Shown here piece by piece: positions 1 through 64,000 of a stretch of 64,000 nt of DNA (positions are counted from its first letter, which is position 1; every line of letters begins with the position of its first letter). The notes under the pieces are model-generated. The model saw only the letters and a program-made list of their open reading frames with translations, searched no databases and was not told the origin of the DNA. This DNA is from Candidatus Nomurabacteria bacterium (GTDB lineage Bacteria; Patescibacteriota; Patescibacteriia; Magasanikbacterales; UBA922). The DNA is taken from assembly GCA_020632445.1 (NCBI GenBank), contig JACKFN010000003.1, forward strand, positions 81,118 through 145,117. Direction: 5' to 3'. The translations under genes were made by a program, and so were the position numbers.

Positions 1-98
1 GTGATCATCAAGGAAACTCGTCTTAATTGCTTCGATCATGAGGGCTCCTTCCTCGCTCATCGGTCCGTTACTGAATATAATATGAAAGTAATCTACTG

Positions 99-755
99 TC
101 AAGCAACTATGTTCTCCAATTTGGCCCCAGGTCTCGCTTGTTTCCAGAGGGGGCCAGAACCTATTTTGTCATGTTTCTTGCCATTTATGCGTAATGCTGT
201 TTTTTCTCCTATTGCAATCAGTGGCCATTTAGAATTCTCCTCTGTGTTTTCAAGGGAGGTTTTTGCCCTTGCCACTGTTTCATGCTGAGCATGTACAAGC
301 GTAGTCATGGGAAGCCAAGCCCAACCTGTTTGTAGCTCATTGGGCATACTAATACTACTAAAGTAGAATCGTGATAATGCCTGTGCTCCAGCACTCATAC
401 CAATGACATGAGTACCATTCTCATATGCATACCTCAATGTTTTTTCTAATTGCCATTTAGCAAACAAGTCCATCAGTTTATCTGCATCTCCTCCTCCAAG
501 ATAAATAACTGATGCCTGTTTAATAGCAGAGTGTGCATATTTTTTACCTGACTTTAGTGTTGGAGTTAATATGGTATATCTCTGTCCGTATACTTCCCTA
601 ATAGCCTGAATATAACTCTTACTATCACTTGCAGCAGTGGCAAAGAAAGTCATAGTTGCACCTAACTCAGCCAACTGCATAATTTCAGCATCTATCAATT
701 GCGTGTCTCCCAATCTTATTTCTCCCCCCCCTATTAGATATAATTTGCCTTTCAT
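99..755 (-). CDS. S51-family peptidase (dipeptidase E / cyanophycinase-like); ORF extends to 809 but the start is probably the internal Met at 755 (MKGKLYLIGGG)
   Basis: Translation contains YLIGGGE..., GMSAGA and LGGGDADKL motifs typical of peptidase E-like S51 enzymes. Confidence 0.55.
   Translation of the reverse strand: MKGKLYLIGGGEIRLGDTQLIDAEIMQLAELGATMTFFATAASDSKSYIQAIREVYGQRYTILTPTLKSGKKYAHSAIKQASVIYLGGGDADKLMDLFAKWQLEKTLRYAYENGTHVIGMSAGAQALSRFYFSSISMPNELQTGWAWLPMTTLVHAQHETVARAKTSLENTEENSKWPLIAIGEKTALRINGKKHDKIGSGPLWKQARPGAKLENIVA
724..731. repeat. C8/G8 homopolymer tract inside the S51 peptidase coding sequence (encodes the GGG of LIGGGE)
   Basis: Run 'cccccccc' read directly; unusual length in a ~40% GC genome. 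Confidence 0.6.
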
Positions 756-1267
756 ATATTTAGCTATTAGCCTAATCCACAATGTCAAGAGTTTATAAAA
801 ATACGACATATACGTATCAAGTTATAGGATATCAAAAAAGAGCCATGAAAGCGAGTTCAATAAATCTGAATTTAATTGTATGAATATCACAAAACTATTT
901 TGAGACACCTAATCTAAATAGTAGGTTCTGTATTCAATAGCTATAGTTACGCAAAAATTAATAGAAATGTCTCTGCTATAAAAATGGCATACAACCAAGA
1001 AAAAGCTCTTAGATGTAAAAAAAATTCATTCAAAGAAGGTCAGCTTGAGTAGATTTCAAAGTATGGATTAATTCAGAAAAATTTCTAAAATTAGATCTAT
1101 TTTCCCTTTTGCTCAGGTCACTACTTTCTCTGAAAAACAATGAAAACGGAAATTTTGGGCAGAAGATGGGCAGATTTCACTACATGACAGAAGGAATGCA
1201 AAAAAAACAAAGCCGAAAAATGTCTTTGTTTAGTAGGAAATAGTCTCCGTGCCAGGAAAATATTCTT

Positions 1268-1294
1268 GCAGGACATCGTAGAGGAAGTTGGAAC
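1268..1294 (+). repeat. Copy A of an imperfect 27-bp direct repeat GCAGGACATCGTAGAGGAAGTTGGAAC
   Basis: Matches copy B at 1912-1938 at 24-25 of 27 positions; both are preceded by ttct. Confidence 0.6.
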
Positions 1295-1323
1295 TGTTAT
1301 TAAAAAAAGGAAGTATTCGATTT

Positions 1324-1803
1324 TTACCTAACAAGTAGTTCAAGCGGAACCTCTACACGCATAGTTTTTGTTGCTTCAGTGACGTGCCTCTCACTAAGAT
1401 CGTTCAACCATACTTTTACAGGAGTCATCTTGTAGAGTTTCTTTATGCTAATCCCTACAAATTCGGAAGCATCGTCCTCGCTATTTAAAAATAGTGGCAT
1501 AGTTTTTGCAATATCATCGGTGTTATCCATTTCAGCTACTGTACCTTGTATATAGACACAGGACTGGTGGTTATCTCCTAATTTTCGTGTGGAATTATAT
1601 ATTGTCACAAATACATTCTCGTTATCTATTATATTTTTTGAATGTTGACTATAGATCCAAGATCTCCAGTAAAAGTTAAAGTGAGGATCTGATACAGCAT
1701 ATACAGGAGTATTCCAAGGTTCATTTGTATTGGATACAGAGGCAATGTTCATGTATATAATTTCGTTTGTAATGTCTAAAACTTTTTGAGCAAGTTCAGT
1801 CAT
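1324..1803 (-). CDS. Pyridoxamine 5'-phosphate oxidase-like (FMN-binding split-barrel) family protein, tentative
   Basis: 159 aa; sequence pattern resembles PNPOx-like/general stress protein 26 proteins; flanked by the two direct-repeat copies. Confidence 0.35.
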   Translation of the reverse strand: MTELAQKVLDITNEIIYMNIASVSNTNEPWNTPVYAVSDPHFNFYWRSWIYSQHSKNIIDNENVFVTIYNSTRKLGDNHQSCVYIQGTVAEMDNTDDIAKTMPLFLNSEDDASEFVGISIKKLYKMTPVKVWLNDLSERHVTEATKTMRVEVPLELLVR

Positions 1804-1875
1804 ACTTATCAGTTAAAATTTACATTTGTATGATACCAAATTTGAACGCTGAGTTCTAACTTCCATTCTCCCCAT

Positions 1876-1901
1876 TAAAAAACATCGCTAAGCTTAGCGA
1901 T
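1876..1901 (-). terminator. Intrinsic terminator of the DUF2779-like gene: perfect 18-bp palindrome ATCGCTAAGCTTAGCGAT followed on the minus strand by GTTTTTT
   Basis: Palindrome at 1884-1901 and A6 run at 1877-1882 read directly. Confidence 0.5.
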
Positions 1902-1911
1902 GAATTTCTGA

Positions 1912-1938
1912 GCAGGACATCGTAGACGAAGTCGGAAC
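1912..1938 (+). repeat. Copy B of the imperfect 27-bp direct repeat GCAGGACATCGTAGACGAAGTCGGAAC
   Basis: See copy A; lies between the DUF2779 stop codon and its terminator hairpin. Confidence 0.6.
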
Positions 1939-1979
1939 CAGAATGAAGAAAGAACAGGGATACGTTACCATCCCTTGCC

Positions 1980-3482
1980 TTACTTAATTTCCACTTTAAT
2001 ACCACATACCCCTAAAAGGTGCTCGTATATTTTTACCATCGCCCACGTGTCTTGTTTACAGTACTCCAGTAGATCATGGTAGATAGCGTCTTCATCCTCA
2101 CATTCCTCAGAAAGCATGTACTCCCATCGTTCCATAGCCTGATCACCTGCTCGAACAGACAAATCATCATAGGTTAGCTCTGGCACAAGCACAGGAAGCA
2201 CTTTCTTGATACTGGTTTTTCCTTTGAAATCTTGATGAACATATAGCTGTTTTGTAAAAATGGTTTCAAGATCAAACATCCGCTCGTTCATGTCTTCAAA
2301 AAACGGTGCGTATTCGGGGTATACTCGTGCGAGTGTTTTATTTCTTCCTTCTTCGTATGATTTGTGCCAAGAGATGATTGATCCTTTTGAACCAATATCG
2401 TCAGTAAGTTGTTCTACAAGAGAGCGTGCAATATCTGACTTTCTCTTTCTTACGAGATGATCCCTGTGTTCAATTGTCCCGTCTTCGTGCAAGATGTGAA
2501 GCGAGTACTGAAAGGGCACTTGCTCGAAAGAGCTATAACCCGTGAATTCTGGAATGGCTGTACCGTATCCTTCATAGTCAAAGAAATACAGAGGAAAGGT
2601 AAGCGTGTCGAGCTCTTCTTTTATCGTGTGCGTATCGATCAACGGTTTCTGTGATCTATACACTTCCACTTGGAGAGCTTGCTTGTCATTAAGAATAGAA
2701 ACATCGGGGATATCTTCAAGAGTAAAGATACCTTCATCCACCCAGTTTTCTATTTTCTTCTTACTGAGTCCAATTCTATGCAAATCGTGAATACTATATT
2801 CGGGAACTTGTGGATTTGAATATGCAAAGGTCGTACACTGATTTGATCTACCACGATAGATGCACTCACAACCACTACCCTCTGGCATATCCATAGAACG
2901 TTTCATATCTTCCATCTCAGCCGTTACTTCTTCCACCACTTCTGCTACCTCCTCTGTAACTTCTTCCACCATAAAGACATCTCGCCAAGAAAACGAAGAA
3001 TGTCGTTTGTACTCTCCATTCAAATGGATAATCCCACATTTTCCAATAGGAATACCAGCTTGCTCACAAACTTGCTTCTGAAAGGAAATATCTTTGATAT
3101 GGTTATGGTTCTTTTTTCGTTTTACTTCGTTTGTTGCCTTCACCTCGTATAGCTCCCATGCACTGAGGGCATCATTCCATACTAAAATATCGGCTCTGAT
3201 CAAAAAAGAATCTACTGAAATTGCAGCCTGAAAGATCACTTTTTCTTTTCGATCAATGTACTGTTTTGTATCCTCAATAGCTTCTGCTTCATGTGTCGTT
3301 ACGAGAACACCTTCTGGAAACAAGTGACGTGCTGCTTCATCAGCTATGTTACCTTCCTCAATGATCTTCTTTTCAAATTCAGATAGCTCGACACCCTCAA
3401 AAAGCTCTGGCTTATGTTTTTTAAGCCAAAGGTTTTTCTTGCAGAACAAAAATTCAAGATAGTCGGTTTTGGTTAGTTGCAT
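1980..3482 (-). CDS. DUF2779-like protein (predicted nuclease-related fold); ORF track starts at TTG 3488, ATG at 3482 preferred
   Basis: 500 aa; N-terminal YLEFLFCKKNLWL and central FPLYFFDYEGY segments recalled as DUF2779 hallmarks. Confidence 0.5.
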   Translation of the reverse strand: MQLTKTDYLEFLFCKKNLWLKKHKPELFEGVELSEFEKKIIEEGNIADEAARHLFPEGVLVTTHEAEAIEDTKQYIDRKEKVIFQAAISVDSFLIRADILVWNDALSAWELYEVKATNEVKRKKNHNHIKDISFQKQVCEQAGIPIGKCGIIHLNGEYKRHSSFSWRDVFMVEEVTEEVAEVVEEVTAEMEDMKRSMDMPEGSGCECIYRGRSNQCTTFAYSNPQVPEYSIHDLHRIGLSKKKIENWVDEGIFTLEDIPDVSILNDKQALQVEVYRSQKPLIDTHTIKEELDTLTFPLYFFDYEGYGTAIPEFTGYSSFEQVPFQYSLHILHEDGTIEHRDHLVRKRKSDIARSLVEQLTDDIGSKGSIISWHKSYEEGRNKTLARVYPEYAPFFEDMNERMFDLETIFTKQLYVHQDFKGKTSIKKVLPVLVPELTYDDLSVRAGDQAMERWEYMLSEECEDEDAIYHDLLEYCKQDTWAMVKIYEHLLGVCGIKVEIK

Positions 3483-3522
3483 ATTCAAGTAATGTTCAAT
3501 CCTCTATGGAGCTCACTATTTT

Positions 3523-4440
3523 TTAAACCATTTTTTCAATACTCTCTTTCAGCTCATCCGCCTCTGGATACCACGTCAACGTATCCAGATCATGACGAAG
3601 AGCATAAAGGTCTAATCGTCTATTGAGGTTATTAAACGCAAACAATTCTGGGGCATACTCTCTAAACCAATCTATCAGATGAGCGTAATCTTCATCTTTT
3701 ACAAACTGCTCAGCATATTCAGACATATACTTGCTTGGTAATTCTTGCATTCGCTTCACAATATCAAGAACGTAGTCAATCGAAGACACTTCAATACGCT
3801 CGAAGTCTAACATTGCGACTATCTTTCCATCTTCAACCAAGACATTATCGAAATGGGTGTCCCAATGAACAAATGCCATTTTTGCTTCATCCAAGACGCT
3901 CTGATGTTTTTCCACAAAGTCTCTAACACCTAATATAACCTCATCTACGAGAGTGTTTTCTTGTTTTAATTTTTCTAGTGAAACGTTGATTTTATCTACG
4001 ACAATCTCACGCCAAGATTTAGAAATATCTACGTCAAACTTTTCAACAAAATCATTGTATGGAGTTTCGTTTATCGCTCTGAGATGGTTACACAGTTCTT
4101 TCACAATCTGCTTCCTCTCATGTTCATCCATTTTATGCCATACGTTATACAGGTTTTCACCTTTGATCCTCGGATATACAACGTAATGCTTATCGAAGAT
4201 ACTTTTTGACGTGTCGTAAATGATAACTTCTGGTACAGGAATAGATGGTGAGAACAGTTTATACAAATAGACTTCACGAGCCATTCTATATTCGTTTCCC
4301 TCATCATCACACACTTTAAGAATGTACTTATCATCTACCGAGTACACTTTGTTTGTAAAACCGACCTCTATTTTCTTTACAGAATTAGGCTCTACAAGAT
4401 CGTTTATTTCGAATATCTTTTTTACTTTTTCTATATCCAT
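3523..4440 (-). CDS. Aminoglycoside/choline-kinase-type phosphotransferase (APH family)
   Basis: 305 aa; HWDTHFDNVLV (catalytic H-x-D-x4-N) and downstream DFE motif. Confidence 0.6.
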   Translation of the reverse strand: MDIEKVKKIFEINDLVEPNSVKKIEVGFTNKVYSVDDKYILKVCDDEGNEYRMAREVYLYKLFSPSIPVPEVIIYDTSKSIFDKHYVVYPRIKGENLYNVWHKMDEHERKQIVKELCNHLRAINETPYNDFVEKFDVDISKSWREIVVDKINVSLEKLKQENTLVDEVILGVRDFVEKHQSVLDEAKMAFVHWDTHFDNVLVEDGKIVAMLDFERIEVSSIDYVLDIVKRMQELPSKYMSEYAEQFVKDEDYAHLIDWFREYAPELFAFNNLNRRLDLYALRHDLDTLTWYPEADELKESIEKMV

Positions 4441-4444
4441 ATTT

Positions 4445-4762
4445 TTATCTAACCCAGTTTGTAACTAGATAACTCGTAGCAGTTGCAACAATTAACGGCA
4501 CAAGGATATCCCACAAAATTTTTCTTTTCCAGTCATTTCTTTTATCTATCAAAAATTGTCTTTGTAAAAGTAATTGAGCTTTTTCCGTATCGAGATACTT
4601 TATTTCACCCTCCTCCATAATCCTATCTATATAATCTCCAGCAAAGGTTTCTTGTAAATTATGTATCCTTCTTGGTTTTTCTTCTTCTATTTCCAAAAGT
4701 CTAAGCTCAACTTTTTTAAGACTTTTTGGAATATCAGGTTTGTACTCTTCTTTTTTTGACAT
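4445..4762 (-). CDS. Hypothetical small protein with C-terminal transmembrane anchor; ATG at 4762 preferred over TTG 4768
   Basis: ORF with hydrophobic C-terminus WDILVPLIVATATSYLV; upstream sequence is identical to that of the DUF2779 gene. Confidence 0.35.
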   Translation of the reverse strand: MSKKEEYKPDIPKSLKKVELRLLEIEEEKPRRIHNLQETFAGDYIDRIMEEGEIKYLDTEKAQLLLQRQFLIDKRNDWKRKILWDILVPLIVATATSYLVTNWVR

Positions 4763-4909
4763 ATTCAAGTAATGTTCATTCCCCAGTACTACTCACTATT
4801 GTTTTCTTCTGGAAAATACTTATTGTTCAATTTAGTGAGCAGAACAAAGAAGTCTGTGATATTTTTCAATTCTTCCTCAGTGAAATGTTGGGGCTGTTCA
4901 ATATCCATG

Positions 4910-7198
4910 CTAGAAGCTCAATCTCTCCCAACCCTTTGCAGTCTTTTCATGCTTATAGTCTTTTCCTGTAAACACGTGTCCGCCAGTCTTATCAAAGACA
5001 ACAATACCACCGAACAATTTCTTTTTCTTGTTGTCTGCAATATAGGCTTGAAGAGCGTCGGATTTAGCCTTTGTTTCGCCACTAGAGGCGGTAAAACCAG
5101 ACTTTGTATCAAAGATGCCTATTGATCCATCTTTCATCTGTACGACGTAATCTGGATAAAATGCATGCTCCAGTTCATCGTCTGGATGGACGTAGGCAAC
5201 GGCAAAGTACATTTCTTTACTCTCACCATTTTTGTACCACCAAGACACCTTGTCACTTTCTGATAGAACCTTTTCAAATTCTTGTTCTGGATTTGATCTT
5301 GTCTTGGATAGATAGCACGGACTCATTACGTTATTTGCCACACTGACCTTTTCATAATTTTCGTTGTAGTAATCAACATTTGGGACATCCCATGTGCACT
5401 CTCGTCTTCGCTGTTTTGCTTTGAGCTCTTTTTTGCGTACCTCTCGGAAGCGTTCTTTTGCAGCCTCAATGATCTCCAAGAAAATCTTTTGATTAACATC
5501 TGAGCACACAACAACACGCTGAATTTCTGCACGACTTTTGTCCGCATAGCCGAGGTAGCTATCAAACCAATCGTAAAATGCTTGTTGTACTTTGGTATGA
5601 GAACGAACAGGGGCAAATGGCAGTGATGCTACTTTCGCAAACAGCTCAAACTTGTATTTCAAATCATCCATCGGTACAGAGAAGTCTACCAATTCACCCA
5701 CGACATCTCGAGCACCATCGACATTATCAATAACCGCATTTGAGATCACAGGCTTGGTAAGCTCCTCGAGGTATAACTCAAGGTCTTTGTCTGCTTTTTT
5801 GTAGGCTGTGTCACCGATATCTTTTGACGTAATGCCAAATCGCTTGTTAGCTTCTTCGATAAAGAGCTTACGGAAGGTAAGAGTAAGATCACCATAATCA
5901 ACACGGCTGAGGTAGACGGACGGTAGTTTAATTGGCTCGTAATTAGCCTCTCTATGAGATGGAGAAACATTGAAAAATGTCTGACTTCCTTCGTCCTGCT
6001 TGATCTTGATCTCTCCAAGATTTGTATAGACGTATGCACTGTTCAGTACATCTGACTCGTAGTGCTTTACTTCTGGCATACGGAGTATTCGACCGACTGT
6101 TTGAATTTCAAACGTCACGCTTTTGATATCTCGGAACATCACAAGAATTTGAGCACGAGGACAATCCCAACCAAGAGCAATTGCTTGCTTGAAGATGAGC
6201 ACTTCTACATGATTATCTACTCGCTCAATACCTTGCAGGTTTTCTTTTGTGTCTGAAAGCCAAATGGCAAGTCGTCCATTGTCTACGGTAATGTCATGTT
6301 TCTTCTTCAAATACTCCTGCACCATTTCGAGCTTTGACTTATCAAGAGCACTGGTCTTTTGTGCTTCACTCGGTAGCTGGATCAGTACAAGCGGATTTAC
6401 ATCGCTCTTTTCTTTTTTATAGGCTTCTTTCAGTTCGTCACGTTGTTTGATACTGGCATCTAGGATAGCCTCATCAGCCGAGTCACAAAGGTCTTTGTAC
6501 TCTCCAATCTCTTTATTGATAATTGTCTCAGACTTAATCATTCCTTCTGCTACTACGTCACCAAATGGAACAACGATAAACCCAGCATCACCAGTCGCCA
6601 TATCTTCTGCTGTAGGCAAGATAGATGGTGTAGCAGATACCTCAATGGTGAGCTTTGGAGCAATAACATCTTTCACCAATTCTTGTGACTGGTCTGACCA
6701 GTAGTGGTGGTGGCTCTCGTCTACAATGAGGATAATTTCTCGTCCCTTTTCTTTTGTATTTCGTACAAATGTAGGCAAGTTTCTATCTTGCTCGTTATCT
6801 CGCATGAGCACGTTTGACCATGCACCTTCACGGTTTTTCTTGGTGAGGCTATGCCAATTTACAAACACAATTTCGTTCTCTTCAAATGTAGAGCGTTGTA
6901 CTTCTTCAAGATACGAAAATGTATATCGACTTTCAGAAAGATAGCTCTCGAGCTTTTCTTTACTTTGTGAATGCAAATCATGTGAGCTAATCCAAATGAA
7001 GGCGAATTCTTTGCTTCCTACATATTCTCGAGAGAATTGCTGGAGAAAGTCTGCCATCATAATGGTCTTTCCTGATCCAGTCGGGGCTTTGAATACACAA
7101 ATCTTTTCTCCCTGTTTATCAAGGAGTTTTTTGGCTTGAAAGAGTAGCTTATCTACTGCTGTTTTTTGATATGTTTTTAATCTCATCATATTAGGCAA
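4910..7198 (-). CDS. res: Type III restriction enzyme Res subunit (SF2 helicase plus C-terminal PD-(D/E)xK-like nuclease)
   Basis: Walker A APTGSGKT, DEAH-like VDESHH, C-terminal PDYVVQMKDG; 8-bp overlap with the upstream mod gene. Confidence 0.75.
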   Translation of the reverse strand: MPNMMRLKTYQKTAVDKLLFQAKKLLDKQGEKICVFKAPTGSGKTIMMADFLQQFSREYVGSKEFAFIWISSHDLHSQSKEKLESYLSESRYTFSYLEEVQRSTFEENEIVFVNWHSLTKKNREGAWSNVLMRDNEQDRNLPTFVRNTKEKGREIILIVDESHHHYWSDQSQELVKDVIAPKLTIEVSATPSILPTAEDMATGDAGFIVVPFGDVVAEGMIKSETIINKEIGEYKDLCDSADEAILDASIKQRDELKEAYKKEKSDVNPLVLIQLPSEAQKTSALDKSKLEMVQEYLKKKHDITVDNGRLAIWLSDTKENLQGIERVDNHVEVLIFKQAIALGWDCPRAQILVMFRDIKSVTFEIQTVGRILRMPEVKHYESDVLNSAYVYTNLGEIKIKQDEGSQTFFNVSPSHREANYEPIKLPSVYLSRVDYGDLTLTFRKLFIEEANKRFGITSKDIGDTAYKKADKDLELYLEELTKPVISNAVIDNVDGARDVVGELVDFSVPMDDLKYKFELFAKVASLPFAPVRSHTKVQQAFYDWFDSYLGYADKSRAEIQRVVVCSDVNQKIFLEIIEAAKERFREVRKKELKAKQRRRECTWDVPNVDYYNENYEKVSVANNVMSPCYLSKTRSNPEQEFEKVLSESDKVSWWYKNGESKEMYFAVAYVHPDDELEHAFYPDYVVQMKDGSIGIFDTKSGFTASSGETKAKSDALQAYIADNKKKKLFGGIVVFDKTGGHVFTGKDYKHEKTAKGWERLSF

Positions 7199-8987
7199 AG
7201 AGTTTACGATAGACTTCTAAAATACTCTCTGGGATAGGACAAAGTGTATGATCTACCGAGAGATCAGCAAAGTCATCCTCGAACGTGTCGTGAGAGAGTG
7301 AAAAAATGTACAAGTGTGCAGGCATGTCTTTTGCATCCACCTTTTCTTTGAATTCCTTTACCGAATCAAGATCGAACAATATACCCGTAAGGTGATCATT
7401 GTTTTTATAGACTTTGTACTTTTTGTTGTCGTAGATTTTCTTGTACGTCCCTTCCTTTACACAGATCATCTCTGTAGACTTCTTCACGAGTTCTCTACGG
7501 GTATCGTCTGATACTTCCGATTGCTTTACGAATGTTGTTTTGAAATAACGTAGATTTGCAGGAATACCTTCTACATCTGCATAGCCTTCAATGACGTTTT
7601 CTACACGAGGGTATGTTACTTCCTCAGCAATACCGTTTTCGTTATTGGTACAAAGTATAAACTGACGATTGCCTCCATCTTGCTTGTTTAGTTCTAGAAC
7701 AGCGTGAGCAGTCGTTCCAGAACCTGCAAAAAAGTCTAGTATAGTAACTTTTTTATTTTTCTGTGCTTTCGAAACTTTCAACGTATCAATCACGGCGTAT
7801 AAAGACTTTGGATAATCAAAAACTTTCTCTCCACCAAACAAATTTTTTAGCATGTTCGTTCCATGAGAGGAAGCATCGTACAAAGAATCGACCCATATTG
7901 TTTTTGGTTTCCTTCCTGATTTTGTCCTATCTTTCAAATAGACTGAATATGATCCTTTTACTTTTTTCACTACAAATTCTCCCTCCGCAGCATTTCTTAA
8001 AATCTTCTCTCTATCTGACCATCTCCAGACCCTTCTTTTACCATTTGAGTCAATAGGCATGATCATGTTTATGTTCGGGTAAGACTTCCTAAAATCTTCA
8101 ATGGAACATTCTTCGATTGAGCCTTTTTTACCATACACAAACACTGTGTCCGTTTTGTATTGATCTTTGTAGCTTCCTATCCTCGATCCACCAACCCCTA
8201 CAATCTTTTTGTGCTTCGGTTCAAAAGCAATAAAAAATTCTGAATTAGGACGATCTTTTGGAACAGATAGTCCGCCACTTCGTCTAAATGGGAGTAGCCT
8301 ATAGTTCGAAGTTTCATCTTCAAGTCCAAAATTCTTTTTCTGTTCATCTGTAAGAGGTAAATCAAAAACCTTTGATTTACTACTTCTTCCGTACATCAGA
8401 ATATACTCATGAGATGTGGCAAAATTTTTGTTTGTAGTTCTACCACGTGGGTTAATTTCAATTGCCACTATACCCATTCTATTTTCTTCACCAAAAATTT
8501 CATCTAGCAATAGCCCAATTTGAAAAATTTCATAATCATCAATGGTAAGAAAAAGGACACCGTCTTCTTTAAGAAGATTTTTTGATGCCTCAATTCTTTT
8601 TGCCATCATGGATAGCCACTTCGAATGCCTATACGGATCATCACTGTCTACATAGTCGTTGTTGTATCTCCAAGAATTGTTACCAGTATTATACGGAGGA
8701 TCAATATAAATAACATCTACCTTTCCAGCGTGCGTGTAATTCAAAACAGACAACGCATGATAGTTGTCTCCCTCAATCAATAGATTGGTGACTCCATTTT
8801 CATCCTTTTCAAGGGTACGTTCAGCTACTTCTTCGAGTACAGGTAGATGTTCTTTGCATTTTTCTACTACATCCTCGGGCTTATCTTCCCAGACCAGCCC
8901 ATATTTTTTTCTGCTTTGTAATTGTTCAACGAGCTCGAGAAGCTCTTCTTTGTTCATGTTTTTGTAATTCTTCATAGTAATGTTCAT
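7191..8987 (-). CDS. mod: Type III R-M Mod subunit (beta-class N6-adenine DNA methyltransferase)
   Basis: DPPY motif IV (IYIDPPYNTGN) precedes the AdoMet motif I FFAGSGTTAHAV; mod then res order is typical of Type III systems. Confidence 0.8.
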   Translation of the reverse strand: MNITMKNYKNMNKEELLELVEQLQSRKKYGLVWEDKPEDVVEKCKEHLPVLEEVAERTLEKDENGVTNLLIEGDNYHALSVLNYTHAGKVDVIYIDPPYNTGNNSWRYNNDYVDSDDPYRHSKWLSMMAKRIEASKNLLKEDGVLFLTIDDYEIFQIGLLLDEIFGEENRMGIVAIEINPRGRTTNKNFATSHEYILMYGRSSKSKVFDLPLTDEQKKNFGLEDETSNYRLLPFRRSGGLSVPKDRPNSEFFIAFEPKHKKIVGVGGSRIGSYKDQYKTDTVFVYGKKGSIEECSIEDFRKSYPNINMIMPIDSNGKRRVWRWSDREKILRNAAEGEFVVKKVKGSYSVYLKDRTKSGRKPKTIWVDSLYDASSHGTNMLKNLFGGEKVFDYPKSLYAVIDTLKVSKAQKNKKVTILDFFAGSGTTAHAVLELNKQDGGNRQFILCTNNENGIAEEVTYPRVENVIEGYADVEGIPANLRYFKTTFVKQSEVSDDTRRELVKKSTEMICVKEGTYKKIYDNKKYKVYKNNDHLTGILFDLDSVKEFKEKVDAKDMPAHLYIFSLSHDTFEDDFADLSVDHTLCPIPESILEVYRKLFA

Positions 8988-8995
8988 TGTTTCGG

Positions 8996-9181
8996 TTACG
9001 ACTGATCTTCAATGAAAGCAAGAATGTCTTCTTTCTTGTATCTTCGATCTCCTCGAGAGCCAAACCGTATGGCTTTGAGTTTTCCCTCGTTATCCCACTT
9101 TCGTAGTGTATTGGGATGACAGTTCAATATCTCACATGCCTCCTTTAGCGTGAGCAATTGAGGCATTTTTTGCATGTCCAT
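8996..9181 (-). CDS. Excisionase/AlpA-type helix-turn-helix DNA-binding protein
   Basis: 61 aa; LTLKEACEILNCHPNTLRKWDNEGKL matches the excisionase-family HTH pattern. Confidence 0.55.
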   Translation of the reverse strand: MDMQKMPQLLTLKEACEILNCHPNTLRKWDNEGKLKAIRFGSRGDRRYKKEDILAFIEDQS

Positions 9182-9262
9182 AGCTCTTGATTTTGTACTT
9201 AATATAAGTTACCATTAGTATACACGAAATTACTATTACTCTCAAATTAGCATGACAATTAT

Positions 9263-10411
9263 ATGGACAGAATGCCAAACTTTTTGCGGAAGCTGTCGCC
9301 AGCAATGCTGAACGCCTACTGCAAACATAAAAATATAGACTTTACTGTCTCTCCCAAAGAGAAGGATACGGAAAAGATCAAACAGAGCTTCATAGAATGT
9401 TGGGAAAAGCTGGAATATACGGAACGCAATGAGGTTGAAATAGACTTTGGTGCGACCGAGGAGCTCATGTCTAACACAGGATGTGGGCTGCTCCATGATC
9501 TTGCCGTACAAAAGAAAAAAACAATCCCAAAAGAATGGGATAACATGACTACGGCTGACAAGGCTTTGTGGTTTTACCTAAACGATCCTGAAACATTTCG
9601 AGAAGGAGCACTAAGATATGTAGTAGAAAACGCACAAGGTTGGATGACATTCCGAGCTGATGCAGAGTTACCTACAGCAGATTTGGATGCCCGTGTTGGA
9701 AAACTGCAACAACAAATGCAGAAGTATCTCTATGCAAAAGAGAGACGAGGGGCACTTTGTAAAATAGACATGATACAGAAAGACAACTATGTCTGTTTTG
9801 TTGCAAATCCTCAGAATTACCCAAAACGAGAGCCCGAATATGATGAGAAAACAAAGGAGCTCAACAAGGCAACCAGCATAAAACCAATCTATCAACTTTA
9901 CTTCCTATATCGATCGGACGACCAAACATTGAGCATTAAATCTCGATATAGAAAAAACAAGAAGCAAGATTTGGCAAATATGTTTGGTAATCATGTGCTC
10001 AACGTACCCCTTCTGGGAGATAAAATCATCTCGTACAATCTTGATCTGTTGTTAGACCCAGAATTCGAAATGAAAAAGCCACTTGGTCTCGAAAAAGTAG
10101 TACTCAAAAGAGTGCGTCTCAAATCTCGCAGGAACTTCAAACATTCTATCCAGTTAGACCTTGGTACATTAGACGATGGTATAGAACCTCTACGAGAACA
10201 ATTACGTTTGTATAACATAAACCCAACATTCTTTGAGGTGGCTACAGCTACCATGACGTTTTACTTCCAACGACCGAAAGACCCCCGATACAAAAATCAG
10301 AGGTTCGACGTAACTGTTGAGCTGTCAAAACCTCACAGATGTACCTTCAAAAATCGTGATCTGGATGATAAAGCAAGAACAGTATTACATGATTGGGGTA
10401 TTGTGAATTGA
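9263..10411 (+). CDS. Hypothetical protein of unknown function (382 aa), first gene of a two-gene cassette
   Basis: Long ORF with no recognisable motifs; a 2-bp gap to the next gene suggests translational coupling. Confidence 0.5.
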   Translation: MDRMPNFLRKLSPAMLNAYCKHKNIDFTVSPKEKDTEKIKQSFIECWEKLEYTERNEVEIDFGATEELMSNTGCGLLHDLAVQKKKTIPKEWDNMTTADKALWFYLNDPETFREGALRYVVENAQGWMTFRADAELPTADLDARVGKLQQQMQKYLYAKERRGALCKIDMIQKDNYVCFVANPQNYPKREPEYDEKTKELNKATSIKPIYQLYFLYRSDDQTLSIKSRYRKNKKQDLANMFGNHVLNVPLLGDKIISYNLDLLLDPEFEMKKPLGLEKVVLKRVRLKSRRNFKHSIQLDLGTLDDGIEPLREQLRLYNINPTFFEVATATMTFYFQRPKDPRYKNQRFDVTVELSKPHRCTFKNRDLDDKARTVLHDWGIVN

Positions 10412-10412
10412 T

Positions 10413-11351
10413 ATGGTTTTTTCATCCGCAATATCTCTCTTGCACCACAATGAACGTATCCCTCGAGAAGAAATTGAAAAGTATATAAGCAAGGGCATAA
10501 TTGCACATTTGCGAAAGCAGGGTGTATTAAAAGAGAGCGACACACTGTCACACATAACTTGCCAAGAGTGCAACGAATGTCTGTGTGAGGTGGAATCTTT
10601 TGATGGTGGCGTTCGAGCATATTGTGAAACATATAACAGTTTTTACGATCTACCAGAGTCATATTCGCAACCCTCATACAAATTCGACACAAACGGCTTC
10701 CTATCTCTTCTCAAAGAACAATTCGATATCAAAGGTTCGACTGAAAAAATAAGCACCAATTTTTTTAACATCGGTTATCTCAGTACAGATCATACACACA
10801 TATTTTTTTCCTTTGATGATGACCAAAACAACCACTCGCAAGATATAGACCGAATCCTTGGATCAAACGGGAAAGCACTTATTGTTGTACCATTTTCTGC
10901 TTCGCAGTATACGTATACGGGAAACCGTGTTCGACCAGTAAGCTTGGACAGTGTTGGAAAATTTACTTCTCGTGCAATATCTTGGGATAAGGAAGAGTTT
11001 GAGTACATTGTAGAAAGTACCTTTCGTAGTGTTGAGTTTACTCTGCATGGAGAGCTCAAACACAACGGGGTAATTTTACGAGACTATGCCTCGGGGACGA
11101 ACCAATATGCTTTCCTCAAGACATTGTTTGATAGCTTCGGTAGAACGGTTACAAATGAAACGCTTTTTGATAATGCAAAAAAGACAGTACCAAACTTTAG
11201 ATATACCAGTCCGTCATCTTTCGCAGAGAAAACAAAGTCTAACATCTGCAATAAAGACAAGGAAACCAAAGATATTGTGGAAAAGATCATTGTTCCTGCG
11301 AGTGCAGCGGGATCAAAAAAAGGCTACAGAATGACAAATCCTCAAGCATAA
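10413..11351 (+). CDS. Hypothetical protein (312 aa) with an N-terminal Cys cluster (CQECNECLC...C), second gene of the cassette
   Basis: ORF; only a putative zinc-ribbon-like Cys cluster is recognisable. Confidence 0.5.
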   Translation: MVFSSAISLLHHNERIPREEIEKYISKGIIAHLRKQGVLKESDTLSHITCQECNECLCEVESFDGGVRAYCETYNSFYDLPESYSQPSYKFDTNGFLSLLKEQFDIKGSTEKISTNFFNIGYLSTDHTHIFFSFDDDQNNHSQDIDRILGSNGKALIVVPFSASQYTYTGNRVRPVSLDSVGKFTSRAISWDKEEFEYIVESTFRSVEFTLHGELKHNGVILRDYASGTNQYAFLKTLFDSFGRTVTNETLFDNAKKTVPNFRYTSPSSFAEKTKSNICNKDKETKDIVEKIIVPASAAGSKKGYRMTNPQA

Positions 11352-11352
11352 T

Positions 11353-11392
11353 GTCAGCAATCCGTCAGCGATTGTCAGCAAAATGTCCGCAA
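11353..11392 (+). promoter_or_regulatory. Iteron-like array: four direct repeats GTC(A/C)GC(A/G)A starting at 11353, 11364, 11374 and 11385 (10-11 bp phasing)
   Basis: Read directly in the sequence; begins 2 bp after the stop of the upstream gene. Confidence 0.55.
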
Positions 11393-11411
11393 CAACCTAC
11401 CTTAGAATAGA

Positions 11412-11435
11412 ATCACGGTAACCCGTGATTTTTCG
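11412..11435 (+). terminator. Hairpin ATCACGG-TAAC-CCGTGAT followed by TTTTCG; terminator-like or operator inverted repeat
   Basis: Perfect 7-bp inverted repeat plus T-run; the motif aaCCGTGAT recurs at 11455-11463. Confidence 0.4.
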
Positions 11436-11488
11436 TTGCAACGTCAAACAAAGGAAACCGTGATGTTTATCAATTAACATTACGACTT

Positions 11489-11764
11489 ATGACTAAAGAA
11501 CATTCCTACGTTCCCTTTCTTGAGGACTACCCAAATCCATTTTCAAGCTACGACATTGGCATGTGTGCGGGCTTGGTAAGCGTTGGCTACCAGCTTCTAC
11601 ACATAGACAAGTCAAAGGGAGCAAAAGCACTTTTCCTCTTTGAAAACAGCGATGAGATTGTTGAATCCGCTCAACAATACTGGCGAGGAGAATTGCAGGT
11701 CGATGCACTTGCGTACTTCAACGCACTCAAGAATATCAAGAACCAGTTGTACTCACAGCGATAG
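11489..11764 (+). CDS. Hypothetical small protein (91 aa)
   Basis: ORF only; lies within the element between the iteron array and the primase. Confidence 0.3.
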   Translation: MTKEHSYVPFLEDYPNPFSSYDIGMCAGLVSVGYQLLHIDKSKGAKALFLFENSDEIVESAQQYWRGELQVDALAYFNALKNIKNQLYSQR

Positions 11765-11933
11765 ATATGCTCTCTGACGAAATGGTCGAGAAATTTCGAG
11801 AGCTGTATCGCAAACGCTATGGCGAAGACATCTCAAAAGAAGATGCACTCATGCAAGGTACAGCTCTCCTGCGGATGATGAAAGTGATCTATCGACCACT
11901 CCCAAAAGGAGAAAAAAAACATACTCAATAAAC

Positions 11934-12170
11934 ATGAACATTATGAAATCTATTGAAAGACGGTTTAACCGAATCTCAAAAAAATACACTGGCTGGAGCT
12001 CATATCTCTGCTTTGTAGAAGCGATAACAGGACAATACTTTCGTCGTCGGACGATCCAGTATTGGTTCAATAAGCTGGTAGACAAAGACGACTACAGCAA
12101 AGGTGACAAACAACAAATCATTAACTTCCTCGAGCATCTATCAAATGAGCGTGAGGAAAGCACGAAATAA
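11934..12170 (+). CDS. Hypothetical small protein (78 aa); starts ATGAACATTATG
   Basis: ORF; carries the recurrent start-site motif. Confidence 0.3.
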   Translation: MNIMKSIERRFNRISKKYTGWSSYLCFVEAITGQYFRRRTIQYWFNKLVDKDDYSKGDKQQIINFLEHLSNEREESTK

Positions 12171-12248
12171 GGCGTAAATTGCCCTCTGCGTGCTTTTCTT
12201 GAGCCCAGAGGGCATAGATGCCATGACGATTAACATTAACCAAATACT

Positions 12249-14438
12249 ATGGAATTTCAGACAATTACCATTAGCCAATATCTCAAAGAAAAAGGGATGG
12301 AATTTGTGGAGCGAAATGGTGAGATAGTAACACGATGCGTATTCAATGACTGCGACGCTGATAGCAGAGCAAACGAGGCTCACCTATATTTTGATGCAGA
12401 GACAGGACAGTACGATTGCAAAAAATGTGGTGAACAAGGAAACATAATTACACTCGCAAGACATCTTGGTGACACACTTGAAGATGTAGCAAAAGAAAAA
12501 ACACAGCCCAGTAAAAAACGGAAGAAAAACGGTATAACCATTACGGACGTTGAAAGATGTCACAAAGCTCTTCCAGATCGAATACGAGAGTACCTGCACG
12601 ATCGAGGAATTACAGACGAGCTTATCTCGCACTTCAAACTAGGCTGGGGTGAATTTTATGGTTCACAATGGATCACCATACCTATCAAAGATATTGATGG
12701 GAATTTTTCGTTCTTCAAATTACGGCGTGACCCTGACCAAGAAACCGAAGACGGAAAATATCGGTTCTACCCTGCTGGAAGTAAAGCAACGCTCTTTGGC
12801 TGGGATATGCTCAAAGGTAACACGGACATGATCGTGATCTGTGAGGGAGAATTCGATGCAATACTTCTCACCAGCCTTGGTATCCCCACACTAACATCTA
12901 CCGCAGGGGCAGGAACATTCAAAGACGAGTGGATACCGCATTTGAAAAACTTGAAAAACATTCACATTTGCTTTGACAAAGATGACGCTGGAGCGAAAGG
13001 AGTAGAAAAGCTGGTAGCACAGCTCGATACGCATTTGAGTAAGACCGCAATACACCAGATAACATTGCCAGATCGAATGACTGACGGAAAGGACGTTACT
13101 GATTACATAACCAAGCACAACGGAAACCCAGATGAACTACTGAAAGAATGCTCAAAACAAGTTGCAGGAAGACAGCCCATTGATACGTCTAAATTCAAAC
13201 CACTCACCTCAGATGATGTTGTTCGAGTGCTCGGGCTGACAATCAAGAAAGATGAAGAGAACAAGCTCATCACGTTTCTTTGTGCATTGTCTGCATATAC
13301 TGAGCAATCCCAATTCAATCTGAGCTTCAATGCTCCGTCTTCCACGGGAAAAAGTTTTATCCCTATGGAAGTATCGACACTCTTTCCTACAGAAGACGTA
13401 ATGAAGCTCGGTGACTGCTCACCAAAGGCGTTTTTTCACGAACAAGGAGAATACGACAAAGAGAGCAACACGATGCTTGTTGATCTATCGAGAAAGATAC
13501 TTATATTCCTTGATCAGCCACACAATAGCTTGCTCGAACGTCTTCGTTCACTCTTATCTCACGATCAGAAAGAGATGATCTCAAAGATTACAGACAAGAA
13601 CAGAAAAGGTGGAAACCAGACAAAGACAGTTATCCTTCGTGGGTATCCTGCTGTTATCTTTTGTAGTGCTGGATTGAAGATAGACGAACAAGAAAGTACT
13701 CGGTTTATTCTTCTCTCCCCACAAACGAGCCAAGAGAAACTGCGGTTTTCAATCCAAGAAAAGATCAAGAAGGAGTCTGACTACGAAACGTATCGAGATG
13801 ATCTCAATGCTAATCCAGAACGAGCACTACTCAAAGAGCGAATTGAGGCAATCAAAGATGAGGCGATTGATGAAATACGCATTGAAAACCCAGAATTGAT
13901 AGAACAAGAATTTTTCTCTAAACGTGCAAAGCTGAAGCCTCGTCACCAACGTGACATTGGTCGGCTGATGGGGCTTACAAAGATATTTGCTCTCCTGAAT
14001 GTCTGGTTTCGAGAACGTGAAGGCTCAACAATCGTGGCAACAAAAGAAGACTTTGAAGAAGCACTCAAGCTCTGGAACAAGATATCCGAAAGCCAAGAAT
14101 ACAATCTTCCTCCATACGTGTATGAGCTATACAAGGATGTTATTGTCCCAGCATACGATGAAAAAAATGCGTTTGGGCTTGCTGCTGATCCTTCAGGAAT
14201 TACAAGAAAAGAGATACTGCAAAAGCACTATGAGGTATATGGACGTATGGTACAGGACTGGCAAATGAGACAGCAGATCATACCGATGCTAGAAACGGCA
14301 GGTCTCATATCACAAGACCCTGATCCTGATGACAAACGGCGTATTCTTATTACCCCTACAGACAAACTCACTACTTCCACAGACTCTGAAAAAGATATAG
14401 TGAGCGACACTGGGGACGTAGGTACAATTTCCCTGTAA
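12249..14438 (+). CDS. Phage/plasmid-type DNA primase: CHC2 zinc finger plus TOPRIM plus C-terminal P-loop domain
   Basis: CVFNDCDADSR...CKKCG zinc finger; TOPRIM MIVICEGEFDAILL; Walker-A-like APSSTGKSF. Confidence 0.75.
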   Translation: MEFQTITISQYLKEKGMEFVERNGEIVTRCVFNDCDADSRANEAHLYFDAETGQYDCKKCGEQGNIITLARHLGDTLEDVAKEKTQPSKKRKKNGITITDVERCHKALPDRIREYLHDRGITDELISHFKLGWGEFYGSQWITIPIKDIDGNFSFFKLRRDPDQETEDGKYRFYPAGSKATLFGWDMLKGNTDMIVICEGEFDAILLTSLGIPTLTSTAGAGTFKDEWIPHLKNLKNIHICFDKDDAGAKGVEKLVAQLDTHLSKTAIHQITLPDRMTDGKDVTDYITKHNGNPDELLKECSKQVAGRQPIDTSKFKPLTSDDVVRVLGLTIKKDEENKLITFLCALSAYTEQSQFNLSFNAPSSTGKSFIPMEVSTLFPTEDVMKLGDCSPKAFFHEQGEYDKESNTMLVDLSRKILIFLDQPHNSLLERLRSLLSHDQKEMISKITDKNRKGGNQTKTVILRGYPAVIFCSAGLKIDEQESTRFILLSPQTSQEKLRFSIQEKIKKESDYETYRDDLNANPERALLKERIEAIKDEAIDEIRIENPELIEQEFFSKRAKLKPRHQRDIGRLMGLTKIFALLNVWFREREGSTIVATKEDFEEALKLWNKISESQEYNLPPYVYELYKDVIVPAYDEKNAFGLAADPSGITRKEILQKHYEVYGRMVQDWQMRQQIIPMLETAGLISQDPDPDDKRRILITPTDKLTTSTDSEKDIVSDTGDVGTISL

Positions 14439-14541
14439 AAACAAGTAATTAACTGGACAAGGTTCTGTAAATACTCCCTAGGGAAAGGAGCTTATTCTCT
14501 AATGATTTCGGTAAATTCAGAACCTGATAAAACCTTACATT

Positions 14542-15171
14542 ATGGGAAGATACTACTGGAACAAAAAAGACGAAGCAGATGACTGCAAAAAAATAGAAAT
14601 ATGGACACTCAAGAAATGGGGCTATCTTGATACGTCCTTTCGTTCGGGAACAATCACATGGACGCACGGATACAGCGGAAACAAAAGTAGTGTGGGTATA
14701 CAAAGTGTTATGTGGAAGGACGAGGGGCAGTATATCCGCATACACTATACCCAGACAGACTGGCGTACCGAGGAAAAGACAGACTTCGACTACCAAATAC
14801 CGCTCACCACAACAGAATGTCACTTCGGAGGTATACGCTACTGGTTTCGCTGTCCGTGGTACAAAAATGGTGTCTATTGTGGCAGACGTGTTGGTGTGAT
14901 CTACAAAAACGGAGATTACTTTGCCTGTAGACACTGTTACGAGCTGTCATACGCCAGCAGAAACGAGAACCGAAAACATGCGTTGTCTGGACTCGGCAGA
15001 ATGCTTGATCTGGAACGAAAAATAGAAAAGCTCCAAGAAGAAATAACCACTCCATTCTACAATGGACGACCAACAAGAAAATATCGAAGGCTTATAGAGC
15101 TAAAAAGGCAATACTATGGCTTTGATGCAGAAAAAGTCTTGAGAGATATGGATAGAATGCTTGGTTCGTGA
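14542..15171 (+). CDS. Hypothetical zinc-ribbon protein (209 aa)
   Basis: Cys cluster CHFGGIRYWFRCPWYKNGVYCGRRV...CRHC; located immediately upstream of the recombinase. Confidence 0.4.
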   Translation: MGRYYWNKKDEADDCKKIEIWTLKKWGYLDTSFRSGTITWTHGYSGNKSSVGIQSVMWKDEGQYIRIHYTQTDWRTEEKTDFDYQIPLTTTECHFGGIRYWFRCPWYKNGVYCGRRVGVIYKNGDYFACRHCYELSYASRNENRKHALSGLGRMLDLERKIEKLQEEITTPFYNGRPTRKYRRLIELKRQYYGFDAEKVLRDMDRMLGS

Positions 15172-15313
15172 TATAATTACATCGCTTACCCAATGTACAA
15201 TTTTTGTCAAAAGATTTTTTATTTGTTGCCAGTAAGGGGCAGTCCTCCAACAAATATGTCTTTTGGCATGTGCGTTGGGTAAGCAGGGCTGTCCCTTTTT
15301 GTAACCAAAAAAT

Positions 15314-16918
15314 ATGGATTACCATGACAATAAACAATACAAATACTTTCTCTATGCGAGAAAATCATCGGAAAGCGAAGACCGACAAGTCCAATCAATC
15401 GATGATCAAACTGATCGGCTAAAAGAGCTGGCACAAACGCTCGGTATTACCATAAAACAGATATTTACTGAGGCAAAATCAGCGAAGAAGCCAAACAATA
15501 GACCAGTCTTCACAGAAATGATGGAACGGATCGAAGCTGGAGAAGCTGATGGGATACTATGTTGGCAGATCAATCGTCTTTCACGCAATCCAATTGATAG
15601 TGCTCAGATACAGTGGCTACTACAGAAAAAAGTGCTCAAGTCTATCCAAACCATTGATCGTGAATACAGACCAGAAGACAATGTGCTTCTCTTCAATGTT
15701 GAAAGTGGAATGGCGAATCAGTTTATCCTTGATCTCAGCAAGAATGTAAAACGTGGAAACTTGTGCAAGGTAAAAAATGGGTGGAAACCCGGTCTTGCAC
15801 CTATTGGATATTTGAATGAACTGGAAAACCATACCATAATCCCTGACCCTGAACGATTTGATCTCATACGTAGAGCATGGGACTACATGCTGACAGGAAA
15901 CTATACCGTTCCCCAAATACACAAGATGCTCAATGACGACTGGGGCTTCCGAACAAAGAAAAGAAAACGATCTGGAGGTAAACCAGTAGCACTGAGCAGT
16001 ATGTACAAGATATTCAGCAATATCTTCTATGCTGGTGTACTTCTTTACGATGGCAAGGAGTATGCAGGAAAACACAAAACAATGATCACGCTTGAAGAGT
16101 ATGACCAAGTGCAGGTTATTCTCGGAAAAAAAGGAAAACCAAGACCAAAGACGTATACCTTTGCCTTTACTGGCATGATTAGATGTGGTGAGTGTGGCTG
16201 TAGTATCACTGCGGAAAAGAAGAAAAAGTTTATCAAGAGCGAGCAAGAACTTCGCTACTACACGTACTATCACTGCACTCGTAGAAAACGAGAAGTAAAT
16301 TGCTCGCAAAGAAAATCGATCAGTGAGACAACCTTAGAAAACCTGATATTAGAAGAAGTCGGCAAGCTGACCATTCTTCCAGAGTTTTTTGATTGGGCTA
16401 TGGAAGCACTGAACCAAGATAATGATAATGAGATTGTGGATCGAACCAAGATATACGAAATGCAACACCAGTCTCTGACGAAAACACAAAAAGAGCTCGA
16501 TAATCTCACCAAAATGAGATACAGAGAGCTGATTGACGATGAAATGTTTATCAAAGAGAGCGAGGAGCTCAAAGCAAAAATCAAAAAGCTACAGCAAGAA
16601 CTTCGGGAAACTGAGAAACGTGCAGAAGATTGGCTCGAGCTCACAGAAAAGGCATTTCACTTTGCCAGATACGCACGAGAACACTTTGATGGCGGTAGTA
16701 TTGAGGAAAAAAAGGAAGTACTGAGCGGATTAGGTTCGAACTTTTTGCTAAAAGACCAAAAACTAGATATTTCCCTTCACAGTTACTTTGAACCGATAAA
16801 AAACGGGTATAAAACGCTTGAAGCTGAGTATCTAGCGTTAGAACCAAACAAATTTGCCTCAACAAAAGTAAAAACAGAGGCTTTGACCTCTGTCATTACA
16901 CGTTGGCAGGCGAGGTAG
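15314..16918 (+). CDS. Large serine recombinase (resolvase catalytic domain, recombinase domain, zinc ribbon, coiled coil); putative integrase of the element
   Basis: YARKSSESEDRQVQSIDDQ catalytic region; CGECGCS...HCTRRKREVNC zinc ribbon; 3' end overlaps the tRNA-Trp 3' end. Confidence 0.8.
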   Translation: MDYHDNKQYKYFLYARKSSESEDRQVQSIDDQTDRLKELAQTLGITIKQIFTEAKSAKKPNNRPVFTEMMERIEAGEADGILCWQINRLSRNPIDSAQIQWLLQKKVLKSIQTIDREYRPEDNVLLFNVESGMANQFILDLSKNVKRGNLCKVKNGWKPGLAPIGYLNELENHTIIPDPERFDLIRRAWDYMLTGNYTVPQIHKMLNDDWGFRTKKRKRSGGKPVALSSMYKIFSNIFYAGVLLYDGKEYAGKHKTMITLEEYDQVQVILGKKGKPRPKTYTFAFTGMIRCGECGCSITAEKKKKFIKSEQELRYYTYYHCTRRKREVNCSQRKSISETTLENLILEEVGKLTILPEFFDWAMEALNQDNDNEIVDRTKIYEMQHQSLTKTQKELDNLTKMRYRELIDDEMFIKESEELKAKIKKLQQELRETEKRAEDWLELTEKAFHFARYAREHFDGGSIEEKKEVLSGLGSNFLLKDQKLDISLHSYFEPIKNGYKTLEAEYLALEPNKFASTKVKTEALTSVITRWQAR

Positions 16919-16977
16919 GAATCGAACCCACGCAATTGGTTTTGGAGACCAATGTACTACCACTATACGACTCGCCC
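16905..16977 (-). tRNA. tRNA-Trp (anticodon CCA), 73 nt with encoded CCA
   Basis: The reverse complement folds as a cloverleaf: acceptor stem GGGCGAG/CTCGCCT, anticodon loop CTCCAAA, T-loop GGTTCGATTCC. Confidence 0.75.
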
Positions 16978-17064
16978 ATAGACTTGGACATTGTACTAAA
17001 ATTTGCACCAACTTTCAACCCCATACACCAAAAGCAGCTTTCGCTGCTTTATGGTCATCACACA

Positions 17065-17235
17065 TTATTTGGTTTCTTCGTACACCGTGTGTGCGTTGGC
17101 AATAGGGTTGTACTTTTTGAGACTCAATCTATCCTTGTGAGTTTTCTTGTTCTTCTTGGTATAGATGATGTGCCCCTTTCCCTTGCCATTGTCGTCGCCC
17201 TTTGATTTGAGCTTGATAAGATTATCTTGAGACAT
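17065..17235 (-). CDS. rpmG: 50S ribosomal protein L33 (56 aa; absent from the ORF track because it is under 60 aa)
   Basis: Hand translation gives MSQDNLIKLKSKGDDNGKGKGHIIYTKKNKKTHKDRLSLKKYNPIANAHTVYEETK, which matches the L33 pattern. Confidence 0.75.
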   Translation of the reverse strand: MSQDNLIKLKSKGDDNGKGKGHIIYTKKNKKTHKDRLSLKKYNPIANAHTVYEETK

Positions 17236-17400
17236 ACTCGTTTATTTACAAAGTAGCACCAGTATACTATACTTGCTCTGAGCTGTCAAGGGGATAAAAG
17301 ACCCTGTTTTTTCACATATTTTAGCGAAAAACATACTTTTGTAAGAGAGTCTTGAAAAACAGACAAAAATCTTGTAAAATAGCTGTATTAACCGAAACCT

Positions 17401-19473
17401 ATGAAAAAAATGGATTCTATACTCAAGGGACTGATTGCACTGGTTTTTTTCGTCCCTCTTTTGTTTACACATACCATTTCACAGAATTTTGTTTTTCCGT
17501 TTATTGTACCAAAGATTTTGGCGTTTCGAACCATAGCGCTTTTGATGCTGCTAGTATACGTGACACTTTTACTCAGTCAATCACAAAAGTACAAAATCAA
17601 AAAAAGCCCGCTTACAATAGCGGTTTTGATCTATTTTATCAGTTTTGCTCTTTCAACGTTTTTTGGGGTTGATGCATACCGCAGTTTTTGGGATGGACAC
17701 GAGCGTATGCTTGGGCTCTTTACGCTTTTACATTACGCCATATTCTATTTTGTCGTATCGAGCTCTATCAAGGGATGGAAAGACTGGAGATGGATTTTGC
17801 GCATCTTTTTGTTTGCTGGTGCGCTCGAGATGTTCATGGGAATTTTGCAAAAGGGGAATCCACACCTCTTTTTCAACCAAGGTTCAGCGCGTATCGATGG
17901 AACACTTGGAAACCCAATTTACTACGGTGGTTATGCGCTCTACATTTTTTTCTTGGGTCTGTTTATGACCATGAAAGAAGAAAAGAAGTACTATCGAGTG
18001 TTTTCGATCGTAGCAATGCTTCTCGGGTTCGTGGGAGTGTGGCTGAGTGGAACTCGTGGTACGCAGCTTGCGCTTATTGGATGTGCCGGTTTTGCTATGC
18101 TCGTCTACTTTTTTGTTCTTAAGGGGCACCAGAAAATTCGAATGCTTCTTGCGGCGTTTATGGTTTTGGGAGTGGTATTTTTTGTTGGACTTTTTGCTGC
18201 CAAAGACACTGCATTTGTACAAAACGTGAGTTTCCTTCGCCGTATTGCAAATATTTCTCTGACAGAAGGAACTGGGTATACCCGTCTGCTTGCTTGGGGA
18301 GTAGGGGTAGATGCATGGAAGGAAAATCCAATCATCGGGTGGGGGCCAAATAATTTTATGTTTGGATTTAATAAATACTATCGTGCGGAGTTTTTGCGAC
18401 ATGGGTGGGGAGAAACCTGGTTTGATAATGCGCACAATGTCGTTGTGAATACCTTAACCACACAGGGAGTAATCGGACTACTTTCGTACCTTGGTATCTA
18501 TGTGGTGGTATTTTATTTGCTTATAGTGGCCGTACAAAAAAAGAAAATCGATCCACATACGGCAGTTATATGGGCAGCATTTTTTGTTGGCCACTTGATT
18601 CACAATCTTTTTGTGTTTGAAAATCCAACCTCGTACATTTACTTTTTCTTTGCACTGGCCTTTGTTGCCAGTATGACCCGTGATGGTTTTAGTGATCATT
18701 CACAAGAGGAACAAGTCACAAAAAATCCTTCATTGCCAATAGTAGGAATCGGTGCTGTTGTTATTCTTTTTTTGATTTACAGCACAAACTATCTACCGAT
18801 GAAAGCAAACCGCGCACTCTTGATGTCTATTAATGCCGTCAACACTGGCGGACCTCAAATTCAGGCTTTTGAGAGGGTGAAGCAATATGGTACTCCTCAC
18901 ATTGATGATATTAGGCACGATTTTGCCCAAGCAGTATGGCAGGCAGCTCCAGTATATGCTGAAAATGGCAGGGGACAAGAGATTCTTGATGTCGCTAAAG
19001 TTGCTGATAGAGAACTTGAAAAAAACCATGAACTGCATCCGCTTGATGTTCGTGAAATGGTTCTCCATTATGAACTTCTCTCTGCCATGTATAATTTGTC
19101 TCAGGATTCAAGTTATATAAAGCAGGCAAAGGAACTTATGGAAAGAGCCGTTGAGCTTTCTCCAAAGCGTCAGCAGGTACTTTATAGTTTGGCGCACATT
19201 GCTTATATCGAAGAAGACTATGATACTGCGCTCATGTATTTGCAAAGATCACAGCAAGACGATCCAATTATTACAGAAACTTATTTCCGAATGGCATCTA
19301 TTTACCGTGCACGTGGTGAGTATGAAAAAATCTATGAGGTGATGGAAGACATGGAGAGAAATATTCCACAGCTCAAAGAGAATGATCAAAAAATTATTGC
19401 GCAAATTCGTGCCGATGTAACTGCGCTTATGGTGTCTTCAACAGAAGCTGATGTTCCAGCGATAAAGTATTAA
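17401..19473 (+). CDS. O-antigen ligase/polymerase family (Wzy_C) membrane protein with C-terminal TPR-like repeats
   Basis: Multi-TM protein; GTRG and WGVGVDAWKENPIIGWGPNNF are typical of the O-antigen ligase domain; helical repeat-rich C-terminus. Confidence 0.6.
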   Translation: MKKMDSILKGLIALVFFVPLLFTHTISQNFVFPFIVPKILAFRTIALLMLLVYVTLLLSQSQKYKIKKSPLTIAVLIYFISFALSTFFGVDAYRSFWDGHERMLGLFTLLHYAIFYFVVSSSIKGWKDWRWILRIFLFAGALEMFMGILQKGNPHLFFNQGSARIDGTLGNPIYYGGYALYIFFLGLFMTMKEEKKYYRVFSIVAMLLGFVGVWLSGTRGTQLALIGCAGFAMLVYFFVLKGHQKIRMLLAAFMVLGVVFFVGLFAAKDTAFVQNVSFLRRIANISLTEGTGYTRLLAWGVGVDAWKENPIIGWGPNNFMFGFNKYYRAEFLRHGWGETWFDNAHNVVVNTLTTQGVIGLLSYLGIYVVVFYLLIVAVQKKKIDPHTAVIWAAFFVGHLIHNLFVFENPTSYIYFFFALAFVASMTRDGFSDHSQEEQVTKNPSLPIVGIGAVVILFLIYSTNYLPMKANRALLMSINAVNTGGPQIQAFERVKQYGTPHIDDIRHDFAQAVWQAAPVYAENGRGQEILDVAKVADRELEKNHELHPLDVREMVLHYELLSAMYNLSQDSSYIKQAKELMERAVELSPKRQQVLYSLAHIAYIEEDYDTALMYLQRSQQDDPIITETYFRMASIYRARGEYEKIYEVMEDMERNIPQLKENDQKIIAQIRADVTALMVSSTEADVPAIKY

Positions 19474-19476
19474 TAT

Positions 19477-20454
19477 ATGTATAGCATAGAAGGATCTACT
19501 ATTTTGGTCACCGGAGGGGCGGGTTTTATTGGTTCACATCTTTGTGATGCGCTTCTTAAAAAGGGGGCCAATGTCATATGCGTAGACAATCTGATGACTG
19601 GGAAAAAGGAAAATTTAGCGCAAGCTATGGAGTCTCCAAATTTTTCTTTTGTAGATGGTGATGCGAATAACAAAGAATTTTTACATGGTATTTTTGAAAA
19701 GCAATCTATTGATTATATTTTCCATTATGCTGCCGTACTTGGTGTGCAACGTGTGATAGAGCAGCCACTTCTCGTACTTGATGATATCATCGGTACACGC
19801 GCCATCATGGAACTTGCCAAGGAATTTGGAGTAAAAAAGGTTGTTTTCTCTTCTTCATCAGAGGCCTATGGCCACATGGCAGAGCTTCCACTCAAAGAAG
19901 ATACTGGCAGAGAACTCCAAAACCAAACACACAGTACCAGTTTGTATTCACTTGTAAAAATTACAGGCGAGCAAATCATGCAGGTATATAATGACACTTA
20001 TGGTGTTCCTACCTGTTCACTTCGTTTCTTTAATGTTTTCGGCCCACGCCAGGAGTCTTCTACCTATGGATTTGTGATTGGCATTTTTATTAAACAAATT
20101 TTGGAGGGGAAGGCACCAACGATTTTCGGAGATGGTTATCAAACGCGTGACTTTATTTACGTCGATGATAACATCGAGTCAGCATTGCATGCACTCGAAT
20201 CGGAAAAAGCAGACGGACAGGTTATCAATGTAGGAATGGGGCGCCAAACCACCATAAGAGATCTTGCTGAAAGACTTATCGCTATTTCTGGAAAAGATCT
20301 TGCGCCTATTTTTAAAGAGGCACGAGAGTATGAAATTCGTTATCGGAGTCCAGATGTGACCAAGATGCAAAGTCTTTTGGGAGTTACGATTCAAGATAAT
20401 TTGAATGAAAATCTCAAAAAGACCTATCAGTGGTATGAGCAAACACAAGTTTAA
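19477..20454 (+). CDS. NAD-dependent sugar epimerase/dehydratase (UDP-glucuronate decarboxylase-like SDR)
   Basis: ILVTGGAGFIGSHLCDALLKKGANVICVDN Rossmann motif; YxxxK present. Confidence 0.65.
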   Translation: MYSIEGSTILVTGGAGFIGSHLCDALLKKGANVICVDNLMTGKKENLAQAMESPNFSFVDGDANNKEFLHGIFEKQSIDYIFHYAAVLGVQRVIEQPLLVLDDIIGTRAIMELAKEFGVKKVVFSSSSEAYGHMAELPLKEDTGRELQNQTHSTSLYSLVKITGEQIMQVYNDTYGVPTCSLRFFNVFGPRQESSTYGFVIGIFIKQILEGKAPTIFGDGYQTRDFIYVDDNIESALHALESEKADGQVINVGMGRQTTIRDLAERLIAISGKDLAPIFKEAREYEIRYRSPDVTKMQSLLGVTIQDNLNENLKKTYQWYEQTQV

Positions 20455-21529
20455 AGTTGTTATTTTTTCTGCCTTCTACGATCCGTTCATGAGTGGTGCA
20501 GAACAAATGGTCAAAGAAATCCTTGAGCGCATTGGAGAAAAGTATTCAATGACCCTCGTCACTGCGCGTATCCGTAGAGATTTGCCGAAAAGAGAACAGC
20601 GCGATGGCTATGATATCATTCGCGTCGGTACAGGTACAAAGATCGACAAATTTTTGTATCCTCTGCTTGCTCCATTTGCGGCTCGGCGACTTCAGCCGAG
20701 AATCGTCCATGCCATTTTAGAAAGTTACGCAGGAATTGCATTGTATTTTTTGAAATTTGTATACCCGCGCGCAAAAAGGATATTAACATTGCAAAGTGGT
20801 GGGCTGGATCATGAAGATAAACAAAAAGAGTTTTTTCTCAAACTCTTTTGGAGAAAAATGCATAGTACCCCTCATAAAGTAACGGCGATTAGTCGTTTTT
20901 TGGCTCAAAGAGGTCAGAAATTTCGTGCAGAAACTGTTGATCTCACACCAAATGGTTTGGATTTTTCTCATGTTCCTAAGGGTGTCCCACAAAAAGAGGG
21001 AAGGGTAATATGTGTTGGAAGATTGTCGTGGGTAAAGGGGCATAAATATCTTTTGGAGGCATGGCCACTTGTCCTCAAAGAGGTTCCTGGGGCGCGACTG
21101 GTACTTGTTGGTGATGGGGATGAGCGTAAGAATATTGAGAAACAGACTCGGGAGTTATCCATTCAAGATTCGGTAAAGTTGCTCGGGAATTTGCCGCATG
21201 ATGAGGTACTTAGAGAAATGAGTCAGTCAGAAGTTTTTGTGTGTCCTTCGCTTGCCGAGGGGCTTGGGATTGTTTTTATTGAAGCGCAGGCCTGTGGTAT
21301 TCCGGTAATCGGTACCAATGTGGGGGGGATCCCAGATATCATCGAAGATAACCAAACCGGATACCTTATTGAAACAAAAAATCCAGATCAAATTGCTGAA
21401 AAACTCATTGTACTGCTAAAAGACAAAGAACTACGAAAACGATTTGTAGAAAGTTCTCAGCACACGGTAAAAAAATTTGAATGGAATACGATCATTGCAA
21501 AAATTGATGAGATATATACATCATTATGA
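20435..21529 (+). CDS. Glycosyltransferase family 4
   Basis: C-terminal EGLGIVFIEAQACGIPVIGTNVGG (E-x7-E motif). Confidence 0.7.
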   Translation: MSKHKFKVVIFSAFYDPFMSGAEQMVKEILERIGEKYSMTLVTARIRRDLPKREQRDGYDIIRVGTGTKIDKFLYPLLAPFAARRLQPRIVHAILESYAGIALYFLKFVYPRAKRILTLQSGGLDHEDKQKEFFLKLFWRKMHSTPHKVTAISRFLAQRGQKFRAETVDLTPNGLDFSHVPKGVPQKEGRVICVGRLSWVKGHKYLLEAWPLVLKEVPGARLVLVGDGDERKNIEKQTRELSIQDSVKLLGNLPHDEVLREMSQSEVFVCPSLAEGLGIVFIEAQACGIPVIGTNVGGIPDIIEDNQTGYLIETKNPDQIAEKLIVLLKDKELRKRFVESSQHTVKKFEWNTIIAKIDEIYTSL

Positions 21530-22599
21530 GTGAGCAGCGCAGGAAAATTCTTTTGGTAACAAGTATTTTTCCACCAGAAATTGGTGGGCCTGCTTTATAT
21601 GTAGAAAATTTACAAAAACAGCTCATCAAAAGAGGTTTTGAGGTGCAGGTGGTTACCTATACCATGGGAAGTGGAGACATTGAGGTTGGCGGAGGATCCA
21701 TACTGCGCATGTGGAAATTGTTTGTGTTTTTACTCCGCCAGAAAGAATCATATGATACCGTGGTTACTTTTAATACTTTGAGTACAGGCTTACCGTGCGC
21801 ACTGGCCGCGCGCCTTTTGAGGAAAAAGAAATTTTTGATTCGCGTTGGTGGTGATTATCTTTGGGAACGAAAGGGATCGGGTAAAACTTTGAAGGAATAT
21901 TATACAGATGGACTTCCATTTTCGCAGCGTCTGGTAAAATCTATGATTCGTTTTGTTCTTGGGTCATTTGAGAAGATTATTGTTACGACCGATTGGTATA
22001 AAGAAGTGCTGAAAAAAGAATATGGAGTGAAGGCCAAAGATACAATTTTGATTCAGAATCCTTTTGCCGAGCAGGCAAAGCAGAGAGAAGAGAGAGATGA
22101 TTTTTACTTTTTTGCTGGAAGGCTCGTGCCACTGAAGAACCCTCAAGTCATTATCGAAGCTATGACGAGCGTTCCAGATATGAAACTGAGTATTGCAGGA
22201 GAAGGACCATTGGAGTCAAACCTGCGCATTCTGGTAGATACATTGGGTCTGGGCGAGAGGGTTACCTTTTTGGGAAAGCTCTCTCACGAAAAAATGCTTG
22301 AAACCATGGCGCGCGCAAAAGCAACAGTCATTCCTTCATTGTCTGAAATCAGTCCAAACACACTTCTTGAAAGTATTGCAGCAGGGACTCCCGTGATATG
22401 TACTGACGAGTGTGGTTATAGAGAAAATTTTGATGAAGTTGTTTCTTTTTTTAACCCTCGAAGTGTGGAGGAACTCGTAGCGCAAATTCGTCGTCATCAA
22501 GACGATGCGCAGTATAAAGAGATTGAGCAAAAGGTACAGAGTTTTCGTATCGAGCAGACATGGGACACTCTTGTAGAGGCCTATCAGCAGATTCTATGA
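21526..22599 (+). CDS. Glycosyltransferase family 4
   Basis: GT-B fold signature (RLVPLKNPQVIIEAM...); 4-bp overlaps with both neighbours. Confidence 0.6.
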   Translation: MSEQRRKILLVTSIFPPEIGGPALYVENLQKQLIKRGFEVQVVTYTMGSGDIEVGGGSILRMWKLFVFLLRQKESYDTVVTFNTLSTGLPCALAARLLRKKKFLIRVGGDYLWERKGSGKTLKEYYTDGLPFSQRLVKSMIRFVLGSFEKIIVTTDWYKEVLKKEYGVKAKDTILIQNPFAEQAKQREERDDFYFFAGRLVPLKNPQVIIEAMTSVPDMKLSIAGEGPLESNLRILVDTLGLGERVTFLGKLSHEKMLETMARAKATVIPSLSEISPNTLLESIAAGTPVICTDECGYRENFDEVVSFFNPRSVEELVAQIRRHQDDAQYKEIEQKVQSFRIEQTWDTLVEAYQQIL

Positions 22600-23687
22600 A
22601 TATACTGACACTTGGATCAGATACAAAGATTTTTTCAGTTCATTCAAGCACGCATGAGCGGTCTTTGCAGTATGCAAAATTGGTGGATACCTATGCTGTT
22701 TTGGTACCAGGTCAAGCGGATAAAGAGCAAACTTTTGAAAATGATTTGAAAGCCTATAGTGTGGCAAAAGGTATTGGGCCAATTACGCTGTATCGTTTGT
22801 ATAGACGTGCAAAGCAGATTGTTCATGATGAAAAGATACATGTCATATCTGCTCAGAATCCATTTGAATATGCGCTCGTTGGGTATCTCCTCAAGAAAAA
22901 ATGTGGAGTAAGGTTGCATATCCAAGAACATGGTGATTTTTTTTCACAAACGTATTGGAGAAATGAGCGTATACTGCACTTCTTTAGGTATTACCTAGGA
23001 AAGTTTTTACTGAAAAAAGCAGACAGTATTCGCGTGGTAAGCAAAAAGATACAAAAAACACTTGTTGGCATGGGTATTCCACAAGAGAAAATAGTTTCTA
23101 TTCCAGTTTTTGTTCCACTGGAAAATGCTACATTGAAAAGCCGGGATATTGCTCGCGTGTGCGTCTGCATGATTCGGCTTGTAATGCAAAAGAATCCATT
23201 GATGCTTTTGCGTGCTTGGAAAGGTGTGGTAGAAGAAAAGCCTGATGCAAAGCTTTTGCTTGTCGGAAGCGGACCACTCAAAAAGCAGATACAACATGCC
23301 GTCAAGGGGCTTGGAATTGAAAGTAGCGTTGAGATGCATGATTGGACCGACTCACCAGAGGCATTTTATCAAAAAGCTGATATGAATCTTTTGAGTTCAA
23401 ATTATGAGGGGTGGGGACGAGTAGTCATTGAGGCTGCAGCTCAAGGGATTCCAACGGTGATGACTGATGTGGGATGTGCCGGAGAATTTGTGCAAAATGG
23501 TGTTAACGGAGTCGTTACACCCATCGGGGATGATGCGGCCTTTTCGCGGGCCATTATAGCTCTCATGGAGGATAAAAGTCTTTACCAAATCATGAAAAAT
23601 AATCTTGCCGAGTCATTGAAAACTTTACCTTCACAGGATCAAACTGCGGAAAAGTATATGGAGTCTTGGAAAAAAGCACTCGTATGA
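22596..23687 (+). CDS. Glycosyltransferase family 4
   Basis: EGWGRVVIEAAAQGIPTVMTDVGCAGEFV. Confidence 0.7.
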   Translation: MNILTLGSDTKIFSVHSSTHERSLQYAKLVDTYAVLVPGQADKEQTFENDLKAYSVAKGIGPITLYRLYRRAKQIVHDEKIHVISAQNPFEYALVGYLLKKKCGVRLHIQEHGDFFSQTYWRNERILHFFRYYLGKFLLKKADSIRVVSKKIQKTLVGMGIPQEKIVSIPVFVPLENATLKSRDIARVCVCMIRLVMQKNPLMLLRAWKGVVEEKPDAKLLLVGSGPLKKQIQHAVKGLGIESSVEMHDWTDSPEAFYQKADMNLLSSNYEGWGRVVIEAAAQGIPTVMTDVGCAGEFVQNGVNGVVTPIGDDAAFSRAIIALMEDKSLYQIMKNNLAESLKTLPSQDQTAEKYMESWKKALV

Positions 23688-24727
23688 AACTCTTAGTAAT
23701 TACACAAATAATGGACAAACAGGACGACCTGCTAGGATTCATGCAGGACTGGGTCAGTGCTTTGGCTTCTCAAACGGAGAAGGTAACAGTCATATGTTTG
23801 AAAAAAGGCGATAACAATCTTCCTGGGGGTGTTGAGGTTTTAAGCCTTGAAAAGGAAACGGGAAGTGGGAGACTCAAACGACTTTGGCTCTTTTACAAGT
23901 ACATTTTTACGTACAGAAGACAATACGATGCAGTATTTGTGCACATGAATCCTATTTATGTCGTACTCGCAGGGCTATTTTGGAGAACCATGGGGAAAAA
24001 AATAAGTCTTTGGTACGCTCATTATCGAGTGGGTTTACAGCTTCGTTTCGCCGCTGCGTTTGCGCATGTCATATATACGTCTACCCCATATGCGTGCAGT
24101 TTGAAGTCAAAGAAAGTGCATGTTATAGGACAGGGGATTAATACGGATAGTTTTGTCCCACTAAGCAGAAATTTTTTGGCGCCAACTCGTGTGTTATTTT
24201 TGGGGAGAATCACGCCTGTCAAGGAGCTCGAAGTTCTTATCGAAGCACTCGGCTCACTCAGGGAAGAAGCATGGACCTTGGATGTCGTAGGGGCACCATT
24301 GGAAAGTTCCATGAGCTATTACGAGGGTATTGTCACCCGAGTTGCAGAACTTGGCATATCAGATAGGGTCCTATTTCATGGAAAAGTGGCAAATGCAGAT
24401 ACTGTGAAATTTTATCAAAAGGCAGATATTTTTGTAAACCTCACTCGAAGCGGAAGCTTTGATAAAACAACTCTAGAAGCTATGAGCTGTGGCTGTGTTG
24501 CATTGGCTTCTAATACGGTATTTCAAGAAATTTTTCCACAGAAGTATCATTCAATATTACTTTTTAAGCAGTCAGATGTAAACAGTCTTGCTGATACTTT
24601 GCACAAAATTTTTTCTTTAGAAAGAGAAAAAAAACAGGTACTTTCGCAAGAGATGAGAGATATTATCGAGCAACATCATAGCGTCGGGAGCTTGGCAAAG
24701 AAAATAGTGGATAATTTGAATATATGA
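23684..24727 (+). CDS. Glycosyltransferase family 4-like
   Basis: FLGRITPVKELEVLIEAL...TLEAMSCGCVALASN. Confidence 0.6.
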   Translation: MKLLVITQIMDKQDDLLGFMQDWVSALASQTEKVTVICLKKGDNNLPGGVEVLSLEKETGSGRLKRLWLFYKYIFTYRRQYDAVFVHMNPIYVVLAGLFWRTMGKKISLWYAHYRVGLQLRFAAAFAHVIYTSTPYACSLKSKKVHVIGQGINTDSFVPLSRNFLAPTRVLFLGRITPVKELEVLIEALGSLREEAWTLDVVGAPLESSMSYYEGIVTRVAELGISDRVLFHGKVANADTVKFYQKADIFVNLTRSGSFDKTTLEAMSCGCVALASNTVFQEIFPQKYHSILLFKQSDVNSLADTLHKIFSLEREKKQVLSQEMRDIIEQHHSVGSLAKKIVDNLNI

Positions 24728-25494
24728 AAGCAAGAGTAAAGGAATACATTTTTCGATTTTTGAACTTGTTTTTTCGTAGACTCACAAATGGATCTATACT
24801 CATGTACCACTCTGTGGGAGATAATGGTTCCCATATCACCGTGAGTGAGCATAACTTTTTGAAACAAATGCAGTATTTGAAGGCTCGTAGGTTCAATGTT
24901 GTTTCGCTTGAAGAGCTTGCTTGTGCACTGCGAGAAAATAGAGATATCAGTAATATGGTTGTTTTGACTTTTGATGATGGTTATGAAGATAATTACACAG
25001 TAGCGTATCCCATCCTCAAAAAATTTGGTTTCCCTGCGACGATTTTTGTGGCAACGGGACTTATTGGGAAGTCACTCAAGACATCTGCCGGAGTTGAAAT
25101 ACCCATGATGAGTGAAAAGCAAGTGAAACTGCTTGCGCGGGATCAAAACATCTCGCTTATGCCACACGGCCAAACACATCGTGTTTTGACACAAATAGAT
25201 TTTGATAGCGCAAAAAAAGAGATCGTTGATTCGAAAAAAGATATGGAGGAGATTACTGGACAAGTTATACAGAGCTTTGCTCCTCCAAAGGGAAAGTATA
25301 ATAATGAGATTCTTTCGATTATCAAAGAAGCTGGTTTTCAGATCAATGTGGGGGTCAGGGAAGGACTTACTCGGAAGGACGACAGTGTCATGGAGTTGAA
25401 AAGAAATTCTATTGACCGTACGACAACCATGGCACAGTTTCGTGGTAAGCTTAGCCGTACGATAGATGTCTATCATAGCTTGAAAATATGGTAA
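24724..25494 (+). CDS. Polysaccharide deacetylase (NodB homology domain)
   Basis: VVLTFDDGYEDNYTVAYPILKKFGFPATIFV. Confidence 0.7.
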   Translation: MKARVKEYIFRFLNLFFRRLTNGSILMYHSVGDNGSHITVSEHNFLKQMQYLKARRFNVVSLEELACALRENRDISNMVVLTFDDGYEDNYTVAYPILKKFGFPATIFVATGLIGKSLKTSAGVEIPMMSEKQVKLLARDQNISLMPHGQTHRVLTQIDFDSAKKEIVDSKKDMEEITGQVIQSFAPPKGKYNNEILSIIKEAGFQINVGVREGLTRKDDSVMELKRNSIDRTTTMAQFRGKLSRTIDVYHSLKIW

Positions 25495-26126
25495 AGATTA
25501 TTGATTTTTGTAAAGAGGCACTGCGGGGACGTACACTGTACCGGATTCTTTTTTCATGGGAAATAGAAAAACATTGCTACAAGATTGAAGGTCCTATTTT
25601 GGACATTGGTGGTGGAAGGAATCCCACCTATCAAAAGTATCTTGGGAAAGATGCGCAGCTTGTTCGCTCCGAGCCATTTGCTAGCAAAGATCCTGATGTA
25701 TTGCTCGATATGAATGAAGAGAAGTGGGATATAGAACCGGAATCCTATCAGACGATTTTTTGTCATAATACGCTCTATATTGCCAAAGAGCCTCGTCAAG
25801 TGCTGAGAAATATCTATGCGGTCCTCAAGCCAAGAGGACAACTATTTTTGACGACGCCATTTGTGTTTCGTGAATCACCGGAGCCTACTGACTATGATCG
25901 ATATACCTCTGCTCGTCTAGAAGAAATGCTGAAAAGTGCAGGTTTTCAAGAAATACAAATTATTCCATTTGGAAAAAGTTTTTCCACCTGTGCGTATGTT
26001 CTTTACCCGTTTATGTACTTTCGAGTCATAAAGTTAGTTCTTTTTGGTTTGGCTTTGCTCCTCGATAAGGGAGTGCCAAAAAGATTTTCTGTTCCGCTTG
26101 GATTTTTTACCATAGCCAAAAAGTGA
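25488..26126 (+). CDS. Class I SAM-dependent methyltransferase
   Basis: ILDIGGGRNP glycine-rich SAM-binding motif. Confidence 0.5.
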   Translation: MVKIIDFCKEALRGRTLYRILFSWEIEKHCYKIEGPILDIGGGRNPTYQKYLGKDAQLVRSEPFASKDPDVLLDMNEEKWDIEPESYQTIFCHNTLYIAKEPRQVLRNIYAVLKPRGQLFLTTPFVFRESPEPTDYDRYTSARLEEMLKSAGFQEIQIIPFGKSFSTCAYVLYPFMYFRVIKLVLFGLALLLDKGVPKRFSVPLGFFTIAKK

Positions 26127-26127
26127 T

Positions 26128-27258
26128 ATGAAGCGTAAAGTATGCATTGTTGCCTATGACTGGAGAAACATGTTTGAAAACGAATATGAAGTTTTGATTG
26201 ACCGACTCAAAAGAGATCGATTGGATCCAGAAAACACAGAAATTTTACTCATTGATTGGTCTACAAAAACGTATTATCAAGAGAAAAAGAATATCCATAC
26301 GCAACATATCAAAGGACATTTTGGAAAAACTCGTTGGTGCTACGATATGCTTTCGGTGTTTGTGGTCCCGTACTATCTGATCAAGCACCGATTTAGGCCT
26401 GATTTTTTCTATACCCTCAATTTTCCTTTTGTTTTTTCTGCTTGGTACGCCAAATGGGTTCACGGTGCAAAGGTTCTGTTGTATCTGTCTGCAAGACCAC
26501 AAGAGATTGCAAAGACGCGTGGTGTGAAGCTTTTGAGAGTGTGGTATCATCGAGTAGCTGAATTTTTGGCAAAGCCCTTGGTCGATGCCTACTTTGCAAA
26601 TGGTGAGGGGACAAAGGATTATCTTTTGCGGATCGGCGTAAAAGAAAAACACATTCGAGTTATGTACAAGGATGTAATTTCACGAGATATGGTGCATATC
26701 AAATCGGCAAAAGCTGGCGTGATTACAAAGCAGTACCATCTTGGTGAAGAGAAAAAAAACGTTCTTACCGTTGGGAGACTTGTCGCCGAAAAAAATCATG
26801 CTGTACTTTTTGAGCGTATAGCCGAAGACGACAATCTGGTGCTCATAGTGGTTGGTAGTGGAGAGCTTGAACAAGAGCTCAAGAAAAAAGTTAGAGATTT
26901 GGGTATACAAAAGAGAGTTATTTTTGTCGGTCAAATGAGCAGGGAAGAGATTTGGAATTTCTATAAAGATGCCGATGTATTTGTTCTCGCTTCGGTGTCG
27001 GAGGGGAATCCAAATGTTATACGTGAGGCTATGTATATGGAAGTTCCGGTGATTGCCAATAAGATTCCCGCTGTCGAAGCCATGGCTAATCGTTCGGATC
27101 AAAAGCTTCTTGAGATAATTGATATTGAGGATCCACAGCAGTTTGCTGCTGCACTTGAGTTTTGTTTTTCTGCAAAAAAAGATAGCATGATCAGTCACGC
27201 CAAACAGCATATAGTGCGAGAAATCTCTGTTGACTCGTCGATATTTGAGTTGATATAA
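26128..27258 (+). CDS. Glycosyltransferase family 4
   Basis: LTVGRLVAEKNHAVLFE...SVSEGNPNVIREAMYMEVPVIAN. Confidence 0.7.
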   Translation: MKRKVCIVAYDWRNMFENEYEVLIDRLKRDRLDPENTEILLIDWSTKTYYQEKKNIHTQHIKGHFGKTRWCYDMLSVFVVPYYLIKHRFRPDFFYTLNFPFVFSAWYAKWVHGAKVLLYLSARPQEIAKTRGVKLLRVWYHRVAEFLAKPLVDAYFANGEGTKDYLLRIGVKEKHIRVMYKDVISRDMVHIKSAKAGVITKQYHLGEEKKNVLTVGRLVAEKNHAVLFERIAEDDNLVLIVVGSGELEQELKKKVRDLGIQKRVIFVGQMSREEIWNFYKDADVFVLASVSEGNPNVIREAMYMEVPVIANKIPAVEAMANRSDQKLLEIIDIEDPQQFAAALEFCFSAKKDSMISHAKQHIVREISVDSSIFELI

Positions 27259-27273
27259 TACAAAAATATTTCT

Positions 27274-28053
27274 ATGTTGAGCGAAAAAATTACATTGATG
27301 AAAATGTGTTATACACTCGGATCAAACCCATATATGTGGGGAAAACTTTTGTTGTTTTCGATTTGGGTTCGGGCTTTTAAACATTGGCAGGCTTCTGGGT
27401 ATGGGTGGAAGTTTTCAGTCAAAAAGTTTGGAAAAGTGGTCCAGCTGTATCTTAAGGATTTGTCGGACTATTTTGTCTTCAAAGAACTTTTTTTTGAAGA
27501 CGATTATGGTCATGATTTTGAGGTTGGTGACGAGTGTATCATCGATATCGGTGCGAACAATGGGCTTAGTGCTTTGTATTTTTCATTGAAATACCCAAAG
27601 AGTAAAATCTATGCATGCGAGCCAGATCCACGGACTTTCATGCGTCTAGTGGCCAATGCGCTTGGCAGTGAGCACATCATACCGCTCCAGCTTGCTGTCA
27701 GTGATCAGAATGGTTTTTTGACGTTTTATAGCACACCAAGGGCTATATCATCTTCGCAGGTCAAACGAAATGATCAGGCTCGTGAAGTATCTGTTCCGTC
27801 ACAAACACTTGATACACTTTTGGAAAGCATAGGAGAAAGGGTCGGTTTGTTGAAGATCGATGTGGAAGGGGCTGAACAGCCAATTGTGGAGGCATGGATA
27901 AACAAAGACAGGGTAAACAATATAGTGGGGGAGTTCCACCAGGACTTGGTGAACGTAGACAAGGAGACCTTTTTCAGCTGGCTTGACACCTTTGAGCTTG
28001 AGACTTTTGAAAGAGGGCCTAAACGAACCGTATTTTATGGAAAAACAAGATAA
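27274..28053 (+). CDS. FkbM-family methyltransferase
   Basis: IIDIGANNGLSALYF motif typical of the FkbM family. Confidence 0.65.
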   Translation: MLSEKITLMKMCYTLGSNPYMWGKLLLFSIWVRAFKHWQASGYGWKFSVKKFGKVVQLYLKDLSDYFVFKELFFEDDYGHDFEVGDECIIDIGANNGLSALYFSLKYPKSKIYACEPDPRTFMRLVANALGSEHIIPLQLAVSDQNGFLTFYSTPRAISSSQVKRNDQAREVSVPSQTLDTLLESIGERVGLLKIDVEGAEQPIVEAWINKDRVNNIVGEFHQDLVNVDKETFFSWLDTFELETFERGPKRTVFYGKTR

Positions 28054-28879
28054 AAAAATGAAGATTCTTTTCATCCTTGGGCTGAGTCACAGTGGTTCGA
28101 CTTTTTTGGACATGCTGCTTAGTCACTATACTGGCGCTATTGGTCTTGGGGAGCTTCATGCTGTTGCTGATGAAAAGACAACAAATACCGAACATACGTT
28201 TGATATCTGTTCTTGTGGAGAAAAGATGAAGGCGTGTTCATTTTGGAAGAAATTGGATGGATTCCACGCCTCTGGGAGTGACGAAGATAGATATAAGGCT
28301 TATTATCAAAAGTTTATTGAAATGGCATCTTTAGAAGGAAAAGACATCATCATTGATTCTTCAAAGAAGACCTCCACGTTAAATGAGGTATTAAAGCTTC
28401 AAGACGCTGGGATAGCTGAGGTTAAGGTCATTTACATTGTAAAGGATCTTCGTTCATATTTGCAGTCCATGCATAGTTACTATAAAAGACAAAGCAGAAG
28501 ATGGCGACCGTATTGGCACACGGCATGGAGATGGAACAAGAAACTTACACGCATGGAAAAAAATCTCTTAGATAAGAAAATTCCACATATACAAATAAGT
28601 TATGAAAAGTTGTGTTTTGAAACTTCTGCGGTGTTAGGTGAAATTTTTGAGTTTTCAGGATTAGATAATTCGCAATTCTCATTTGAAAATGGTATGTGTT
28701 CGCATGTTGCCTACGGAAATAGAACAAAGAAGAGTTTTCAGGGTGTGCAAGATATTCGCTACTCGAGTGAGTGGATGTACAATTTTTGGCTTAATGTGTG
28801 TGCACTTTTGGCATTTCCGCTGTACAAAAAAAGCCAGGATAGGTTTGCTACAAAAATAATGTATAGAGAAGATGAATAG
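28037..28879 (+). CDS. Sulfotransferase-family protein (PAPS-dependent), apparently intact; ORF track start 27983, ATG 28037 or 28058 more likely
   Basis: N-terminal P-loop-like 5'-PSB motif ILFILGLSHSGSTFL; located in the PAPS-synthesis neighbourhood. Confidence 0.5.
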   Translation: MEKQDKKMKILFILGLSHSGSTFLDMLLSHYTGAIGLGELHAVADEKTTNTEHTFDICSCGEKMKACSFWKKLDGFHASGSDEDRYKAYYQKFIEMASLEGKDIIIDSSKKTSTLNEVLKLQDAGIAEVKVIYIVKDLRSYLQSMHSYYKRQSRRWRPYWHTAWRWNKKLTRMEKNLLDKKIPHIQISYEKLCFETSAVLGEIFEFSGLDNSQFSFENGMCSHVAYGNRTKKSFQGVQDIRYSSEWMYNFWLNVCALLAFPLYKKSQDRFATKIMYREDE

Positions 28880-29675
28880 CCGCATTGAGTATTTTGATGT
28901 TGTTTCGCAGGCGCTCCAAGATGCTGGAAATGCCGTTTTGCATTTTTATGAAAAAGAATATCAGGTACACACCAAGGACGATGGATCCCCTGTAACGCTG
29001 GCGGACAAAGCCTCACATAATATATTGATTGAGCAGTTGTGCGGTACGCAGATACCTGTATATACTGAAGAAAGCGATTCAGTCTATCCACCAGCAGAAA
29101 CGTTTTGGTGTGTTGATCCACTCGATGGTACCAAGGATTTCATACATGCGACGGGTGATTTTAGTATTCTTGTTTCGCTTATTGATAGGAGGCAGCCGAG
29201 TATTGGATTTGTCTATCAGCCAACGACGGGAGATCTTTTTTTTGCTCAACGGGGAAAAGGAGCCTTTGCGCGCAGCGCCAATGGGAATACTGTTTCCATA
29301 CACGCTGATTCACAAGCAACTTTTGCTCAGCAAAAGTTGCTTGTGAGCCGTTTTCATTTGCAAGAATCAGAGACAAAGCTCAAGGATCAGTTGGCCCTTT
29401 TGGGATTTGAACAAAAGGGGAGTTGCGGACTCAAAATGGTCGCGGTAGCACAGGGGAGTGCTCATATATATGTCAATTCCAGTGATAAGACAAGCGAATG
29501 GGATACTGCTGCCGGACAGGTGATATTGCAAGAAGCAGGGGCCGCGCTTACTGATATTGATGGCAATCAATTGATATATGCTAAAGATCAAACAAATAAC
29601 CCGAATGGTATCGTCGCAACAAGTAATTTTGATCACCAAAAAGTACTTGAAAGTTTACAAATTTGTCTAAATTGA
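28872..29675 (+). CDS. cysQ: 3'(2'),5'-bisphosphate nucleotidase (PAP phosphatase, inositol monophosphatase family)
   Basis: WCVDPLDGTKDF and EWDTAAGQVIL motifs. Confidence 0.75.
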   Translation: MNSRIEYFDVVSQALQDAGNAVLHFYEKEYQVHTKDDGSPVTLADKASHNILIEQLCGTQIPVYTEESDSVYPPAETFWCVDPLDGTKDFIHATGDFSILVSLIDRRQPSIGFVYQPTTGDLFFAQRGKGAFARSANGNTVSIHADSQATFAQQKLLVSRFHLQESETKLKDQLALLGFEQKGSCGLKMVAVAQGSAHIYVNSSDKTSEWDTAAGQVILQEAGAALTDIDGNQLIYAKDQTNNPNGIVATSNFDHQKVLESLQICLN

Positions 29676-29708
29676 CATGAGATAAAATGGTTGGTACAAT
29701 AGCCACAC

Positions 29709-30635
29709 TTGCAAAGTGTAGATATGGATGTCTCAAAGTACAATTTAGATTATCTCGATCAGCTTGAGGCTGAGAGTATGCATATTTTTCGTGAATCCGC
29801 AGCGACTTTTCAAAAGCCGGTGCTTTTGTATTCTATTGGAAAAGACTCATCGGTTTTGCTCCATCTGGCGCTTAAGGCTTTTGCTCCTGGGAAGTTGCCT
29901 TTTCCCTTGCTTCATGTGAACACCGGATTTAAGTTTGATGAAATGATTGAATTTCGTGATAAGATCGCTGACCAGTATGGTTTGCAGTTATTCGAGGAGC
30001 AAAACACGGAACCAAAGGCAATGGAATTCACCGCAGAAGATGCCAATTCTGAGCAGTATATCTACTATAAAAAAACAAAGCCACTCGTAGAGGGGCTCAA
30101 AAAACATGGTTTTGATGCTGCATTTGGGGGTGCAAGAAGAGATGAGGAAAAAGCGCGCGCCAAAGAGCGAATATTTTCGCATCGTGATAAAGACAATGTC
30201 TGGAAACCTCGAGCACAAAGGCCGGAGCTATGGCATCTCTACAACCCACTTTTGAAAAGTGGTGAATCTATGCGTGTGTTTCCACTTTCCAACTGGACGG
30301 AACTTGATATCTGGATGTACATCAAGCGAGAGAACATTGATATTGTGCCACTCTATTTTGCGAAAAAACGCGATGTTGTGGTTCGAAACGGCGTCATACT
30401 GCGAGTTGATGAGTTTGTGAAGCCAAAAGAAGGAGAAGAGGTTATTCAGATGGATTGTCGATACCGTACACTTGGATGTTCTCCTTCGACAGGAGCCGTA
30501 CCTTCTACTGCTACAACACTTGACGAGGTGATTGATGAAGTATTCAATGCTGCATGTAGTGAGCGTGAAAATCGCATGATTGATAAAAACTCTGATAGTT
30601 CTATGGAGCAAAAGAAAAAAGAAGGATACTTTTAG
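29709..30635 (+). CDS. cysD: Sulfate adenylyltransferase subunit 2 (PAPS-reductase-like fold)
   Basis: [21 protein letters not shown]-loop; followed by cysN at a 1-bp gap. Confidence 0.8.
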
Positions 30636-30636
30636 T

Positions 30637-32445
30637 ATGAAAGAAATTTTGGAAAGCAAAAAAGAACTCGTTCGTCTGACAACCGCAGGGAGCGTTGATG
30701 ACGGAAAGTCTACACTCATCGGAAGACTTTTGTTTGATTGTGACGCGGTCTACCAAGATCAGCTTGAATCGATAAAAAAGAGCAATGATGGTGAAATTGA
30801 TTTTGCCCTTATTACCGACGGCCTTTCTAGTGAGCGTGAACAAGGGATTACTATTGACGTTGCATATAGATATTTTTCAACAAGAAATAGAAGATTTATT
30901 ATTTCAGATGTTCCCGGACATGAGCAGTACACCAAAAACATGGTTACGGGTGCATCGAATGCTGACATCGCTATTATTTTGATCGATGCCAGAAGAGGAG
31001 TAATGCGCCAGTCAAGACGTCATCTGTGTATCGCTTCACTTTTGCAGATTCCACATGTTTTGGTACTCGTGAACAAAATGGATGCGATTGATTATGATCG
31101 AAAGGCTTTTGAAGATATCCAGAGTGAGCTTTCAGAATTTGCAGCTAAACTTTCTATTAAGGATTTGCAGTTTATTCCAATTTCTGCCCTGAAAGGTGAT
31201 TTTGTAACAAAAAAAAGCGACAACATGTCATGGTATCAAGGGCGTACGCTTCTTGACTATCTTGAAAATGTTCAGATAAATGTCGATAGGAATCTTATCG
31301 ATTTTCGATTTCCTGTTCAGTATGTCCTGCGTCCACATCAGGACTTCCGTGGATATGCAGGTGTCGTAGAAGGTGGAGCGATAAAAACAGGAGAAACCGT
31401 CATGGTGCTCCCAAGTAAAAAGATATCAAAAATAAAGGAGATCTATGTTGGAGATAGAGTCGTTAATGAGTGTTTTTCACCACAATCTGCATTACTCACA
31501 CTCGAAGATGAAATAGATATTGCACGTGGTGACATGTTGGTGAGACCAAACAATGTTCCGCAGAGCAAGAGTGCGTTTGAAGCATATTTGTGTTGGATGG
31601 GAGACGAAAAAATGGAGTTAGGGCATAGGTACTTGGTGAAACAGACAACAAACATGGCAAGTAGCAGGGTTACTGAGCTTAATTACCGTTTGAATGTGGA
31701 AACGTTGCATCGTGAAACCGCAGAGTGCTTTGAGCTCAATGATATCGGAAAGGTGGTTATTCGCACCCAAAAGCCATTATACTTTGATCCCTATAAGCAA
31801 AATCGAAATACTGGTGGGTTTATCTTGATTGATGAAGCCACCAATCAGACAGTTGCTGCAGGCATGATAATCGCGGCGATAAATGAAGACGATGCTGAAG
31901 ACTCAGATTTTCGAGACGTTTCGATGAGGGTACAAAAACCGGCTCCTGTGCTTTGGTTTGAAGGGCTGTCTGGTTCTGGAAAATCGACACTCGCAGACGC
32001 TGTTTATGAGCGGCTGGTTCAAAAAGGAATAGAGTGTAGGAGGCTTGATGGTGACCTTTTGCGTGAACATATTACCGGTGATCTTGGTTTTGGAAAAGAG
32101 GGAAGAGCGAAAAATCTTGAGATTGCCGGGTATCTTGCACAAATGCTTTCGCAGCATGGTGTAGTAGTGCTCTCAACATTTATTACCCCTTATGAAAGTG
32201 TCAGAAGAAGACTCCGTGAGCAAATTGAAAATTTTCAGGAAATTTATGTGAGCACCTCACTTGAGGTATGCGAGCAGCGTGATGTTAAGGGTCTTTACCA
32301 AAAAGCGAGAAAGGGAGAGATTGAGAACTTTACGGGTATTTCTGACGACTTTGAGGTACCAAAAAATCCAGCACTTGTAATTGATACACACAATCAAAAC
32401 CTGGAAGATTGTGCTCAACAGATTGTAAAACATTTTTCTTTATAA
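30637..32445 (+). CDS. cysNC: Bifunctional sulfate adenylyltransferase subunit 1 (GTPase) fused to adenylylsulfate kinase
   Basis: GTPase G1 GSVDDGKSTLIGRLL; C-terminal APS-kinase P-loop FEGLSGSGKSTLADAV; ATG at 30637 with GAAGGA RBS (ORF track starts at 30580). Confidence 0.85.
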   Translation: MKEILESKKELVRLTTAGSVDDGKSTLIGRLLFDCDAVYQDQLESIKKSNDGEIDFALITDGLSSEREQGITIDVAYRYFSTRNRRFIISDVPGHEQYTKNMVTGASNADIAIILIDARRGVMRQSRRHLCIASLLQIPHVLVLVNKMDAIDYDRKAFEDIQSELSEFAAKLSIKDLQFIPISALKGDFVTKKSDNMSWYQGRTLLDYLENVQINVDRNLIDFRFPVQYVLRPHQDFRGYAGVVEGGAIKTGETVMVLPSKKISKIKEIYVGDRVVNECFSPQSALLTLEDEIDIARGDMLVRPNNVPQSKSAFEAYLCWMGDEKMELGHRYLVKQTTNMASSRVTELNYRLNVETLHRETAECFELNDIGKVVIRTQKPLYFDPYKQNRNTGGFILIDEATNQTVAAGMIIAAINEDDAEDSDFRDVSMRVQKPAPVLWFEGLSGSGKSTLADAVYERLVQKGIECRRLDGDLLREHITGDLGFGKEGRAKNLEIAGYLAQMLSQHGVVVLSTFITPYESVRRRLREQIENFQEIYVSTSLEVCEQRDVKGLYQKARKGEIENFTGISDDFEVPKNPALVIDTHNQNLEDCAQQIVKHFSL

Positions 32446-32456
32446 AGTTAGTTTTC

Positions 32457-33265
32457 ATGTTTTTTAAAAAAGTGTACCGTTTCTTTCGAAGAAATAAAAA
32501 TCAATTTCTTACTGATGTTGTTGTTTTTTCATTTCCAAAATCAGGAAGAACGTGGCTTCGAGTAATACTTGCAAAATATTTCTCTCTTTATTATGATGCT
32601 GAATTCCGTTTGAACCTCTATACATTAAAAAATACGCAGGTAAAAAACTTCCTTACATTTTTTTTGACCATGTTATTTCTTCTGAGGATGGTTCTCTTAA
32701 CAAAAAGCTTTTGCGTAAGCGTGCCCGGAAGAAAAGTATTCTTTTGGTAAGAGATCCTCGAGATGTGGTGGTTTCTTACTATTTCCAAATTACTCAGCGA
32801 GAACCCGATGTTAAAAAACTTTATTTCCAGGATAAAGATGTAACCATGAGCGAGTTTATACGGCATGACAAACTCGGTATTGCAAACATTGTGTCATATA
32901 TGAATGTGCTCTATGAAGTGGTTCAAGAAGTAAGAGGAAATGATTTTTTGATAATTTCCTATAGGGACTTAAAGAATAAGCCCTTTGTCACGCTCAAAAA
33001 GCTGTTTGAATACGCCGGTATAACTAATGTCGACAATACGCTTTTACAGTAAGCATACCAATTTTCTACTTTCAATAATATGAAAAAGATGGAGGAAGAA
33101 GGAGAATTTTCTGCCACGATTTTACAGCCACAGGATAAGGATAATCCTGAGACATATAAAGTTCGAAAAGGAAAAGTGGGGGGATATGTTGAGTACTTCA
33201 CGAAGAAAGATCAAGAATTTGCTGCAAGAGAAATTAAAAAGCTCAATCCCACATTTGGTTTTTAG
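32457..33265 (+). pseudogene. Disrupted PAPS-dependent sulfotransferase, split across three ORFs: a -1 frameshift in a T8 tract (32658-32665) and an in-frame TAA (33050-33052)
   Basis: Frame 0 encodes the canonical 5'-PSB FPKSGRTWL; frame 2 continues FDHVISSEDG...LLVRDPRDVVVSYYFQ; after the TAA the same frame continues ...KVRKGKVGGYVEYFT (SULT RKGxxGxW region); a T9 tract would restore the frame. Confidence 0.6.
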
Positions 33266-34500
33266 CGTTTTTTGAGAATATACCAAAAAGCAAAGTATAA
33301 GAATCCATCAGCAATAATTTGCGTTGCCACGATTCCCCAGATTCCGTAATAGTATCCAAGAATAAAGTATAAAAGAATCCGCAGCAAATGTACGGCAGTG
33401 CGTGAGACATAGAGTTCTTTGATGTATTGCTGCGCCTCGAGTGCCTGAGAGAAAAGTGCGCGAAGTTGAAAAACATATCCAAGCGCAAGAATCTGAGTAA
33501 TTTTGATGGCTTCTGGATAGAGTGGATAGATCAGTCGAAAGGCATACGGTATGAGCAAGATGTATCCAAGGATTACAAGGAGGCTGATCATCGATGCCAT
33601 GAAAACTTTTTTAGGAAGAGTCTTTTTGAGAGACTCTTTTGAGTTGGTGCTAAATTTAGGAAGTGCAAGTACTCCAAGCTGGCTAATCGGTGCACCGAGA
33701 ATATTCAATGGGGCATAGGCAATGGAGTAGATGGCAACTTGGATAGGGCCAAGGTAGTGCCAGATCACCAGTTTATCGAGTTCTTGAGCTGCTGAGCCAA
33801 GCAACCTCATCAGGCTCAGATGTTTTCCATAACCAATCATTGATGCTTCGGTTTTGTCATTTTCTACGTAGTGTCTAAGCGTATAGCGATAGGCTATGTA
33901 TTGAGTAACAGCGTTGAGTAACATAAAACCGGCAACCAGCACCACTACGTTATTAGTCATCAAAAGGAGTGCTACAAATCCAATGCAGATGGCAATTTTT
34001 ACCAGTATTTGTAATCGAGTAGAAGCACCAAAGGCTTTTTTTCCTTGAAGAAAATTCTGATAGACACGGAAATTCCGAAAAAAAGGAATGAGAAGGGATC
34101 CAACAACAAAAGCGCTTCCAAGTCGCAGATCTCCTTGCATGAAGTAGTAGGTCGAGATTCCAAGCCCAATAAGTGATCCTACGGTTCCCCATTGCATCAT
34201 GGCACGCAGAGCTGCTCTGACACCTCCTTCATATCCACGTGCAACACTGCGCGCTACTGCAACTGACATGCCTGGAAGAGTTGTGAGATGTAAAAGTGTA
34301 ATGAAAGAAAGGATGTATTTGTAGGTACCAAATGTCTCTCTGGGGAGGAGGTTTGATAGGGCAATGGAAGTAACAAGCGAAGTGAGCGCACCGACAATTC
34401 CATTTGCCATGAGAACACTTCCACCTTTGGCAAGATACACCATATTGGTTTGGGTGTATTTTTCCGTTTTTTTGAGAAGCTCTAAAAGTTTTTGTTTCAT
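33262..34500 (-). CDS. wzx: Polysaccharide flippase (Wzx/MOP superfamily)
   Basis: 412 aa, about 12 predicted TM helices, typical polysaccharide biosynthesis protein profile. Confidence 0.6.
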   Translation of the reverse strand: MKQKLLELLKKTEKYTQTNMVYLAKGGSVLMANGIVGALTSLVTSIALSNLLPRETFGTYKYILSFITLLHLTTLPGMSVAVARSVARGYEGGVRAALRAMMQWGTVGSLIGLGISTYYFMQGDLRLGSAFVVGSLLIPFFRNFRVYQNFLQGKKAFGASTRLQILVKIAICIGFVALLLMTNNVVVLVAGFMLLNAVTQYIAYRYTLRHYVENDKTEASMIGYGKHLSLMRLLGSAAQELDKLVIWHYLGPIQVAIYSIAYAPLNILGAPISQLGVLALPKFSTNSKESLKKTLPKKVFMASMISLLVILGYILLIPYAFRLIYPLYPEAIKITQILALGYVFQLRALFSQALEAQQYIKELYVSRTAVHLLRILLYFILGYYYGIWGIVATQIIADGFLYFAFWYILKKR

Positions 34501-34584
34501 AAAAAATTTACCTTATTATAGCAAGTTTTCTATAAAACGAAAAGTCTTGAAATAAAAAAAACCACTGTTTGTGGAGTTGTGGCG

Positions 34585-34611
34585 GCCGACCTGTGGTAGG
34601 TACAGGTCGGC
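34585..34611 (-). terminator. GC-rich hairpin GCCGACCTGT-ggtaggt-ACAGGTCGGC immediately 3' of the island gene (T-run about 20 nt further on)
   Basis: Perfect 10-bp inverted repeat read directly; non-canonical spacing to the U-tract. Confidence 0.4.
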
Positions 34612-34648
34612 GCCGTTGGTGGGGTAGCTCGCCGTGACGAGTGGCGGA

Positions 34649-37669
<3,021 letters not shown>

Positions 37670-37943
37670 CCGATCTGAACACCATCAACACTTCAAACTT
37701 CATCCCCGACACTCAAAGTGGTGCGTGTAGGGTGATTTCGTATCTGACCTGATTGCCAGAGTAAACGAAACACGCTTGGGGTCCCAGCCCTGCAACCGCC
37801 CTTTTCGCTATGAGCGGAAGGAGCTGGGCAGGCACCAACTGACATTTGATCAGCTTATGCCTGCCTGCAGGGTGGAAAAGTTCAAAGAATTTTGAAATTT
37901 TTTGTAAAGATCCTGTATTGCACGTATTGTACAATAACAGGTA

Positions 37944-37972
37944 ATTATAGCAAAAAATGACGCTTTTGTCAA
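37944..37972 (-). promoter_or_regulatory. Perfect sigma70-consensus promoter on the minus strand (TTGACA-17 bp-TATAAT) reading into the high-GC island
   Basis: Reverse complement of 37967-37972 is TTGACA and of 37944-37949 is TATAAT, with a 17-nt spacer. Confidence 0.5.
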
Positions 37973-37980
37973 GTCCTAAA

Positions 37981-38000
37981 AAGGGCCTTGCAAGGCCCTT
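37981..38000 (-). terminator. Palindromic hairpin AAGGGCCTTG/CAAGGCCCTT 3' of the glycosyltransferase gene, followed on the minus strand by TTTTT and then the -35 box
   Basis: 20-bp perfect palindrome read directly. Confidence 0.45.
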
Positions 38001-38039
38001 CAAAACAACGTTATTTTTTTGCTAAAATGAGGTAATATT

Positions 38040-39170
38040 TCAGCTATATACCTTAAAATACTCTTCGACCATGGTTTGCGAAGAAAAGTGAGTTGAAAAG
38101 GAGAGGTTGGACTGTACAGTGGCACTATACAGGTGCTCATCGTCCAAAAAAGCCTCCAATTTGGTCTTGAAATCCTCAAAATTCTGGCTCGTGTAGAGCT
38201 GGAACAGGTCGTCATTTACTACCTCATGGCTTCCTCCTACATTGCTGGTGAGAATCGGTACACCAGCCTTGAGGGCCTCGACAAGAGTGATAGACAGACC
38301 CTCATAGAGTGATGGAAGTACAAACACATCAAACCCAGGGATGTACTTTGCAGCATCATCAATGTTTTCAATGATGAACACGTGGTCTTCAAGTTTATGA
38401 GCTGCAATGATTTTTTGGTACTTGACTTTCTCTGGACCCGATCCAATCATGACAAAAATCAGACCAGGATTTTTTATTAAAAGTTTTTGAAAGTTATCAA
38501 GAATGAATTCATAATTTTTTGGGTATGCGAGCCTTCCAATGGATCCGAGTATTTTGGCGCGTTCAAAAAAAGCTTTGTCTTTTTTTGTCCACATAGCAAA
38601 GGTTTCCCTTGACTGCAATTTTTTTAAAAAGGTTACCTCTGGCGCATTGTAGATAACATGCTGGCTTTTTGAGAGTCCAATGGAGTGTGCATAGTCTCTG
38701 TTGGTTTTGCTGACAAAGACAGGGGCGTCAACATACGGGAGATAATGTCCAAAAAAGATTTTGAAAAGGATACGTAGCAGTGGTTTTTTGCTGCCTGGGT
38801 CGAGATAGGACAATCCACGAAAGGTAAAAACGGTTTTGATTTTTGGAAAATGCTGTTTGATCACTTTTGCAGCCGGGAGTGTATTGGAGCTATTGAGGTG
38901 AACAACATCAAATGACTCCTTTGCCAAAAAGTTTTTGAATTCTTGGGTGAATGACCGAAGAGAAAGGGGATTGAGGCTTCGCTCAAGGTGCTCAAAAGCA
39001 TGCGCAGCAATACGATTCTTTGCACAGACTTCAGGCAAAAAGTTTCCAGTATTTTTCCCAAAGCCAACAACAACTTCATGGCCCATTGCCTGAAGCCCTT
39101 TGGCAAGGGTAAGCGTCATAGTCTGTGCGCCACCAATTTCTGCTTTGGTGATCAGGAGGAGGATTCTCAT
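38040..39170 (-). CDS. Glycosyltransferase family 4
   Basis: VLPSLYEGLSITLVEALKAGVPILTSNVGG. Confidence 0.7.
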   Translation of the reverse strand: MRILLLITKAEIGGAQTMTLTLAKGLQAMGHEVVVGFGKNTGNFLPEVCAKNRIAAHAFEHLERSLNPLSLRSFTQEFKNFLAKESFDVVHLNSSNTLPAAKVIKQHFPKIKTVFTFRGLSYLDPGSKKPLLRILFKIFFGHYLPYVDAPVFVSKTNRDYAHSIGLSKSQHVIYNAPEVTFLKKLQSRETFAMWTKKDKAFFERAKILGSIGRLAYPKNYEFILDNFQKLLIKNPGLIFVMIGSGPEKVKYQKIIAAHKLEDHVFIIENIDDAAKYIPGFDVFVLPSLYEGLSITLVEALKAGVPILTSNVGGSHEVVNDDLFQLYTSQNFEDFKTKLEAFLDDEHLYSATVQSNLSFSTHFSSQTMVEEYFKVYS

Positions 39171-39314
39171 ATGACTCCATGGTACTCGATTTTCCGGTAT
39201 TTGTGAAGTTTTTGTTGTTTTGTGAAAGAATGACTCTATCTGTGCGTACTACCCAAGTAGGGGGTTGAATTAATCAGGCATTTTCGGTATAATGTACCCA
39301 TTAAAATTCATACT

Positions 39315-40619
39315 ATGGTGACTTTAGCGCAGCTTTGTAATCGTGAGGAAAAACTCTGTGTCGTTGGACTTGGCTATGTTGGGTTACCACTTGCCGTGCT
39401 CTTGTCAAAGCATTTTGAGACGATTGGATTTGATATTCACCGCGAAAAGATAGAAGAACTCAAGACAGGCTACGATCGTATGAATGAAGTCTCAGATAAT
39501 GAGCTCAAGCAATCAGCGCTTGACTATACCAGTGACGCTGGGCGCATAAACGAGGCACAGTACATTATAGTGGCGGTGCCAACTCCTGTAGATAACAATA
39601 ACATTCCAGATTTGGGCATTGTCAAAAAGGCAAGTGAAATGGTGGGGAAAAACATGGCGAAGGGAAGCATCGTAGTATTCGAGTCAACCGTATACCCTGG
39701 AGTTACTGAGGACATTTGTGTTCCTATCTTAGAGCAGGCATCTGGTATGAAACACTTGCAGGATTTTTGGGTAGGATATTCACCAGAGCGTGTGAATCCT
39801 GGCGACAAGGAGCACACAATTGATAAAATTACCAAAGTGGTTTCTGGATCAGACGAGGCAAGCGCGCAGGTGATTGCCGGAGTATATGGAAAAATTACCA
39901 ACACGTATAGCGCAGCATCTATTCGAGTAGCAGAAGCAGCAAAAGTTATTGAGAACACTCAGCGTGATATTAATATCGCGCTCATGAATGAGCTTGCGAT
40001 GCTTTTTTCTAAAATGGATATTTCGGTGTATGATGTACTCGAAGCAGCCGGAACCAAGTGGAACTTTTTGAAATTCCGTCCTGGGCTCGTTGGTGGGCAT
40101 TGTATTGGTGTTGATCCATACTATCTTACCTTTAAAGCGCAAGAGGTTGGTCACCGTCCAGAGATGATTTTGGCTGGACGTGGCATCAACGACGGTATGC
40201 ACAAGTTTATTGCCAGCGAAATCATCAAAGAAATGGTGAGTGTAGGGAAAGATGTGAGCAAATCAAAATTTGTAGTACTTGGACTTACCTTTAAAGAAAA
40301 TGTCAAAGACATACGCAATTCAAAAGTTGCGGAGCTCGTTTTGGAGTTAAAAAAGTTTGGCGTCGAGCCACTCGTGTACGATCCAATCGCTGATCCCAAA
40401 GAAGTTGAGCATGAATATGGAATACAGCTTGCCAAAAAAGAAGATCTCCCCAAAGCAGATACGCTTATTGTGGCTGTTGCCCATAGTGAATTTAAAGACA
40501 TGACACCGCAGCATCTTCGAGAAATGATGAACCATGAAAATCTTTTGCTTGTTGATGTGCAGCATTTGTATGACAAAACTGCCATTGAAGAGGCCGGGAT
40601 TCGTTACTGGAGTTTGTAA
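39315..40619 (+). CDS. Nucleotide-sugar dehydrogenase (UDP-glucose/UDP-N-acetylhexosamine 6-dehydrogenase family)
   Basis: N-terminal VVGLGYVGLPLAVLL Rossmann motif; GGHCIGVDPYYL catalytic Cys region. Confidence 0.8.
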   Translation: MVTLAQLCNREEKLCVVGLGYVGLPLAVLLSKHFETIGFDIHREKIEELKTGYDRMNEVSDNELKQSALDYTSDAGRINEAQYIIVAVPTPVDNNNIPDLGIVKKASEMVGKNMAKGSIVVFESTVYPGVTEDICVPILEQASGMKHLQDFWVGYSPERVNPGDKEHTIDKITKVVSGSDEASAQVIAGVYGKITNTYSAASIRVAEAAKVIENTQRDINIALMNELAMLFSKMDISVYDVLEAAGTKWNFLKFRPGLVGGHCIGVDPYYLTFKAQEVGHRPEMILAGRGINDGMHKFIASEIIKEMVSVGKDVSKSKFVVLGLTFKENVKDIRNSKVAELVLELKKFGVEPLVYDPIADPKEVEHEYGIQLAKKEDLPKADTLIVAVAHSEFKDMTPQHLREMMNHENLLLVDVQHLYDKTAIEEAGIRYWSL

Positions 40620-40705
40620 ATTGTAAACAGGAAAACATATAAACATGGGTGGGGTGTAAATGTCTCTGCAAAAGTGTTTATATGTTTACATGTTTAAATG
40701 ACTCT

Positions 40706-41617
40706 ATGAGATATCTAATTACCGGAGGAGCGGGTTTTGTTGGAACCAACTTGGCTATTGAACTTCTTGCGCAGGGACATGAAGTTGTTGTTATTGACAA
40801 CTATGCTGGAGGGCGCATGGAAAGTCGTGTGGTTGAAGGTGTTACCTATGTAGAAGGAGATATCCGTAATCGAGCTGACCTCGATAAGGCCATGGTGGGC
40901 GTTGACGGCGTTTTTCACATGGCCGCGCTTCCACGTGTAACGTTTTCTGTTGAAAATCCGGAGCTTACCCATGATGTGAATGTAAATGGTACGCTTCAGG
41001 TACTTCTCGCTGCGCGCGATAATGGCGTGAAGCGTATTGTATTTTCATCATCCTCTTCAGCGTATGGTGATCAAGAAGTCTTTCCACTTCAGGAAGATTC
41101 AATGGTGAAACGTCCGATTGCACCGTATGCACTCCATAAACTCATCGGTGAACACTATTGTCGTTTGTTTGCTTTGCACTATGGACTTGAGGCGGTTTCG
41201 CTTATTTATTTCAATGTGTACGGTCCGTACTGCGATCCAAATGGAGCGTATGCACTTGTGATTGGAAAATTTCTCAAACAAGTCAGTGAAGGAAAACCCA
41301 TGACGGTGTGTGGTGATGGAGAATTTTACCGAGATTATACGTACGTGAGTGACGTCGTGAATGCGAATATTCTTGCCATGACCAAAGAAACGGTAGGAAA
41401 AGGGGAGACGATCAATGTTGGAAACAACGATCCAAAGTCCGTCAATGACATTGTTAAACTCATCGGTGGTGAATTTGAAAGTATTCCAGAGCGTCCAGGT
41501 GATGTGCGTTATACCAAAGCTGACATTACCAAAGCGCAAGAGCTTTTGGGATGGAACCCAACCGTATCATTGGAGCAGGGAATTGGGATACTGAAAAAAG
41601 AATGGGGATTGGAGTAA
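40706..41617 (+). CDS. NAD-dependent UDP-sugar 4-epimerase (GalE/WbpP-like); ATG at 40706 preferred over ORF start 40649
   Basis: YLITGGAGFVGTNLAIELL; SSSSAYG...YxxxK. Confidence 0.7.
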   Translation: MRYLITGGAGFVGTNLAIELLAQGHEVVVIDNYAGGRMESRVVEGVTYVEGDIRNRADLDKAMVGVDGVFHMAALPRVTFSVENPELTHDVNVNGTLQVLLAARDNGVKRIVFSSSSSAYGDQEVFPLQEDSMVKRPIAPYALHKLIGEHYCRLFALHYGLEAVSLIYFNVYGPYCDPNGAYALVIGKFLKQVSEGKPMTVCGDGEFYRDYTYVSDVVNANILAMTKETVGKGETINVGNNDPKSVNDIVKLIGGEFESIPERPGDVRYTKADITKAQELLGWNPTVSLEQGIGILKKEWGLE

Positions 41618-41682
41618 AAGCGTTTGAGTACAATGTGAACTTTCGAATACCAGGACAGAAAAATGGTAAAGAAAAAATACAT

Positions 41683-41712
41683 AAAACAGCCCTTCAGAGG
41701 GCTGTTTCTGTT
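41683..41712. terminator. Bidirectional intrinsic terminator ACAGCCCT-tcag-AGGGCTGT flanked by A/T runs, between convergent epimerase and WbaP-like genes
   Basis: 8-bp perfect stem, then TTCTGTT on the plus strand and TTTTATGTATTTTTT on the minus strand. Confidence 0.55.
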
Positions 41713-41832
41713 GCAACGGTAGCCCGTAGGGCATTTGCAACAGGTATTTTTTCTTTGGTATTTTTCTGCCTGGTGTGAGACGTTCACTGAGTTTTTTGTT
41801 ACTTTTTTGGTCTGTCAAAAAAGTAGATTAAC

Positions 41833-43284
41833 TCACTGTCCCTTAAACCGCAATACGACATTAATCGTTTTCAAAATAATAGAAAAGTTGAGCATCACGC
41901 TTCTATTTTTGATGTAGTAGAGATCATACTGAAGCTTTACCAGTGAACTTTCTAATGTATCGGTATAGTGTTGGTTGATGGCAGCCCATCCGGTGATTCC
42001 TGGAGTGACCGTGTGACGCAAAGAATAGTATGGCATCTGCTCTTCGAGTTTTTCGACGATTTCTGGTCGCTCTGGTCGTGGTCCTATCAGCGTAAGATCC
42101 CCTTTGAGGAGATTAATAATTTGTGGAAACTCATCTAATCGGGTTTTGCGTAATATCTTTCCAACTTTGGTGATACGTTTGTCGCCCTTTTTGGCAAATT
42201 GGGCGCCACTGGTTTCTGCGCTGCCGTCGGCACTGAGCGCATACATAGATCGGAATTTGTAGATGGTAAAAACTTTTCCATATTTTCCGACACGTTTTTG
42301 GGTAAAAAAGATTGGTCCATTGGATTCGAGTCGGATTGCCAGTGCAACAAATGGCAAAAGGAGTAAACCAATAACAGCAATAATTATCCCAAAGAACAAG
42401 TCAAATATTTTTTGGATACGGATACTAAAGCTTTGGTTTCTCTGACCGAGCTGCTGGAGAAAAAAATCTTCTGAAAACGAGCTTGGTGGGACTCTTCCTA
42501 GGGCTGATTCATAAAAGGTTGCCTGATCAAGTATCTGAACGTCCCAAAATAATAGTTGGTAGAGCTCTTTAAGTGCTTTTTCTTGTTTTTGCAGATGAGG
42601 TGCAACAATGATGGTATTGATACTGCGAGTTGTAATAATCGGTCGCATTTTTGAAAGATCTTTGTACGTATCAAATTTTCCTTTGAGAGTATCGAGGTTG
42701 GGATTTTCTTCATCAACAATAGCGCAGACTTGGTATCCCAGGTGAGGTCTCTTGTCGATAATTTCGACAAGCTCTTTGGTGTCAGGAGTAAAACCGACAA
42801 AAAGAAGGCGGTTTTTGAGCTTGTCACTTTTGCTCATGCTACTAAAGATCATTCTCCAAGCATGCAAAAGGGTATAAGAAACTAAACCATAAATAACGAG
42901 GGTCGTTTTTGGGCTGATACCTTGATTGTCAAAAAAATAGAAGTAGATGGTACCTACGACAATGGCCATGAGCATGGTTTGGATGGTTCCAAGCAGTAGA
43001 CGACGCTTATCGGATGGCAATGAGAGATCGTAATATCCATTGATGTATCCGAGGATGAGCCAAAGAAATCCTATCTGTATAAAGGGAAGAAAGTGGAGGG
43101 AGAGCAGTGTTGACGACGCCGGTTCAAGATGTCGCAGTGAAATGCTCAGGTAAAGTCCAAAGACAAGCAGGATAGTATCACCGAACAAAAGGACAAGTTT
43201 TTTAAAGCGTATTCGAGAGATCATATGGGGATGAGGTTGAATCGATTGTAAGTCCCTGGATTTTTTTGTATAATAAACGTACAT
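41833..43284 (-). CDS. Polyprenyl-phosphate hexose-1-phosphate transferase (WbaP/exopolysaccharide 'bacterial sugar transferase' family), initiating enzyme
   Basis: N-terminal TM helices; C-terminal VGKYGKVFTIYKFRSM...DEFPQIINLLKGDLTLIGPRPE. Confidence 0.75.
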   Translation of the reverse strand: MYVYYTKKSRDLQSIQPHPHMISRIRFKKLVLLFGDTILLVFGLYLSISLRHLEPASSTLLSLHFLPFIQIGFLWLILGYINGYYDLSLPSDKRRLLLGTIQTMLMAIVVGTIYFYFFDNQGISPKTTLVIYGLVSYTLLHAWRMIFSSMSKSDKLKNRLLFVGFTPDTKELVEIIDKRPHLGYQVCAIVDEENPNLDTLKGKFDTYKDLSKMRPIITTRSINTIIVAPHLQKQEKALKELYQLLFWDVQILDQATFYESALGRVPPSSFSEDFFLQQLGQRNQSFSIRIQKIFDLFFGIIIAVIGLLLLPFVALAIRLESNGPIFFTQKRVGKYGKVFTIYKFRSMYALSADGSAETSGAQFAKKGDKRITKVGKILRKTRLDEFPQIINLLKGDLTLIGPRPERPEIVEKLEEQMPYYSLRHTVTPGITGWAAINQHYTDTLESSLVKLQYDLYYIKNRSVMLNFSIILKTINVVLRFKGQ

Positions 43285-43298
43285 AGTAAAGCATATTT

Positions 43299-45047
43299 AT
43301 GAGAAAAAATCAAGTTTGGAAGATTGGTGGGTTTGTGGCAGCATTCTTTTTTGTAATTTTGTTTGTAGGATCGAGCGCCCATCCAGCAAGCGCCCTCTAT
43401 GAGCGAAAAAAGTACCTTTCTATAAACAGTGGTGCGAGTGACACTATCAGTCAGTACGTGACCTTATCTATTGGTCGACCATTTAGTGCTACCCATATGC
43501 GACTCGGAAATGATATGGAGTCACTTTCATCGGCATCTTGGATACCTTATAAATCAAAAGTAAGTTGGACCCTGCCATTTCAGTATGGTGAGCGAACTGT
43601 CTATGTACAGTTTCAAAAAGATGACAGGCATAGTTACATTTATGAGGACTCGATTTTTTTTAGAGAACCAAAGGAAAGTGAAAAGAACAAAAAGTACATC
43701 AAGATCAATGGAAATGATAAAACTACAAAGTATCTACGTGTCCGACTCAGTATTACCGTGCCACCCGGCTTTACGCGTATGCGAGTATCCAACAAAGCGG
43801 AAGACTTGTTGCGTATGGGGTGGAGAAACATCAAACGTTCTATGGATTGGGATTTGGCGTATGGTGGTGGCAATACCAAGACGGTGTATTTGCAATTTCA
43901 AGATCAGTTTGGTGTCGAGGGGCCTGTCTATAGCGACAGTATTGATGTGAAGTTTACCTCAAATGTAGATTTGGATTTTCAAATAAATGAGGGGGCCGTT
44001 CAAACTGATTCGCGAGCCGTGACTCTAACATTTACTGATCCGGGTGGAGTTGTTGGTGTAAAAGTCAATAACAGCAATGATTTCAAGGATTTGGAGTTTG
44101 TGCCTATACAGCAAGACATGCCATGGATTTTGAGTGAAAAAAGTGGTACAAAAACAGTATATGTGCGTTATCAAGACTTTCAAGGTGGTGAGAAAACCAC
44201 TAAGGCACAGATTCGTTACGAAGAACCGGAGGCATACATAGAAGCACGGTCACTTATCAAAAGCCCAAATTCACATGTGTACTTTGTTGGTTTTGACGGT
44301 AAGGTGCATCCATTTTTGAGTCCGGCTATTTATCATTCGTGGTATAGTACCTTTGAAAAAGTGCGTTTTGTCTCTGATGCAAAACTTGCAGAGTATCCAG
44401 TGGGTGAGCCAATGTGTGCTCGTCCAGGTTCGTGGCTTTTGCAATTTGGATCTGACCCAAAAATTTATGCCATAGAACCAGCTTGCCGTTTGAGACCATT
44501 GTTTTCTGAAGTCGAGGCTGTGTTGCTTTATGGTGAAAATTGGGGAAAACGAATTTTGAAATTATCACCGGATGAAAGGGTTTTTTATACCATTATTACC
44601 CAGAGCGTACACGAGGCAGAGGCAGGAGTGTATGATACGGATCATGACGGCGTTGATGATGAGATGGAAAAGAATTATGGGTCAAATCCAAATCTTAAAG
44701 ATACTGACGGTGATAAACTCACAGACTACGAGGAGATTTTTATTTGGTTTACCGATCCAGTGCAAAAGGATACTGATTTTGATGGGGTTGGGGATGCTGA
44801 TGAGATTTTGAGTGGTCGCTTGCCAACGGGGCCAACTAATTTTGATACACTTCCTGACAACGCTGTTGAGTATCCAGAAGGGTCACTGGTAAACAAAGTA
44901 AATGCGAGCACGAGTATCTCGGGTGTCAGAAAACAGTTTTTGATTTTGCCAAAGTATTATCTTCCTAAGAGTATAAAAGATAGTATTGGAAAGAAGAACA
45001 CAGCGCATCCGCTTAAGGAATACAATGGTTTGCTTATTCGATTGTAA
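43299..45047 (+). CDS. Secreted protein with C-terminal thrombospondin-type-3-like Ca-binding Asp repeats
   Basis: Signal peptide MRKNQVWKIGGFVAAFFFVILFVGSSAHPASA; DTDHDGVDDE...DTDGDKLTD...DTDFDGVGDADE. Confidence 0.45.
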   Translation: MRKNQVWKIGGFVAAFFFVILFVGSSAHPASALYERKKYLSINSGASDTISQYVTLSIGRPFSATHMRLGNDMESLSSASWIPYKSKVSWTLPFQYGERTVYVQFQKDDRHSYIYEDSIFFREPKESEKNKKYIKINGNDKTTKYLRVRLSITVPPGFTRMRVSNKAEDLLRMGWRNIKRSMDWDLAYGGGNTKTVYLQFQDQFGVEGPVYSDSIDVKFTSNVDLDFQINEGAVQTDSRAVTLTFTDPGGVVGVKVNNSNDFKDLEFVPIQQDMPWILSEKSGTKTVYVRYQDFQGGEKTTKAQIRYEEPEAYIEARSLIKSPNSHVYFVGFDGKVHPFLSPAIYHSWYSTFEKVRFVSDAKLAEYPVGEPMCARPGSWLLQFGSDPKIYAIEPACRLRPLFSEVEAVLLYGENWGKRILKLSPDERVFYTIITQSVHEAEAGVYDTDHDGVDDEMEKNYGSNPNLKDTDGDKLTDYEEIFIWFTDPVQKDTDFDGVGDADEILSGRLPTGPTNFDTLPDNAVEYPEGSLVNKVNASTSISGVRKQFLILPKYYLPKSIKDSIGKKNTAHPLKEYNGLLIRL

Positions 45048-45050
45048 GGT

Positions 45051-47072
45051 ATGAAGAAAAAATTACTGATGATAGGGCTTATAACGGCAATGACAAGTGT
45101 ACCAAGTGTGAGTTTGGCAAAAATGCCGAATGATCCATACGGACAGCAATGGGGTTACAAAACGGTCAATCTTTATGATGCTTGGGATTACACCACCGGC
45201 TCACAAAATGTGGTGGTGGCGGTTATTGACAATGGGTTTGATCGCTTTCATCCAGATCTTCGGGATAATGTATGGATAAATTCTGACGAGATAGAAGGAA
45301 ATGGTGTTGACGATGACAATAATGGGTATATTGATGATGTGTATGGTTGGAACTTTGTTGCCAAAGATTACGATGGGAATGGCATGATTGATGGTCGTGA
45401 AGGGTTTGGAAATAATGATCCGGTTCCCGATGTGAGTCAGGTGGATGCCAAACTCCGCAACGAGGAATCCTCTATCCATCACGGGACAACCATTGCTGGT
45501 ATTATTGGAGCTCGTGGAGACAATGGAAGAGATGGTGCTGGAATTAATTGGCAGGTAAAGCTCATGAATCTTAAGGCACTGGATGAAAAGGGGATTGGAG
45601 AAATGGAAACGATTGTAAGAGCTCTTTACTATGCCGTGGATAATGGAGCGGACATTGTAAATATTTCTCTTGTCGGACCTGAATCAAGTGATAGTTTGCA
45701 GCAGGCTATTGAACATGCGTATCGTCATGACGTGCTCGTTGTGGCAGCAGCGGGAAATAATAGGATAAATCTCAATGGTTCTAGACAATATCCTATTTGT
45801 GTTGATGTAGGCAAAGATCATCAGAGCGTTTTGGGAGTTACGGCGATAGGACGGGAACGTTATCTGGCCTCTTTTTCTAACCGTGGTTCGGATTGTGTAA
45901 ACTTGACGGCACCTGGAGTAGAGGTTGGTGGACCATTGCGCTATGATCCAAACCAGGGATTTGATCGTAGCTATTATGAGCCTGGGTACTCAGGTACTTC
46001 GCTTGCCGCACCATTTGTGAGTGGGGCTGCCGCTTTGGTAAAGGCACTACAGCCACGGTGGGGAGTAGACGAGATTACTCATGCGCTTACGTCGCAGGTG
46101 CACAAAACGCCACCTGATGATGAGGCACTCTACGCGAATTTGTATGGATCAGGGCTTTTGCAGATAGATAAGGCCGTGAGGTTTGCCTATGAACAAAGAT
46201 CAGTTATTGAACAACAAGTCGGCGATCCAGCAGTCGCTATTGCAGGATTTGATATTACAAGAGATTACTTTGCGCTCAAACGACTGGATGATTCTGAAAG
46301 AAAGTTTGATATCATGTCCAACTGGAAAGATGCGAAACAGTTTAAACTCATACAAAATTTTGGACAGGAACAATTGGTAACATTGTATCCAGAGGGCGAA
46401 GAAACTTTTACCATATATTTTCACTATGCGCTCAATCCATTTGCGTACAAGGCAACTTTGCACGCAAATAGCGTGCTCGATTTTACCGTGCGATATAGTG
46501 CTCAGCAAGAGCAGTATATCATGGTGGCATTGCTCCAAAAGAACGCATCAGTCGTTGTTGAGGAGTACGATCTGTTTGGGACATTGCTTGAACAGATTCC
46601 GGTAACCTCTGGAGTATTTGATGAAGGAAAGATCGAGGTATTTTCTGATGAAGTGTACGGTATTACGGTTGTTGGAGAGAAAATTGTCTACGGACAGGTT
46701 TCACCAGGAGGTGAGGCATTTGTTCTTCAGGAGACTCCTAACATCGGCATACAGTCTGTGTATCCGGTGCAACTTGACGGCGATGATCAAAAAGAATTTT
46801 TTGGCGTATTGATGACAGGTGATCACGGTGAACTGGTGGTGATTGATGATAATGGAGCCGTGTTGCAGCAGAAGCTGGTATTTCCCAATGTGTATACGGG
46901 AACGGTGTATGCAAAGCCTTTTGTAGGAAAAAATGGTATACTACAAATGCTGGTATACATGGACAGTGGCCTACAGGAGATAAAGATATATGATTTTGAT
47001 CTCGTAGAGCAAGAATCGTTTTGGTTTTTTTCGCGAGCAAAGCGAAATCTTCAACTTTTTCCTTTGTATTAA
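45051..47072 (+). CDS. Secreted subtilisin-like serine protease (S8)
   Basis: Signal peptide; catalytic triad contexts VVVAVIDNGFD, HGTTIAGII, GTSLAAPFVSGAAAL. Confidence 0.75.
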   Translation: MKKKLLMIGLITAMTSVPSVSLAKMPNDPYGQQWGYKTVNLYDAWDYTTGSQNVVVAVIDNGFDRFHPDLRDNVWINSDEIEGNGVDDDNNGYIDDVYGWNFVAKDYDGNGMIDGREGFGNNDPVPDVSQVDAKLRNEESSIHHGTTIAGIIGARGDNGRDGAGINWQVKLMNLKALDEKGIGEMETIVRALYYAVDNGADIVNISLVGPESSDSLQQAIEHAYRHDVLVVAAAGNNRINLNGSRQYPICVDVGKDHQSVLGVTAIGRERYLASFSNRGSDCVNLTAPGVEVGGPLRYDPNQGFDRSYYEPGYSGTSLAAPFVSGAAALVKALQPRWGVDEITHALTSQVHKTPPDDEALYANLYGSGLLQIDKAVRFAYEQRSVIEQQVGDPAVAIAGFDITRDYFALKRLDDSERKFDIMSNWKDAKQFKLIQNFGQEQLVTLYPEGEETFTIYFHYALNPFAYKATLHANSVLDFTVRYSAQQEQYIMVALLQKNASVVVEEYDLFGTLLEQIPVTSGVFDEGKIEVFSDEVYGITVVGEKIVYGQVSPGGEAFVLQETPNIGIQSVYPVQLDGDDQKEFFGVLMTGDHGELVVIDDNGAVLQQKLVFPNVYTGTVYAKPFVGKNGILQMLVYMDSGLQEIKIYDFDLVEQESFWFFSRAKRNLQLFPLY

Positions 47073-47078
47073 AAATGT

Positions 47079-48107
47079 ATGATGAATGATAATCCCATTT
47101 TTGAGAAAAAGAATGTACTCGTGACAGGAGGGGCTGGTTTTTTGGGTTCACACCTGTGCGAGAGGCTTCTTGCAGATGCCAATGTTATTTGTATAGATGA
47201 TTTTTCAAATTCAAGCATGCAAAACATTGACCATCTTTTGCAATACCCAAATTTTGAATTTATTCGTTATGATGTCGCACAGCCTATTGATCTGGATGCT
47301 TTTGAAGAGCTTGACAAGTTTAAGGTAAAGTTCCAGGGGGTACAGGAAATCTATCATTTGGCTTGTCCAACGAGCCCGAAACACTTTGAGCATCTGAAAA
47401 TCCATTCATTATGGGCAAACTCAAAAGCCATGCTCAACACGTTGGATCTGGCAGTAAAGTACCGGTCCAAATATGTTTTTGCGTCGAGCTCGGTGGTGTA
47501 TGGTTCTGTTACCGAGGATCACGTAATGTTTTCCGAAGAAGATGAAGGAAAAGTAAATCATCTTTCTCCACGTGCTTGTTATGACGAAGGGAAGAGGTTT
47601 GCAGAAACGTGTGTAGAAACCTATCGGCAGGTGTATAGTATTGATGCCAAGATTGCCCGTGTCTTTTCGAGTTATGGGCCGAGGATGCAACTTGACGATG
47701 GACTTTTGGTCCCTGATTTTATTATTAGTGCTATCGAGGGTAAACCGCTCGTTATTTATGGCGATGAGACACTCGAACAATCATTGTGTTATGTATCAGA
47801 TATGGTAGATGGTTTGGTGCGGCTCATGCGTAGTGGTCCCAATCTTTCCTTGGTGAATCTGGGAAGTGACCAAAAGCTCAAGATGGTAGATGTGGCAAAC
47901 AGGATCGTGCAACTTACCAATTCGGTGTCACAGGTAACCTTTGAAAAACCATTGGTATTTCTTACCAAAAAAGGAATGCCAGATTTACGCAGAGCCAAGG
48001 AAAATTTAGGTTGGATACCACTTGTCAGACTTGACGATGGTCTTCAAAAGACGATAGATTACACCATAGCAAGTAGGGAGATGCTTCGTTTTGGACGAGA
48101 CTATTAA
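47079..48107 (+). CDS. UDP-glucuronate decarboxylase-like SDR (UDP-xylose synthase family)
   Basis: VLVTGGAGFLGSHLCERLL...NVICIDDF; YDEGKRFAETCVETY. Confidence 0.65.
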   Translation: MMNDNPIFEKKNVLVTGGAGFLGSHLCERLLADANVICIDDFSNSSMQNIDHLLQYPNFEFIRYDVAQPIDLDAFEELDKFKVKFQGVQEIYHLACPTSPKHFEHLKIHSLWANSKAMLNTLDLAVKYRSKYVFASSSVVYGSVTEDHVMFSEEDEGKVNHLSPRACYDEGKRFAETCVETYRQVYSIDAKIARVFSSYGPRMQLDDGLLVPDFIISAIEGKPLVIYGDETLEQSLCYVSDMVDGLVRLMRSGPNLSLVNLGSDQKLKMVDVANRIVQLTNSVSQVTFEKPLVFLTKKGMPDLRRAKENLGWIPLVRLDDGLQKTIDYTIASREMLRFGRDY

Positions 48108-48130
48108 TTTTCCCTGCAAGATAAAAGTCT

Positions 48131-48793
48131 ATGGTGATGGCGATTGTTCCGGCATATAATGAAGGAAAAAAAATTGAGCAGGTGGTAAAAGATCTCCTTT
48201 TGCAGGTGGATAGTGTTGTTGTTATAGATGATGCATCCACAGACAAAACAGGAGTGCATGCAAAAAGGGCCGGAGCGCATGTTCTCTCTCATCGGATCAA
48301 TAGGGGGCAAGGAGCCGCGCTTGAAACTGGGCATATATACGCGCGTATGATGGGGGCAGACTATGTTGTCCATTTTGATGGGGATGGTCAAATGAGCGCG
48401 CAAGACATTCCACCGGCACTCGAGCATCTTAAGGAGAACAATGCTGATATGCTTGTTGGGTCAAGATATTTGGGACAGGCTACCAATATGCCTTGGAGTA
48501 AAAGAAATATACTGGCACCACTGGCGCGTCTGGTAGATAGAATTTTTTCTGGGGTAAAGCTGACGGATTCACACTGTGGATTTCGTGTGCTTGGACAAAA
48601 AGCACTTGGATTAATACACATTACTCAAGATGGAATGGCACATGCGACTCAGATTATCGCACTTTCAAAGCAGCAAGGACTACGACTTGTCGAGTTTCCC
48701 GTCCATATCACGTATGAGCATTACGGTCAGGGGGCACTCGGCGGATTAAAAATTATCAAGGAGCTTATTCTTGGAAAAATAATGAAGCTATGA
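48131..48793 (+). CDS. Glycosyltransferase family 2 (polyprenol-phosphate glycosyltransferase, DPM1-like)
   Basis: IVPAYNEGKKI...VIDDASTDKT DxD region. Confidence 0.7.
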   Translation: MVMAIVPAYNEGKKIEQVVKDLLLQVDSVVVIDDASTDKTGVHAKRAGAHVLSHRINRGQGAALETGHIYARMMGADYVVHFDGDGQMSAQDIPPALEHLKENNADMLVGSRYLGQATNMPWSKRNILAPLARLVDRIFSGVKLTDSHCGFRVLGQKALGLIHITQDGMAHATQIIALSKQQGLRLVEFPVHITYEHYGQGALGGLKIIKELILGKIMKL

Positions 48794-49119
48794 TCAACGT
48801 CTTTCAAATTTTATTTAGCTTATTTGCACTCGCTGCGCTTTACAAAACATACAAGAGAAAAAAGGTTCAACAAATCAGTATGCGAGAGGCTTGGTTTTGG
48901 GGAATATTTTGGTTTGCGGTACTTTTGGTTGTACTTTGGCCAAACAGTGTTCAAATGGTTGCAGATACCCTTGGAATTGGACGTGGAAGTGATCTTGTGC
49001 TCTACGTTGCGGTGGCGCTTCTTTTTTATCTCCTTTTTTCACTACAAATATCATTTCAAAAACTGAATCGCGACATCACCAAGCTCGTACAAAAGGATGC
49101 TGTAGAGGAGAAAAAGTAG
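48790..49119 (+). CDS. Small 3-TM membrane protein (DUF2304-like) commonly paired with GT2 enzymes
   Basis: 109 aa, three hydrophobic segments, 4-bp overlap with the upstream GT2. Confidence 0.4.
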   Translation: MINVFQILFSLFALAALYKTYKRKKVQQISMREAWFWGIFWFAVLLVVLWPNSVQMVADTLGIGRGSDLVLYVAVALLFYLLFSLQISFQKLNRDITKLVQKDAVEEKK

Positions 49120-49120
49120 T

Positions 49121-50308
49121 ATGAAGATAGCGCAGATCGTCTGTAAGTATCGACCATATTTTAGCGGCATGAGTAACGCCGTATTTGAGATTTCACGTCA
49201 GCTTATAGATAGAGGACATGAGGTAACGGTTTTTACTCCAAATTTTGACAGAGAGGAAAAACACGAAGAAGATCATCAGGTTGAGCGCCTTGATCCTTAT
49301 TTTTCGTATGGAAATGCTGCATTTTTGCCAACCCTAGGAAAAAAGCTCAAGAATTTTGATCTGGTGCATCTGCACTACCCTTTTTTTGGGACGGCTGGTG
49401 TGGTAAAACGATTCAAAAGGAAGTATCCGCACATCCCACTTGTGGTAACGTACCATATGGACAATCGTGCGGGTGGTGTCAAGGGTCTCATTTTTGCTTT
49501 CTATGCAAAGTATTTTTTGAAAGATATACTGCGCTGCGCAGATGCCCTTATTGGTTCAACATTTGATTTCATCAAGAGCAGTGACGCCAAGCTCGTGTAT
49601 AACGAAGCACCACATAAGTGGCATGAGATTGCCTTTGGAGTAGACACTGAACGTTTTGTCCCAGGCAAAAAATCATTGTCGCTTATCAGAAGTCTTGATT
49701 TGAATGACAGTGTTCCAACTGTGCTCTTTGTGGGCGGTATGGATAGTGCGCATCATTTTAAGGGCGTAAAGGTGCTTTTGCGCGCCCTTCGAATACTTTC
49801 CAAGGAAAAAATTCCTTTTCAGGCGGTGTTCGTGGGAGATGGTGAATTGAAGCAAGAATATGAGCGTGTTGTTCAAGCATTTTTTTTGAAAACAACGACG
49901 CGATTTGTTGGGCGGGTTTCTGATGAAGAACTTCCTGAGTATTATAGACTGGCTGACGTTTTTGTCCTTCCATCGACATCATCGGCAGAGGCTTTTGGTA
50001 TGGTTCTCCTTGAGGCTATGTCATCCGGATGCGCGACAATTGGTTCGGATTTGCCTGGTGTCCGAGAGATCACTGCAAAAGGAGGGGTTGTTGTTCCGGG
50101 AGGGGATGAAGTGGAGCTCGCTCATGCGTTGGCGGACTTTTTTGCGCTTTCAGAAAAAAAACGGGAGAATATTGCTCGTAAGAATCGTGAAATTATTTTG
50201 CAGGAGTATAGTTGGGAGCGTATTGGCAAGCAGCACGAACAGCTCTATCATAGCGTGGTGGAACATAAATCGAATACTTCGGTTTCTACCGAGCTTGTGA
50301 ACAACTAA
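49121..50308 (+). CDS. Glycosyltransferase family 4
   Basis: VLPSTSSAEAFGMVLLEAMSSGCATIGSDLPG. Confidence 0.7.
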   Translation: MKIAQIVCKYRPYFSGMSNAVFEISRQLIDRGHEVTVFTPNFDREEKHEEDHQVERLDPYFSYGNAAFLPTLGKKLKNFDLVHLHYPFFGTAGVVKRFKRKYPHIPLVVTYHMDNRAGGVKGLIFAFYAKYFLKDILRCADALIGSTFDFIKSSDAKLVYNEAPHKWHEIAFGVDTERFVPGKKSLSLIRSLDLNDSVPTVLFVGGMDSAHHFKGVKVLLRALRILSKEKIPFQAVFVGDGELKQEYERVVQAFFLKTTTRFVGRVSDEELPEYYRLADVFVLPSTSSAEAFGMVLLEAMSSGCATIGSDLPGVREITAKGGVVVPGGDEVELAHALADFFALSEKKRENIARKNREIILQEYSWERIGKQHEQLYHSVVEHKSNTSVSTELVNN

Positions 50309-50428
50309 TGTATTTTGGTATACTGAAATTGAGGATCGATCCGCCTTGGGTGCGACGGTCATAAAAACACAAGCAGGCCTTTGGTGCTTGATTTGGAGTT
50401 ATAATTTAGCAAAGCTAACTCGTATTCT

Positions 50429-50752
50429 ATGGGAAAGTTTAAAAAAGGTTTCCTGTTTGGGGCTCTTATGGGAGCTGGCATGATGTGGATGGGAGCCACA
50501 AAAAAAGGACGTGAGTCTCGTGATCGGCTCTTGGAAGCTGCATCTGATGTGTATGTTGACGTAAGTGAAAAGCTGCGAAATTCTGATGCATATAAAAATC
50601 TTTCAAAACAAAAATTTGTGAAACTTGTTTCAGAGACTGTTGATAGGTATGCCAAGGACCACCCATCACTTGAGCATGGAAAGGACATGATTGTTAAGCT
50701 TGTTTCTACTCAGTGGAAGAACATACGACAAGAACTTAAAAAGAGAAAGTAA
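50429..50752 (+). CDS. YtxH-like small protein (tentative)
   Basis: N-terminal GFLFGALMGAGMMWMGATKKGRESRDRL Gly-zipper pattern. Confidence 0.35.
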   Translation: MGKFKKGFLFGALMGAGMMWMGATKKGRESRDRLLEAASDVYVDVSEKLRNSDAYKNLSKQKFVKLVSETVDRYAKDHPSLEHGKDMIVKLVSTQWKNIRQELKKRK

Positions 50753-50755
50753 TCT

Positions 50756-51790
50756 ATGAAACAGCTCAAATCATATTTTAAGGCCGCCATAGACAACAGT
50801 GCATCTGATTTGCACATGGTTGCAGGTGAAGTTCCTATGCTTCGTATTGAGGGGAAGCTCGTCGAGCTACAAGACGATGAGCTTTCTGACAAAGAGCTTG
50901 AGACGGCACTTATGGCACTACTGTCCGCTGACCAAAAAAGGCGTTTTGATGAAGAAAAGGAGCTTGACATGGGGTATGAGCAAGGTGATGCTCGATTTCG
51001 TATTAATTTGCATCGACAGCGTGGAAAAATTGCTATGGCAGCGCGTTTGATTCCAAAAGACATTCCTACGCCGGAGCAACTTCGTTTTGAGCCTGCCTTG
51101 CATGATTTCACTCAGCTCTTGGACGGTTTGGTGCTGGTGGTCGGTCCTACGGGAAACGGTAAATCAACAACGCTTGCATCGATGATCGAGCAGATTAATC
51201 AGACCCGTAAGTCACATATCATAACTGTCGAAGACCCGGTTGAGTTTGTTTTTGAAAATAAAGAAAGCCTCATTGAGCAAAGAGAAATCGGAGAAGACAC
51301 TCCTTCATTTGCGTCGGCGCTCAAGCATGTCTTACGTCAGGATCCTAATGTGATTTTGGTCGGTGAGATGCGCGATCCAGAGACGATTGCTACAGTGCTC
51401 ACGGCCGCGGAAACTGGACATTTGGTGTTTTCTACCTTGCACACGTCGTCGGCAGCAGAGGCTGTTGAGCGTATTGTCGATGTTTTTGATGGTGCCAAGC
51501 AAAAGCAAATACTTATTCAGCTTGGAGCTGTACTTCGTGGAGTTGTGGCACAGCAACTTTTAACTACAACAGACGGCAAGCGTGTTGCGGCGCGTGAAAT
51601 ATTGGTCAACTCTCCAGCAGTTTCTAATTTAGTTCGTGAAAATAATATTGCGCAAATTCAAAGCGCTATTCAAACTGGAGCTAAAGAAAACATGGTTACT
51701 ATGGAGAACTCGGTAAAAGCACTCCTGTCTGAAGGACTCATTAGTGAAGAAACTGCACAAAAGCGTATTGGAAGACAGCGAAAGGTATAA
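50756..51790 (+). CDS. pilT: Type IV pilus retraction ATPase (twitching motility protein)
   Basis: 344 aa; Walker A GPTGNGKST; ITVEDPVEF; size fits PilT rather than PilB. Confidence 0.8.
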   Translation: MKQLKSYFKAAIDNSASDLHMVAGEVPMLRIEGKLVELQDDELSDKELETALMALLSADQKRRFDEEKELDMGYEQGDARFRINLHRQRGKIAMAARLIPKDIPTPEQLRFEPALHDFTQLLDGLVLVVGPTGNGKSTTLASMIEQINQTRKSHIITVEDPVEFVFENKESLIEQREIGEDTPSFASALKHVLRQDPNVILVGEMRDPETIATVLTAAETGHLVFSTLHTSSAAEAVERIVDVFDGAKQKQILIQLGAVLRGVVAQQLLTTTDGKRVAAREILVNSPAVSNLVRENNIAQIQSAIQTGAKENMVTMENSVKALLSEGLISEETAQKRIGRQRKV

Positions 51791-51796
51791 CCGGTT

Positions 51797-53593
51797 TTGC
51801 GATTGAGTATGTCCGCATATTACGCCGCGTATACAAATAAAACTAAGCGAGAAGGTCGCGTCGATAGCGACCTTCGTCTTCGTGTACTGGCACTTGCCAG
51901 TCTTTTTGTTGCTATACTCATGATTGTAAGGCTTTTGGTGGTCATGGTGTTCCAGCATGATTTCTACACAAAGCTTGCACAAGGCTCACATGAAATGTAT
52001 GCGCAACTTTTTCCACTTCGTGGTCAAATATTTGTGCAGGATTCGCGTAGCAAAGAGACATTTGCTGTTGCTGTCAATAAGTACTTTTATTCTCTCTTTG
52101 CCGACTCGAGGCAAATTTCTTCGGAAGAAGAGGCTGACGATATCGCCACTCGGCTTGGTAATATTTTGCAATACGATGATGAGAAAAAGCTACAATTGTT
52201 TTTGGAGCTGAGTAAGCGAGATGACCCGTATGTGCCAATAGAGGCAAAGGTAACGGAGCAGGTAAAGGCACAGGTTGAATCACTTGCCCTTTCAGGTATC
52301 CACTTTGTAAAAAAGCCCTACCGTATTTATCCAGAACATGGCTTTGCCGCTCAGACAATTGGTTTTCTGGGAAAAGATGAACAGGGACATGATGTAGGAA
52401 GGTATGGTATAGAGGGGTATCATCAAGATATCCTCGATGGTGAAGGGGGGTTTGTGTCTGGGGCACGCGCTGCGGGTGGGGGTTTTATTTCTTTTGCTGG
52501 TTTAGATTTTCAGCCGGCGCAAAATGGATCTGATATTACCCTTACTATAGACAGAGGTGTGCAAGATGCATCGTGTACCTTTTTGCGTGAAGCTATGGAG
52601 TATTATGAGTCACAGTCAGCATCTCTGGTGATTATGGAGCCGCAGACTGGTGCGATCCGGGCCATGTGTTCGCTTCCTGATTTTGATTTGAATGAGTATT
52701 CTCAGGTAGATGACATTTCTGTGTACAACAATTCAACCATTTTTACCCCCTACGAGCCTGGTTCTGTGTTTAAGCCTATTCCAATTGCCTCGGCAGTAAA
52801 TGAAGGGCTCATTGGTCCTGAAACGTATTTTTATGACACTGGTAAGGTGGAGGGGGTGTGTGAAAAGCCAATACAAAATGCCGATCAGCACGTGTATGAA
52901 GATACGGATATGACCGGAGTATTGATCGATTCTATAAATACTGGTATGGTACACACGGCCGACTTACTCGGAAAAAAACGCTTTTTGCGCTATATTGAGG
53001 ATTTTGGCTTTGGCGTAAAAACCGGAGTCGGACTTGATACTGAGGCTGCGGGAAATATTCAGACACTCAGCATCAATAGTGGTGATGATCTGGATTGTTA
53101 TGGCGCGACGGCCTCATTTGGTCAGGGAATTACGGTGACACCGCTGCAGCTCGCCGCCGCCTACTCTGCTATTGCCAATGGTGGATACCTTCCAAGACCG
53201 TATGTGGTTGAGTCTGTCAAATTTGCAGATGGAAAGCAGGAAAGAACAAAACCAGAAATGATTCGCCAAGTACTTGAAAGCCAATCTGCATCACTGACAT
53301 CTGCAATGCTTGTGAGTGTGATAGATGGTGGTCATGGAAAGGCAGCGGGTGTACCTGGATATTATGTTGCTGGTAAAACTGGTACCGCGCAGATACCAGG
53401 AAAAGGTGGGTACACAAGTGAAACCATCCATTCGTTTGTTGGATTTGCTCCAATAGAAAATCCAAGGTTCGTTCTTGTCGTGAAACTTGAAAAGCCACAA
53501 CGTGGTGGGTATTCATCAAGTACGGCTGCGCCAACATTTGGAAAAATTGTTAAATTTTTGCTTCAATATTATAGAGTACCACCAACACGATAG
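51797..53593 (+). CDS. Class B penicillin-binding protein (peptidoglycan D,D-transpeptidase, PBP2/FtsI-like)
   Basis: N-terminal TM; SVFKP (SxxK), SINTG (SxN), KTGTAQ (KTG). Confidence 0.75.
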   Translation: MRLSMSAYYAAYTNKTKREGRVDSDLRLRVLALASLFVAILMIVRLLVVMVFQHDFYTKLAQGSHEMYAQLFPLRGQIFVQDSRSKETFAVAVNKYFYSLFADSRQISSEEEADDIATRLGNILQYDDEKKLQLFLELSKRDDPYVPIEAKVTEQVKAQVESLALSGIHFVKKPYRIYPEHGFAAQTIGFLGKDEQGHDVGRYGIEGYHQDILDGEGGFVSGARAAGGGFISFAGLDFQPAQNGSDITLTIDRGVQDASCTFLREAMEYYESQSASLVIMEPQTGAIRAMCSLPDFDLNEYSQVDDISVYNNSTIFTPYEPGSVFKPIPIASAVNEGLIGPETYFYDTGKVEGVCEKPIQNADQHVYEDTDMTGVLIDSINTGMVHTADLLGKKRFLRYIEDFGFGVKTGVGLDTEAAGNIQTLSINSGDDLDCYGATASFGQGITVTPLQLAAAYSAIANGGYLPRPYVVESVKFADGKQERTKPEMIRQVLESQSASLTSAMLVSVIDGGHGKAAGVPGYYVAGKTGTAQIPGKGGYTSETIHSFVGFAPIENPRFVLVVKLEKPQRGGYSSSTAAPTFGKIVKFLLQYYRVPPTR

Positions 53594-53603
53594 CATTTTA
53601 TTT

Positions 53604-54893
53604 ATGAAACGAATTCTTCAAATAGTATTGCGAATACTTGCCCGTCGGATTGTCGGGAAATATCAACCCGAAATTGTAGGTATTACTGGGTCGGTGGGAA
53701 AGACAAGTGCCAAAGAAGTTGCCACAAAGATTTTGGCATATCGTTTTGCGGTACGAGGAAGTGCTGGAAATTATAACAATGAAATCGGTTTGCCACTTAC
53801 CGTTATTGGAAAGGAAAATCCTGGGAAGTCGGTGATTGGATGGCTTGCTGTTATTTTTCGTGCAGTGTCTTTGTTGTTGGTAAAACATGATGATTATCCT
53901 GAGATACTGGTGCTCGAAATGGGCGCTGATCATCCTGGTGATATTGCGTATCTCACAAGTATTGCAAGACCAACCATTGGAGTGGTAACAGCCATTGCCC
54001 CAGCGCATATGGAGTTTTTCAAAACTATTCGCAAACTGGTACGCGAAAAGCAAAAAATTGTGAGCTGCCTTGATAAAACCGGTGTAGCGGTTCTCAATAT
54101 CGATGATGATAATGTATGGGGGATGAATACCAAGACCGATGCGGAGGTTGTTACCTATGGAAAAAGTGAGGATGCCCAGGTTCGTGCAACTGATATAGGT
54201 ATTACCACGGACCATCAAACGCGTTGGCCAAAAGGAATGACTTTCAAGCTTCATTACAAAGGAAGTATTGTGCCGGTGCATATTGATGGAGTAATTGGTG
54301 ATCATTTTGTATATTCTGTGCTCGTAGGGGCAACGGTTGGTTTGTCACTTGGTATGAATTTGGTGGAGATTAGTGAGTCACTTTCAAGTATGGAAATGAT
54401 GCCAGGACGAATGAGACTTCTCCCTGGTATTAAGGAAACCTTTTTGATAGACGATACGTATAATTCTTCGCCGAAGGCAGTGAAAAAGGCGATAGATGCC
54501 CTTAAGTCATGCCAGGTGAGTCACCAAACACGAAAAATTATCGTACTTGGTGATATGCTCGAACTTGGCAAGCAATCTGGGCTTGAACATGCACAAGTGG
54601 GAGTACACATTGCTAAAGCACAATTTGATTATTTTTTTGCTGTGGGTTCTATGATGAAGAAGGCTGCAAAGTCGGCACAGGCAGAAGGAATGCCAGAGGA
54701 CAAGATTCGAATATTTGACAATGCCGTCGATGCAGGAAGGCATTTGCAGGAACTATTGCATCCAGGAGACATGGTTTTGATCAAAGGGTCTCAAGGAGTT
54801 CGCTGTGAAAAGATCGTCAAAGAAGTAATGGCAGAGCCACTTCGGTCTAAAGAACTTTTGGTCAGACAGAGTGAGAAGTGGCTTGAAGAATAA
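53604..54893 (+). CDS. murF: UDP-N-acetylmuramoyl-tripeptide--D-alanyl-D-alanine ligase
   Basis: IVGITGSVGKTSAKE P-loop; Mur ligase domain order; ATG at 53604 preferred (ORF track starts 53487). Confidence 0.75.
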   Translation: MKRILQIVLRILARRIVGKYQPEIVGITGSVGKTSAKEVATKILAYRFAVRGSAGNYNNEIGLPLTVIGKENPGKSVIGWLAVIFRAVSLLLVKHDDYPEILVLEMGADHPGDIAYLTSIARPTIGVVTAIAPAHMEFFKTIRKLVREKQKIVSCLDKTGVAVLNIDDDNVWGMNTKTDAEVVTYGKSEDAQVRATDIGITTDHQTRWPKGMTFKLHYKGSIVPVHIDGVIGDHFVYSVLVGATVGLSLGMNLVEISESLSSMEMMPGRMRLLPGIKETFLIDDTYNSSPKAVKKAIDALKSCQVSHQTRKIIVLGDMLELGKQSGLEHAQVGVHIAKAQFDYFFAVGSMMKKAAKSAQAEGMPEDKIRIFDNAVDAGRHLQELLHPGDMVLIKGSQGVRCEKIVKEVMAEPLRSKELLVRQSEKWLEE

Positions 54894-55061
54894 CCTTAGA
54901 GTCTACTTGAGATCTCTCCTCTCGACTCCATATTGGTCAATTTCGGCTGCAAATCGCATCAACTTCGTCAAAATAATACCATTATTCTTCCTTAGTCGCT
55001 GCGATTTTCGCTCAAAATTGACTCAAGATGGCTCTGGAAGAGAGATATCAAATAGGCTCTT

Positions 55062-55511
55062 ATGGATAAACTTTTTGCATTTTTACAAACACAGAGGCTT
55101 ATGGCCATTGCAACCATGGGCAGCGTCCCGTGGATTGCCAATGTATATTTTGGCGTTGATGATGCTGGTAAAATCTATTTTGTGACCAATAAAAAAACAA
55201 AGCATGCACAGCATTTGCTTGAGAATCCTGCAATAGCATTTAATACGGCGTGGTATGATCCAAACAATCATCAGGATCGAAAAGCTATACAGGGGACAGG
55301 AACATGTCGTATGGCGCAGACAGCAGATGAGGTGCAAAAGGGGATTGAGCTGCATAATGCGTATTTCCCAGAGTTTGCGAAGCGGATCACGGTAGAGTGG
55401 GCGACCGATGAAAGCCATGAGTCACGGGTGTGGGTGATAGAACCAAAATATATTAAGTTTTGGAATGATAAGCTCTATGGTGGCGATGAGTTTGAGGAGT
55501 TTGAGTTTTAG
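55062..55511 (+). CDS. Pyridoxamine 5'-phosphate oxidase-like FMN-binding family protein
   Basis: MAIATMGSVPWIANVYFGVDDAGKIYFVTNKKTKHAQHLLENPAIAF. Confidence 0.55.
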   Translation: MDKLFAFLQTQRLMAIATMGSVPWIANVYFGVDDAGKIYFVTNKKTKHAQHLLENPAIAFNTAWYDPNNHQDRKAIQGTGTCRMAQTADEVQKGIELHNAYFPEFAKRITVEWATDESHESRVWVIEPKYIKFWNDKLYGGDEFEEFEF

Positions 55512-55552
55512 GAGGTGGGTGGAACATTTGTGTCACTCTAGCATCTAAACAA

Positions 55553-55576
55553 AAACAGGGTAACAGCCCTGTTTTT
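55553..55576 (+). terminator. Intrinsic terminator AACAGGG-taaca-CCCTGTT followed by TTTTTT
   Basis: Read directly, 40 bp after the upstream stop codon. Confidence 0.6.
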
Positions 55577-55617
55577 TAGTATTTCTCAAAAAAAATGGCG
55601 CGTGTGGATAAATAGGG

Positions 55618-55646
55618 TTGCCACGGGTAGATTGGTGGGATATAAT
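55618..55646 (+). promoter_or_regulatory. Near-consensus sigma70 promoter TTGCCA-17 bp-TATAAT for the mraZ operon; two GTGGG repeats follow at 55655 and 55665 (10-bp spacing), candidate MraZ boxes
   Basis: Read directly in the sequence. Confidence 0.5.
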
Positions 55647-55722
55647 GGAGTCAAGTGGGGAAAAGTGGGAAATTTGAAAAGGGAGGTAGCGATTTGCTAA
55701 CGTGCTTGTCTAGCAAATAGAC

Positions 55723-55769
55723 AGAGCGCATCTTACAAGAATGGTATCCATTTTTGTAAGATGCGCTCT
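55723..55769 (+). promoter_or_regulatory. Perfect 16-bp inverted repeat AGAGCGCATCTTACAA-15 nt-TTGTAAGATGCGCTCT in the mraZ leader
   Basis: Read directly; lies about 30 nt upstream of the mraZ ATG. Confidence 0.55.
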
Positions 55770-55798
55770 ATCTCTCTTTTCTTCAAATCGTCCCCATT

Positions 55799-56230
55799 AT
55801 GTTTATTGGTGAATATTCACACAACCTAGACGAAAAAGGCAGACTGGCTGTCCCAAAAAAATTTCGGACAGCGCTTCTCAAAGGTGCTGTAGTGACTCGT
55901 GGTCTTGATAACTGCTTGTTTCTCTACACCAAAAAAGAGTGGGAAGTCCTCGCCAGCAAGCTTGCGAGTTTGCCCTTTTCACAAAAGAATGCACGGGCCT
56001 TTGCTCGTCTTATGCTCGCAGGGGCTATGGACGTCAGCCTTGATAAGCAGGGAAGAATTATCTTGCCTGATTATTTGAGACAGTTTGCGTCCCTTGGTAA
56101 GGAGATCATCGTGGCAGGTCTTTATAACCGCCTCGAACTTTGGGACAGTGCGAGTTGGGATAAGTACAAGAAGGCTGCTGAGCAGAAAAGCAACGACATT
56201 GCTGAGCAAATGTTCGAGCTGGGAATTTAG
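55799..56230 (+). CDS. mraZ: Transcriptional regulator MraZ
   Basis: MFIGEYSHNLDEKGRLAVPKKFR; duplicated MraZ domain. Confidence 0.8.
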   Translation: MFIGEYSHNLDEKGRLAVPKKFRTALLKGAVVTRGLDNCLFLYTKKEWEVLASKLASLPFSQKNARAFARLMLAGAMDVSLDKQGRIILPDYLRQFASLGKEIIVAGLYNRLELWDSASWDKYKKAAEQKSNDIAEQMFELGI

Positions 56231-56232
56231 GT

Positions 56233-57123
56233 ATGAGACATGTACCAGTACTGGCAAACGAACTCGTAGACGGACTTGAACTCAAACCAGGTGAAGTAGT
56301 GGTTGACTGCACTCTTGGTGATGCCGGTCACGCAGCTCTGGTGCTGCCGCGTATTATCCCGGGAGGAAAGCTGATTGGCATTGACGCTGACCCAGAAGCC
56401 ATTTTGCGAGCTAAGGACTTTCTTTATGAAGTATCTGAAAATGTTATCTTTGAGAGATCATATTTTCAGGAACTTGCAGAAATTCTCGACAGAAATGAAC
56501 TTGAACAGGTAGACGTTATCTATGCAGACCTTGGATGGTCAACTCCTCAGTTTGAGGAGCGAAAGCGGGGATTTTCATTTCAAAAGATCGATGAAAAGCT
56601 TGATATGCGATTTTGCGGGGCTTCCTGTGGTAAAGCGCTTACAGCAAGCGAGATCGTTAATACTTGGGATGAAGATGAGATTGCAAAAATCCTTCGGCTC
56701 TATGGAGAAGAAAAGTTTGCAAGCAAGATAGCACAGGCCATAGTCCAAAAGCGCGAAGAGTATGATCTTGAAACCGTAGGAGACCTGGTAGATGTCGTTG
56801 TTTCAGTCTACAAACGTATGCGGGCATCAAGAGAAAAGATCCATCCAGCCACGAGAACCTTCCAAGCATTGCGCATAGCCGTCAATCAAGAGCTTGATCA
56901 ATTAAAATCCCTTTTGAACATCGCGACTGAGCGTCTCAAACCTGGTGGAAGACTTGCAATTATTACCTTTCATTCTCTGGAGGATCGCATGGTGAAGCAT
57001 TTTTTTCAGGCGCAATCGCAGCTTGAAGTGGTCAACAAAAAACCAATTATCCCATCTGATGACGAACTCTCACAAAACAACCGTGCGCGAAGTGCTAAAC
57101 TTCGCATAGCAAGGAAACTATGA
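56233..57123 (+). CDS. rsmH: 16S rRNA (cytosine1402-N4)-methyltransferase
   Basis: HVPVLANELVDGL...VVDCTLGDAGHA. Confidence 0.8.
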   Translation: MRHVPVLANELVDGLELKPGEVVVDCTLGDAGHAALVLPRIIPGGKLIGIDADPEAILRAKDFLYEVSENVIFERSYFQELAEILDRNELEQVDVIYADLGWSTPQFEERKRGFSFQKIDEKLDMRFCGASCGKALTASEIVNTWDEDEIAKILRLYGEEKFASKIAQAIVQKREEYDLETVGDLVDVVVSVYKRMRASREKIHPATRTFQALRIAVNQELDQLKSLLNIATERLKPGGRLAIITFHSLEDRMVKHFFQAQSQLEVVNKKPIIPSDDELSQNNRARSAKLRIARKL

Positions 57124-57464
57124 GAAAGTTTAATGCAAAATCAACGATGAAGGAAAAGCGTGAGCGCGCTATGAAGTTTCTTCTTGGGTGCACATTTCGA
57201 GTGTGCCTTTTGGTGTTTGTACTCGTGCTTGGAGTATGTCACATTCGGCAAATGAGTGAAAACGCGACTGAGGGATATGCTGTAGGAAATCTTCAGTCTG
57301 AGCTTGAGATGCTTTCACAAGAAGTAGAAACCGTAGAATCGGAAATTGCACTCAATCAGTCAATGACCAGTGTAAAAGAGCGTCTTGCAGGAATGAACTT
57401 TGTTTCTGCTGATCAGATTTCTTATTTGGATGGTTCTGGCTCACTGGCAGTGCTTGACAGATAG
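57120..57464 (+). CDS. ftsL: Cell division protein FtsL-like (small bitopic membrane protein)
   Basis: Position after rsmH with ATGA overlap; single TM plus coiled-coil region. Confidence 0.5.
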   Translation: MRKFNAKSTMKEKRERAMKFLLGCTFRVCLLVFVLVLGVCHIRQMSENATEGYAVGNLQSELEMLSQEVETVESEIALNQSMTSVKERLAGMNFVSADQISYLDGSGSLAVLDR

Positions 57465-57487
57465 GAAACAGTGGAGAAAAAAGACAG

Positions 57488-57508
57488 AAACCCCTTTGGG
57501 GTTTTTTG
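57488..57508 (+). terminator. Intrinsic terminator AAACCCC-ttt-GGGGTTTTTT
   Basis: Read directly, after ftsL. Confidence 0.6.
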
Positions 57509-57530
57509 AGTTTGTGATAAAATAGCTTAT

Positions 57531-57890
57531 ATGGGAATTCTTATTTTTCAAAAACTTGTTGTAGAATTTTTTCTTGATTTTGTGTACTTTCCGTTGTGGT
57601 GGTACACCAAAGGAGCGCTTAAGGCGTTTTGCGCGTACAAAAACGCGCTTGTGGCGGTAAACTTTCGTCTGGCGCCAGGGCTTTGGCTCAAAAACATTTT
57701 CACGCCGATGTATGGGCAACGTGATTGGGAAGGTCGTCTTGTAAGTGTCTTTATCCGGTTTTGGAATGTAATATTTCGTGGGGTACTCTTGGTTATTGCA
57801 TGGACGGTGTATACCATCATTATTATGGCCTATTTCTTGCTTTTTCCTCTGATATTTTTTCTGCTTATTTCAAGTAGTATTACCCTATGA
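57531..57890 (+). CDS. Hypothetical polytopic membrane protein, translationally coupled (ATGA) to the Clp ATPase
   Basis: ORF with several hydrophobic segments. Confidence 0.4.
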   Translation: MGILIFQKLVVEFFLDFVYFPLWWYTKGALKAFCAYKNALVAVNFRLAPGLWLKNIFTPMYGQRDWEGRLVSVFIRFWNVIFRGVLLVIAWTVYTIIIMAYFLLFPLIFFLLISSSITL

Positions 57891-60640
57891 ATTTTACGCT
57901 TTATCCAAAGTTGCGTAAAAGCACTTGCAGTCACTGCAAAGGTGCCGGTGCCGTGCACAATCGTAAATGTCCATCGTGTCATGGCTATTCTGTTGCCATA
58001 GGTTGGAAAAAACATATTTTGTACTACGGTCAGCCACTTTCTCGCTACATGATTGCCGTAAAAAAGGGGAGAAGAATCATGCACACGGTACAGTTTCTGA
58101 TTGGACTGCTTTTCTTTTTGACATTTTTGGGAATGTTTTTTTACATTTTTACCCAAAGCCCGGTGCGGGCACAACTGTTTACGCTGAGCTACTGGGTAGA
58201 TTTTGGTGGATATGCTAAGTGGATGGTGGGAATTGCGTTGTTTTTTTTGTTGTATTTCGTATACAAGATGATTGCTTGGCATCGTAAAGTTACTCCCATT
58301 GCGCAAGTTGAGCTTGCAGATGTTTCCTTGGTAGGGCAGGAGTTTGAATCAATACCAGACGACTGGCATGATATTCTCGCGCATAAGAAAAGGGAGTTTG
58401 TTGATATTTCTCAGAGTTTTACTGATGAGGTGGTGAAAATTGTTGAGGATGCGTATTTTTACGCAGATAAGTACAACGCAAAGGAAGTAACACCGGTGCA
58501 CATGTTCTATAGTCTGCTGCATTCCTACAAGGTTAGAAGTGTCTTTATTCGAATTGGTTTCCCTGCCGATGCTCTCTACAAGGCGCTAGAGCGATCTTTT
58601 GTAAAGGAAACCGTAGAGTGTGTTCCTGTGGTTTCAGACGATGTCCAAGATATCCTCTACTATGCGTATTTTGAGGCTGTACATTCAAGACAAAAATTTA
58701 TTCACGTCACAGAGCTTTTATTGGCTACCATCTACAAATCAGAGAGTCTGCAAAGTTTTTTGTATGAACTTGGAGTTGGTGATGCTAAACTCAAAAACGT
58801 CGTCGAATGGGTGCGTATACAAGAATATATTTCACAGGAACGCATGGACCTAGTCAAAATGGCAAGCACCAGAAACAAATATGGACTTGATAGGGCTATG
58901 ACGGCAGTAGCTACGCCATATCTCAATTCTTTTAGTCAGGATTTGACCATGCAAGCACGATATGGGAATCTTCCTCCATGTGTTGCACGTAGCAAAGAAA
59001 TCGACGAGATTTTTCGAGTCGTTGAGGGCGGAAGAAGCAATGTTATTTTGGTCGGTGAAACAGGAGTTGGGAAGATGAGTATCATAGAAGGAATTGCGCA
59101 GCGGATGGTTGAAGAGAAAGTACCGGGGCGTCTTGGAGATAAGCGGCTTGTGCAGCTGTCGGTTTCTTCACTTTTGGCCGGAACCACGATTTCTGGTGCG
59201 CAAGAAAGATTGATTCGTATTATGCATGAGGTGAGCCGCGCAGGTAATATCATTCTTTTTATTAATCATTTGCATGATTTGATTCATCATAGTGGCGCGG
59301 AAAATGGAATGGATGTTTCCAAAACTCTCGCAGAGTATTTGCAGGCAGGAAATTTTTTTGTATTTTCTACCTCTACAACACAGGGGTACAACAAACATAT
59401 CATGAATAGCGCGGTAAGCAAGGTATTTACCCGTGTTTTGGTAGAAGAGGTAGACGAAAACCAAGCCATTCAGATTCTTGAATCCAAAGTACCGTATTTG
59501 GAATACAAGCTCAAAGCATATTTTTCTTACAATGCCCTTGAAAATTCCGTGAAATTGGCAAGAAGATTTTTGCATGACCAGTATCTTCCTGAAAATGCTA
59601 TCGAACTTCTGACCGAGGCGGGAAGTCTGTGTAAGGCAGAAAATGGGCCAAATAGTTTTGTTTCCGCTGAACATGTTGCGCGTGTTGTCAGTGACAAGAC
59701 CGGTGTTCCGGCAACGAGCATCACGCAAGAAGAGTCCGAAAAACTCCTCACACTTGAATCAGAACTGCATAAACGAGTTATCGGGCAGGAAAGAGCTGTG
59801 GAACTTGTTTCCAGTGCATTGCGGCGCGCACGCGCCGAGGTTCGTTCACTCAAACGTCCAATCGCCAATTTTCTTTTTTTGGGACCAACGGGTGTTGGAA
59901 AAACCGAACTCGCCAAAACCATTGCTGAGGTGTACTTTGGTCAGGAAGAGCGGATGATTCGTATTGATATGAGTGAATTCCAAGACAAGAGTGCTATTCA
60001 TCGACTGATTGGAAGCCCGGGTCAGCAGGGGACGGGACTTTTAACCGAGGCGGTCCGTTTGCAGCCGTTTTCACTCGTGCTTTTTGATGAGCTTGAAAAG
60101 GCAGATCCTGATATTTTGAATCTCTTCCTGCAAGTATTTGATGATGGTCACCTGACCGATAGTGTTGGGCGGAAAATTGATTTTACCAATGCGATTATCA
60201 TTGCAACCTCCAATGCTGGTACTTCCTATGTGCAACAGGCTCTCGGTCAGGGCAGAGACATTGACACGGTGCTCAATGAAATTATTCATGGAGAGTTGCA
60301 AAAATACTACCGTCCAGAGTTTCTGAATCGTTTTGATGGTATAGTGTTATTTAAACCACTTGATAGGAAGCAGATCAAGCAAATTGCTGGTTTGATGATT
60401 GCTGGTATTGCCAAGAATCTCGACGAGCAACGTGGTATTGCCTTGAAGGTGAACGATGAAACATTGGAAATGCTTTGCGAGACCGGATACAATCCTGAGT
60501 TTGGGGCAAGACCGATGCGACGAGCGGTGCAGGATATGATAGAAAACAAGATTGCTGATTTGCTTTTGAAAAACGAAGTGCAAAGGAATGATGCCATTGT
60601 GTTTTGTGGAAAAAGTGGGGTGAGAGTTGAGCATACATAA
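57887..60640 (+). CDS. Clp/Hsp100 double-AAA+ ATPase (ClpA/ClpC-like) with N-terminal CxxC-CxxC zinc ribbon, two TM helices, Clp_N repeats, degenerate D1 and canonical D2
   Basis: CSHCKG...CPSCHG; hydrophobic 70-130; D1 Walker A GETGVGKMS and Walker B ILFINHLH (consensus GVGKT and DELH); D2 GPTGVGKTELAK and LFDELEKA. Confidence 0.75.
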   Translation: MNFTLYPKLRKSTCSHCKGAGAVHNRKCPSCHGYSVAIGWKKHILYYGQPLSRYMIAVKKGRRIMHTVQFLIGLLFFLTFLGMFFYIFTQSPVRAQLFTLSYWVDFGGYAKWMVGIALFFLLYFVYKMIAWHRKVTPIAQVELADVSLVGQEFESIPDDWHDILAHKKREFVDISQSFTDEVVKIVEDAYFYADKYNAKEVTPVHMFYSLLHSYKVRSVFIRIGFPADALYKALERSFVKETVECVPVVSDDVQDILYYAYFEAVHSRQKFIHVTELLLATIYKSESLQSFLYELGVGDAKLKNVVEWVRIQEYISQERMDLVKMASTRNKYGLDRAMTAVATPYLNSFSQDLTMQARYGNLPPCVARSKEIDEIFRVVEGGRSNVILVGETGVGKMSIIEGIAQRMVEEKVPGRLGDKRLVQLSVSSLLAGTTISGAQERLIRIMHEVSRAGNIILFINHLHDLIHHSGAENGMDVSKTLAEYLQAGNFFVFSTSTTQGYNKHIMNSAVSKVFTRVLVEEVDENQAIQILESKVPYLEYKLKAYFSYNALENSVKLARRFLHDQYLPENAIELLTEAGSLCKAENGPNSFVSAEHVARVVSDKTGVPATSITQEESEKLLTLESELHKRVIGQERAVELVSSALRRARAEVRSLKRPIANFLFLGPTGVGKTELAKTIAEVYFGQEERMIRIDMSEFQDKSAIHRLIGSPGQQGTGLLTEAVRLQPFSLVLFDELEKADPDILNLFLQVFDDGHLTDSVGRKIDFTNAIIIATSNAGTSYVQQALGQGRDIDTVLNEIIHGELQKYYRPEFLNRFDGIVLFKPLDRKQIKQIAGLMIAGIAKNLDEQRGIALKVNDETLEMLCETGYNPEFGARPMRRAVQDMIENKIADLLLKNEVQRNDAIVFCGKSGVRVEHT

Positions 60641-60663
60641 CAGACTTTTCAAAAAACAAAAAG

Positions 60664-60686
60664 AGCCTTGAAGAAGGCTTTTTTTG
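60664..60686. terminator. Bidirectional terminator AGCCTT-gaag-AAGGCT flanked by A/T runs
   Basis: Read directly, between convergent clp and the small higher-GC ORF. Confidence 0.55.
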
Positions 60687-60708
60687 GATTGGGAAGGTGG
60701 GTGTGTAC

Positions 60709-61041
60709 CTAGGAGGCCGTACGAAGGGTCCGTTCATCGTCGTAGATGAGCGTCATGGTTTTCAGGCCAGGGCAGCGATTACCGCCATCGAACTCAAGAG
60801 CGAGATTCACCAGCATGGCTGCATCAACGCGGTTGCTGAGTTTGCGCATCTCATCGTTGCTGAGGCTCAGTTCAGACCAACCCAGCCCTACGCAGGTCAC
60901 AGGTCCTCGCTGAGCGATCGTGATCACATCGGGCATCGGCGTGATGCCCGCCCGCTGCAAACTGGACAATATGAGATCTCGCATTTTTGCCCCCCGGTTG
61001 TTGCCTGATATACATATATCATAAAAGGCCTTGAAAGTCAA
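60709..61041 (-). CDS. Hypothetical protein in a ~57% GC patch (start possibly the internal Met at 60984)
   Basis: ORF only; local GC is clearly above its surroundings. Confidence 0.3.
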   Translation of the reverse strand: MTFKAFYDICISGNNRGAKMRDLILSSLQRAGITPMPDVITIAQRGPVTCVGLGWSELSLSNDEMRKLSNRVDAAMLVNLALEFDGGNRCPGLKTMTLIYDDERTLRTAS

Positions 61042-61116
61042 AGCGCTTTAAGATTGGGAGTTGATTTCTGCCGAATTTTTTGCTACGCTACAGGGACTAA
61101 AAGCCTTCAATGAATT

Positions 61117-62196
61117 TTGTTTCCTATGAGTGATTATCTCGGATTCGGAATATTTGCCTTTACACTTTCCTTTTTTTGCACTTTCTGCACGATTTGGATC
61201 ATGCAAAAATTCCAGATTGTCGACAAACCAAAGACAGACGAACGCAAAAGACACAAAAAAACAACTCCGCTTGGAGGTGGAATTGCGATATTTGTGTCTT
61301 TTTTTGTGATGATGCTGCTGGCCACAAAGGATGGGTTTTTGGGACAGGAGATTGGGATACGGAGCATGTGGGGGATGTTTCTTGGGGGCTGTATCTTGAT
61401 GCTTGGGGGTATAGTTGATGACAAGTACAACCTACCAGCAAAGTACCAAATCATAGCACCCATTTTTGCGGCTCTTACCATTTTGTGGTTTGGAATTGGT
61501 CCACATCAAATTACCAATCCCTGGGGGGGAGTTGTCGATCTATCTGGAATAACGATATCAGTGGGTGCCCTTGGTAACATTGTTTTATTTGCTGACATCT
61601 TGGTATTTGCCTGGCTCATGGGGATGATGTTTACGACCAAGTTTCTTGATGGGCTGGATGGATTGGTCTCAGGGGTGGTTATCATTGGAGCCGGAGTACT
61701 TTTTTTTCTTTCGCGTCAGCCAGAGTGGTACCAAAGTGAAATGGCCATGATTTCTATTATTTTTGCTGGTGCGGTTCTTGGATTCCTAGTATTTAATTTT
61801 CATCCAGCAAAGATATTCCTTGGAGAAGGGGGGAGCCTCTTTTTGGGGTTTGTGCTTGGGTGTCTGGCAATTCTTTCCGGAGGGAAAATCGCTACCACTC
61901 TCCTGGTGGTTGGTGTTCCAGCCCTTGATGTACTTCGTGTGATCATCAGGCGGTTTCAAAAGCAGAAGTCCATCTTTGTGGGGGATAGAGAACATCTGCA
62001 TTATTTGCTGGTGGATATGGGGTTTGGGCATCGTCAGACCGTGTACTTGCTCTACGGGATATCGCTTCTTTTGGGAATGAGCGCACTTTTTCTGCAGTCT
62101 CGCCAGAAGCTTTTGGCATTGGTGCTCATATTTGTACTTATGCTCCTGATTGGGGTGTGGTTTTCCGCTAAAGATAAAGAAAAAACAAATCTCTAG
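61117..62196 (+). CDS. WecA/TagO-type polyprenyl-phosphate N-acetylhexosamine-1-phosphate transferase (MraY/WecA GT4 family)
   Basis: DKPKTDERKRHKKTTPLGGG; FLDGLDGLVSG; C-terminal VLDVLRVIIRRF...GDREHLHYLL resembles WecA rather than MraY. Confidence 0.65.
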   Translation: MFPMSDYLGFGIFAFTLSFFCTFCTIWIMQKFQIVDKPKTDERKRHKKTTPLGGGIAIFVSFFVMMLLATKDGFLGQEIGIRSMWGMFLGGCILMLGGIVDDKYNLPAKYQIIAPIFAALTILWFGIGPHQITNPWGGVVDLSGITISVGALGNIVLFADILVFAWLMGMMFTTKFLDGLDGLVSGVVIIGAGVLFFLSRQPEWYQSEMAMISIIFAGAVLGFLVFNFHPAKIFLGEGGSLFLGFVLGCLAILSGGKIATTLLVVGVPALDVLRVIIRRFQKQKSIFVGDREHLHYLLVDMGFGHRQTVYLLYGISLLLGMSALFLQSRQKLLALVLIFVLMLLIGVWFSAKDKEKTNL

Positions 62197-62203
62197 GGGA
62201 GAC

Positions 62204-62232
62204 TTGACAGAAATAGGGTATTGGTGTATAAT
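62204..62232 (+). promoter_or_regulatory. Perfect-consensus sigma70 promoter TTGACA-17 bp-TATAAT upstream of rplU (about 80-nt leader)
   Basis: Read directly in the sequence. Confidence 0.55.
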
Positions 62233-62312
62233 ATCGCCACTTAAGTAACATCCATGGGGTTTGCAAAGCCTTTCCAAGAAGGGCTACCGTATGGATATAA
62301 AATGACACCGCT

Positions 62313-62627
62313 ATGCTCGCAGTTATTGAAACTGGGGGAAAGCAGTACATCGTCAAAGACGGTCAAGCACTCAAGATCGAAAAGCTTGAGGCAGCCGAAG
62401 GTGACAAGATCACCTTTGACAAGGTACTTCTCCTCGCAGCAGAAGATGGAAGTGACGTTCAAATCGGAACTCCATATCTCGACGGTGTGACTATTGATGC
62501 CCAAGTAGAAATGCAAGGGCGCAGCAAAAAGGTTCGCGTGGTAAAGTACAAGCGAAAAGTACGTTACAAGAGAACCCGTGGTCACCGTCAACACTTTACT
62601 AAGGTAAAGGTAGAAAAAGTAAAGTAG
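62313..62627 (+). CDS. rplU: 50S ribosomal protein L21
   Basis: MLAVIETGGKQYIVKDGQ... Confidence 0.85.
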   Translation: MLAVIETGGKQYIVKDGQALKIEKLEAAEGDKITFDKVLLLAAEDGSDVQIGTPYLDGVTIDAQVEMQGRSKKVRVVKYKRKVRYKRTRGHRQHFTKVKVEKVK

Positions 62628-62654
62628 ATACTTTACACAGCAAAAAAATGAGTA

Positions 62655-62692
62655 AAAACCTCGTAGCTTATCACTACGAGGTTTTGTTTTTT
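62655..62692. terminator. Bidirectional terminator CCTCGTAG-cttatca-CTACGAGG followed by TTTTGTTTTTT
   Basis: Read directly, between convergent rplU and recR. Confidence 0.6.
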
Positions 62693-62705
62693 GATGTGTG
62701 TAACA

Positions 62706-63299
62706 CTATCTTCTATTTTCAAGTGCACTTGAGAGGGTAACCTCATCGGCATATTGCAGATCAGAACCCATCGGAAGTCCACGCGCAAGTCGTGTGACTT
62801 TGAGTTCGGGTTTTAACTTTTTAATCTTGTTTTGCAAAAACATCATGGTCAGTTCTCCTTGCATGTTGTGATTGAGCGCAAGCAGAACTTCTTCAAAATT
62901 CTCAGATTCAATGCGTTTCAAGAGCTCTGGGATTTTGGTGAAGCGTAAACTTTCGGGGTCTTCTGAGCGGATGTTCCCACGAATGATGTGGTACAAACCA
63001 CCAAAAGATTTGGTGACTTCTATAGCCTCAAAGTCTTGCGGCTCACTGACCACACACAAGAGTTTGGGATTTCTTTTTTCATCACGGCAAATGGGACAAG
63101 GAGAAACTTCGGTGAAGTTCCAGCACATCTCACAGCTTTTGACATTTTCGATGAGTTTTTTGAGAGCAACCGTCAGTTCTCCAGCATCGCGTTTTCCAGA
63201 TTTAAGTAGGTGAAAAACGAACCTTTCTGCGGTTCGTTTTCCTACTGTCGGCAGTTTTGAAAACGCCTCGATAAGTTGCGCAATAGCTGGAGAGTACAT
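62706..63299 (-). CDS. recR: Recombination protein RecR
   Basis: N-terminal HhH region; C4 zinc finger CEMCWNFTEVSPCPIC; Toprim. Confidence 0.85.
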   Translation of the reverse strand: MYSPAIAQLIEAFSKLPTVGKRTAERFVFHLLKSGKRDAGELTVALKKLIENVKSCEMCWNFTEVSPCPICRDEKRNPKLLCVVSEPQDFEAIEVTKSFGGLYHIIRGNIRSEDPESLRFTKIPELLKRIESENFEEVLLALNHNMQGELTMMFLQNKIKKLKPELKVTRLARGLPMGSDLQYADEVTLSSALENRR

Positions 63300-63305
63300 G
63301 AAAGT

Positions 63306-63608
63306 TTAGCTAAGTCCTGGAATATTTGGAAGCCCACCCATTTCCTTCATCTTCATTGCCATAACGCGTTGCATTTGCTTGATGGCATCTTTGTGAGCAT
63401 CTTTGATAGCTTCTTGGAGCTTGTCTTTTTTGGAAGCATCCAGGAGCTCATCATCGATAGCAATACCGGTCATCTGGAGATTTCCATTCATGGTCATGGT
63501 AACCTTTCCTCCTGCCGCTGAGGCCGTGATAGATTCTTTCTCGAGCTCATTTTGCATGGATTTTGCTTGATCTCGCAGGTCTTTGAACTGTTTGAGTTTG
63601 TTTAGCAT
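63306..63608 (-). CDS. ybaB: Nucleoid-associated protein YbaB/EbfC
   Basis: 100 aa, MLNKLKQFKDLRDQAKSMQNELE..., conserved position upstream of recR. Confidence 0.8.
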   Translation of the reverse strand: MLNKLKQFKDLRDQAKSMQNELEKESITASAAGGKVTMTMNGNLQMTGIAIDDELLDASKKDKLQEAIKDAHKDAIKQMQRVMAMKMKEMGGLPNIPGLS

Positions 63609-63625
63609 AGTGTAGAGATTAGTAA

Positions 63626-64000
63626 TTAAAATTGTGGTGTAGCCGTAACCTCACTTGGAGGTGGTGGCGTCGCACCCATGTGTTTGACATCCAGATCCTT
63701 GTAGCTTGCAGTGTCGGTATCAAAGAAGACTTTAACGACACCCGTAGGACCGTTTCTGTGCTTAGCAACATGGATTTCACCAATATTTCGCTCATCTGGG
63801 GGAATATCTTCAAGACGGTAGTTTCGATCGGCCGCCTTACGATAGATAAACATGACCACATCAGCATCCTGCTCAATACTACCAGATTCACGTAAATGTG
63901 ACAACTTTGGGACCGCTGGCTTTGTTTGCTCTACAGCACGTGAGAGCTGTGAGAGACAAATGATTGGGATGTTGAGGTCTTTGGCAATGAGCTTGAGCTG
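63626..64000 (-). CDS. dnaB: Replicative DNA helicase DnaB, C-terminal part only (gene continues past the window end)
   Basis: LRESGSIEQDADVVMFIYR...AKHRNGPTG; the frame stays open to base 64000. Confidence 0.7.
   Translation of the reverse strand, partial: QLKLIAKDLNIPIICLSQLSRAVEQTKPAVPKLSHLRESGSIEQDADVVMFIYRKAADRNYRLEDIPPDERNIGEIHVAKHRNGPTGVVKVFFDTDTASYKDLDVKHMGATPPPPSEVTATPQF

Follow-up and report, generated by a model that had tools for sequence, protein, structure and literature searches.

In a Candidatus Nomurabacteria genome, an integrative element carries a two-gene cargo module enclosed by a 45-nt direct repeat (3480-3524 / 4760-4804), which, to judge from its sequence, is probably a portable gene-start signal and recombination point. 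The element lies in the window, the 64,000-nucleotide stretch of DNA analysed here, and ends near position 16979. Each copy of the repeat, called a cassette below, is a fusion of two cis elements of one element family, a boundary motif of the form (A)ATAGTGAG-N6-TGGGG and a leader of the form T[GTA]AACATTAC-N2-7-ATG. Directly observed are the anatomy of the repeat, its statistics, its conservation, and where the module is present or absent.

The repeat and its host element

The repeat is situated in the cargo arm of the element, which contains:

1883 to 1902 and 1956 to 1975: terminator-like hairpins near the DUF2779 gene
1980 to 3482, minus strand: DUF2779 gene, the last gene of the arm (Pfam DUF2779, 5.6e-38)
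3480 to 3524, minus strand: copy A of the junction cassette, made up of boundary motif AATAGTGAGCTCCATAGAGGA (3500-3520) followed by the 19-mer (3480-3498)
3523 to 4762, minus strand: two-gene cargo module enclosed by the repeat
3523 to 4440, minus strand: APH-family kinase-like protein (Pfam APH, 2.8e-19)
4445 to 4762, minus strand: 105-aa protein with a C-terminal hydrophobic helix, the small TM protein of the sequence-only reading
4760 to 4804, minus strand: copy B of the junction cassette, made up of boundary motif AATAGTGAGTAGTACTGGGGA (4780-4800) followed by the 19-mer TGAACATTACTTGAATATG (4760-4778)
4789 to 4908, minus strand: 39-aa small ORF (MDIEQ...ENNSE, stop), whose last codons, AAT AGT GAG TAG, are boundary motif
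4910 to 9181, minus strand: upstream genes (Pfam: HTH_17 8996-9181, Type III mod 7191-8987, res 4910-7198)
9245 to 9217, minus strand: predicted promoter TTGAGA-17-TATACT, at the HTH_17 end of the arm

The two copies are 80% identical, are spaced 1,280 bp apart and form the top-ranked repeat within positions 1-17000. The 19-mer is the ATG-proximal end of both. It is exact at 3480-3498 and 4760-4778 on the minus strand, just as the sequence-only reading had placed it at the DUF2779 and small TM protein starts, and shuffles expect 0. All nine mismatches between copies A and B fall in the upstream 26 nt and none in the 19-mer (P = 0.0035). Its last bases are the ATG of the 105-aa gene in copy B and that of the DUF2779 gene in copy A; some 50 homologues have the N-terminus M-x-I-T-K-T-D-Y-L, which sets the latter start at position 3482. 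Read from the sequence, the 19-mer is made of two direct repeats of TGAAYAT, 11 bp apart, and a search for TGAAYAT-N4-TGAAYAT found no sites besides the 19-mer copies. L001, a separate assembly from Logan, matches window positions 1463-6604 exactly and contains both copies, showing that the repeat is not peculiar to one assembly. With one genome taken per GTDB species, the 19-mer has only three matches, which is chance level, about four being expected by our own arithmetic from the stated size of that collection.

One arm of the element carries HTH_17, Type III mod/res and cargo, the cargo-arm genes lying within a long predicted operon. The other carries DUF5659, the primase-helicase and the serine recombinase:

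12249 to 16979, plus strand: other arm, with primase-helicase (12249-14438), a 209-aa gene and the large serine recombinase (15314-16918)
16904 to 16977, minus strand: tRNA-Trp, at the end of this arm

An Rfam covariance-model search of the window found this tRNA-Trp alone and no match for the repeat. An iteron-like array of 4.5 x 11 bp is situated at 11345-11392. The genes from 1980 to 14500 had been tied into one unit, which is roughly right but not in its limits: homology with L161 and L076 reaches 16979, spanning the recombinase and tRNA-Trp, and 1980-4762 is variable cargo, not backbone. Cargo content varies in L076, L161 and L078.

In the closest relative, L046 (DUF2779 76% identical, HTH 85%), the junction is without the two-gene module. 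Its order is a small ORF ending ...NSE-stop, AATAGTGAGTAGCAGTGGAGAATAAAAATTACT and the ATG of DUF2779, with ATAAAAATTACT directly 5' of that ATG; AAAAATTACT stands in place of GAACATTACT, and TGAAT is absent. Compared by eye with this junction, the upstream half agrees at 17/21 positions in copy B and at 12/21 in copy A. The 39-aa small ORF is homologous to the small ORF that precedes DUF2779 in L046, and the ...NSE-stop ending is also found in L078 and L077. Other Patescibacteria also have homologues of the 105-aa protein, adjoined by varied partner genes, and at L067 two copies of the boundary motif likewise flank a two-gene module that includes such a homologue.

The boundary motif and the leader in related elements

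The boundary motif has three copies in the window against 0.10 expected. The 22 listed instances, at nine loci, are all co-oriented with the local genes. In related elements the motif marks the primase 3' end as well as cargo junctions, in all three reading frames. The third copy in the window has an inverted partner:

14395 to 14416, plus strand: copy C of the boundary motif, ATATAGTGAGCGACACTGGGGA, which lies within the primase ORF at its 3' end and is read D-I-V-S-D-T-G-D
14353 to 14373, minus strand: TAGTGAGTTTGTCTGTAGGGG, a partner of copy C in inverted, back-to-back orientation, 24 nt away

At the position of copy C the motif is also present in L076, L078, L161 and L162, and with one mismatch in L077. 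The C-termini of 119 primase homologues, drawn from a family with at least 2,173 relatives in public data, read ..DIVS..G.. in 27, ..NSE.. in 57 and ..KI-stop in 3. Judged by these tails, the boundary motif is conserved as nucleotides, whatever the reading frame. The elements of some primase relatives are 13.3-kb circles; the phage, plasmid and IMG/VR collections hold no relatives beyond the Toprim domain.

The motif is composed of two similar half-sites about 11 nt apart, AGTGAG and AGTGGGG, and the DNA after it is A/T-rich. Its tandem copies in L162 are 43 nt apart and are followed by TGATATAAT. A TATAAT-like hexamer (at least 5/6) comes after the motif in 9/22 instances versus 11.8% in controls (p = 5e-4), and the hexamer position in relatives is often occupied by TATAAT or TAAAAT. 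The distance from TAGTGAG to the -10-like hexamer is 12-25 nt and differs between instances, showing that the boundary motif is not a -35 box. No consensus pairs of an RNA structure were found in 19 instances, and copies A and B fold no better than shuffled sequence. The instances at L067 and L070 lie outside any recognisable element, with no primase nearby. The block CTCACTATT, which had been noted as shared upstream of the 19-mer, is indeed present at 3512-3520 and 4792-4800; it was given too little weight, being a more widely conserved signal.

The leader and its relatives were followed at these sites:

8970 to 8987, minus strand: mod start, ATGAACATTACTATGAAG, the third copy of an 11-mer, including ATGAACATTACTATG
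9227 to 9240, plus strand: ATTACT repeated in tandem, AAATTACTATTACT, in the control region between the divergent HTH_17 and 382-aa genes
11474 to 11491, plus strand: leader of the DUF5659 gene, TTAACATTACGACTTATG, of the same sequence family as the 19-mer and kept in L161, L076 and L078
11934 to 11945, plus strand: ATGAACATTATG before the 75-aa gene, whose conserved start is the second ATG
12230 to 12251, plus strand: TTAACATTA before the primase, 17 nt upstream of its ATG

In four related elements the DUF5659 gene, which belongs to the backbone, starts with the same leader directly 3' of an intrinsic terminator. In the window this terminator is at about 11411-11434 (-12.3 kcal/mol, z -3.3), and a palindrome at 11434-11443 is also upstream of the leader. 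The DUF5659 leader of L078 matches the 19-mer at 16/19 positions.

AACATTA occurs eight times in the window, which is the total expected by chance. Six of the eight fall at 3.4-12.3 kb, all of them in the orientation of the gene and between -17 and +3 of a start. It is found at 6/15 element starts versus 0/44 host starts (Fisher p = 1e-4; 4e-4 with the duplicate counted once). In the -40..+3 regions of four related elements it is the most enriched 7-mer (9/52 against 0.23 expected), a count that includes orthologous sites not independent of one another. Such counts overstate independence because the sampled relatives are few and of shared ancestry. AACATTA sites are fewer in the relatives than in the window.

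The motif versions reported at the mod, 11934, 11489, 12249 and 14542 starts (ATGAACATTACTATG, ATGAACATTATG, TTAACATTA, TTAACATTA and ACATTATG, respectively) were all found there. The 11-mer TGAACATTACT has three matches against 0.09 expected, the third being at the mod start (8976-8986, minus strand). The orthologous mod of L161 has the same 17 nt at its start, with variable flanks; by this comparison TGAACATTACT at mod, which L161 has unchanged, is part of the N-terminal sequence that this mod lineage has inherited. At the primase start TTAACATTA is not kept in L076 or L079, which have AAAATGA there, and the first ATG of the 75-aa gene is absent in L076 and L077. The motif cannot serve as a -10 box at mod or at the 75-aa gene, being inside the ORF or too near to it. 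The ATTACT tandem overlaps the predicted HTH_17 promoter, and a similar array is found in L079, L161 and L162; ATTACT has no overall enrichment.

Expression signal, recombination point and alternatives

The host genes are without Shine-Dalgarno sequences and have TGnTATAAT boxes 7-24 nt 5' of the ATG. In the cassette a -10-like hexamer, [TG]AACAT, is situated 8-9 nt 5' of the ATG. It agrees with TATAAT at 3-4/6 positions (best, GAACAT, 3/6) and has neither a -35 box nor a TG extension; a sigma-70 scan flagged nothing at copy A or copy B. There is no Shine-Dalgarno box 5-10 nt before the start, GGGGA/GAGGA being 17 nt from the ATG. The leaders fold into less structure than shuffled sequence. 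A T7-type single-subunit RNA polymerase promoter, with core ...CTCACTATAG and +1 G, was considered and rejected. In reverse complement, the motif has CTCACTAT(A) in common with this core, yet in that reading it is antisense and followed by T-rich DNA, and no element-encoded T7-type RNA polymerase was found.

What we infer is that the cassette is active as a promoter or in initiation, that a factor takes part, and by which route recombination proceeded. There is about an even chance that the 45-nt cassette is a portable promoter/initiation signal, duplicated when the module entered by a crossover in the 19-mer. It would act as a portable expression signal with the weak -10-like [TG]AACAT close to the ATG, giving nearly leaderless transcripts in a host that uses no Shine-Dalgarno sequences, and the boundary motif would probably be the site for a putative DNA-binding factor. 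An incoming module with its own cassette would meet the resident cassette, and a single crossover of the mini-circle or Campbell type within the 19-mer would leave the 19 bases identical and the upstream halves diverged. A 19-base match is short for recombination by RecA, and no recombinase dedicated to cassette sites was found. Two proposals of the sequence-only reading fit the evidence and are not mutually exclusive: a promoter/operator, as the cis elements are shared across the element family, and an intra-element duplication, as the duplicated junction surrounds the inserted module.

The repeat might instead be a neutral scar, 45 nt copied once at module insertion or by tandem duplication and functionless, as the module-free L046 junction and a 19-mer private to the lineage (three matches versus about four by chance) would allow. 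This is improbable in view of the recurrence of both repeat halves at non-orthologous sites and in other genomes, the upkeep of the boundary motif regardless of frame, and mismatches that spare the 19-mer. Equally doubtful is its corollary that the remaining AACATTA sites reflect common descent and N-terminal codons rich in A/T (MNI...): mod has inherited its 11-mer as coding sequence and the window is richer in these sites than its relatives, but AACATTA is the top upstream 7-mer and absent from host starts. An operator at gene starts, bound by an element-encoded DNA-binding repressor (e.g. HTH_17) or a T4 RegA-type RNA-binding repressor, is unlikely to a similar degree. It partly overlaps the preferred promoter reading because a promoter can carry an operator. 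The motif is element-specific and, where it stands at starts, always on the sense strand, the 19-mer is made of two TGAAYAT repeats, and several elements have tandem ATTACT overlapping the HTH promoter; on the other side, TGAAYAT-N4-TGAAYAT does not recur, ATTACT is not enriched overall, and no RegA-like or other RNA-binding protein was recognised among the element proteins.

Slightly less probable again is a replication signal for the primase-helicase (iteron/ori or second cis site, as in P4 and PICI), the 19-mer being incidental. The presence of the motif at the primase gene 3' end in most of the 119 homologues, its half-sites with A/T-rich DNA after them, and the L162 tandem suit such a signal. 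It accords poorly with the copies at cargo junctions and at the primase-less loci L067 and L070, and with the co-orientation of every copy with transcription; the 11-bp array at 11345-11392 is a better ori or partition candidate. Least credible is the mini-ORF (A/T)TG-AAC-ATT-ACT-TGA as a translational-coupling device, translated with reinitiation at the overlapping TTGA or the downstream ATG, and the reinitiation across 29-40 nt gaps within the operon that would go with it is just as hard to credit. The mini-ORF, encoding MNIT, is certainly present in both copies, its TGA overlapping an in-frame TTG two codons 5' of the ATG, in a host without SD-led initiation and in genes of a long predicted operon. 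Its start and stop are, however, not conserved: ATAAAAATTACT of L046 has neither codon, and the DUF5659 leaders (TTAACATTAC...) have no ATG/TTG. Moreover, copy A requires a TTG start, the distance of GGGGA/GAGGA from the mini-ORF start is 1-2 nt, and in mod and the 75-aa gene the mini-ORF bases are part of the gene's own frame, with no separate ORF.

A bolder extension of the portable-signal reading, which we consider a long shot, is that a very large Patescibacteria family of integrative/plasmid-like elements has a cassette-exchange system which works at boundary motif and leader. Cargo modules of defence genes, small membrane proteins and kinases would be released as mini-circles and reinsert at ATAGTGAG..TGGGG/AACATTAC junctions with promoter and start codon already attached. 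The outcome would, with the same low probability, be integron-like, the site unrelated and the enzyme putative.

This element family of ultra-small Patescibacteria is little studied, and the mobile elements of Patescibacteria (CPR) are barely described; plasmids are rarely studied in them, according to a recent survey (PMC12023590). If the preferred reading is true, the 8-mer ATAGTGAG with its G-run helps to delimit cargo modules in these elements, and the cassette is a first candidate for the expression and exchange of defence cargo in hosts without Shine-Dalgarno initiation. It would also be a concrete case of a DNA signal dictating the C-terminal tails of a protein family in three frames, which matters for the annotation of primase genes.

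Comparison with known systems

The cassette resembles integron attC sites in that small or promoter-less modules are bounded by a recurring short site at which a circular intermediate could reinsert. Unlike attC, it has no imperfect palindrome or hairpin, and its site is on the 5' side, fused to the start codon. There is no adjacent IntI-type integrase; the sole recombinase found by Pfam in the window element is the large serine recombinase, 10 kb from the cassette, in place of which the L077 element has a tyrosine integrase.

P4 ori/crr and PICI pri-rep-ori combine a primase-helicase gene with a repeated short motif. Here too a repeated short motif is found at the primase-helicase 3' end and at a second distant site, but it also stands at many cargo junctions and outside elements, always along transcription, and the window element has a separate 11-bp iteron array. 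T4 RegA operators are recurring A/U-rich motifs at or over the start codons of several genes in one mobile genome. An A/U-rich motif likewise recurs at several gene starts of the element; unlike the RegA case, no RegA-like protein was detected and the leader motif also follows a terminator, where a promoter is needed.

Leaderless or near-leaderless mRNA promoters, common in Actinobacteria, Deinococcus and archaea, have a -10 box about 7 nt before the ATG. The position of the cassette hexamer, the lack of an SD sequence and the host TGnTATAAT boxes close to ATGs are similar, whereas [TG]AACAT is a poor match and the cassette start is predicted from sequence.

According to two reports, the PeSL of T4-type phages are short conserved expression cassettes bordering non-essential genes in variable regions, and their copies recombine so that genes are inserted, deleted or swapped and gene-plus-cassette mini-circles can be released (Arbiol et al. 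2010, PMC2839356; Comeau et al. 2014, PMC4122927). A PeSL is a strong sigma-70 promoter plus a stem-loop terminator in a phage, whereas the 45-nt cassette, in a Patescibacteria integrative element, has a weak -10-like box, no stem-loop and an upstream half embedded in coding sequence in three frames. The likeness is that the cassette flanks a 105-aa/APH module missing in L046 and that its mismatch pattern is consistent with a single crossover inside the cassette.

The 45-nt repeat at element gene starts

Within the first 17 kb of the window, no repeat is stronger than a 45-nt direct repeat whose two copies, A and B, are 80% identical and spaced 1,280 bp apart. They lie in one of the two arms of an integrative element, with the following layout.

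Features of the element (coordinates, strand, description)
8996-9181, minus: HTH_17/excisionase-like gene, one arm
7191-8987, minus: Type III mod gene, same arm
4910-7198, minus: Type III res gene, same arm
After res, minus, same arm, in this order: 39-aa ORF, 105-aa membrane protein gene, APH-like kinase gene, DUF2779 gene
4760-4804, minus: repeat copy B, before the 105-aa gene
3480-3524, minus: repeat copy A, before the DUF2779 gene
Other arm, plus: 382-aa gene, 312-aa gene, DUF5659 gene, two small genes, Toprim primase-helicase gene, 209-aa gene, large serine recombinase gene
14395-14416, plus: copy C of the boundary motif (the upstream half of the repeat), inside the 3' end of the primase gene

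The 19-mer TGAACATTACTTGAATATG, which the sequence-only reading claimed to be identical at two gene starts, is indeed exact at 3480-3498 and 4760-4778 (minus strand), where no such match would be expected by chance, and forms the ATG-proximal end of each copy. All nine mismatches between A and B fall within the upstream 26 nt, the downstream 19 nt being identical, and the CTCACTATT common to both copies is positioned beyond the mismatches. Both copies are present in an independent Logan assembly (L001) that is identical to window positions 1463-6604.

A further copy of the 11-mer TGAACATTACT stands at the start of mod and brings its matches in the window to three, versus 0.09 expected. The 7-mer AACATTA occurs eight times in the window, which equals the chance total; six of these occurrences lie at 3.4-12.3 kb, all on the coding strand and within -17 to +3 of a gene start. 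The earlier association of the motif with element genes, as opposed to host genes, holds: AACATTA is found at 6 of 15 element starts and at 0 of 44 host starts (p = 1e-4). A search of one genome per GTDB species with the 19-mer gave three matches in unrelated phyla, about four being expected by chance according to our arithmetic, so the 19-mer is not widespread. ATTACT was rejected as the core motif, being unenriched overall (31 observed, about 31 expected), as was a direct-repeat operator TGAAYAT-N4-TGAAYAT, for which no further sites were found. The sole Rfam match was the tRNA-Trp. The finding is statistically supported, and a function for the 45-nt cassette is plausible but unproven.

The boundary motif

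The window has three matches to the pattern TAGTGAG-N6-9-GRRGR, where 0.10 would be expected. Among 22 instances from the window and eight other loci, ATAGTGAG is invariant, TAG usually comes next and a G-run follows 6-8 nt later. Every one of the 22 is co-oriented with the local genes and situated on or close to the preceding gene's stop codon. The reading of the motif varies by site, being N-S-E-stop, I/K-stop, D-I-V-S or intergenic. The C-terminal tails of 119 primase homologues include 27 with ..DIVS..G.., 57 with ..NSE.. and 3 with ..KI-stop, and many of the remaining tails are variants or end precisely at the expected position of the motif's TAG. Conservation in three frames places the constraint on the nucleic acid and not on the protein.

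No additional significant copy came out of 75 loci with an HMM built on the first five instances, but its weak matches pointed the way to copy C and the second copy in locus L067. A Doudnabacteria relative (L162) has at least six copies, at 253, 1528, 1571, 1800, 5292 (minus) and 12148 (plus). Two of these form a tandem pair spaced by 43 nt, and TGATATAAT follows several. A second window copy at 14353-14373 (minus) stands back to back with copy C, 24 nt away, forming an inverted pair in coding sequence.

In 9 of the 22 instances the G-run is followed by a good -10-like hexamer, versus 11.8% in controls (p = 5e-4). TAGTGA was rejected as a -35 box: its 16-nt spacing to AACATT fits in the window, but the spacing is only 12-14 nt in relatives. 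A T7-like promoter was also rejected, as the orientation is wrong and there is no polymerase. No conserved RNA structure was found in the boundary motif or the cassette. The motif could be a replication site or the binding site of a regulator. The former role is made less necessary by a separate iteron-like array at 11345-11392, which could itself be an origin or a partition site. In this array an 11-bp unit (GTCAGCRA type) is directly repeated 4.5 times just after the 312-aa gene; the array is also present in the related element L161.

The leader half and expression

AACATTA ranks first among enriched 7-mers in the -40 to +3 stretches of 52 genes drawn from four elements (9 versus 0.23 expected), and 9 of 10 occurrences of AACATTA[CT] are on the sense strand at gene starts. 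A leader of this kind precedes the DUF5659 gene, which belongs to the backbone, in each element listed below.

Leaders of the DUF5659 gene in the window and in related elements
Window: TTAACATTACGACTTATG
L161: TTAACATTACGAATATG
L076: TAACATTACTCATTTATG
L078: TAAACATTACACGAATATG, identical to the 19-mer in 16 of 19 positions

An intrinsic terminator hairpin (-12.3 kcal/mol, z = -3.3) and a palindrome, which together occupy 11411-11443, stand about 40 nt upstream of this leader. The signals that restart expression must therefore be in that short stretch, where the leader is the sole conserved block near the ATG. In relatives the 10-bp palindrome, CGTTGCAACG, has changed on both sides (CGTGGCCACG, CGTGCGCACG) and yet remains symmetrical.

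The hexamer [TG]AACAT, whose last base is 8-9 nt ahead of the ATG, retains A2 and T6 of a -10 box. Used as a -10-like box, it would yield transcripts with a leader of 0-3 nt, matching the style of the host, whose genes in the window lack Shine-Dalgarno (SD) boxes and whose promoters, where recognisable, have a TGnTATAAT box 7-24 nt upstream of the ATG. The match to a -10 box is weak, and a sigma-70 scan found no site at either repeat copy. Both copies of the cassette are less structured than shuffled sequence, and its reading as an SD box was rejected because of the wrong spacing. The motif cannot be a -10 box at mod or at the 75-aa gene, since at the former it is inherited N-terminal sequence (ATGAACATTACTATG, identical in L161 and different in L076) and at the latter it abuts a conserved second ATG. 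The MNIT-stop mini-ORF, proposed in the sequence-only reading as a possible device, is absent from the related locus L046 and from the DUF5659 leaders, and is thus unlikely to be the selected feature.

The only gene in the window with a strong SD box (GGGGGAGGAAACCC-ATG) is ORF 34649-37624 (minus, 991 aa), which encodes MopE metal-binding repeats and an FGE-sulfatase domain. The GC content at 34001-38000 is 60-65%, versus about 41% for the genome, and this region looks either like DNA acquired recently from an organism of high GC or like a chimeric join.

The element family and gain of the two-gene module

At least 2,173 proteins are homologous to the primase at E <= 1e-20. Relatives with primases 58-81% identical keep the backbone and differ in cargo.

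Cargo of related elements
L076 and L161: Type III RM
L077: Type II RM; has a tyrosine integrase
L078-L080: Type I RM
L162: other genes

L078, L079 and L080, contigs from sibling samples, are circular permutations of one gene order, two of them (L078 and L079) each of 13,338 bp, which suggests that a free circular form of the element exists. Searches of IMG/VR with the primase, both singly and in profile form, and of phage and plasmid collections yielded nothing nearer than Toprim-domain relatives.

The 3' end of the serine recombinase ORF (15314-16977 region) overlaps the 3' end of tRNA-Trp, on the opposite strand, by 15 nt. As the homology to L161 and L076 extends to 16979, through the tRNA, this segment seems to travel with the element. 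No att-like repeats longer than 10 nt were found between the two element ends. Upstream of the HTH gene, a sigma-70-like promoter is predicted; downstream of the DUF2779 gene lie terminator-like hairpins. A 40-nt direct repeat, 80% identical, is located after the PNPOx-like gene (1268-1307) and after DUF2779 (1912-1951), the second copy being within the stretch common to the window and L046; it could be the element's left border or a common 3' UTR.

L046, from a Magasanikbacteria genome, has in common with the window the HTH gene (85% amino acid identity), a small ORF, and DUF2779 (76%) with about 90 nt downstream, and has a different, MmeI-like RM module. Its small ORF, ending in ...NSE-stop, is followed contiguously by AATAGTGAGTAGCAGTGGAGAATAAAAATTACT and the ATG of DUF2779. 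This single junction implies that the ancestral junction had one cassette, whereas the window has two, enclosing the 105-aa/APH pair. The upstream half of copy B agrees with L046 at 17 of 21 positions and that of copy A at 12 (by eye). A and B share an identical 19 nt, and copy B is nearer to L046 upstream, as would be expected from insertion by one crossover: a circular module, comprising a variant of the motif, the 19-mer, the 105-aa gene and the APH gene, would have recombined once with the resident 19-mer, creating the second cassette. In L067, two boundary-motif copies enclose a two-gene module that includes a homologue of the 105-aa protein, and in L070 one copy is ahead of another homologue.

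Such homologues occur beside kinase-like or other partners (L060:7380-8348, Zeta toxin; L063:75-1205; window 3523-4762, APH), with RM, reverse transcriptase and NYN genes frequently close by. The 105-aa protein and its partner may constitute a two-gene toxin or defence module. L046:7400-7745 translates as a restriction-enzyme-like C-terminus (...KQWCEDANDRQKKIEYQMLYVKQETWEKY...) with no gene left intact, and after it comes a small ORF divided between two frames. Both are remnants of a past exchange of RM modules.

Among described systems, the closest is the PeSL of T4-type phages, promoter-terminator cassettes that border non-essential genes, recombine and release mini-circles (PMC2839356). 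Unlike PeSLs, the window cassette is without a stem-loop, shows no strong consensus promoter in the sigma-70 scan, resides in an integrative element of Patescibacteria, and is partly embedded in coding sequence, in any frame. What the two appear to have in common is their genomic behaviour.

What the first reader, a model, noticed from the sequence alone, without database searches (positions are those of the whole stretch)
9263..11351. Two-gene cassette of unknown function next to the Type III R-M system on the element: candidate defence or anti-defence module
A 382-aa and a 312-aa protein (the second has an N-terminal Cys cluster) are separated by 2 bp and transcribed divergently from the excisionase-HTH-mod-res block. 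I recognise no catalytic motifs in either. Defence-island logic (R-M neighbour, mobile-element cargo, tight coupling) makes this the best place in the window to look for an undescribed phage-defence or counter-defence system. They could equally be structural or replication accessory proteins of the element.
Basis: inference. Interest (0 to 1): 0.65.

Follow-up and report, generated by a model that had tools for sequence, protein, structure and literature searches.

The report
DNA-binding gene pair anchoring a mobile island
The two unknown genes are real and form a widespread, always-paired DNA-binding module (a ring-clamp-like protein plus a zinc-finger/winged-helix protein) that looks like backbone of small integrating islands, with interchangeable phage-defence systems next to it, rather than a defence system itself.

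Summary
Both ORFs exist as described: 9263-10411 (382 aa) and 10413-11351 (312 aa), 1 nt apart, divergent from an HTH_17-mod-res operon. Neither matches Pfam, NCBIfam or PADLOC.

- **ORF1:** its high-confidence AlphaFold model has an RdgC/CENP-N-type fold. This is fold-level only; there is no sequence homology to RdgC.
- **ORF2:** no conserved catalytic-type residues. It has a 4-Cys zinc ribbon, an alpha/beta middle domain and a C-terminal OmpR/PhoB-type winged helix.
- **Distribution:** ORF1 has 377 cluster representatives and hits in 342 species genomes across many phyla.
- **Pairing:** an ORF2-like gene lies directly downstream in 169 of 177 loci, and natural fusions exist.
- **Architecture:** the layout is polar. 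Variable defence cargo lies 5' of ORF1 (Type I/III/IIG/IV R-M, Druantia, IetAS, Hma, Cas). AlpA/HTH_17, primase-helicase and integrase lie 3' of ORF2.
- **Here:** the island ends with a serine recombinase abutting tRNA-Trp.
- **Conserved non-coding DNA:** four phased GTCAGY repeats follow ORF2.

Best reading: an island backbone module in which ORF2 binds the repeats and recruits ORF1 to control the excision/replication operon. That mechanism is inferred. The defence interpretation is not supported, though it is not excluded.

The parts
9263..10411 (+). ORF1, 382 aa: N-terminal helical domain (about aa 1-125) plus an RdgC/CENP-N-type alpha/beta fold. Founding member here of an uncharacterised family.
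   Evidence: ORF list. AF2 pLDDT 96, pTM 0.90. Foldseek PDB top hits are RdgC 2owl/2owy, E 8e-5, prob 1.0, TM 0.30-0.41, then CENP-N/L. BFVD hits are phage 'recombination-associated protein' entries. 377 representatives at E<=1e-3. phrog_37634, unknown function.
10413..11351 (+). ORF2, 312 aa: small N-terminal helical region, 4-Cys zinc ribbon (C50/C53.../C71), alpha/beta middle domain, C-terminal OmpR/PhoB-type winged helix (about aa 205-310).
   Evidence: AF2 pLDDT 87, pTM 0.77. Foldseek PDB hits NsrR, VicR, YycF, OmpR, ToxR and CadC DNA-binding domains, prob 0.99-1.0, TMt 0.6-0.69. At least 7 of 75 homologues carry MarR_2 and 6 carry IclR winged helices, with single GntR, PaaX and HTH_24 hits. 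C53 and C71 are invariant.
11353..11390 (+). Array of four direct repeats GTC(A/C)GC at 11353, 11364, 11374 and 11385 (spacing 11, 10, 11 nt), starting 2 nt after the ORF2 stop. Candidate ORF2 binding site.
   Evidence: 0 of 200 shuffles reach 4 copies in 50 bp. The repeats are conserved in L001 and L002. Different phased repeats occupy the same place in L005 and L008. The family-wide enrichment has p=1.4e-6.
11411..11435 (+). Hairpin AATCACGG-taac-CCGTGATT followed by a T-run: terminator-like end of the ORF1-ORF2 transcript. A conserved -35-like TTGCAA follows at 11437-11442.
   Evidence: RNA fold z = -4.5. Invariant in L001 and L002. TTGCAA occurs within 160 nt after ORF2 in 21% of loci against 5% of controls, and 14 of the 27 sites lie at +80-100 nt. 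The consensus scan did not call this hairpin a terminator.
8996..9181 (-). HTH_17/MerR-type small DNA-binding protein (excisionase/AlpA-like), first gene of the divergent HTH-mod-res operon.
   Evidence: Pfam HTH_17 4e-15. Same position in L001, L005 and L008.
7191..8987 (-). Type III R-M methyltransferase (mod): cargo in the hotspot 5' of ORF1.
   Evidence: Pfam N6_N4_Mtase. PADLOC MTase_III 2e-87.
4910..7198 (-). Type III R-M res subunit (SF2 helicase): cargo.
   Evidence: Pfam ResIII and Helicase_C. PADLOC REase_III 7e-20.
11489..11764 (+). DUF5659 small protein, first gene after the repeat/hairpin region. It occupies the slot that AlpA-like genes fill in other clades.
   Evidence: Pfam DUF5659 4e-10. 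Follows ORF2 in L001, L002, L006 and L008.
12249..14438 (+). Toprim primase (729 aa): island replication gene.
   Evidence: Pfam Toprim_2. PHROG DNA primase 8e-34.
15314..16918 (+). Large serine recombinase (integrase) at the island's right end.
   Evidence: Pfam Resolvase, Recombinase and Zn_ribbon_recom. PHROG integrase 9e-73.
16904..16977 (-). tRNA-Trp abutting and overlapping the recombinase gene end: integration site.
   Evidence: ARAGORN. Rfam tRNA, 63.9 bits.

Best explanation
The cassette is the conserved leading operon of the backbone of a small site-specific integrative island. In the window the layout is: cargo, ORF1, ORF2, DUF5659, primase, serine recombinase, tRNA-Trp.

Proposed mechanism:
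1. ORF2 is a non-enzymatic, sequence-specific DNA binder with a zinc ribbon and a winged helix.
2. It recognises the helically phased direct repeats that lie immediately 3' of its own gene.
3. It recruits or loads ORF1 onto the island's own DNA. ORF1 has an RdgC-type fold, known from proteins that bind DNA non-specifically as rings or clamps.
4. The complex sits upstream of the promoter of the next operon (AlpA/DUF5659, primase, integrase). It therefore acts as the switch or maintenance factor for excision and replication of the island.
5. The Type III R-M system next door is interchangeable cargo in a hotspot that abuts ORF1.

Shown: the genes, their strict pairing and occasional fusion, the folds, the polar synteny, the cargo diversity and the conserved repeats.

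Inferred: ORF2 binding to the repeats, the ORF1-ORF2 complex, ring formation and the regulatory outcome.
For: Pairing:
- An ORF2-like gene lies directly downstream on the same strand in 169 of 177 loci. Most of the rest are cut by a contig end. Typical overlaps are -4 and -8 nt.
- Natural fusions exist: P0014 and P0044. ORF2 aligns to P0044 residues 403-687 with E = 4e-22.

Folds:
- ORF1 matches the RdgC/CENP-N fold with prob 1.0.
- The ORF2 C-terminus matches OmpR-type winged helices with prob 0.99-1.0 and TMt 0.6-0.69.
- Other clades carry MarR or IclR winged helices instead.
- No catalytic-type residue is invariant in ORF2.

Polar synteny:
- An integrase lies downstream in 34 of 59 loci but upstream in 5 of 56.
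- R-M or SF2-helicase genes lie upstream in 39 of 56 loci and downstream in at most about 8 of 59 (res 5, HsdM 2, mod 1, HsdS 1).
- Backbone genes lie downstream in 43 of 59 loci.
- An AlpA-like or DUF5659 gene directly follows ORF2 in 54 of 96 loci (Pfam identities).

Cargo: the upstream genes are of many types and lie in both orientations.

Cis element:
- GTCAGY occurs four times at 10-11 nt spacing.
- The non-coding stretch has 85% mean column identity in elements whose proteins are only 47-67% identical to the window's.
- Phased repeats are enriched after ORF2 (59% against 37%, p = 1.4e-6).
- A -35-like TTGCAA occurs within 160 nt after ORF2 in 21% of loci against 5% of controls (p = 1e-7), most often at +80-100 nt.

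Other:
- Two copies occur on one contig (L046 and L047), and the serine recombinase abuts a tRNA.
- tBLASTN with three query proteins found no phage or plasmid match.
Against: - There is no experimental or interaction evidence, and no multimer model could be run.
- The similarity to RdgC is fold-level only, with low TM-scores (0.30-0.41) and no sequence signal (hhalign prob 0.1; no Pfam hit in 116 members).
- 16 of 59 loci with enough sequence show no mobility or replication gene downstream. The pair can therefore persist without the backbone.
- The repeat statistics come from phylogenetically related loci, and the window motif was chosen after seeing it.
- A terminator-like hairpin lies between the repeats and the putative promoter, which is unusual for an activator site.
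- ORF1 family pI is near neutral (median 6.3), so there is no obvious global basic character.
Confidence: 0.4

Rival explanations
1. Origin-binding replication initiator module. ORF2 binds iterons placed just 3' of its gene, as in the SaPI rep-ori arrangement (recalled from memory, not checked here). ORF1 acts as a clamp or loader-like accessory for the island's primase-helicase.
For: Iteron-like phased repeats lie directly after ORF2. A Toprim primase lies 0.9 kb downstream in the window, and primase or helicase genes are present in 20 of 59 loci. Winged-helix proteins are typical iteron binders (general knowledge). RdgC-fold proteins are DNA rings (PMC11077077).
Against: Only 20 of 59 loci have any primase or helicase. 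Whole clades (ORF1-ORF2-HTH155-Tyr integrase) have none. No obvious AT-rich unwinding element follows the repeats. Neither ORF has an ATPase or helicase domain.
Confidence: 0.2
2. Regulator of the adjacent defence cargo, analogous in role to BrxR- or CapW-type regulators. ORF2 is the transcription factor and ORF1 a DNA- or damage-sensing partner. Together they tune expression of whatever defence system sits in the hotspot.
For: Defence systems of many kinds lie directly 5' of ORF1 in most loci: 39 of 56 have R-M or SF2-helicase genes, and others have IetAS, Druantia, Hma, Type IV or Cas. The pair persists next to such genes even where no backbone is found downstream. ORF2 carries a winged helix. 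A published precedent shows regulators co-localising with diverse defence systems (PMC9122601, title and abstract seen).
Against: Cargo orientation relative to ORF1 varies between co-directional and divergent. The conserved repeats lie on the far side of the pair, facing the backbone operon and not the cargo. No GTCAGY cluster occurs in the ORF1/HTH_17 intergenic region or near mod and res. In the window the R-M operon has its own HTH_17 first gene.
Confidence: 0.15
3. A stand-alone anti-phage or exclusion system of the Rex type. ORF1 would be a RexA-like sensor of phage DNA or recombination intermediates and ORF2 its partner.
For: Lambda RexA has the RdgC fold and is a non-specific DNA binder in an exclusion system (PMC11077077). 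The pair sits on a mobile element amid defence genes. The two genes are tightly coupled.
Against: No PADLOC hit. RexA is not among the top 50 PDB matches. ORF2 is a soluble winged-helix protein, not a membrane or enzymatic effector. No conserved catalytic-type residues. The pair keeps a fixed polar position in front of AlpA, primase and integrase, rather than the shuffled contexts typical of defence genes. tBLASTN with three query proteins found nothing in phage or plasmid collections.
Confidence: 0.12

Closest known systems
RdgC (E. coli recombination-associated / nucleoid-associated protein, PDB 2OWL/2OWY) and phage RdgC-like proteins
   Same: It is the best structural match to ORF1: Foldseek E 8e-5, prob 1.0, about 320 aligned columns. 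Phage 'recombination-associated protein' models match likewise. The fold is known to form DNA-encircling dimers that bind DNA non-specifically (PMC11077077).
   Different: There is no sequence homology (hhalign prob 0.1; no Pfam RdgC hit in 116 members). TM-scores are only 0.30-0.41. ORF1 is about 80 aa longer, with an extra N-terminal helical domain. It is always paired with, and sometimes fused to, a winged-helix partner, and it is encoded on integrative islands rather than as a solitary chromosomal gene.
Lambda RexA (of the RexAB exclusion system)
   Same: It is an RdgC-fold DNA-binding protein encoded by a mobile element as part of a two-gene module. RexA also modulates a genetic switch (CI/Cro) independently of RexB (PMC11077077).
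   Different: RexA is not among the top 50 PDB hits. The partner here is a soluble zinc-ribbon/winged-helix protein, not a membrane protein like RexB. The genomic position is in front of AlpA, primase and integrase, not in a prophage immunity region.
OmpR/PhoB-family effector domains (Trans_reg_C), including one-component relatives ToxR and CadC
   Same: The ORF2 C-terminal ~105 aa superpose on these winged helices (prob 0.99-1.0, TMt 0.6-0.69). The adjacent DNA carries direct repeats at 10-11 nt spacing. That is the site geometry this family uses (textbook knowledge, not tested here).
   Different: There is no Pfam Trans_reg_C or Response_reg hit. The N-terminus carries a zinc ribbon and there is no phospho-acceptor receiver domain or cognate kinase. 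In other clades the winged helix is of the MarR or IclR type.
Minimal integrase-AlpA-primase islands and phage satellites with defence hotspots (PICMI, PICI, P4-like)
   Same: The backbone logic is the same: integrase at the att site, an AlpA/HTH_17 regulator, a Toprim/DUF3987 primase and a variable hotspot carrying R-M and other defence systems (PMC10803314).
   Different: ORF1 and ORF2 are not among the PICMI genes listed in the passages read (int, alpA, prim, iolg, up1, up2, fis). The window element uses a serine recombinase and DUF5659, and lacks fis and a DUF3987 primase. Helper-phage dependence is unknown. The host range includes CPR bacteria and Planctomycetota.

Membership tests
RdgC family (Pfam PF04381) | Sequence match to the RdgC profile | tested here: not met
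   No Pfam hit for ORF1 or for any of 116 family members. hhalign of the family profile against E. coli RdgC gives prob 0.1. Profile search of PDB sequences finds no RdgC.
RdgC family (Pfam PF04381) | RdgC three-dimensional fold (base, centre and tip domains) | tested here: inconclusive
RdgC family (Pfam PF04381) | Ring-shaped homodimer with a basic DNA-binding pore | not testable with these tools
   No multimer prediction or access to model coordinates. Family pI is near neutral.
Lambda RexAB-type exclusion system | RexA-like protein plus a multi-pass membrane partner (RexB) | tested here: not met
   RexA is absent from the top 50 PDB matches. ORF2 models as a soluble globular protein with a winged helix.
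OmpR/PhoB response regulators | C-terminal winged-helix effector domain | tested here: met
   Met at fold level: Foldseek prob 0.99-1.0, TMt 0.6-0.69 to about 100-aa DNA-binding domains. No Pfam Trans_reg_C hit.
OmpR/PhoB response regulators | N-terminal receiver domain with phospho-acceptor Asp, and a partner histidine kinase | tested here: not met
   No Response_reg hit. No invariant Asp in the family. No kinase gene in the locus.
Known anti-phage defence systems (PADLOC-DB v2.0) | HMM match of either protein to a catalogued defence protein | tested here: not met
   0 families for ORF1 and ORF2 at E <= 0.1. Neighbours mod and res do match Type III R-M.
Integrase-AlpA-primase integrative islands / minimalist satellites | Site-specific recombinase at an att site, a small HTH_17/AlpA protein and a Toprim primase on one small element | tested here: met
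   Serine recombinase 15314-16918 abuts tRNA-Trp. HTH_17 at 8996-9181 and Toprim primase at 12249-14438. The same trio recurs 3' of the pair in other phyla.
Integrase-AlpA-primase integrative islands / minimalist satellites | Helper-phage-induced excision and packaging (satellite lifestyle); for PICMI specifically, integration at fis and a DUF3987/DUF5906 primase | not testable with these tools
   Only 8 hits in 2.9 million IMG/VR contigs. The window element has no fis or DUF3987. Induction needs experiments.

The most novel reading that the evidence does not exclude
ORF1-ORF2 is a previously unrecognised two-protein DNA-sensing switch. An RdgC/RexA-fold clamp would detect foreign or damaged DNA, such as that of an infecting phage. 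Through its winged-helix partner it would then fire the island's excision-replication programme, the neighbouring defence cargo, or both. That would make it a pan-phylum trigger module for satellite-like defence islands, or itself a Rex-like exclusion system.
Probability: 0.15. Interest if true: 0.75.

Novelty: new variant of a known kind. Interest (0 to 1): 0.5.

Why it matters
- **An undescribed protein pair.** The pair is widespread yet has no Pfam, NCBIfam or PADLOC model. It extends the RdgC/RexA/CENP-N fold, known from DNA-binding proteins, to a family that is obligately paired with a winged-helix protein.
- **A landmark for defence discovery.** Directly 5' of ORF1 lies a hotspot that already holds Type I/III/IIG/IV R-M, Druantia, IetAS, Hma and Cas genes. 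It also holds large proteins with no PADLOC match. ORF1 can therefore serve as an anchor for finding new defence systems in poorly studied phyla such as CPR/Patescibacteria and Planctomycetota.
- **A handle on island control.** If the proposed mechanism holds, it would show how minimal integrase-AlpA-primase islands control excision and replication.

Tried and rejected
- **Single-sequence searches:** Pfam, NCBIfam, PADLOC and PDB-sequence searches with the two proteins found nothing. The word-indexed protein search found only 2-4 close homologues, even with a profile for ORF2.
- **Phage, plasmid and E. coli collections:** tblastn against phages and plasmids found no match, including with a gammaproteobacterial ORF1. 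blastn against E. coli genomes also found none.
- **Locus retrieval:** A 30-sequence sub-alignment worked.
- **Sequence link to RdgC:** a PDB profile search with the ORF1 and ORF2 profiles found nothing meaningful. hhalign of the ORF1 profile against E. coli RdgC showed no signal.
- **R-M-specific partnership:** I first considered a specific functional link to Type III R-M, because the first six contexts all had mod and res. I rejected it after the wider census showed many cargo types in both orientations.
- **Left island boundary:** not found. No att-like direct repeat was detected, which may reflect the very short crossover sites of serine recombinases (general knowledge).
- **Terminator call:** the promoter/terminator consensus scan did not call the hairpin at 11411-11435.
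- **Literature:** searches for RdgC-like defence or island modules found only the RexA and YejK structure papers.
Full report
**1. Observation**

The window holds ORF 9263..10411 (+, 382 aa) and ORF 10413..11351 (+, 312 aa).
- They are separated by one nucleotide (TGA-t-ATG), not two.
- ORF2 has the reported Cys cluster (C50, C53, C56, C58, C71).
- On the other strand, an HTH_17/MerR-type gene (8996-9181) is followed after 9 nt by a Type III mod (7191-8987) and then res (4910-7198).
- Identical proteins are annotated as hypothetical in a 147,920-bp Candidatus Nomurabacteria (CPR) contig.
- The 67%-identical homologue P0002 starts at the residue equivalent to M4, so the true ORF1 start may be 9272.

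**2. The element around the pair**

Downstream on the + strand lie:
- a DUF5659 gene (11489-11764);
- a 78-aa ORF;
- a 729-aa Toprim primase (12249-14438);
- a 209-aa unknown ORF;
- a large serine recombinase (15314-16918), whose end overlaps tRNA-Trp (16904-16977, minus strand).

This is a small integrative island inserted at a tRNA gene. The left part carries cargo: a DUF2779/Cas4-like nuclease, an APH-type kinase and the Type III R-M. I could not place the left boundary.

**3. What the proteins are**

Neither protein hits Pfam, NCBIfam or PADLOC. ORF1 matches only phrog_37634, which has unknown function.

*ORF1*
- An exhaustive HMM search found 377 cluster representatives at E <= 1e-3, nearly all 380-410 aa.
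- With 116 of them as the alignment, AlphaFold gave pLDDT 96 and pTM 0.90.
- The best Foldseek matches in the PDB are E. coli RdgC (E 8e-5, prob 1.0). CENP-N and CENP-L follow; their yeast homologues IML3 and CHL4 are described as structural relatives of RdgC/RexA (PMC11077077).
- In the viral library the best matches are phage 'recombination-associated protein' entries.
- TM-scores are low (0.30-0.41) and there is no sequence signal. The assignment is therefore fold-level only.
- Published structures show this fold in proteins that bind DNA non-specifically as rings or clamps. They include RdgC and lambda RexA, with a weaker resemblance in YejK (PMC11077077, PMC11229321).
- Family-conserved positions include RG162-163, C166, an 'AYPEDY' motif (ANPQNY in the window protein), F241, P357, C360 and a C-terminal WGI.

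*ORF2*
- It has only three close homologues in the indexed search. Its model is nevertheless good (pLDDT 87, pTM 0.77).
- The C-terminal ~105 residues superpose on OmpR/PhoB-type winged helices: NsrR, VicR, YycF, OmpR, ToxR and CadC (prob 0.99-1.0, TMt 0.6-0.69).
- ORF2-like proteins from distant loci instead hit MarR_2, IclR, GntR or PaaX winged helices.
- Across 75 homologues only Cys53 and Cys71 are invariant. C50, W89 and G121 are nearly so.
- This pattern fits a zinc ribbon in a non-enzymatic DNA-binding or adaptor protein.

**4. The two genes are one unit**

- I assembled 177 loci (140 non-redundant) from genomes, metagenomes and IMG/VR.
- An iteratively built ORF2 HMM finds a gene directly downstream of ORF1, on the same strand, in 169 of them. 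Most of the remainder are cut by a contig end. Typical overlaps are -4 and -8 nt.
- Two representatives (P0014 at 698 aa and P0044 at 687 aa) are natural ORF1-ORF2 fusions. ORF2 aligns to P0044 residues 403-687 with E = 4e-22.

**5. Context census**

A single peptide pattern retrieved 342 confirmed hits in GTDB species genomes. The phyla include Planctomycetota, Gammaproteobacteria, Desulfobacterota, Acidobacteriota, Cyanobacteria, a Bacillota genus and Paceibacterota. It also retrieved at least 574 hits in metagenomes and 8 in IMG/VR.

The architecture is polar:

| Feature | 3' of the pair | 5' of the pair |
|---|---|---|
| Integrase (Tyr or Ser) | 34 of 59 loci | 5 of 56 loci |
| R-M or SF2-helicase genes | at most about 8 of 59 | 39 of 56 |
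| Primase or helicase (Toprim, AAA_25, DUF3987) | 20 of 59 | not counted |
| Any backbone gene | 43 of 59 | not counted |

An AlpA, HTH_17 or DUF5659 gene directly follows ORF2 in 54 of 96 loci.

The cargo 5' of ORF1 lies in either orientation and is diverse. PADLOC identifies Type I, III, IIG and IV restriction, an HmaB-like methylase, DruE (Druantia), IetA/IetS, HKD-Snf2/DrmD-like helicases and Cas4-Cas1. My first six contexts all had Type III R-M, which briefly suggested a specific partnership. The wider census rejects that. ORF1 marks the edge of a defence-cargo hotspot.

Sixteen of 59 loci show no backbone gene downstream, so the pair can outlive, or exist without, the mobility genes.

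tblastn of the window proteins and of a gammaproteobacterial ORF1 finds nothing in 50,697 phage or 72,556 plasmid records.

**6. A conserved cis element**

- Two nucleotides after the ORF2 stop there are four GTC(A/C)GC repeats at 11353, 11364, 11374 and 11385. None of 200 shuffles reaches four copies in 50 bp.
- A hairpin with a T-run follows (11411-11435; fold z = -4.5), and then a -35-like TTGCAA.
- This non-coding stretch has 85% mean column identity in L001 and L002, whose ORF1 and ORF2 proteins are only 47-67% identical to the window's.
- More distant loci have different phased repeats at the same place: CATGGAC three times in L005, TTCACCAGAT twice in L008, and GCGCGGT twice plus an inverted copy in a planctomycete clade.
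- Family-wide, 59% of the 80-nt stretches after ORF2 carry phased direct repeats, against 37% of the 3' flanks of other genes (p = 1.4e-6).
- TTCGAA-type promoter signal: TTGCAA occurs within 160 nt after ORF2 in 21% of loci against 5% of controls (p = 1e-7). Fourteen of the 27 sites lie at +80-100 nt.
- Caveats: the loci are related to one another, and the window motif was chosen after inspection.

**7. Mechanism**

The best-supported reading is an island backbone module:
1. ORF2 binds the repeats sequence-specifically.
2. It recruits or loads the RdgC-fold ORF1 onto the island's own DNA.
3. The complex sits just upstream of the promoter of the AlpA/DUF5659-primase-integrase operon and controls excision and replication.

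The folds, pairing, synteny and repeats are shown. Binding, complex formation and the regulatory outcome are inferred. Confidence is 0.4.

Rivals:
- **Origin-binding initiator (0.2).** It is weakened because only 20 of 59 loci have a primase or helicase.
- **Regulator of the neighbouring defence cargo (0.15).** It is weakened by variable cargo orientation and by repeats that face away from the cargo.
- **Rex-like stand-alone defence system (0.12).** It is weakened by the lack of any effector, by no PADLOC hit, and by the fixed synteny.

**8. Comparison and novelty**

The closest known entities are:
- RdgC and lambda RexA, for the ORF1 fold only;
- OmpR/PhoB effector domains, for the ORF2 C-terminus only;
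- minimal integrase-AlpA-primase islands such as PICMIs, PICIs and P4-like satellites with defence hotspots, for the element as a whole (PMC10803314).

The pair fails sequence-level membership in all of these protein families. It is not among the PICMI genes listed in the passages I read.

I rate it a new variant of a known kind: an uncharacterised, pan-phylum DNA-binding pair on a known type of island. It is not a new defence system. Interest is moderate at 0.5. The main practical value is as an anchor for mining the adjacent hotspot. The main scientific value is as a candidate control module for such islands.

Noticed in passing
window 34600-37700: A block of 68-70% GC sits in a genome of about 41% GC. 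It consists of one 1006-aa ORF (34649..37669, minus strand) with eight MopE metal-binding repeats and an FGE-sulfatase domain. It looks like very recent horizontal transfer or an assembly chimera.
   Followed up: partly
window 3480-3524 and 4760-4804: A 45-nt direct repeat (80% identity) spans the start codons and leaders of the DUF2779 nuclease gene and the 107-aa ORF. This suggests a shared promoter/leader or a duplicated cassette junction.
   Followed up: no
window 1268-1307 and 1912-1951: A 40-nt direct repeat (80% identity) flanks the 159-aa PNPOx-like ORF. It may lie near the island's undetermined left edge.
   Followed up: no
window 4910-7198 (-): The Type III res subunit is short (762 aa). 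It shows ResIII and Helicase_C but no recognisable endonuclease domain in Pfam. The res of locus L006 (888 aa) does have RE_endonuc.
   Followed up: no
window 1980-4440 (-); L006 172-2522: A DUF2779/Cas4-like nuclease gene lies in the cargo region both here and in the distantly related island L006. Its neighbour is an APH-type kinase here and a DUF5655 protein in L006. This may be a further cargo module.
   Followed up: no
L026:17779-21159, L039, L027, L042 (cluster c48): Large proteins of 1011-1141 aa recur around the pair and have no PADLOC match (5' of ORF1 in L039 and L027, 3' in L026 and L042). They are candidate unknown defence genes.
   Followed up: partly
window 14542-15171 (+): A 209-aa ORF between the primase and the recombinase has no Pfam hit. 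It recurs in 12 loci, so it is probably another backbone gene.
   Followed up: partly
L046 and L047 (contig CAZSYN010000003.1): Two copies of the ORF1-ORF2 module, with similar upstream gene sets, lie about 60 kb apart on one Phycisphaeraceae contig. This fits a multi-copy mobile element.
   Followed up: no

What the first reader, a model, noticed from the sequence alone, without database searches (positions are those of the whole stretch)
11353..11463. Helically phased iteron-like array plus inverted repeat just upstream of the primase module
Four direct repeats GTC(A/C)GC(A/G)A start at 11353, 11364, 11374 and 11385 (10-11 bp spacing, so on the same DNA face). They begin 2 bp after a stop codon. 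The hairpin ATCACGG-taac-CCGTGAT plus T-run follows at 11412-11435, and the half-site CCGTGAT recurs at 11455-11463. This is a good candidate for the element's replication origin or a repressor or primase-loader binding site; the primase gene begins about 800 bp downstream.
Basis: seen in the sequence. Interest (0 to 1): 0.55.

Follow-up and report, generated by a model that had tools for sequence, protein, structure and literature searches.

The report
Binding-site array for upstream winged-helix protein
Four evenly spaced 9-bp repeats just after a gene's stop codon are most likely the docking sites of that gene's own previously unannotated PhoB-like DNA-binding protein; with the terminator hairpin behind them they probably gate expression of the replication genes of a mobile element in an uncultivated CPR bacterium, rather than forming a primase-linked replication origin.

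Summary
Four direct repeats (T/C)GTC(A/C)GC(A/G)A start at 11352/11363/11373/11384, spaced 11-10-11 bp. They are the only 4-unit phased array in the 64-kb window. The motif is not scattered elsewhere.

The hairpin AATCACGG-taac-CCGTGATT plus T-run (11411-11433) is a stable terminator-like stem-loop. The third CCGTGAT lies at 11458-11464, not 11455-11463, and is not a conserved half-site. It is the 5' arm of a second hairpin.

The array goes with the gene upstream of it, not with the primase:
- The 312-aa protein (10413-11351, no Pfam hit) is predicted to end in an OmpR/PhoB-type winged helix. That fold binds head-to-tail to direct repeats about 11 bp apart.
- In 8 of 11 related loci (17-50% protein identity), 3-4 phased repeats start 1-8 nt after the homologue's stop codon. 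The repeat sequence changes with the clade.
- One locus has near-identical DNA from 11395 onward (97.6%; identical in the leader and DUF5659 start) but a divergent winged-helix gene and different repeats.
- Two relatives lack the primase.

My best reading is a cognate operator array that controls transcription into the DUF5659-primase operon. A SaPI-like origin is the main rival. This is a new variant of a known kind, of moderate interest.

The parts
9263..10411 (+). 382-aa partner gene, first gene of the swappable cassette. No Pfam hit and no Walker A motif. Tentative RdgC-like (DNA-encircling) fold.
   Evidence: No hit in Pfam, NCBIfam or PADLOC. Matches phrog_37634, function unknown, E 4.9e-14. 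AF2 model pLDDT 78. Foldseek top hits are E. coli RdgC 2owl/2owy (E 1.6e-4, prob 1.0, ~310 columns, TM only ~0.3), then CENP-N/L. It is fused to the 312-aa homologue in P0016 and P0029 (25-29% identity over the full length).
10413..11351 (+). 312-aa gene. The C-terminal ~105 residues (about nt 11025-11348) are predicted to form an OmpR/PhoB-type winged-helix DNA-binding domain. This is the proposed binder of the array.
   Evidence: No Pfam hit even at E<=10 on the C-terminal domain. In the AF2 model, residues 200-312 have pLDDT about 85-96. The Foldseek PDB list is led almost entirely by OmpR/PhoB effector domains (PhoB, OmpR, VicR, ArlR, GlnR, ToxR, CadC, PhoP), with TM on target 0.6-0.7 and rmsd 3.3-3.8 A over about 105 columns. 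The family has 63 representatives at 50% clustering.
11352..11392 (+). Array of four direct repeats: TGTCAGCAA (11352), CGTCAGCGA (11363), TGTCAGCAA (11373), TGTCCGCAA (11384). Spacing is 11-10-11 bp. It starts 1 nt after the stop codon.
   Evidence: The position is conserved in homologous loci, with clade-specific repeat sequence.
11403..11408 (+). -10-like hexamer TAGAAT, 10 bp after the last repeat and 2 nt before the hairpin. No -35 partner.
   Evidence: It aligns with TATAAT in L004 and L005 and TATAGT in L003. The scan finds no sigma-70 -35/-10 pair in 11300-11520. Promoter function is inferred, not shown.
11411..11433 (+). Hairpin 1: AATCACGG-TAAC-CCGTGATT with a T-run. Terminator-like end of the upstream two-gene operon and boundary of the mosaic cassette.
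   Evidence: RNA fold -12.3 kcal/mol, z -5.0. The stem is kept with loops of 4, 5 and 7 nt in L003-L005. Unrelated hairpins plus T-run occupy the same place in L047, L049, L056, L058 and L059. The simple terminator scan does not flag it; my reading is that the upstream A-tract pairs into the T-run.
11434..11443 (.). GC-rich palindrome CGTTGCAACG. Role unexplained.
   Evidence: L005 has CGTGGCCACG, where a symmetric double change keeps the palindrome. L047 has GTTGTGCGCACAAC and L049 has GCGCGCGC at the same place.
11459..11484 (+). Hairpin 2: CGTGATGTT-N8-AACATTACG. It contains the third 'CCGTGAT', ends 4 nt before the DUF5659 start codon, and has the SD-like AAGGAAA (11451-11457) just 5' of it.
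   Evidence: The stem is predicted in the window, L004 and L005, with compensatory and G-U changes (GTAATATT/AATATTAC in L004, GTAGTGTT/AACATTAC in L005).
11489..11764 (+). DUF5659 gene, first gene of the conserved downstream module (followed by 54-aa and 78-aa ORFs and the primase).
   Evidence: Pfam PF18903, E 3.8e-10. It lies downstream of the winged-helix gene in L004, L051, L056, L057, L058 and L059.
12249..14438 (+). DnaG/Toprim-type primase fused to a P-loop domain (Walker A at residue 362). Not the partner of the array.
   Evidence: Toprim_2 E 2.6e-11. PHROG DNA primase and primase/helicase. Walker A APSSTGKS. Absent from L004 and L049, and replaced by Prim-Pol in L057.

Best explanation
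The four repeats are the cognate DNA-binding sites of the 312-aa protein encoded immediately upstream. Its C-terminal domain has the OmpR/PhoB winged-helix fold. Proteins with that fold sit head-to-tail on direct repeats about 11 bp apart, so four sites spaced 11-10-11 bp would hold two tandem dimers on one face of the helix.

Gene and sites form one unit that evolves and recombines together. It is a specificity cassette, also containing the 382-aa partner, placed between an excisionase-type HTH gene and the DUF5659-primase module of an integrative element in a Candidatus Nomurabacteria genome.

The hairpin plus T-run 18 nt further on ends the cassette's own transcript.

Inferred mechanism: the bound protein controls how much transcription enters the DUF5659-primase operon. 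In the window's clade the geometry fits PhoB-type (class II) activation of a promoter that lacks a -35 box. The last repeat ends 10 bp before a TATAAT-like hexamer, and the start site would fall inside the 5' arm of the hairpin, so such transcripts would escape the terminator. A roadblock or readthrough-control version of the same idea is equally allowed in other clades.

Shown: the array, its uniqueness, its conservation, its co-variation with the upstream gene, and the predicted fold. Inferred: actual binding, the promoter, and the sign of regulation.
For: 1. The array is unique in the window and far beyond chance.
2. Fold. The AF2 C-terminal domain has pLDDT 85-96, and the Foldseek PDB list is led almost exclusively by OmpR/PhoB effector domains, with TM on target 0.6-0.7. 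This family binds 7-bp direct repeats with 4-bp spacers as tandem head-to-tail dimers. One or two PHO boxes (2 or 4 sites) overlap the -35 (PMC4832192, PMC11825685).
3. Position is conserved across very distant homologues. A chain of 3 or more phased repeats starts 1-8 nt after the stop codon in 8 of 11 loci, against 0.9% of background tiles (binomial P about 7e-15).
4. Repeat sequence changes by clade: GTCAGCAA (window, L004, L005, L006), AGCAACC (L003), GTCAGAA (L056), (C/G)AGAATT (L055), TCAGAATTT (L059), TCTTCAG (L057), TTAGGA (L051, L054). The predicted recognition helix changes in step.
5. L059 shares only the C-terminal winged helix (its N-terminus is TPR) and still has TCAGAATTT twice, 11 bp apart, starting 2 nt after its stop.
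6. Natural swap. L003 is 97.6% identical to the window from 11395 to its end at window 12664 (identical across the hairpin, leader and DUF5659 start), but has a 25%-identical winged-helix gene and different repeats.
7. L047, L048 and L049 keep the flanks (window 9008-9257 and from 11488 onward, 74-88% identical) but replace 9258-11487 with unrelated genes and have no GTCAGC repeats.
8. The window, L003, L004 and L005 have a TATAAT-like box 9-12 bp after the last repeat and no -35/-10 pair.
Against: - No binding, transcription-start or expression data exist. The organism is uncultivated.
- The winged-helix assignment rests on a model built from a 4-sequence alignment. Foldseek E-values are only 3e-3 to 0.1, and Pfam Trans_reg_C is not detected at sequence level.
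- Co-variation of recognition helix and repeat is confounded by phylogeny, because close relatives share both.
- The -10-like box is not evident in several other clades (L051, L056, L057).
- In L059 the terminator's T-run abuts the ATG, which fits readthrough control better than a separate promoter.
- L058 shows no clear array.
- The partner's tentative RdgC-like fold is not typical of a transcription factor's partner.
Confidence: 0.55

Rival explanations
1. SaPI-like replication origin. The repeats are iterons and the 312-aa protein, with the 382-aa partner, is the origin-recognition factor that recruits the element's primase/P-loop protein or host helicase.
For: In SaPIs the Rep protein's C-terminal winged-helix domain recognises short 5-6-nt iterons that lie immediately downstream of the rep ORF, and Rep and ori are matched pairs (PMC9371898, read). 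Here a C-terminal winged helix, short repeats abutting the stop codon, clade-specific repeat sequences and a nearby replication module are all present. A cassette swap of protein plus sites is also what replicon-specificity modules do.
Against: - Only 4 repeats, all in one orientation. There is no second opposed set and no AT-rich centre (AT 45-65% over 11351-11450).
- No DnaA-box-like site in the intergenic region.
- The 312-aa and 382-aa proteins have no Walker A motif.
- The specific fold, OmpR/PhoB with its N-terminal beta-sheet, is to my knowledge only known from transcription factors.
- The array persists in relatives without a primase (L004; also L050, L051 and L054 within the DNA fetched).
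- A terminator sits between the array and the replication genes.
Confidence: 0.2
2. Centromere-like or clamp-loading site. The winged-helix protein nucleates on the array and loads or anchors the ring-like 382-aa partner, for segregation of the excised element or for spreading and silencing. Analogues are ParR-parC, TubR-tubC and ParB/KorB-type systems.
For: - Phased 10-12-bp direct repeats bound by a small DNA-binding protein are typical of parC and tubC centromeres (my own knowledge).
- The two genes are always adjacent and are fused in P0016 and P0029.
- The 382-aa model's best PDB matches are the toroidal DNA-binding protein RdgC, followed by the kinetochore proteins CENP-N/L.
Against: - Neither protein has an NTPase motif, and there is no ParA, ParM or TubZ-like hit.
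- The RdgC match has TM only about 0.3 and rmsd 10-11 A.
- Known centromeres usually have more repeats.
Confidence: 0.1
3. Host pho-box. The repeats (TGTCA core, 11-bp period) are sites for a host PhoB/PhoP-type response regulator that ties the element's replication genes to host physiology.
For: TGTCA-containing direct repeats at 11-bp spacing, placed 10 bp upstream of a -10-like box, resemble the E. coli pho box (my own knowledge). OmpR/PhoB regulators bind such tandem repeats (PMC4832192).
Against: The repeat sequence changes with the element's own winged-helix gene: the L003 swap, and TTAGGA, TCTTCAG and AGAATT in other clades. The motif is not enriched elsewhere in 64 kb of host DNA.
Confidence: 0.03
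4. Chance or a non-functional slippage product in a 3' untranslated region.
For: The units are short (8-9 bp) and lie in a non-coding spacer.
Against: None of 300 shuffles reaches the observed chain. It is the only such array in the window. Arrays recur at the same place in homologous loci at 17-50% protein identity.
Confidence: 0.01

Closest known systems
PHO boxes and other operator arrays of OmpR/PhoB-family winged-helix regulators (PhoB, PhoP, OmpR, GlnR; also SARP activators of Streptomyces)
   Same: Predicted domain fold. Direct repeats of about 7-9 bp with an 11-bp period, occupied head-to-tail. Four sites correspond to two boxes. In the window's clade the 3'-most site ends about 10 bp before a -10-like hexamer at a promoter with no -35 (PMC4832192, PMC11825685; the SARP and pho-box geometry is from my own knowledge).
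   Different: No receiver domain and no sequence-level Trans_reg_C match. The domain is C-terminal to an unknown zinc-ribbon-like and alpha/beta region. The protein is encoded on a mobile element with an obligate partner gene. The sites abut the regulator's own stop codon and lie upstream of a terminator. Regulation itself is untested.
SaPI (staphylococcal pathogenicity island) Rep-ori modules
   Same: A C-terminal winged-helix domain recognising short iterons located immediately downstream of its own ORF. Specificity is matched between protein and repeats. The setting is an integrative element with a primase (PMC9371898).
   Different: SaPI Rep is a helicase, and its ori has 6-12 iterons in two opposed sets around an AT-rich centre. 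Here there are 4 same-direction repeats, no AT-rich region and no ATPase in the binder, and the array is kept in relatives without a primase.
Immunity or specificity cassettes of lambdoid phages, and Rep-iteron incompatibility modules of plasmids
   Same: The DNA-binding protein and its sites are exchanged together between otherwise near-identical elements (L003 against the window; L047-L049 against the window). The comparison itself is from my own knowledge.
   Different: The proteins are unrelated. The sites lie 3' of the gene rather than in a divergent promoter.
Plasmid centromeres bound by ParR (parC) or TubR (tubC)
   Same: Helically phased short direct repeats bound cooperatively by a small DNA-binding protein that has an adjacent partner gene (my own knowledge).
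   Different: No NTPase partner was found. Only four repeats. The fold is different.

Membership tests
OmpR/PhoB-type winged-helix regulator with direct-repeat operator | The binder carries the Trans_reg_C fold: a 4-stranded N-terminal sheet, three helices and a C-terminal beta-hairpin wing. | tested here: met
   The AF2 model has pLDDT 85-96 over residues 200-312. The Foldseek PDB list is led almost exclusively by OmpR/PhoB effector domains, with TM on target 0.6-0.7 and rmsd 3.3-3.8 A. This holds at the level of a predicted structure only.
OmpR/PhoB-type winged-helix regulator with direct-repeat operator | Sequence-level membership of Pfam Trans_reg_C (PF00486). | tested here: not met
   No Pfam hit for the full protein, for four C-terminal domains at E<=10, or for any of 52 family members. 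No PDB sequence hit.
OmpR/PhoB-type winged-helix regulator with direct-repeat operator | Sites are same-direction repeats with a period of about 10-11 bp. | tested here: met
   Spacing is 11-10-11 in the window, 11-9-11 in L003, 11-10-11 in L005, 10-9-12 in L054, 11-9 in L051 and L055, 9-11 in L057, and 9-9 in L056.
OmpR/PhoB-type winged-helix regulator with direct-repeat operator | The protein physically binds the repeats. | not testable with these tools
   Supported only indirectly, by conserved adjacency and by clade-wise co-variation of repeats and recognition helix.
OmpR/PhoB-type winged-helix regulator with direct-repeat operator | The promoter-proximal site overlaps or replaces the -35, about 10 bp upstream of a -10 element (class II activation). 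| tested here: inconclusive
   TAGAAT, TATAAT or TATAGT lies 9-12 bp after the last repeat in the window, L003, L004 and L005, and TAAATA lies 11 bp after it in L054. There is no such box in L051, L056 or L057. No start-site data exist.
Two-component response regulator | N-terminal receiver domain with a phospho-acceptor Asp. | tested here: not met
   No Response_reg hit. The central domain (residues 90-200) has a different strand/helix order.
Iteron-type replication origin (plasmid Rep_3/RepA type or SaPI type) | Iterons adjacent to an AT-rich unwinding element. | tested here: not met
   AT content in 20-nt windows is 45-65% from 11351 to 11450. The only stretch of 75-80% is the loop of hairpin 2.
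Iteron-type replication origin (plasmid Rep_3/RepA type or SaPI type) | Multiple iterons. The plasmid type has about 17-22-bp units. The SaPI type has 6-12 units in two opposed sets. | tested here: not met
   There are four 8-9-bp units in one orientation, with no further copy in the element.
Iteron-type replication origin (plasmid Rep_3/RepA type or SaPI type) | Iterons lie immediately 3' of the gene whose C-terminal winged helix reads them (the SaPI hallmark). | tested here: met
   The array starts 1 nt after the stop codon of the winged-helix gene. The same holds in homologues.
Iteron-type replication origin (plasmid Rep_3/RepA type or SaPI type) | The binder is an initiator with a helicase or ATPase, or a Rep fold. 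DnaA boxes are often present. | tested here: not met
   No Walker A motif in the 312-aa or 382-aa protein. No Rep family hit. No DnaA-box-like match in 11352-11488.
Iteron-type replication origin (plasmid Rep_3/RepA type or SaPI type) | The fragment supports replication. | not testable with these tools
   Needs an experiment.
Intrinsic (Rho-independent) terminator (hairpin 11411-11433) | A stable GC-containing stem-loop directly followed by a U-run, conserved as structure rather than as sequence. | tested here: met
   Folding energy -12.3 kcal/mol, z -5. Five T follow. Loops are 4, 5 and 7 nt in close relatives, and different hairpins plus a T-run occur in distant ones. The consensus scan does not flag it; my reading is that the A-tract pairs into the T-run.
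Partition centromere (parC/tubC type) | An adjacent NTPase motor gene (ParA, ParM or TubZ). | tested here: not met
   No such family hit and no Walker A motif in the cassette proteins. The 382-aa model resembles RdgC instead.

The most novel reading that the evidence does not exclude
The cassette is a previously undescribed two-protein, site-specific DNA-loading system of CPR mobile elements. The winged-helix protein acts in cis: its DNA-binding domain is the last part translated, and its sites begin 1 nt after the stop codon, with a terminator holding the polymerase just beyond. It nucleates on the array and loads or anchors the RdgC-like ring protein, which is fused to it in some relatives. 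This creates an element-specific gate, either a roadblock or silencer, or an origin or centromere, in front of the replication genes. Cassette swapping would then define 'immunity' or incompatibility types among these elements.
Probability: 0.12. Interest if true: 0.75.

Novelty: new variant of a known kind. Interest (0 to 1): 0.5.

Why it matters
Almost nothing is known about how mobile elements of Candidate Phyla Radiation bacteria control their replication and excision. Their proteins mostly escape annotation.

This work pairs an unannotated protein family (63 representatives at 50% clustering, no Pfam or NCBIfam model) with a predicted fold, a predicted DNA recognition code (clade-specific repeats against the recognition helix) and a defined cis site. 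The hypothesis can therefore be tested directly with a gel shift.

The work also shows that the protein-plus-sites unit is exchanged as a cassette between otherwise near-identical elements. That is how immunity and incompatibility types arise in phages and plasmids.

If the origin or clamp-loading readings were right, this would be a new replicon or segregation type. If the regulator reading is right, it extends the OmpR/PhoB fold to receiver-less regulators carried on mobile elements.

Tried and rejected
- Annotation searches. Pfam, NCBIfam, PADLOC and PHROGs gave no informative hit for the 312-aa protein. Only an unknown-function PHROG matched the 382-aa protein.
- PDB sequence searches with profiles found nothing relevant.
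- Rfam at the gathering threshold and at E<=10 found no known RNA in the intergenic region.
- Viral contigs held no relatives of the 312-aa protein or of DUF5659. The single hairpin-pattern hit was unrelated.
It returned 39 loci, and by inspection every one is an unrelated terminator-like or coding match. In hindsight a protein query would have been better.
- Word-indexed protein searches found only 4-6 family members. The exhaustive profile search was needed.
- My by-eye idea that the alternative cassette proteins of L047, L048 and L049 also end in this winged helix is not supported by hhalign.
- The third CCGTGAT as a conserved half-site or anti-terminator partner is rejected. It is CCGTAAT in L004 and CCGTAGT in L005, while hairpin 1 is unchanged.
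- Autoregulation at the cassette's own divergent promoter is not supported. No repeat copy lies in 9182-9262.
- The literature search found no paper on DUF5659 or on these elements.
Full report
**1. Observation**

The window sequence shows the stop codon TAA of ORF 10413-11351 at 11349-11351. It is followed by GTCAGCAA (11353), GTCAGCGA (11364), GTCAGCAA (11374) and GTCCGCAA (11385). With one more 5' base, the unit is (T/C)GTC(A/C)GC(A/G)A, and the start-to-start spacing is 11, 10 and 11 bp.

- The degenerate 8-mer has 8 matches in 64 kb against 6.3 expected, and four of them form this cluster.
- The 9-mer with up to two mismatches is not enriched (246 against 236 expected). So this is not a generic scattered motif.
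- I scored every 50-nt tile of the window on both strands for chains of similar 7-mers 8-12 bp apart. Only this site has a 4-unit chain, and chains of 3 or more occur in 0.9% of tiles.
- None of 300 dinucleotide shuffles of the segment reaches the observed chain.

The hairpin is AATCACGG/TAAC/CCGTGATT (11411-11430), with five T at 11429-11433. As RNA it folds at -12.3 kcal/mol, z = -5.0.

**2. Context**

The protein P0001 is annotated as a hypothetical protein of a Candidatus Nomurabacteria bacterium. The array lies in a 137-bp spacer inside what looks like an integrative element. From left to right the element carries:

| Coordinates | Strand | Feature |
|---|---|---|
| 4910-8987 | - | Type III restriction-modification pair |
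| 8996-9181 | - | Excisionase-family HTH gene |
| 9263-10411 | + | 382-aa ORF |
| 10413-11351 | + | 312-aa ORF |
| 11352-11488 | . | The spacer with the array |
| 11489-11764 | + | DUF5659 gene, then two small ORFs |
| 12249-14438 | + | Toprim primase fused to a P-loop domain |
| 14542-15171 | + | 209-aa ORF |
| 15314-16918 | + | Large serine recombinase |
| 16904-16977 | - | tRNA-Trp, abutting the recombinase |

**3. The upstream protein**

The 312-aa protein has no hit in Pfam, NCBIfam, PADLOC, PHROGs or PDB sequences. By eye, its C-terminus (...GSKKGYRMTNPQA) looked like an OmpR/PhoB effector domain.

An AF2 model from a 4-sequence alignment is confident for residues 200-312, with pLDDT about 85-96. 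Foldseek against the PDB returns a list led almost exclusively by OmpR/PhoB-family DNA-binding domains. These include PhoB 1gxq/1gxp, OmpR 1opc, VicR, ArlR, GlnR, ToxR, CadC and PhoP-DNA 5ed4. TM on target is 0.6-0.7, and rmsd is 3.3-3.8 A over about 105 columns.

E-values are modest (3e-3 to 0.1), so this is a fold assignment from a prediction, not proof. The fold binds direct repeats of about 7 bp with 4-bp spacers as tandem head-to-tail dimers. One or two boxes (2 or 4 sites) overlap the -35 of activated promoters (PMC4832192; PMC11825685).

**4. Related loci**

Close homologues (48-50% identity: L004, L005, L006) keep four GTCAG-type repeats right after the stop codon. They also keep a TATAAT-like box, hairpin 1, a GC-rich palindrome, hairpin 2 and the DUF5659 start.

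An exhaustive profile search found 63 family representatives. I could read the DNA behind seven distant ones (17-24% identity), and most again have phased repeats starting 1-8 nt after the stop:

| Locus | Protein | Repeat |
|---|---|---|
| L050, L051, L052 | P0032 | TTAGGA |
| L054 | P0006 | TTAGGA |
| L055 | P0007 | (C/G)AGAATT |
| L056 | P0008 | GTCAGAA |
| L057 | P0016 (fused) | TCTTCAG |
| L059 | P0021 | TCAGAATTT, twice |
| L058 | P0012 | no clear array |

Eight of 11 loci reach a chain of 3 or more, against a 0.9% background (P about 7e-15). The predicted recognition helix differs between these clades and is shared within them.

L059 is telling. Only its C-terminal winged helix is homologous, its N-terminus being TPR repeats, yet the repeats are still there.

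**5. The array belongs to the upstream gene, not to the primase**

- **L003.** It matches the window at 97.6% from 11395 to its end at window 12664, which covers the hairpin, the leader, DUF5659, the small ORFs and the first ~415 nt of the primase gene. The hairpin, leader and DUF5659 start are identical in the alignment. Upstream of 11395 it has a 25%-identical winged-helix C-terminus and AGCAACC-type repeats spaced 11-9-11.
- **L047, L048 and L049.** They share the excisionase-side flank (window 9008-9257, 78-88%) and everything from 11488 onward (74-77%). They replace 9258-11487 with unrelated genes and have no GTCAGC repeats.
- **Primase distribution.** L004 keeps the array but has no primase. 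L049 also lacks it. L057 has a Prim-Pol instead. L050, L051 and L054 show integrases, and no primase within the DNA fetched, behind the cassette.

So the repeats are part of a swappable cassette with the 382-aa and 312-aa genes.

**6. The partner**

The 382-aa protein is always adjacent and is fused to the winged-helix protein in P0016 and P0029. Its AF2 model (pLDDT 78) best matches the toroidal DNA-binding protein RdgC (E 1.6e-4, prob 1.0, ~310 columns), followed by CENP-N/L. TM is only about 0.3, so this is tentative. Neither cassette protein has a Walker A motif.

**7. The inverted repeat and the rest of the spacer**

Hairpin 1 keeps its stem with loops of 4, 5 and 7 nt in L003, L004 and L005. 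In distant relatives it is replaced by unrelated hairpins plus a T-run. Variable loop length and structure-only conservation indicate a terminator rather than a dimeric protein site. The simple scan misses it; my reading is that the upstream A-tract pairs into the T-run.

The third CCGTGAT is not conserved (CCGTAAT in L004, CCGTAGT in L005). It is the 5' arm of hairpin 2 (11459-11484), whose stem shows compensatory and G-U changes.

A GC-rich palindrome (CGTTGCAACG, 11434-11443) keeps its symmetry in L005 (CGTGGCCACG). It is unexplained.

**8. Mechanism**

Shown:
- A unique, conserved array that co-varies with a gene encoding a predicted PhoB-like winged helix.
- A terminator-like hairpin 18 nt downstream.
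- No canonical -35/-10 pair in the spacer.

Inferred: the protein occupies the four sites as two tandem dimers and controls transcription into the DUF5659-primase operon.

In the window's clade the last repeat ends 9-12 bp before a TATAAT-like hexamer (TAGAAT 11403-11408) that sits 2-5 nt before the hairpin. This matches PhoB-type class II activation. It would place the start site inside the 5' arm of the hairpin, so activated transcripts would escape the terminator that stops the cassette's own transcript.

In other clades the -10-like box is not evident. In L059 the T-run abuts the ATG. Roadblock or readthrough control therefore remains an alternative form of the same idea.

**9. Rivals**

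- **SaPI-like origin (0.2).** SaPI Rep proteins read iterons that lie immediately downstream of rep with a C-terminal winged helix (PMC9371898), which is a close formal parallel. Against it: only four same-direction repeats, no AT-rich centre, no DnaA box, no ATPase in the binder, a fold typical of transcription factors, and persistence without a primase.
- **Centromere or clamp-loading site (0.1).** Suggested by the RdgC-like partner and the fusions.
- **Host pho boxes (0.03).** Argued against by co-variation with the element's own gene.
- **Chance (0.01).** Excluded.

**10. Verdict**

It is wrong about the partner (not the primase or the HTH protein) and about the hairpin (a terminator, not half-sites).

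This is a new variant of a known kind: an unannotated, receiver-less PhoB-fold family on CPR mobile elements, with cognate arrays that abut the stop codon and are exchanged as cassettes. Interest is 0.5.

Noticed in passing
window 34600-37700: GC content is 60-65% in a genome of about 41% GC. The minus-strand ORF 34649-37669 (1006 aa) carries four MopE-type metal-binding motifs and an FGE-sulfatase domain, and sits among polysaccharide-synthesis genes. This looks like a recent horizontal acquisition from a high-GC donor, or an assembly chimera.
   Followed up: partly
window 16904-16977 (-) and 15314-16918 (+): tRNA-Trp overlaps the 3' end of the large serine recombinase gene by 15 nt, converging on it. 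This is probably the attachment site and right edge of the element.
   Followed up: no
window 11434-11443; L005, L047 and L049 at the equivalent place: A GC-rich palindrome lies between the two hairpins. It is CGTTGCAACG here and CGTGGCCACG in L005, where a symmetric double change preserves the palindrome. L047 has GTTGTGCGCACAAC and L049 has GCGCGCGC. The function is unknown.
   Followed up: partly
window 11451-11488: The SD-like AAGGAAA lies about 30 nt before the DUF5659 ATG. It is separated from the ATG by hairpin 2 (9-bp stem, compensatory changes in L004 and L005), which would bring the two close together when folded. There is no SD directly at the ATG.
   Followed up: partly
window 9258-11487 against L047, L048 and L049: The whole segment (382-aa gene, 312-aa gene, array and leader) is a replaceable cassette. 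Three metagenomic relatives share both flanks at 74-88% identity but carry unrelated genes of 326, 526 and 572 aa in its place. L047's replacement is followed by its own repeat and inverted repeat (GAGGAGT three times; AGGACTCC-caaa-GGAGTCCT).
   Followed up: partly
P0016 (L057) and P0029: These are natural fusions of the 382-aa and 312-aa homologues into single proteins of 687-698 aa. The 382-aa protein's model resembles the ring-shaped DNA-binding protein RdgC and the kinetochore proteins CENP-N/L.
   Followed up: partly
L004 and L049 against window 12249-14438: The 729-aa primase/P-loop gene is absent from two otherwise collinear relatives, so it is an accessory part of this element family. 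L057 carries a Prim-Pol protein whose C-terminal part is weakly similar to residues 332-627 of the window's primase.
   Followed up: partly
window 4910-8987 (-): Type III restriction-modification genes are the element's cargo. Relatives carry other R-M systems at the same place: ResIII helicase plus RE_endonuc domains and an N6/N4 methylase in L050, and NgoFVII endonuclease plus a C5 methylase in L058.
   Followed up: no
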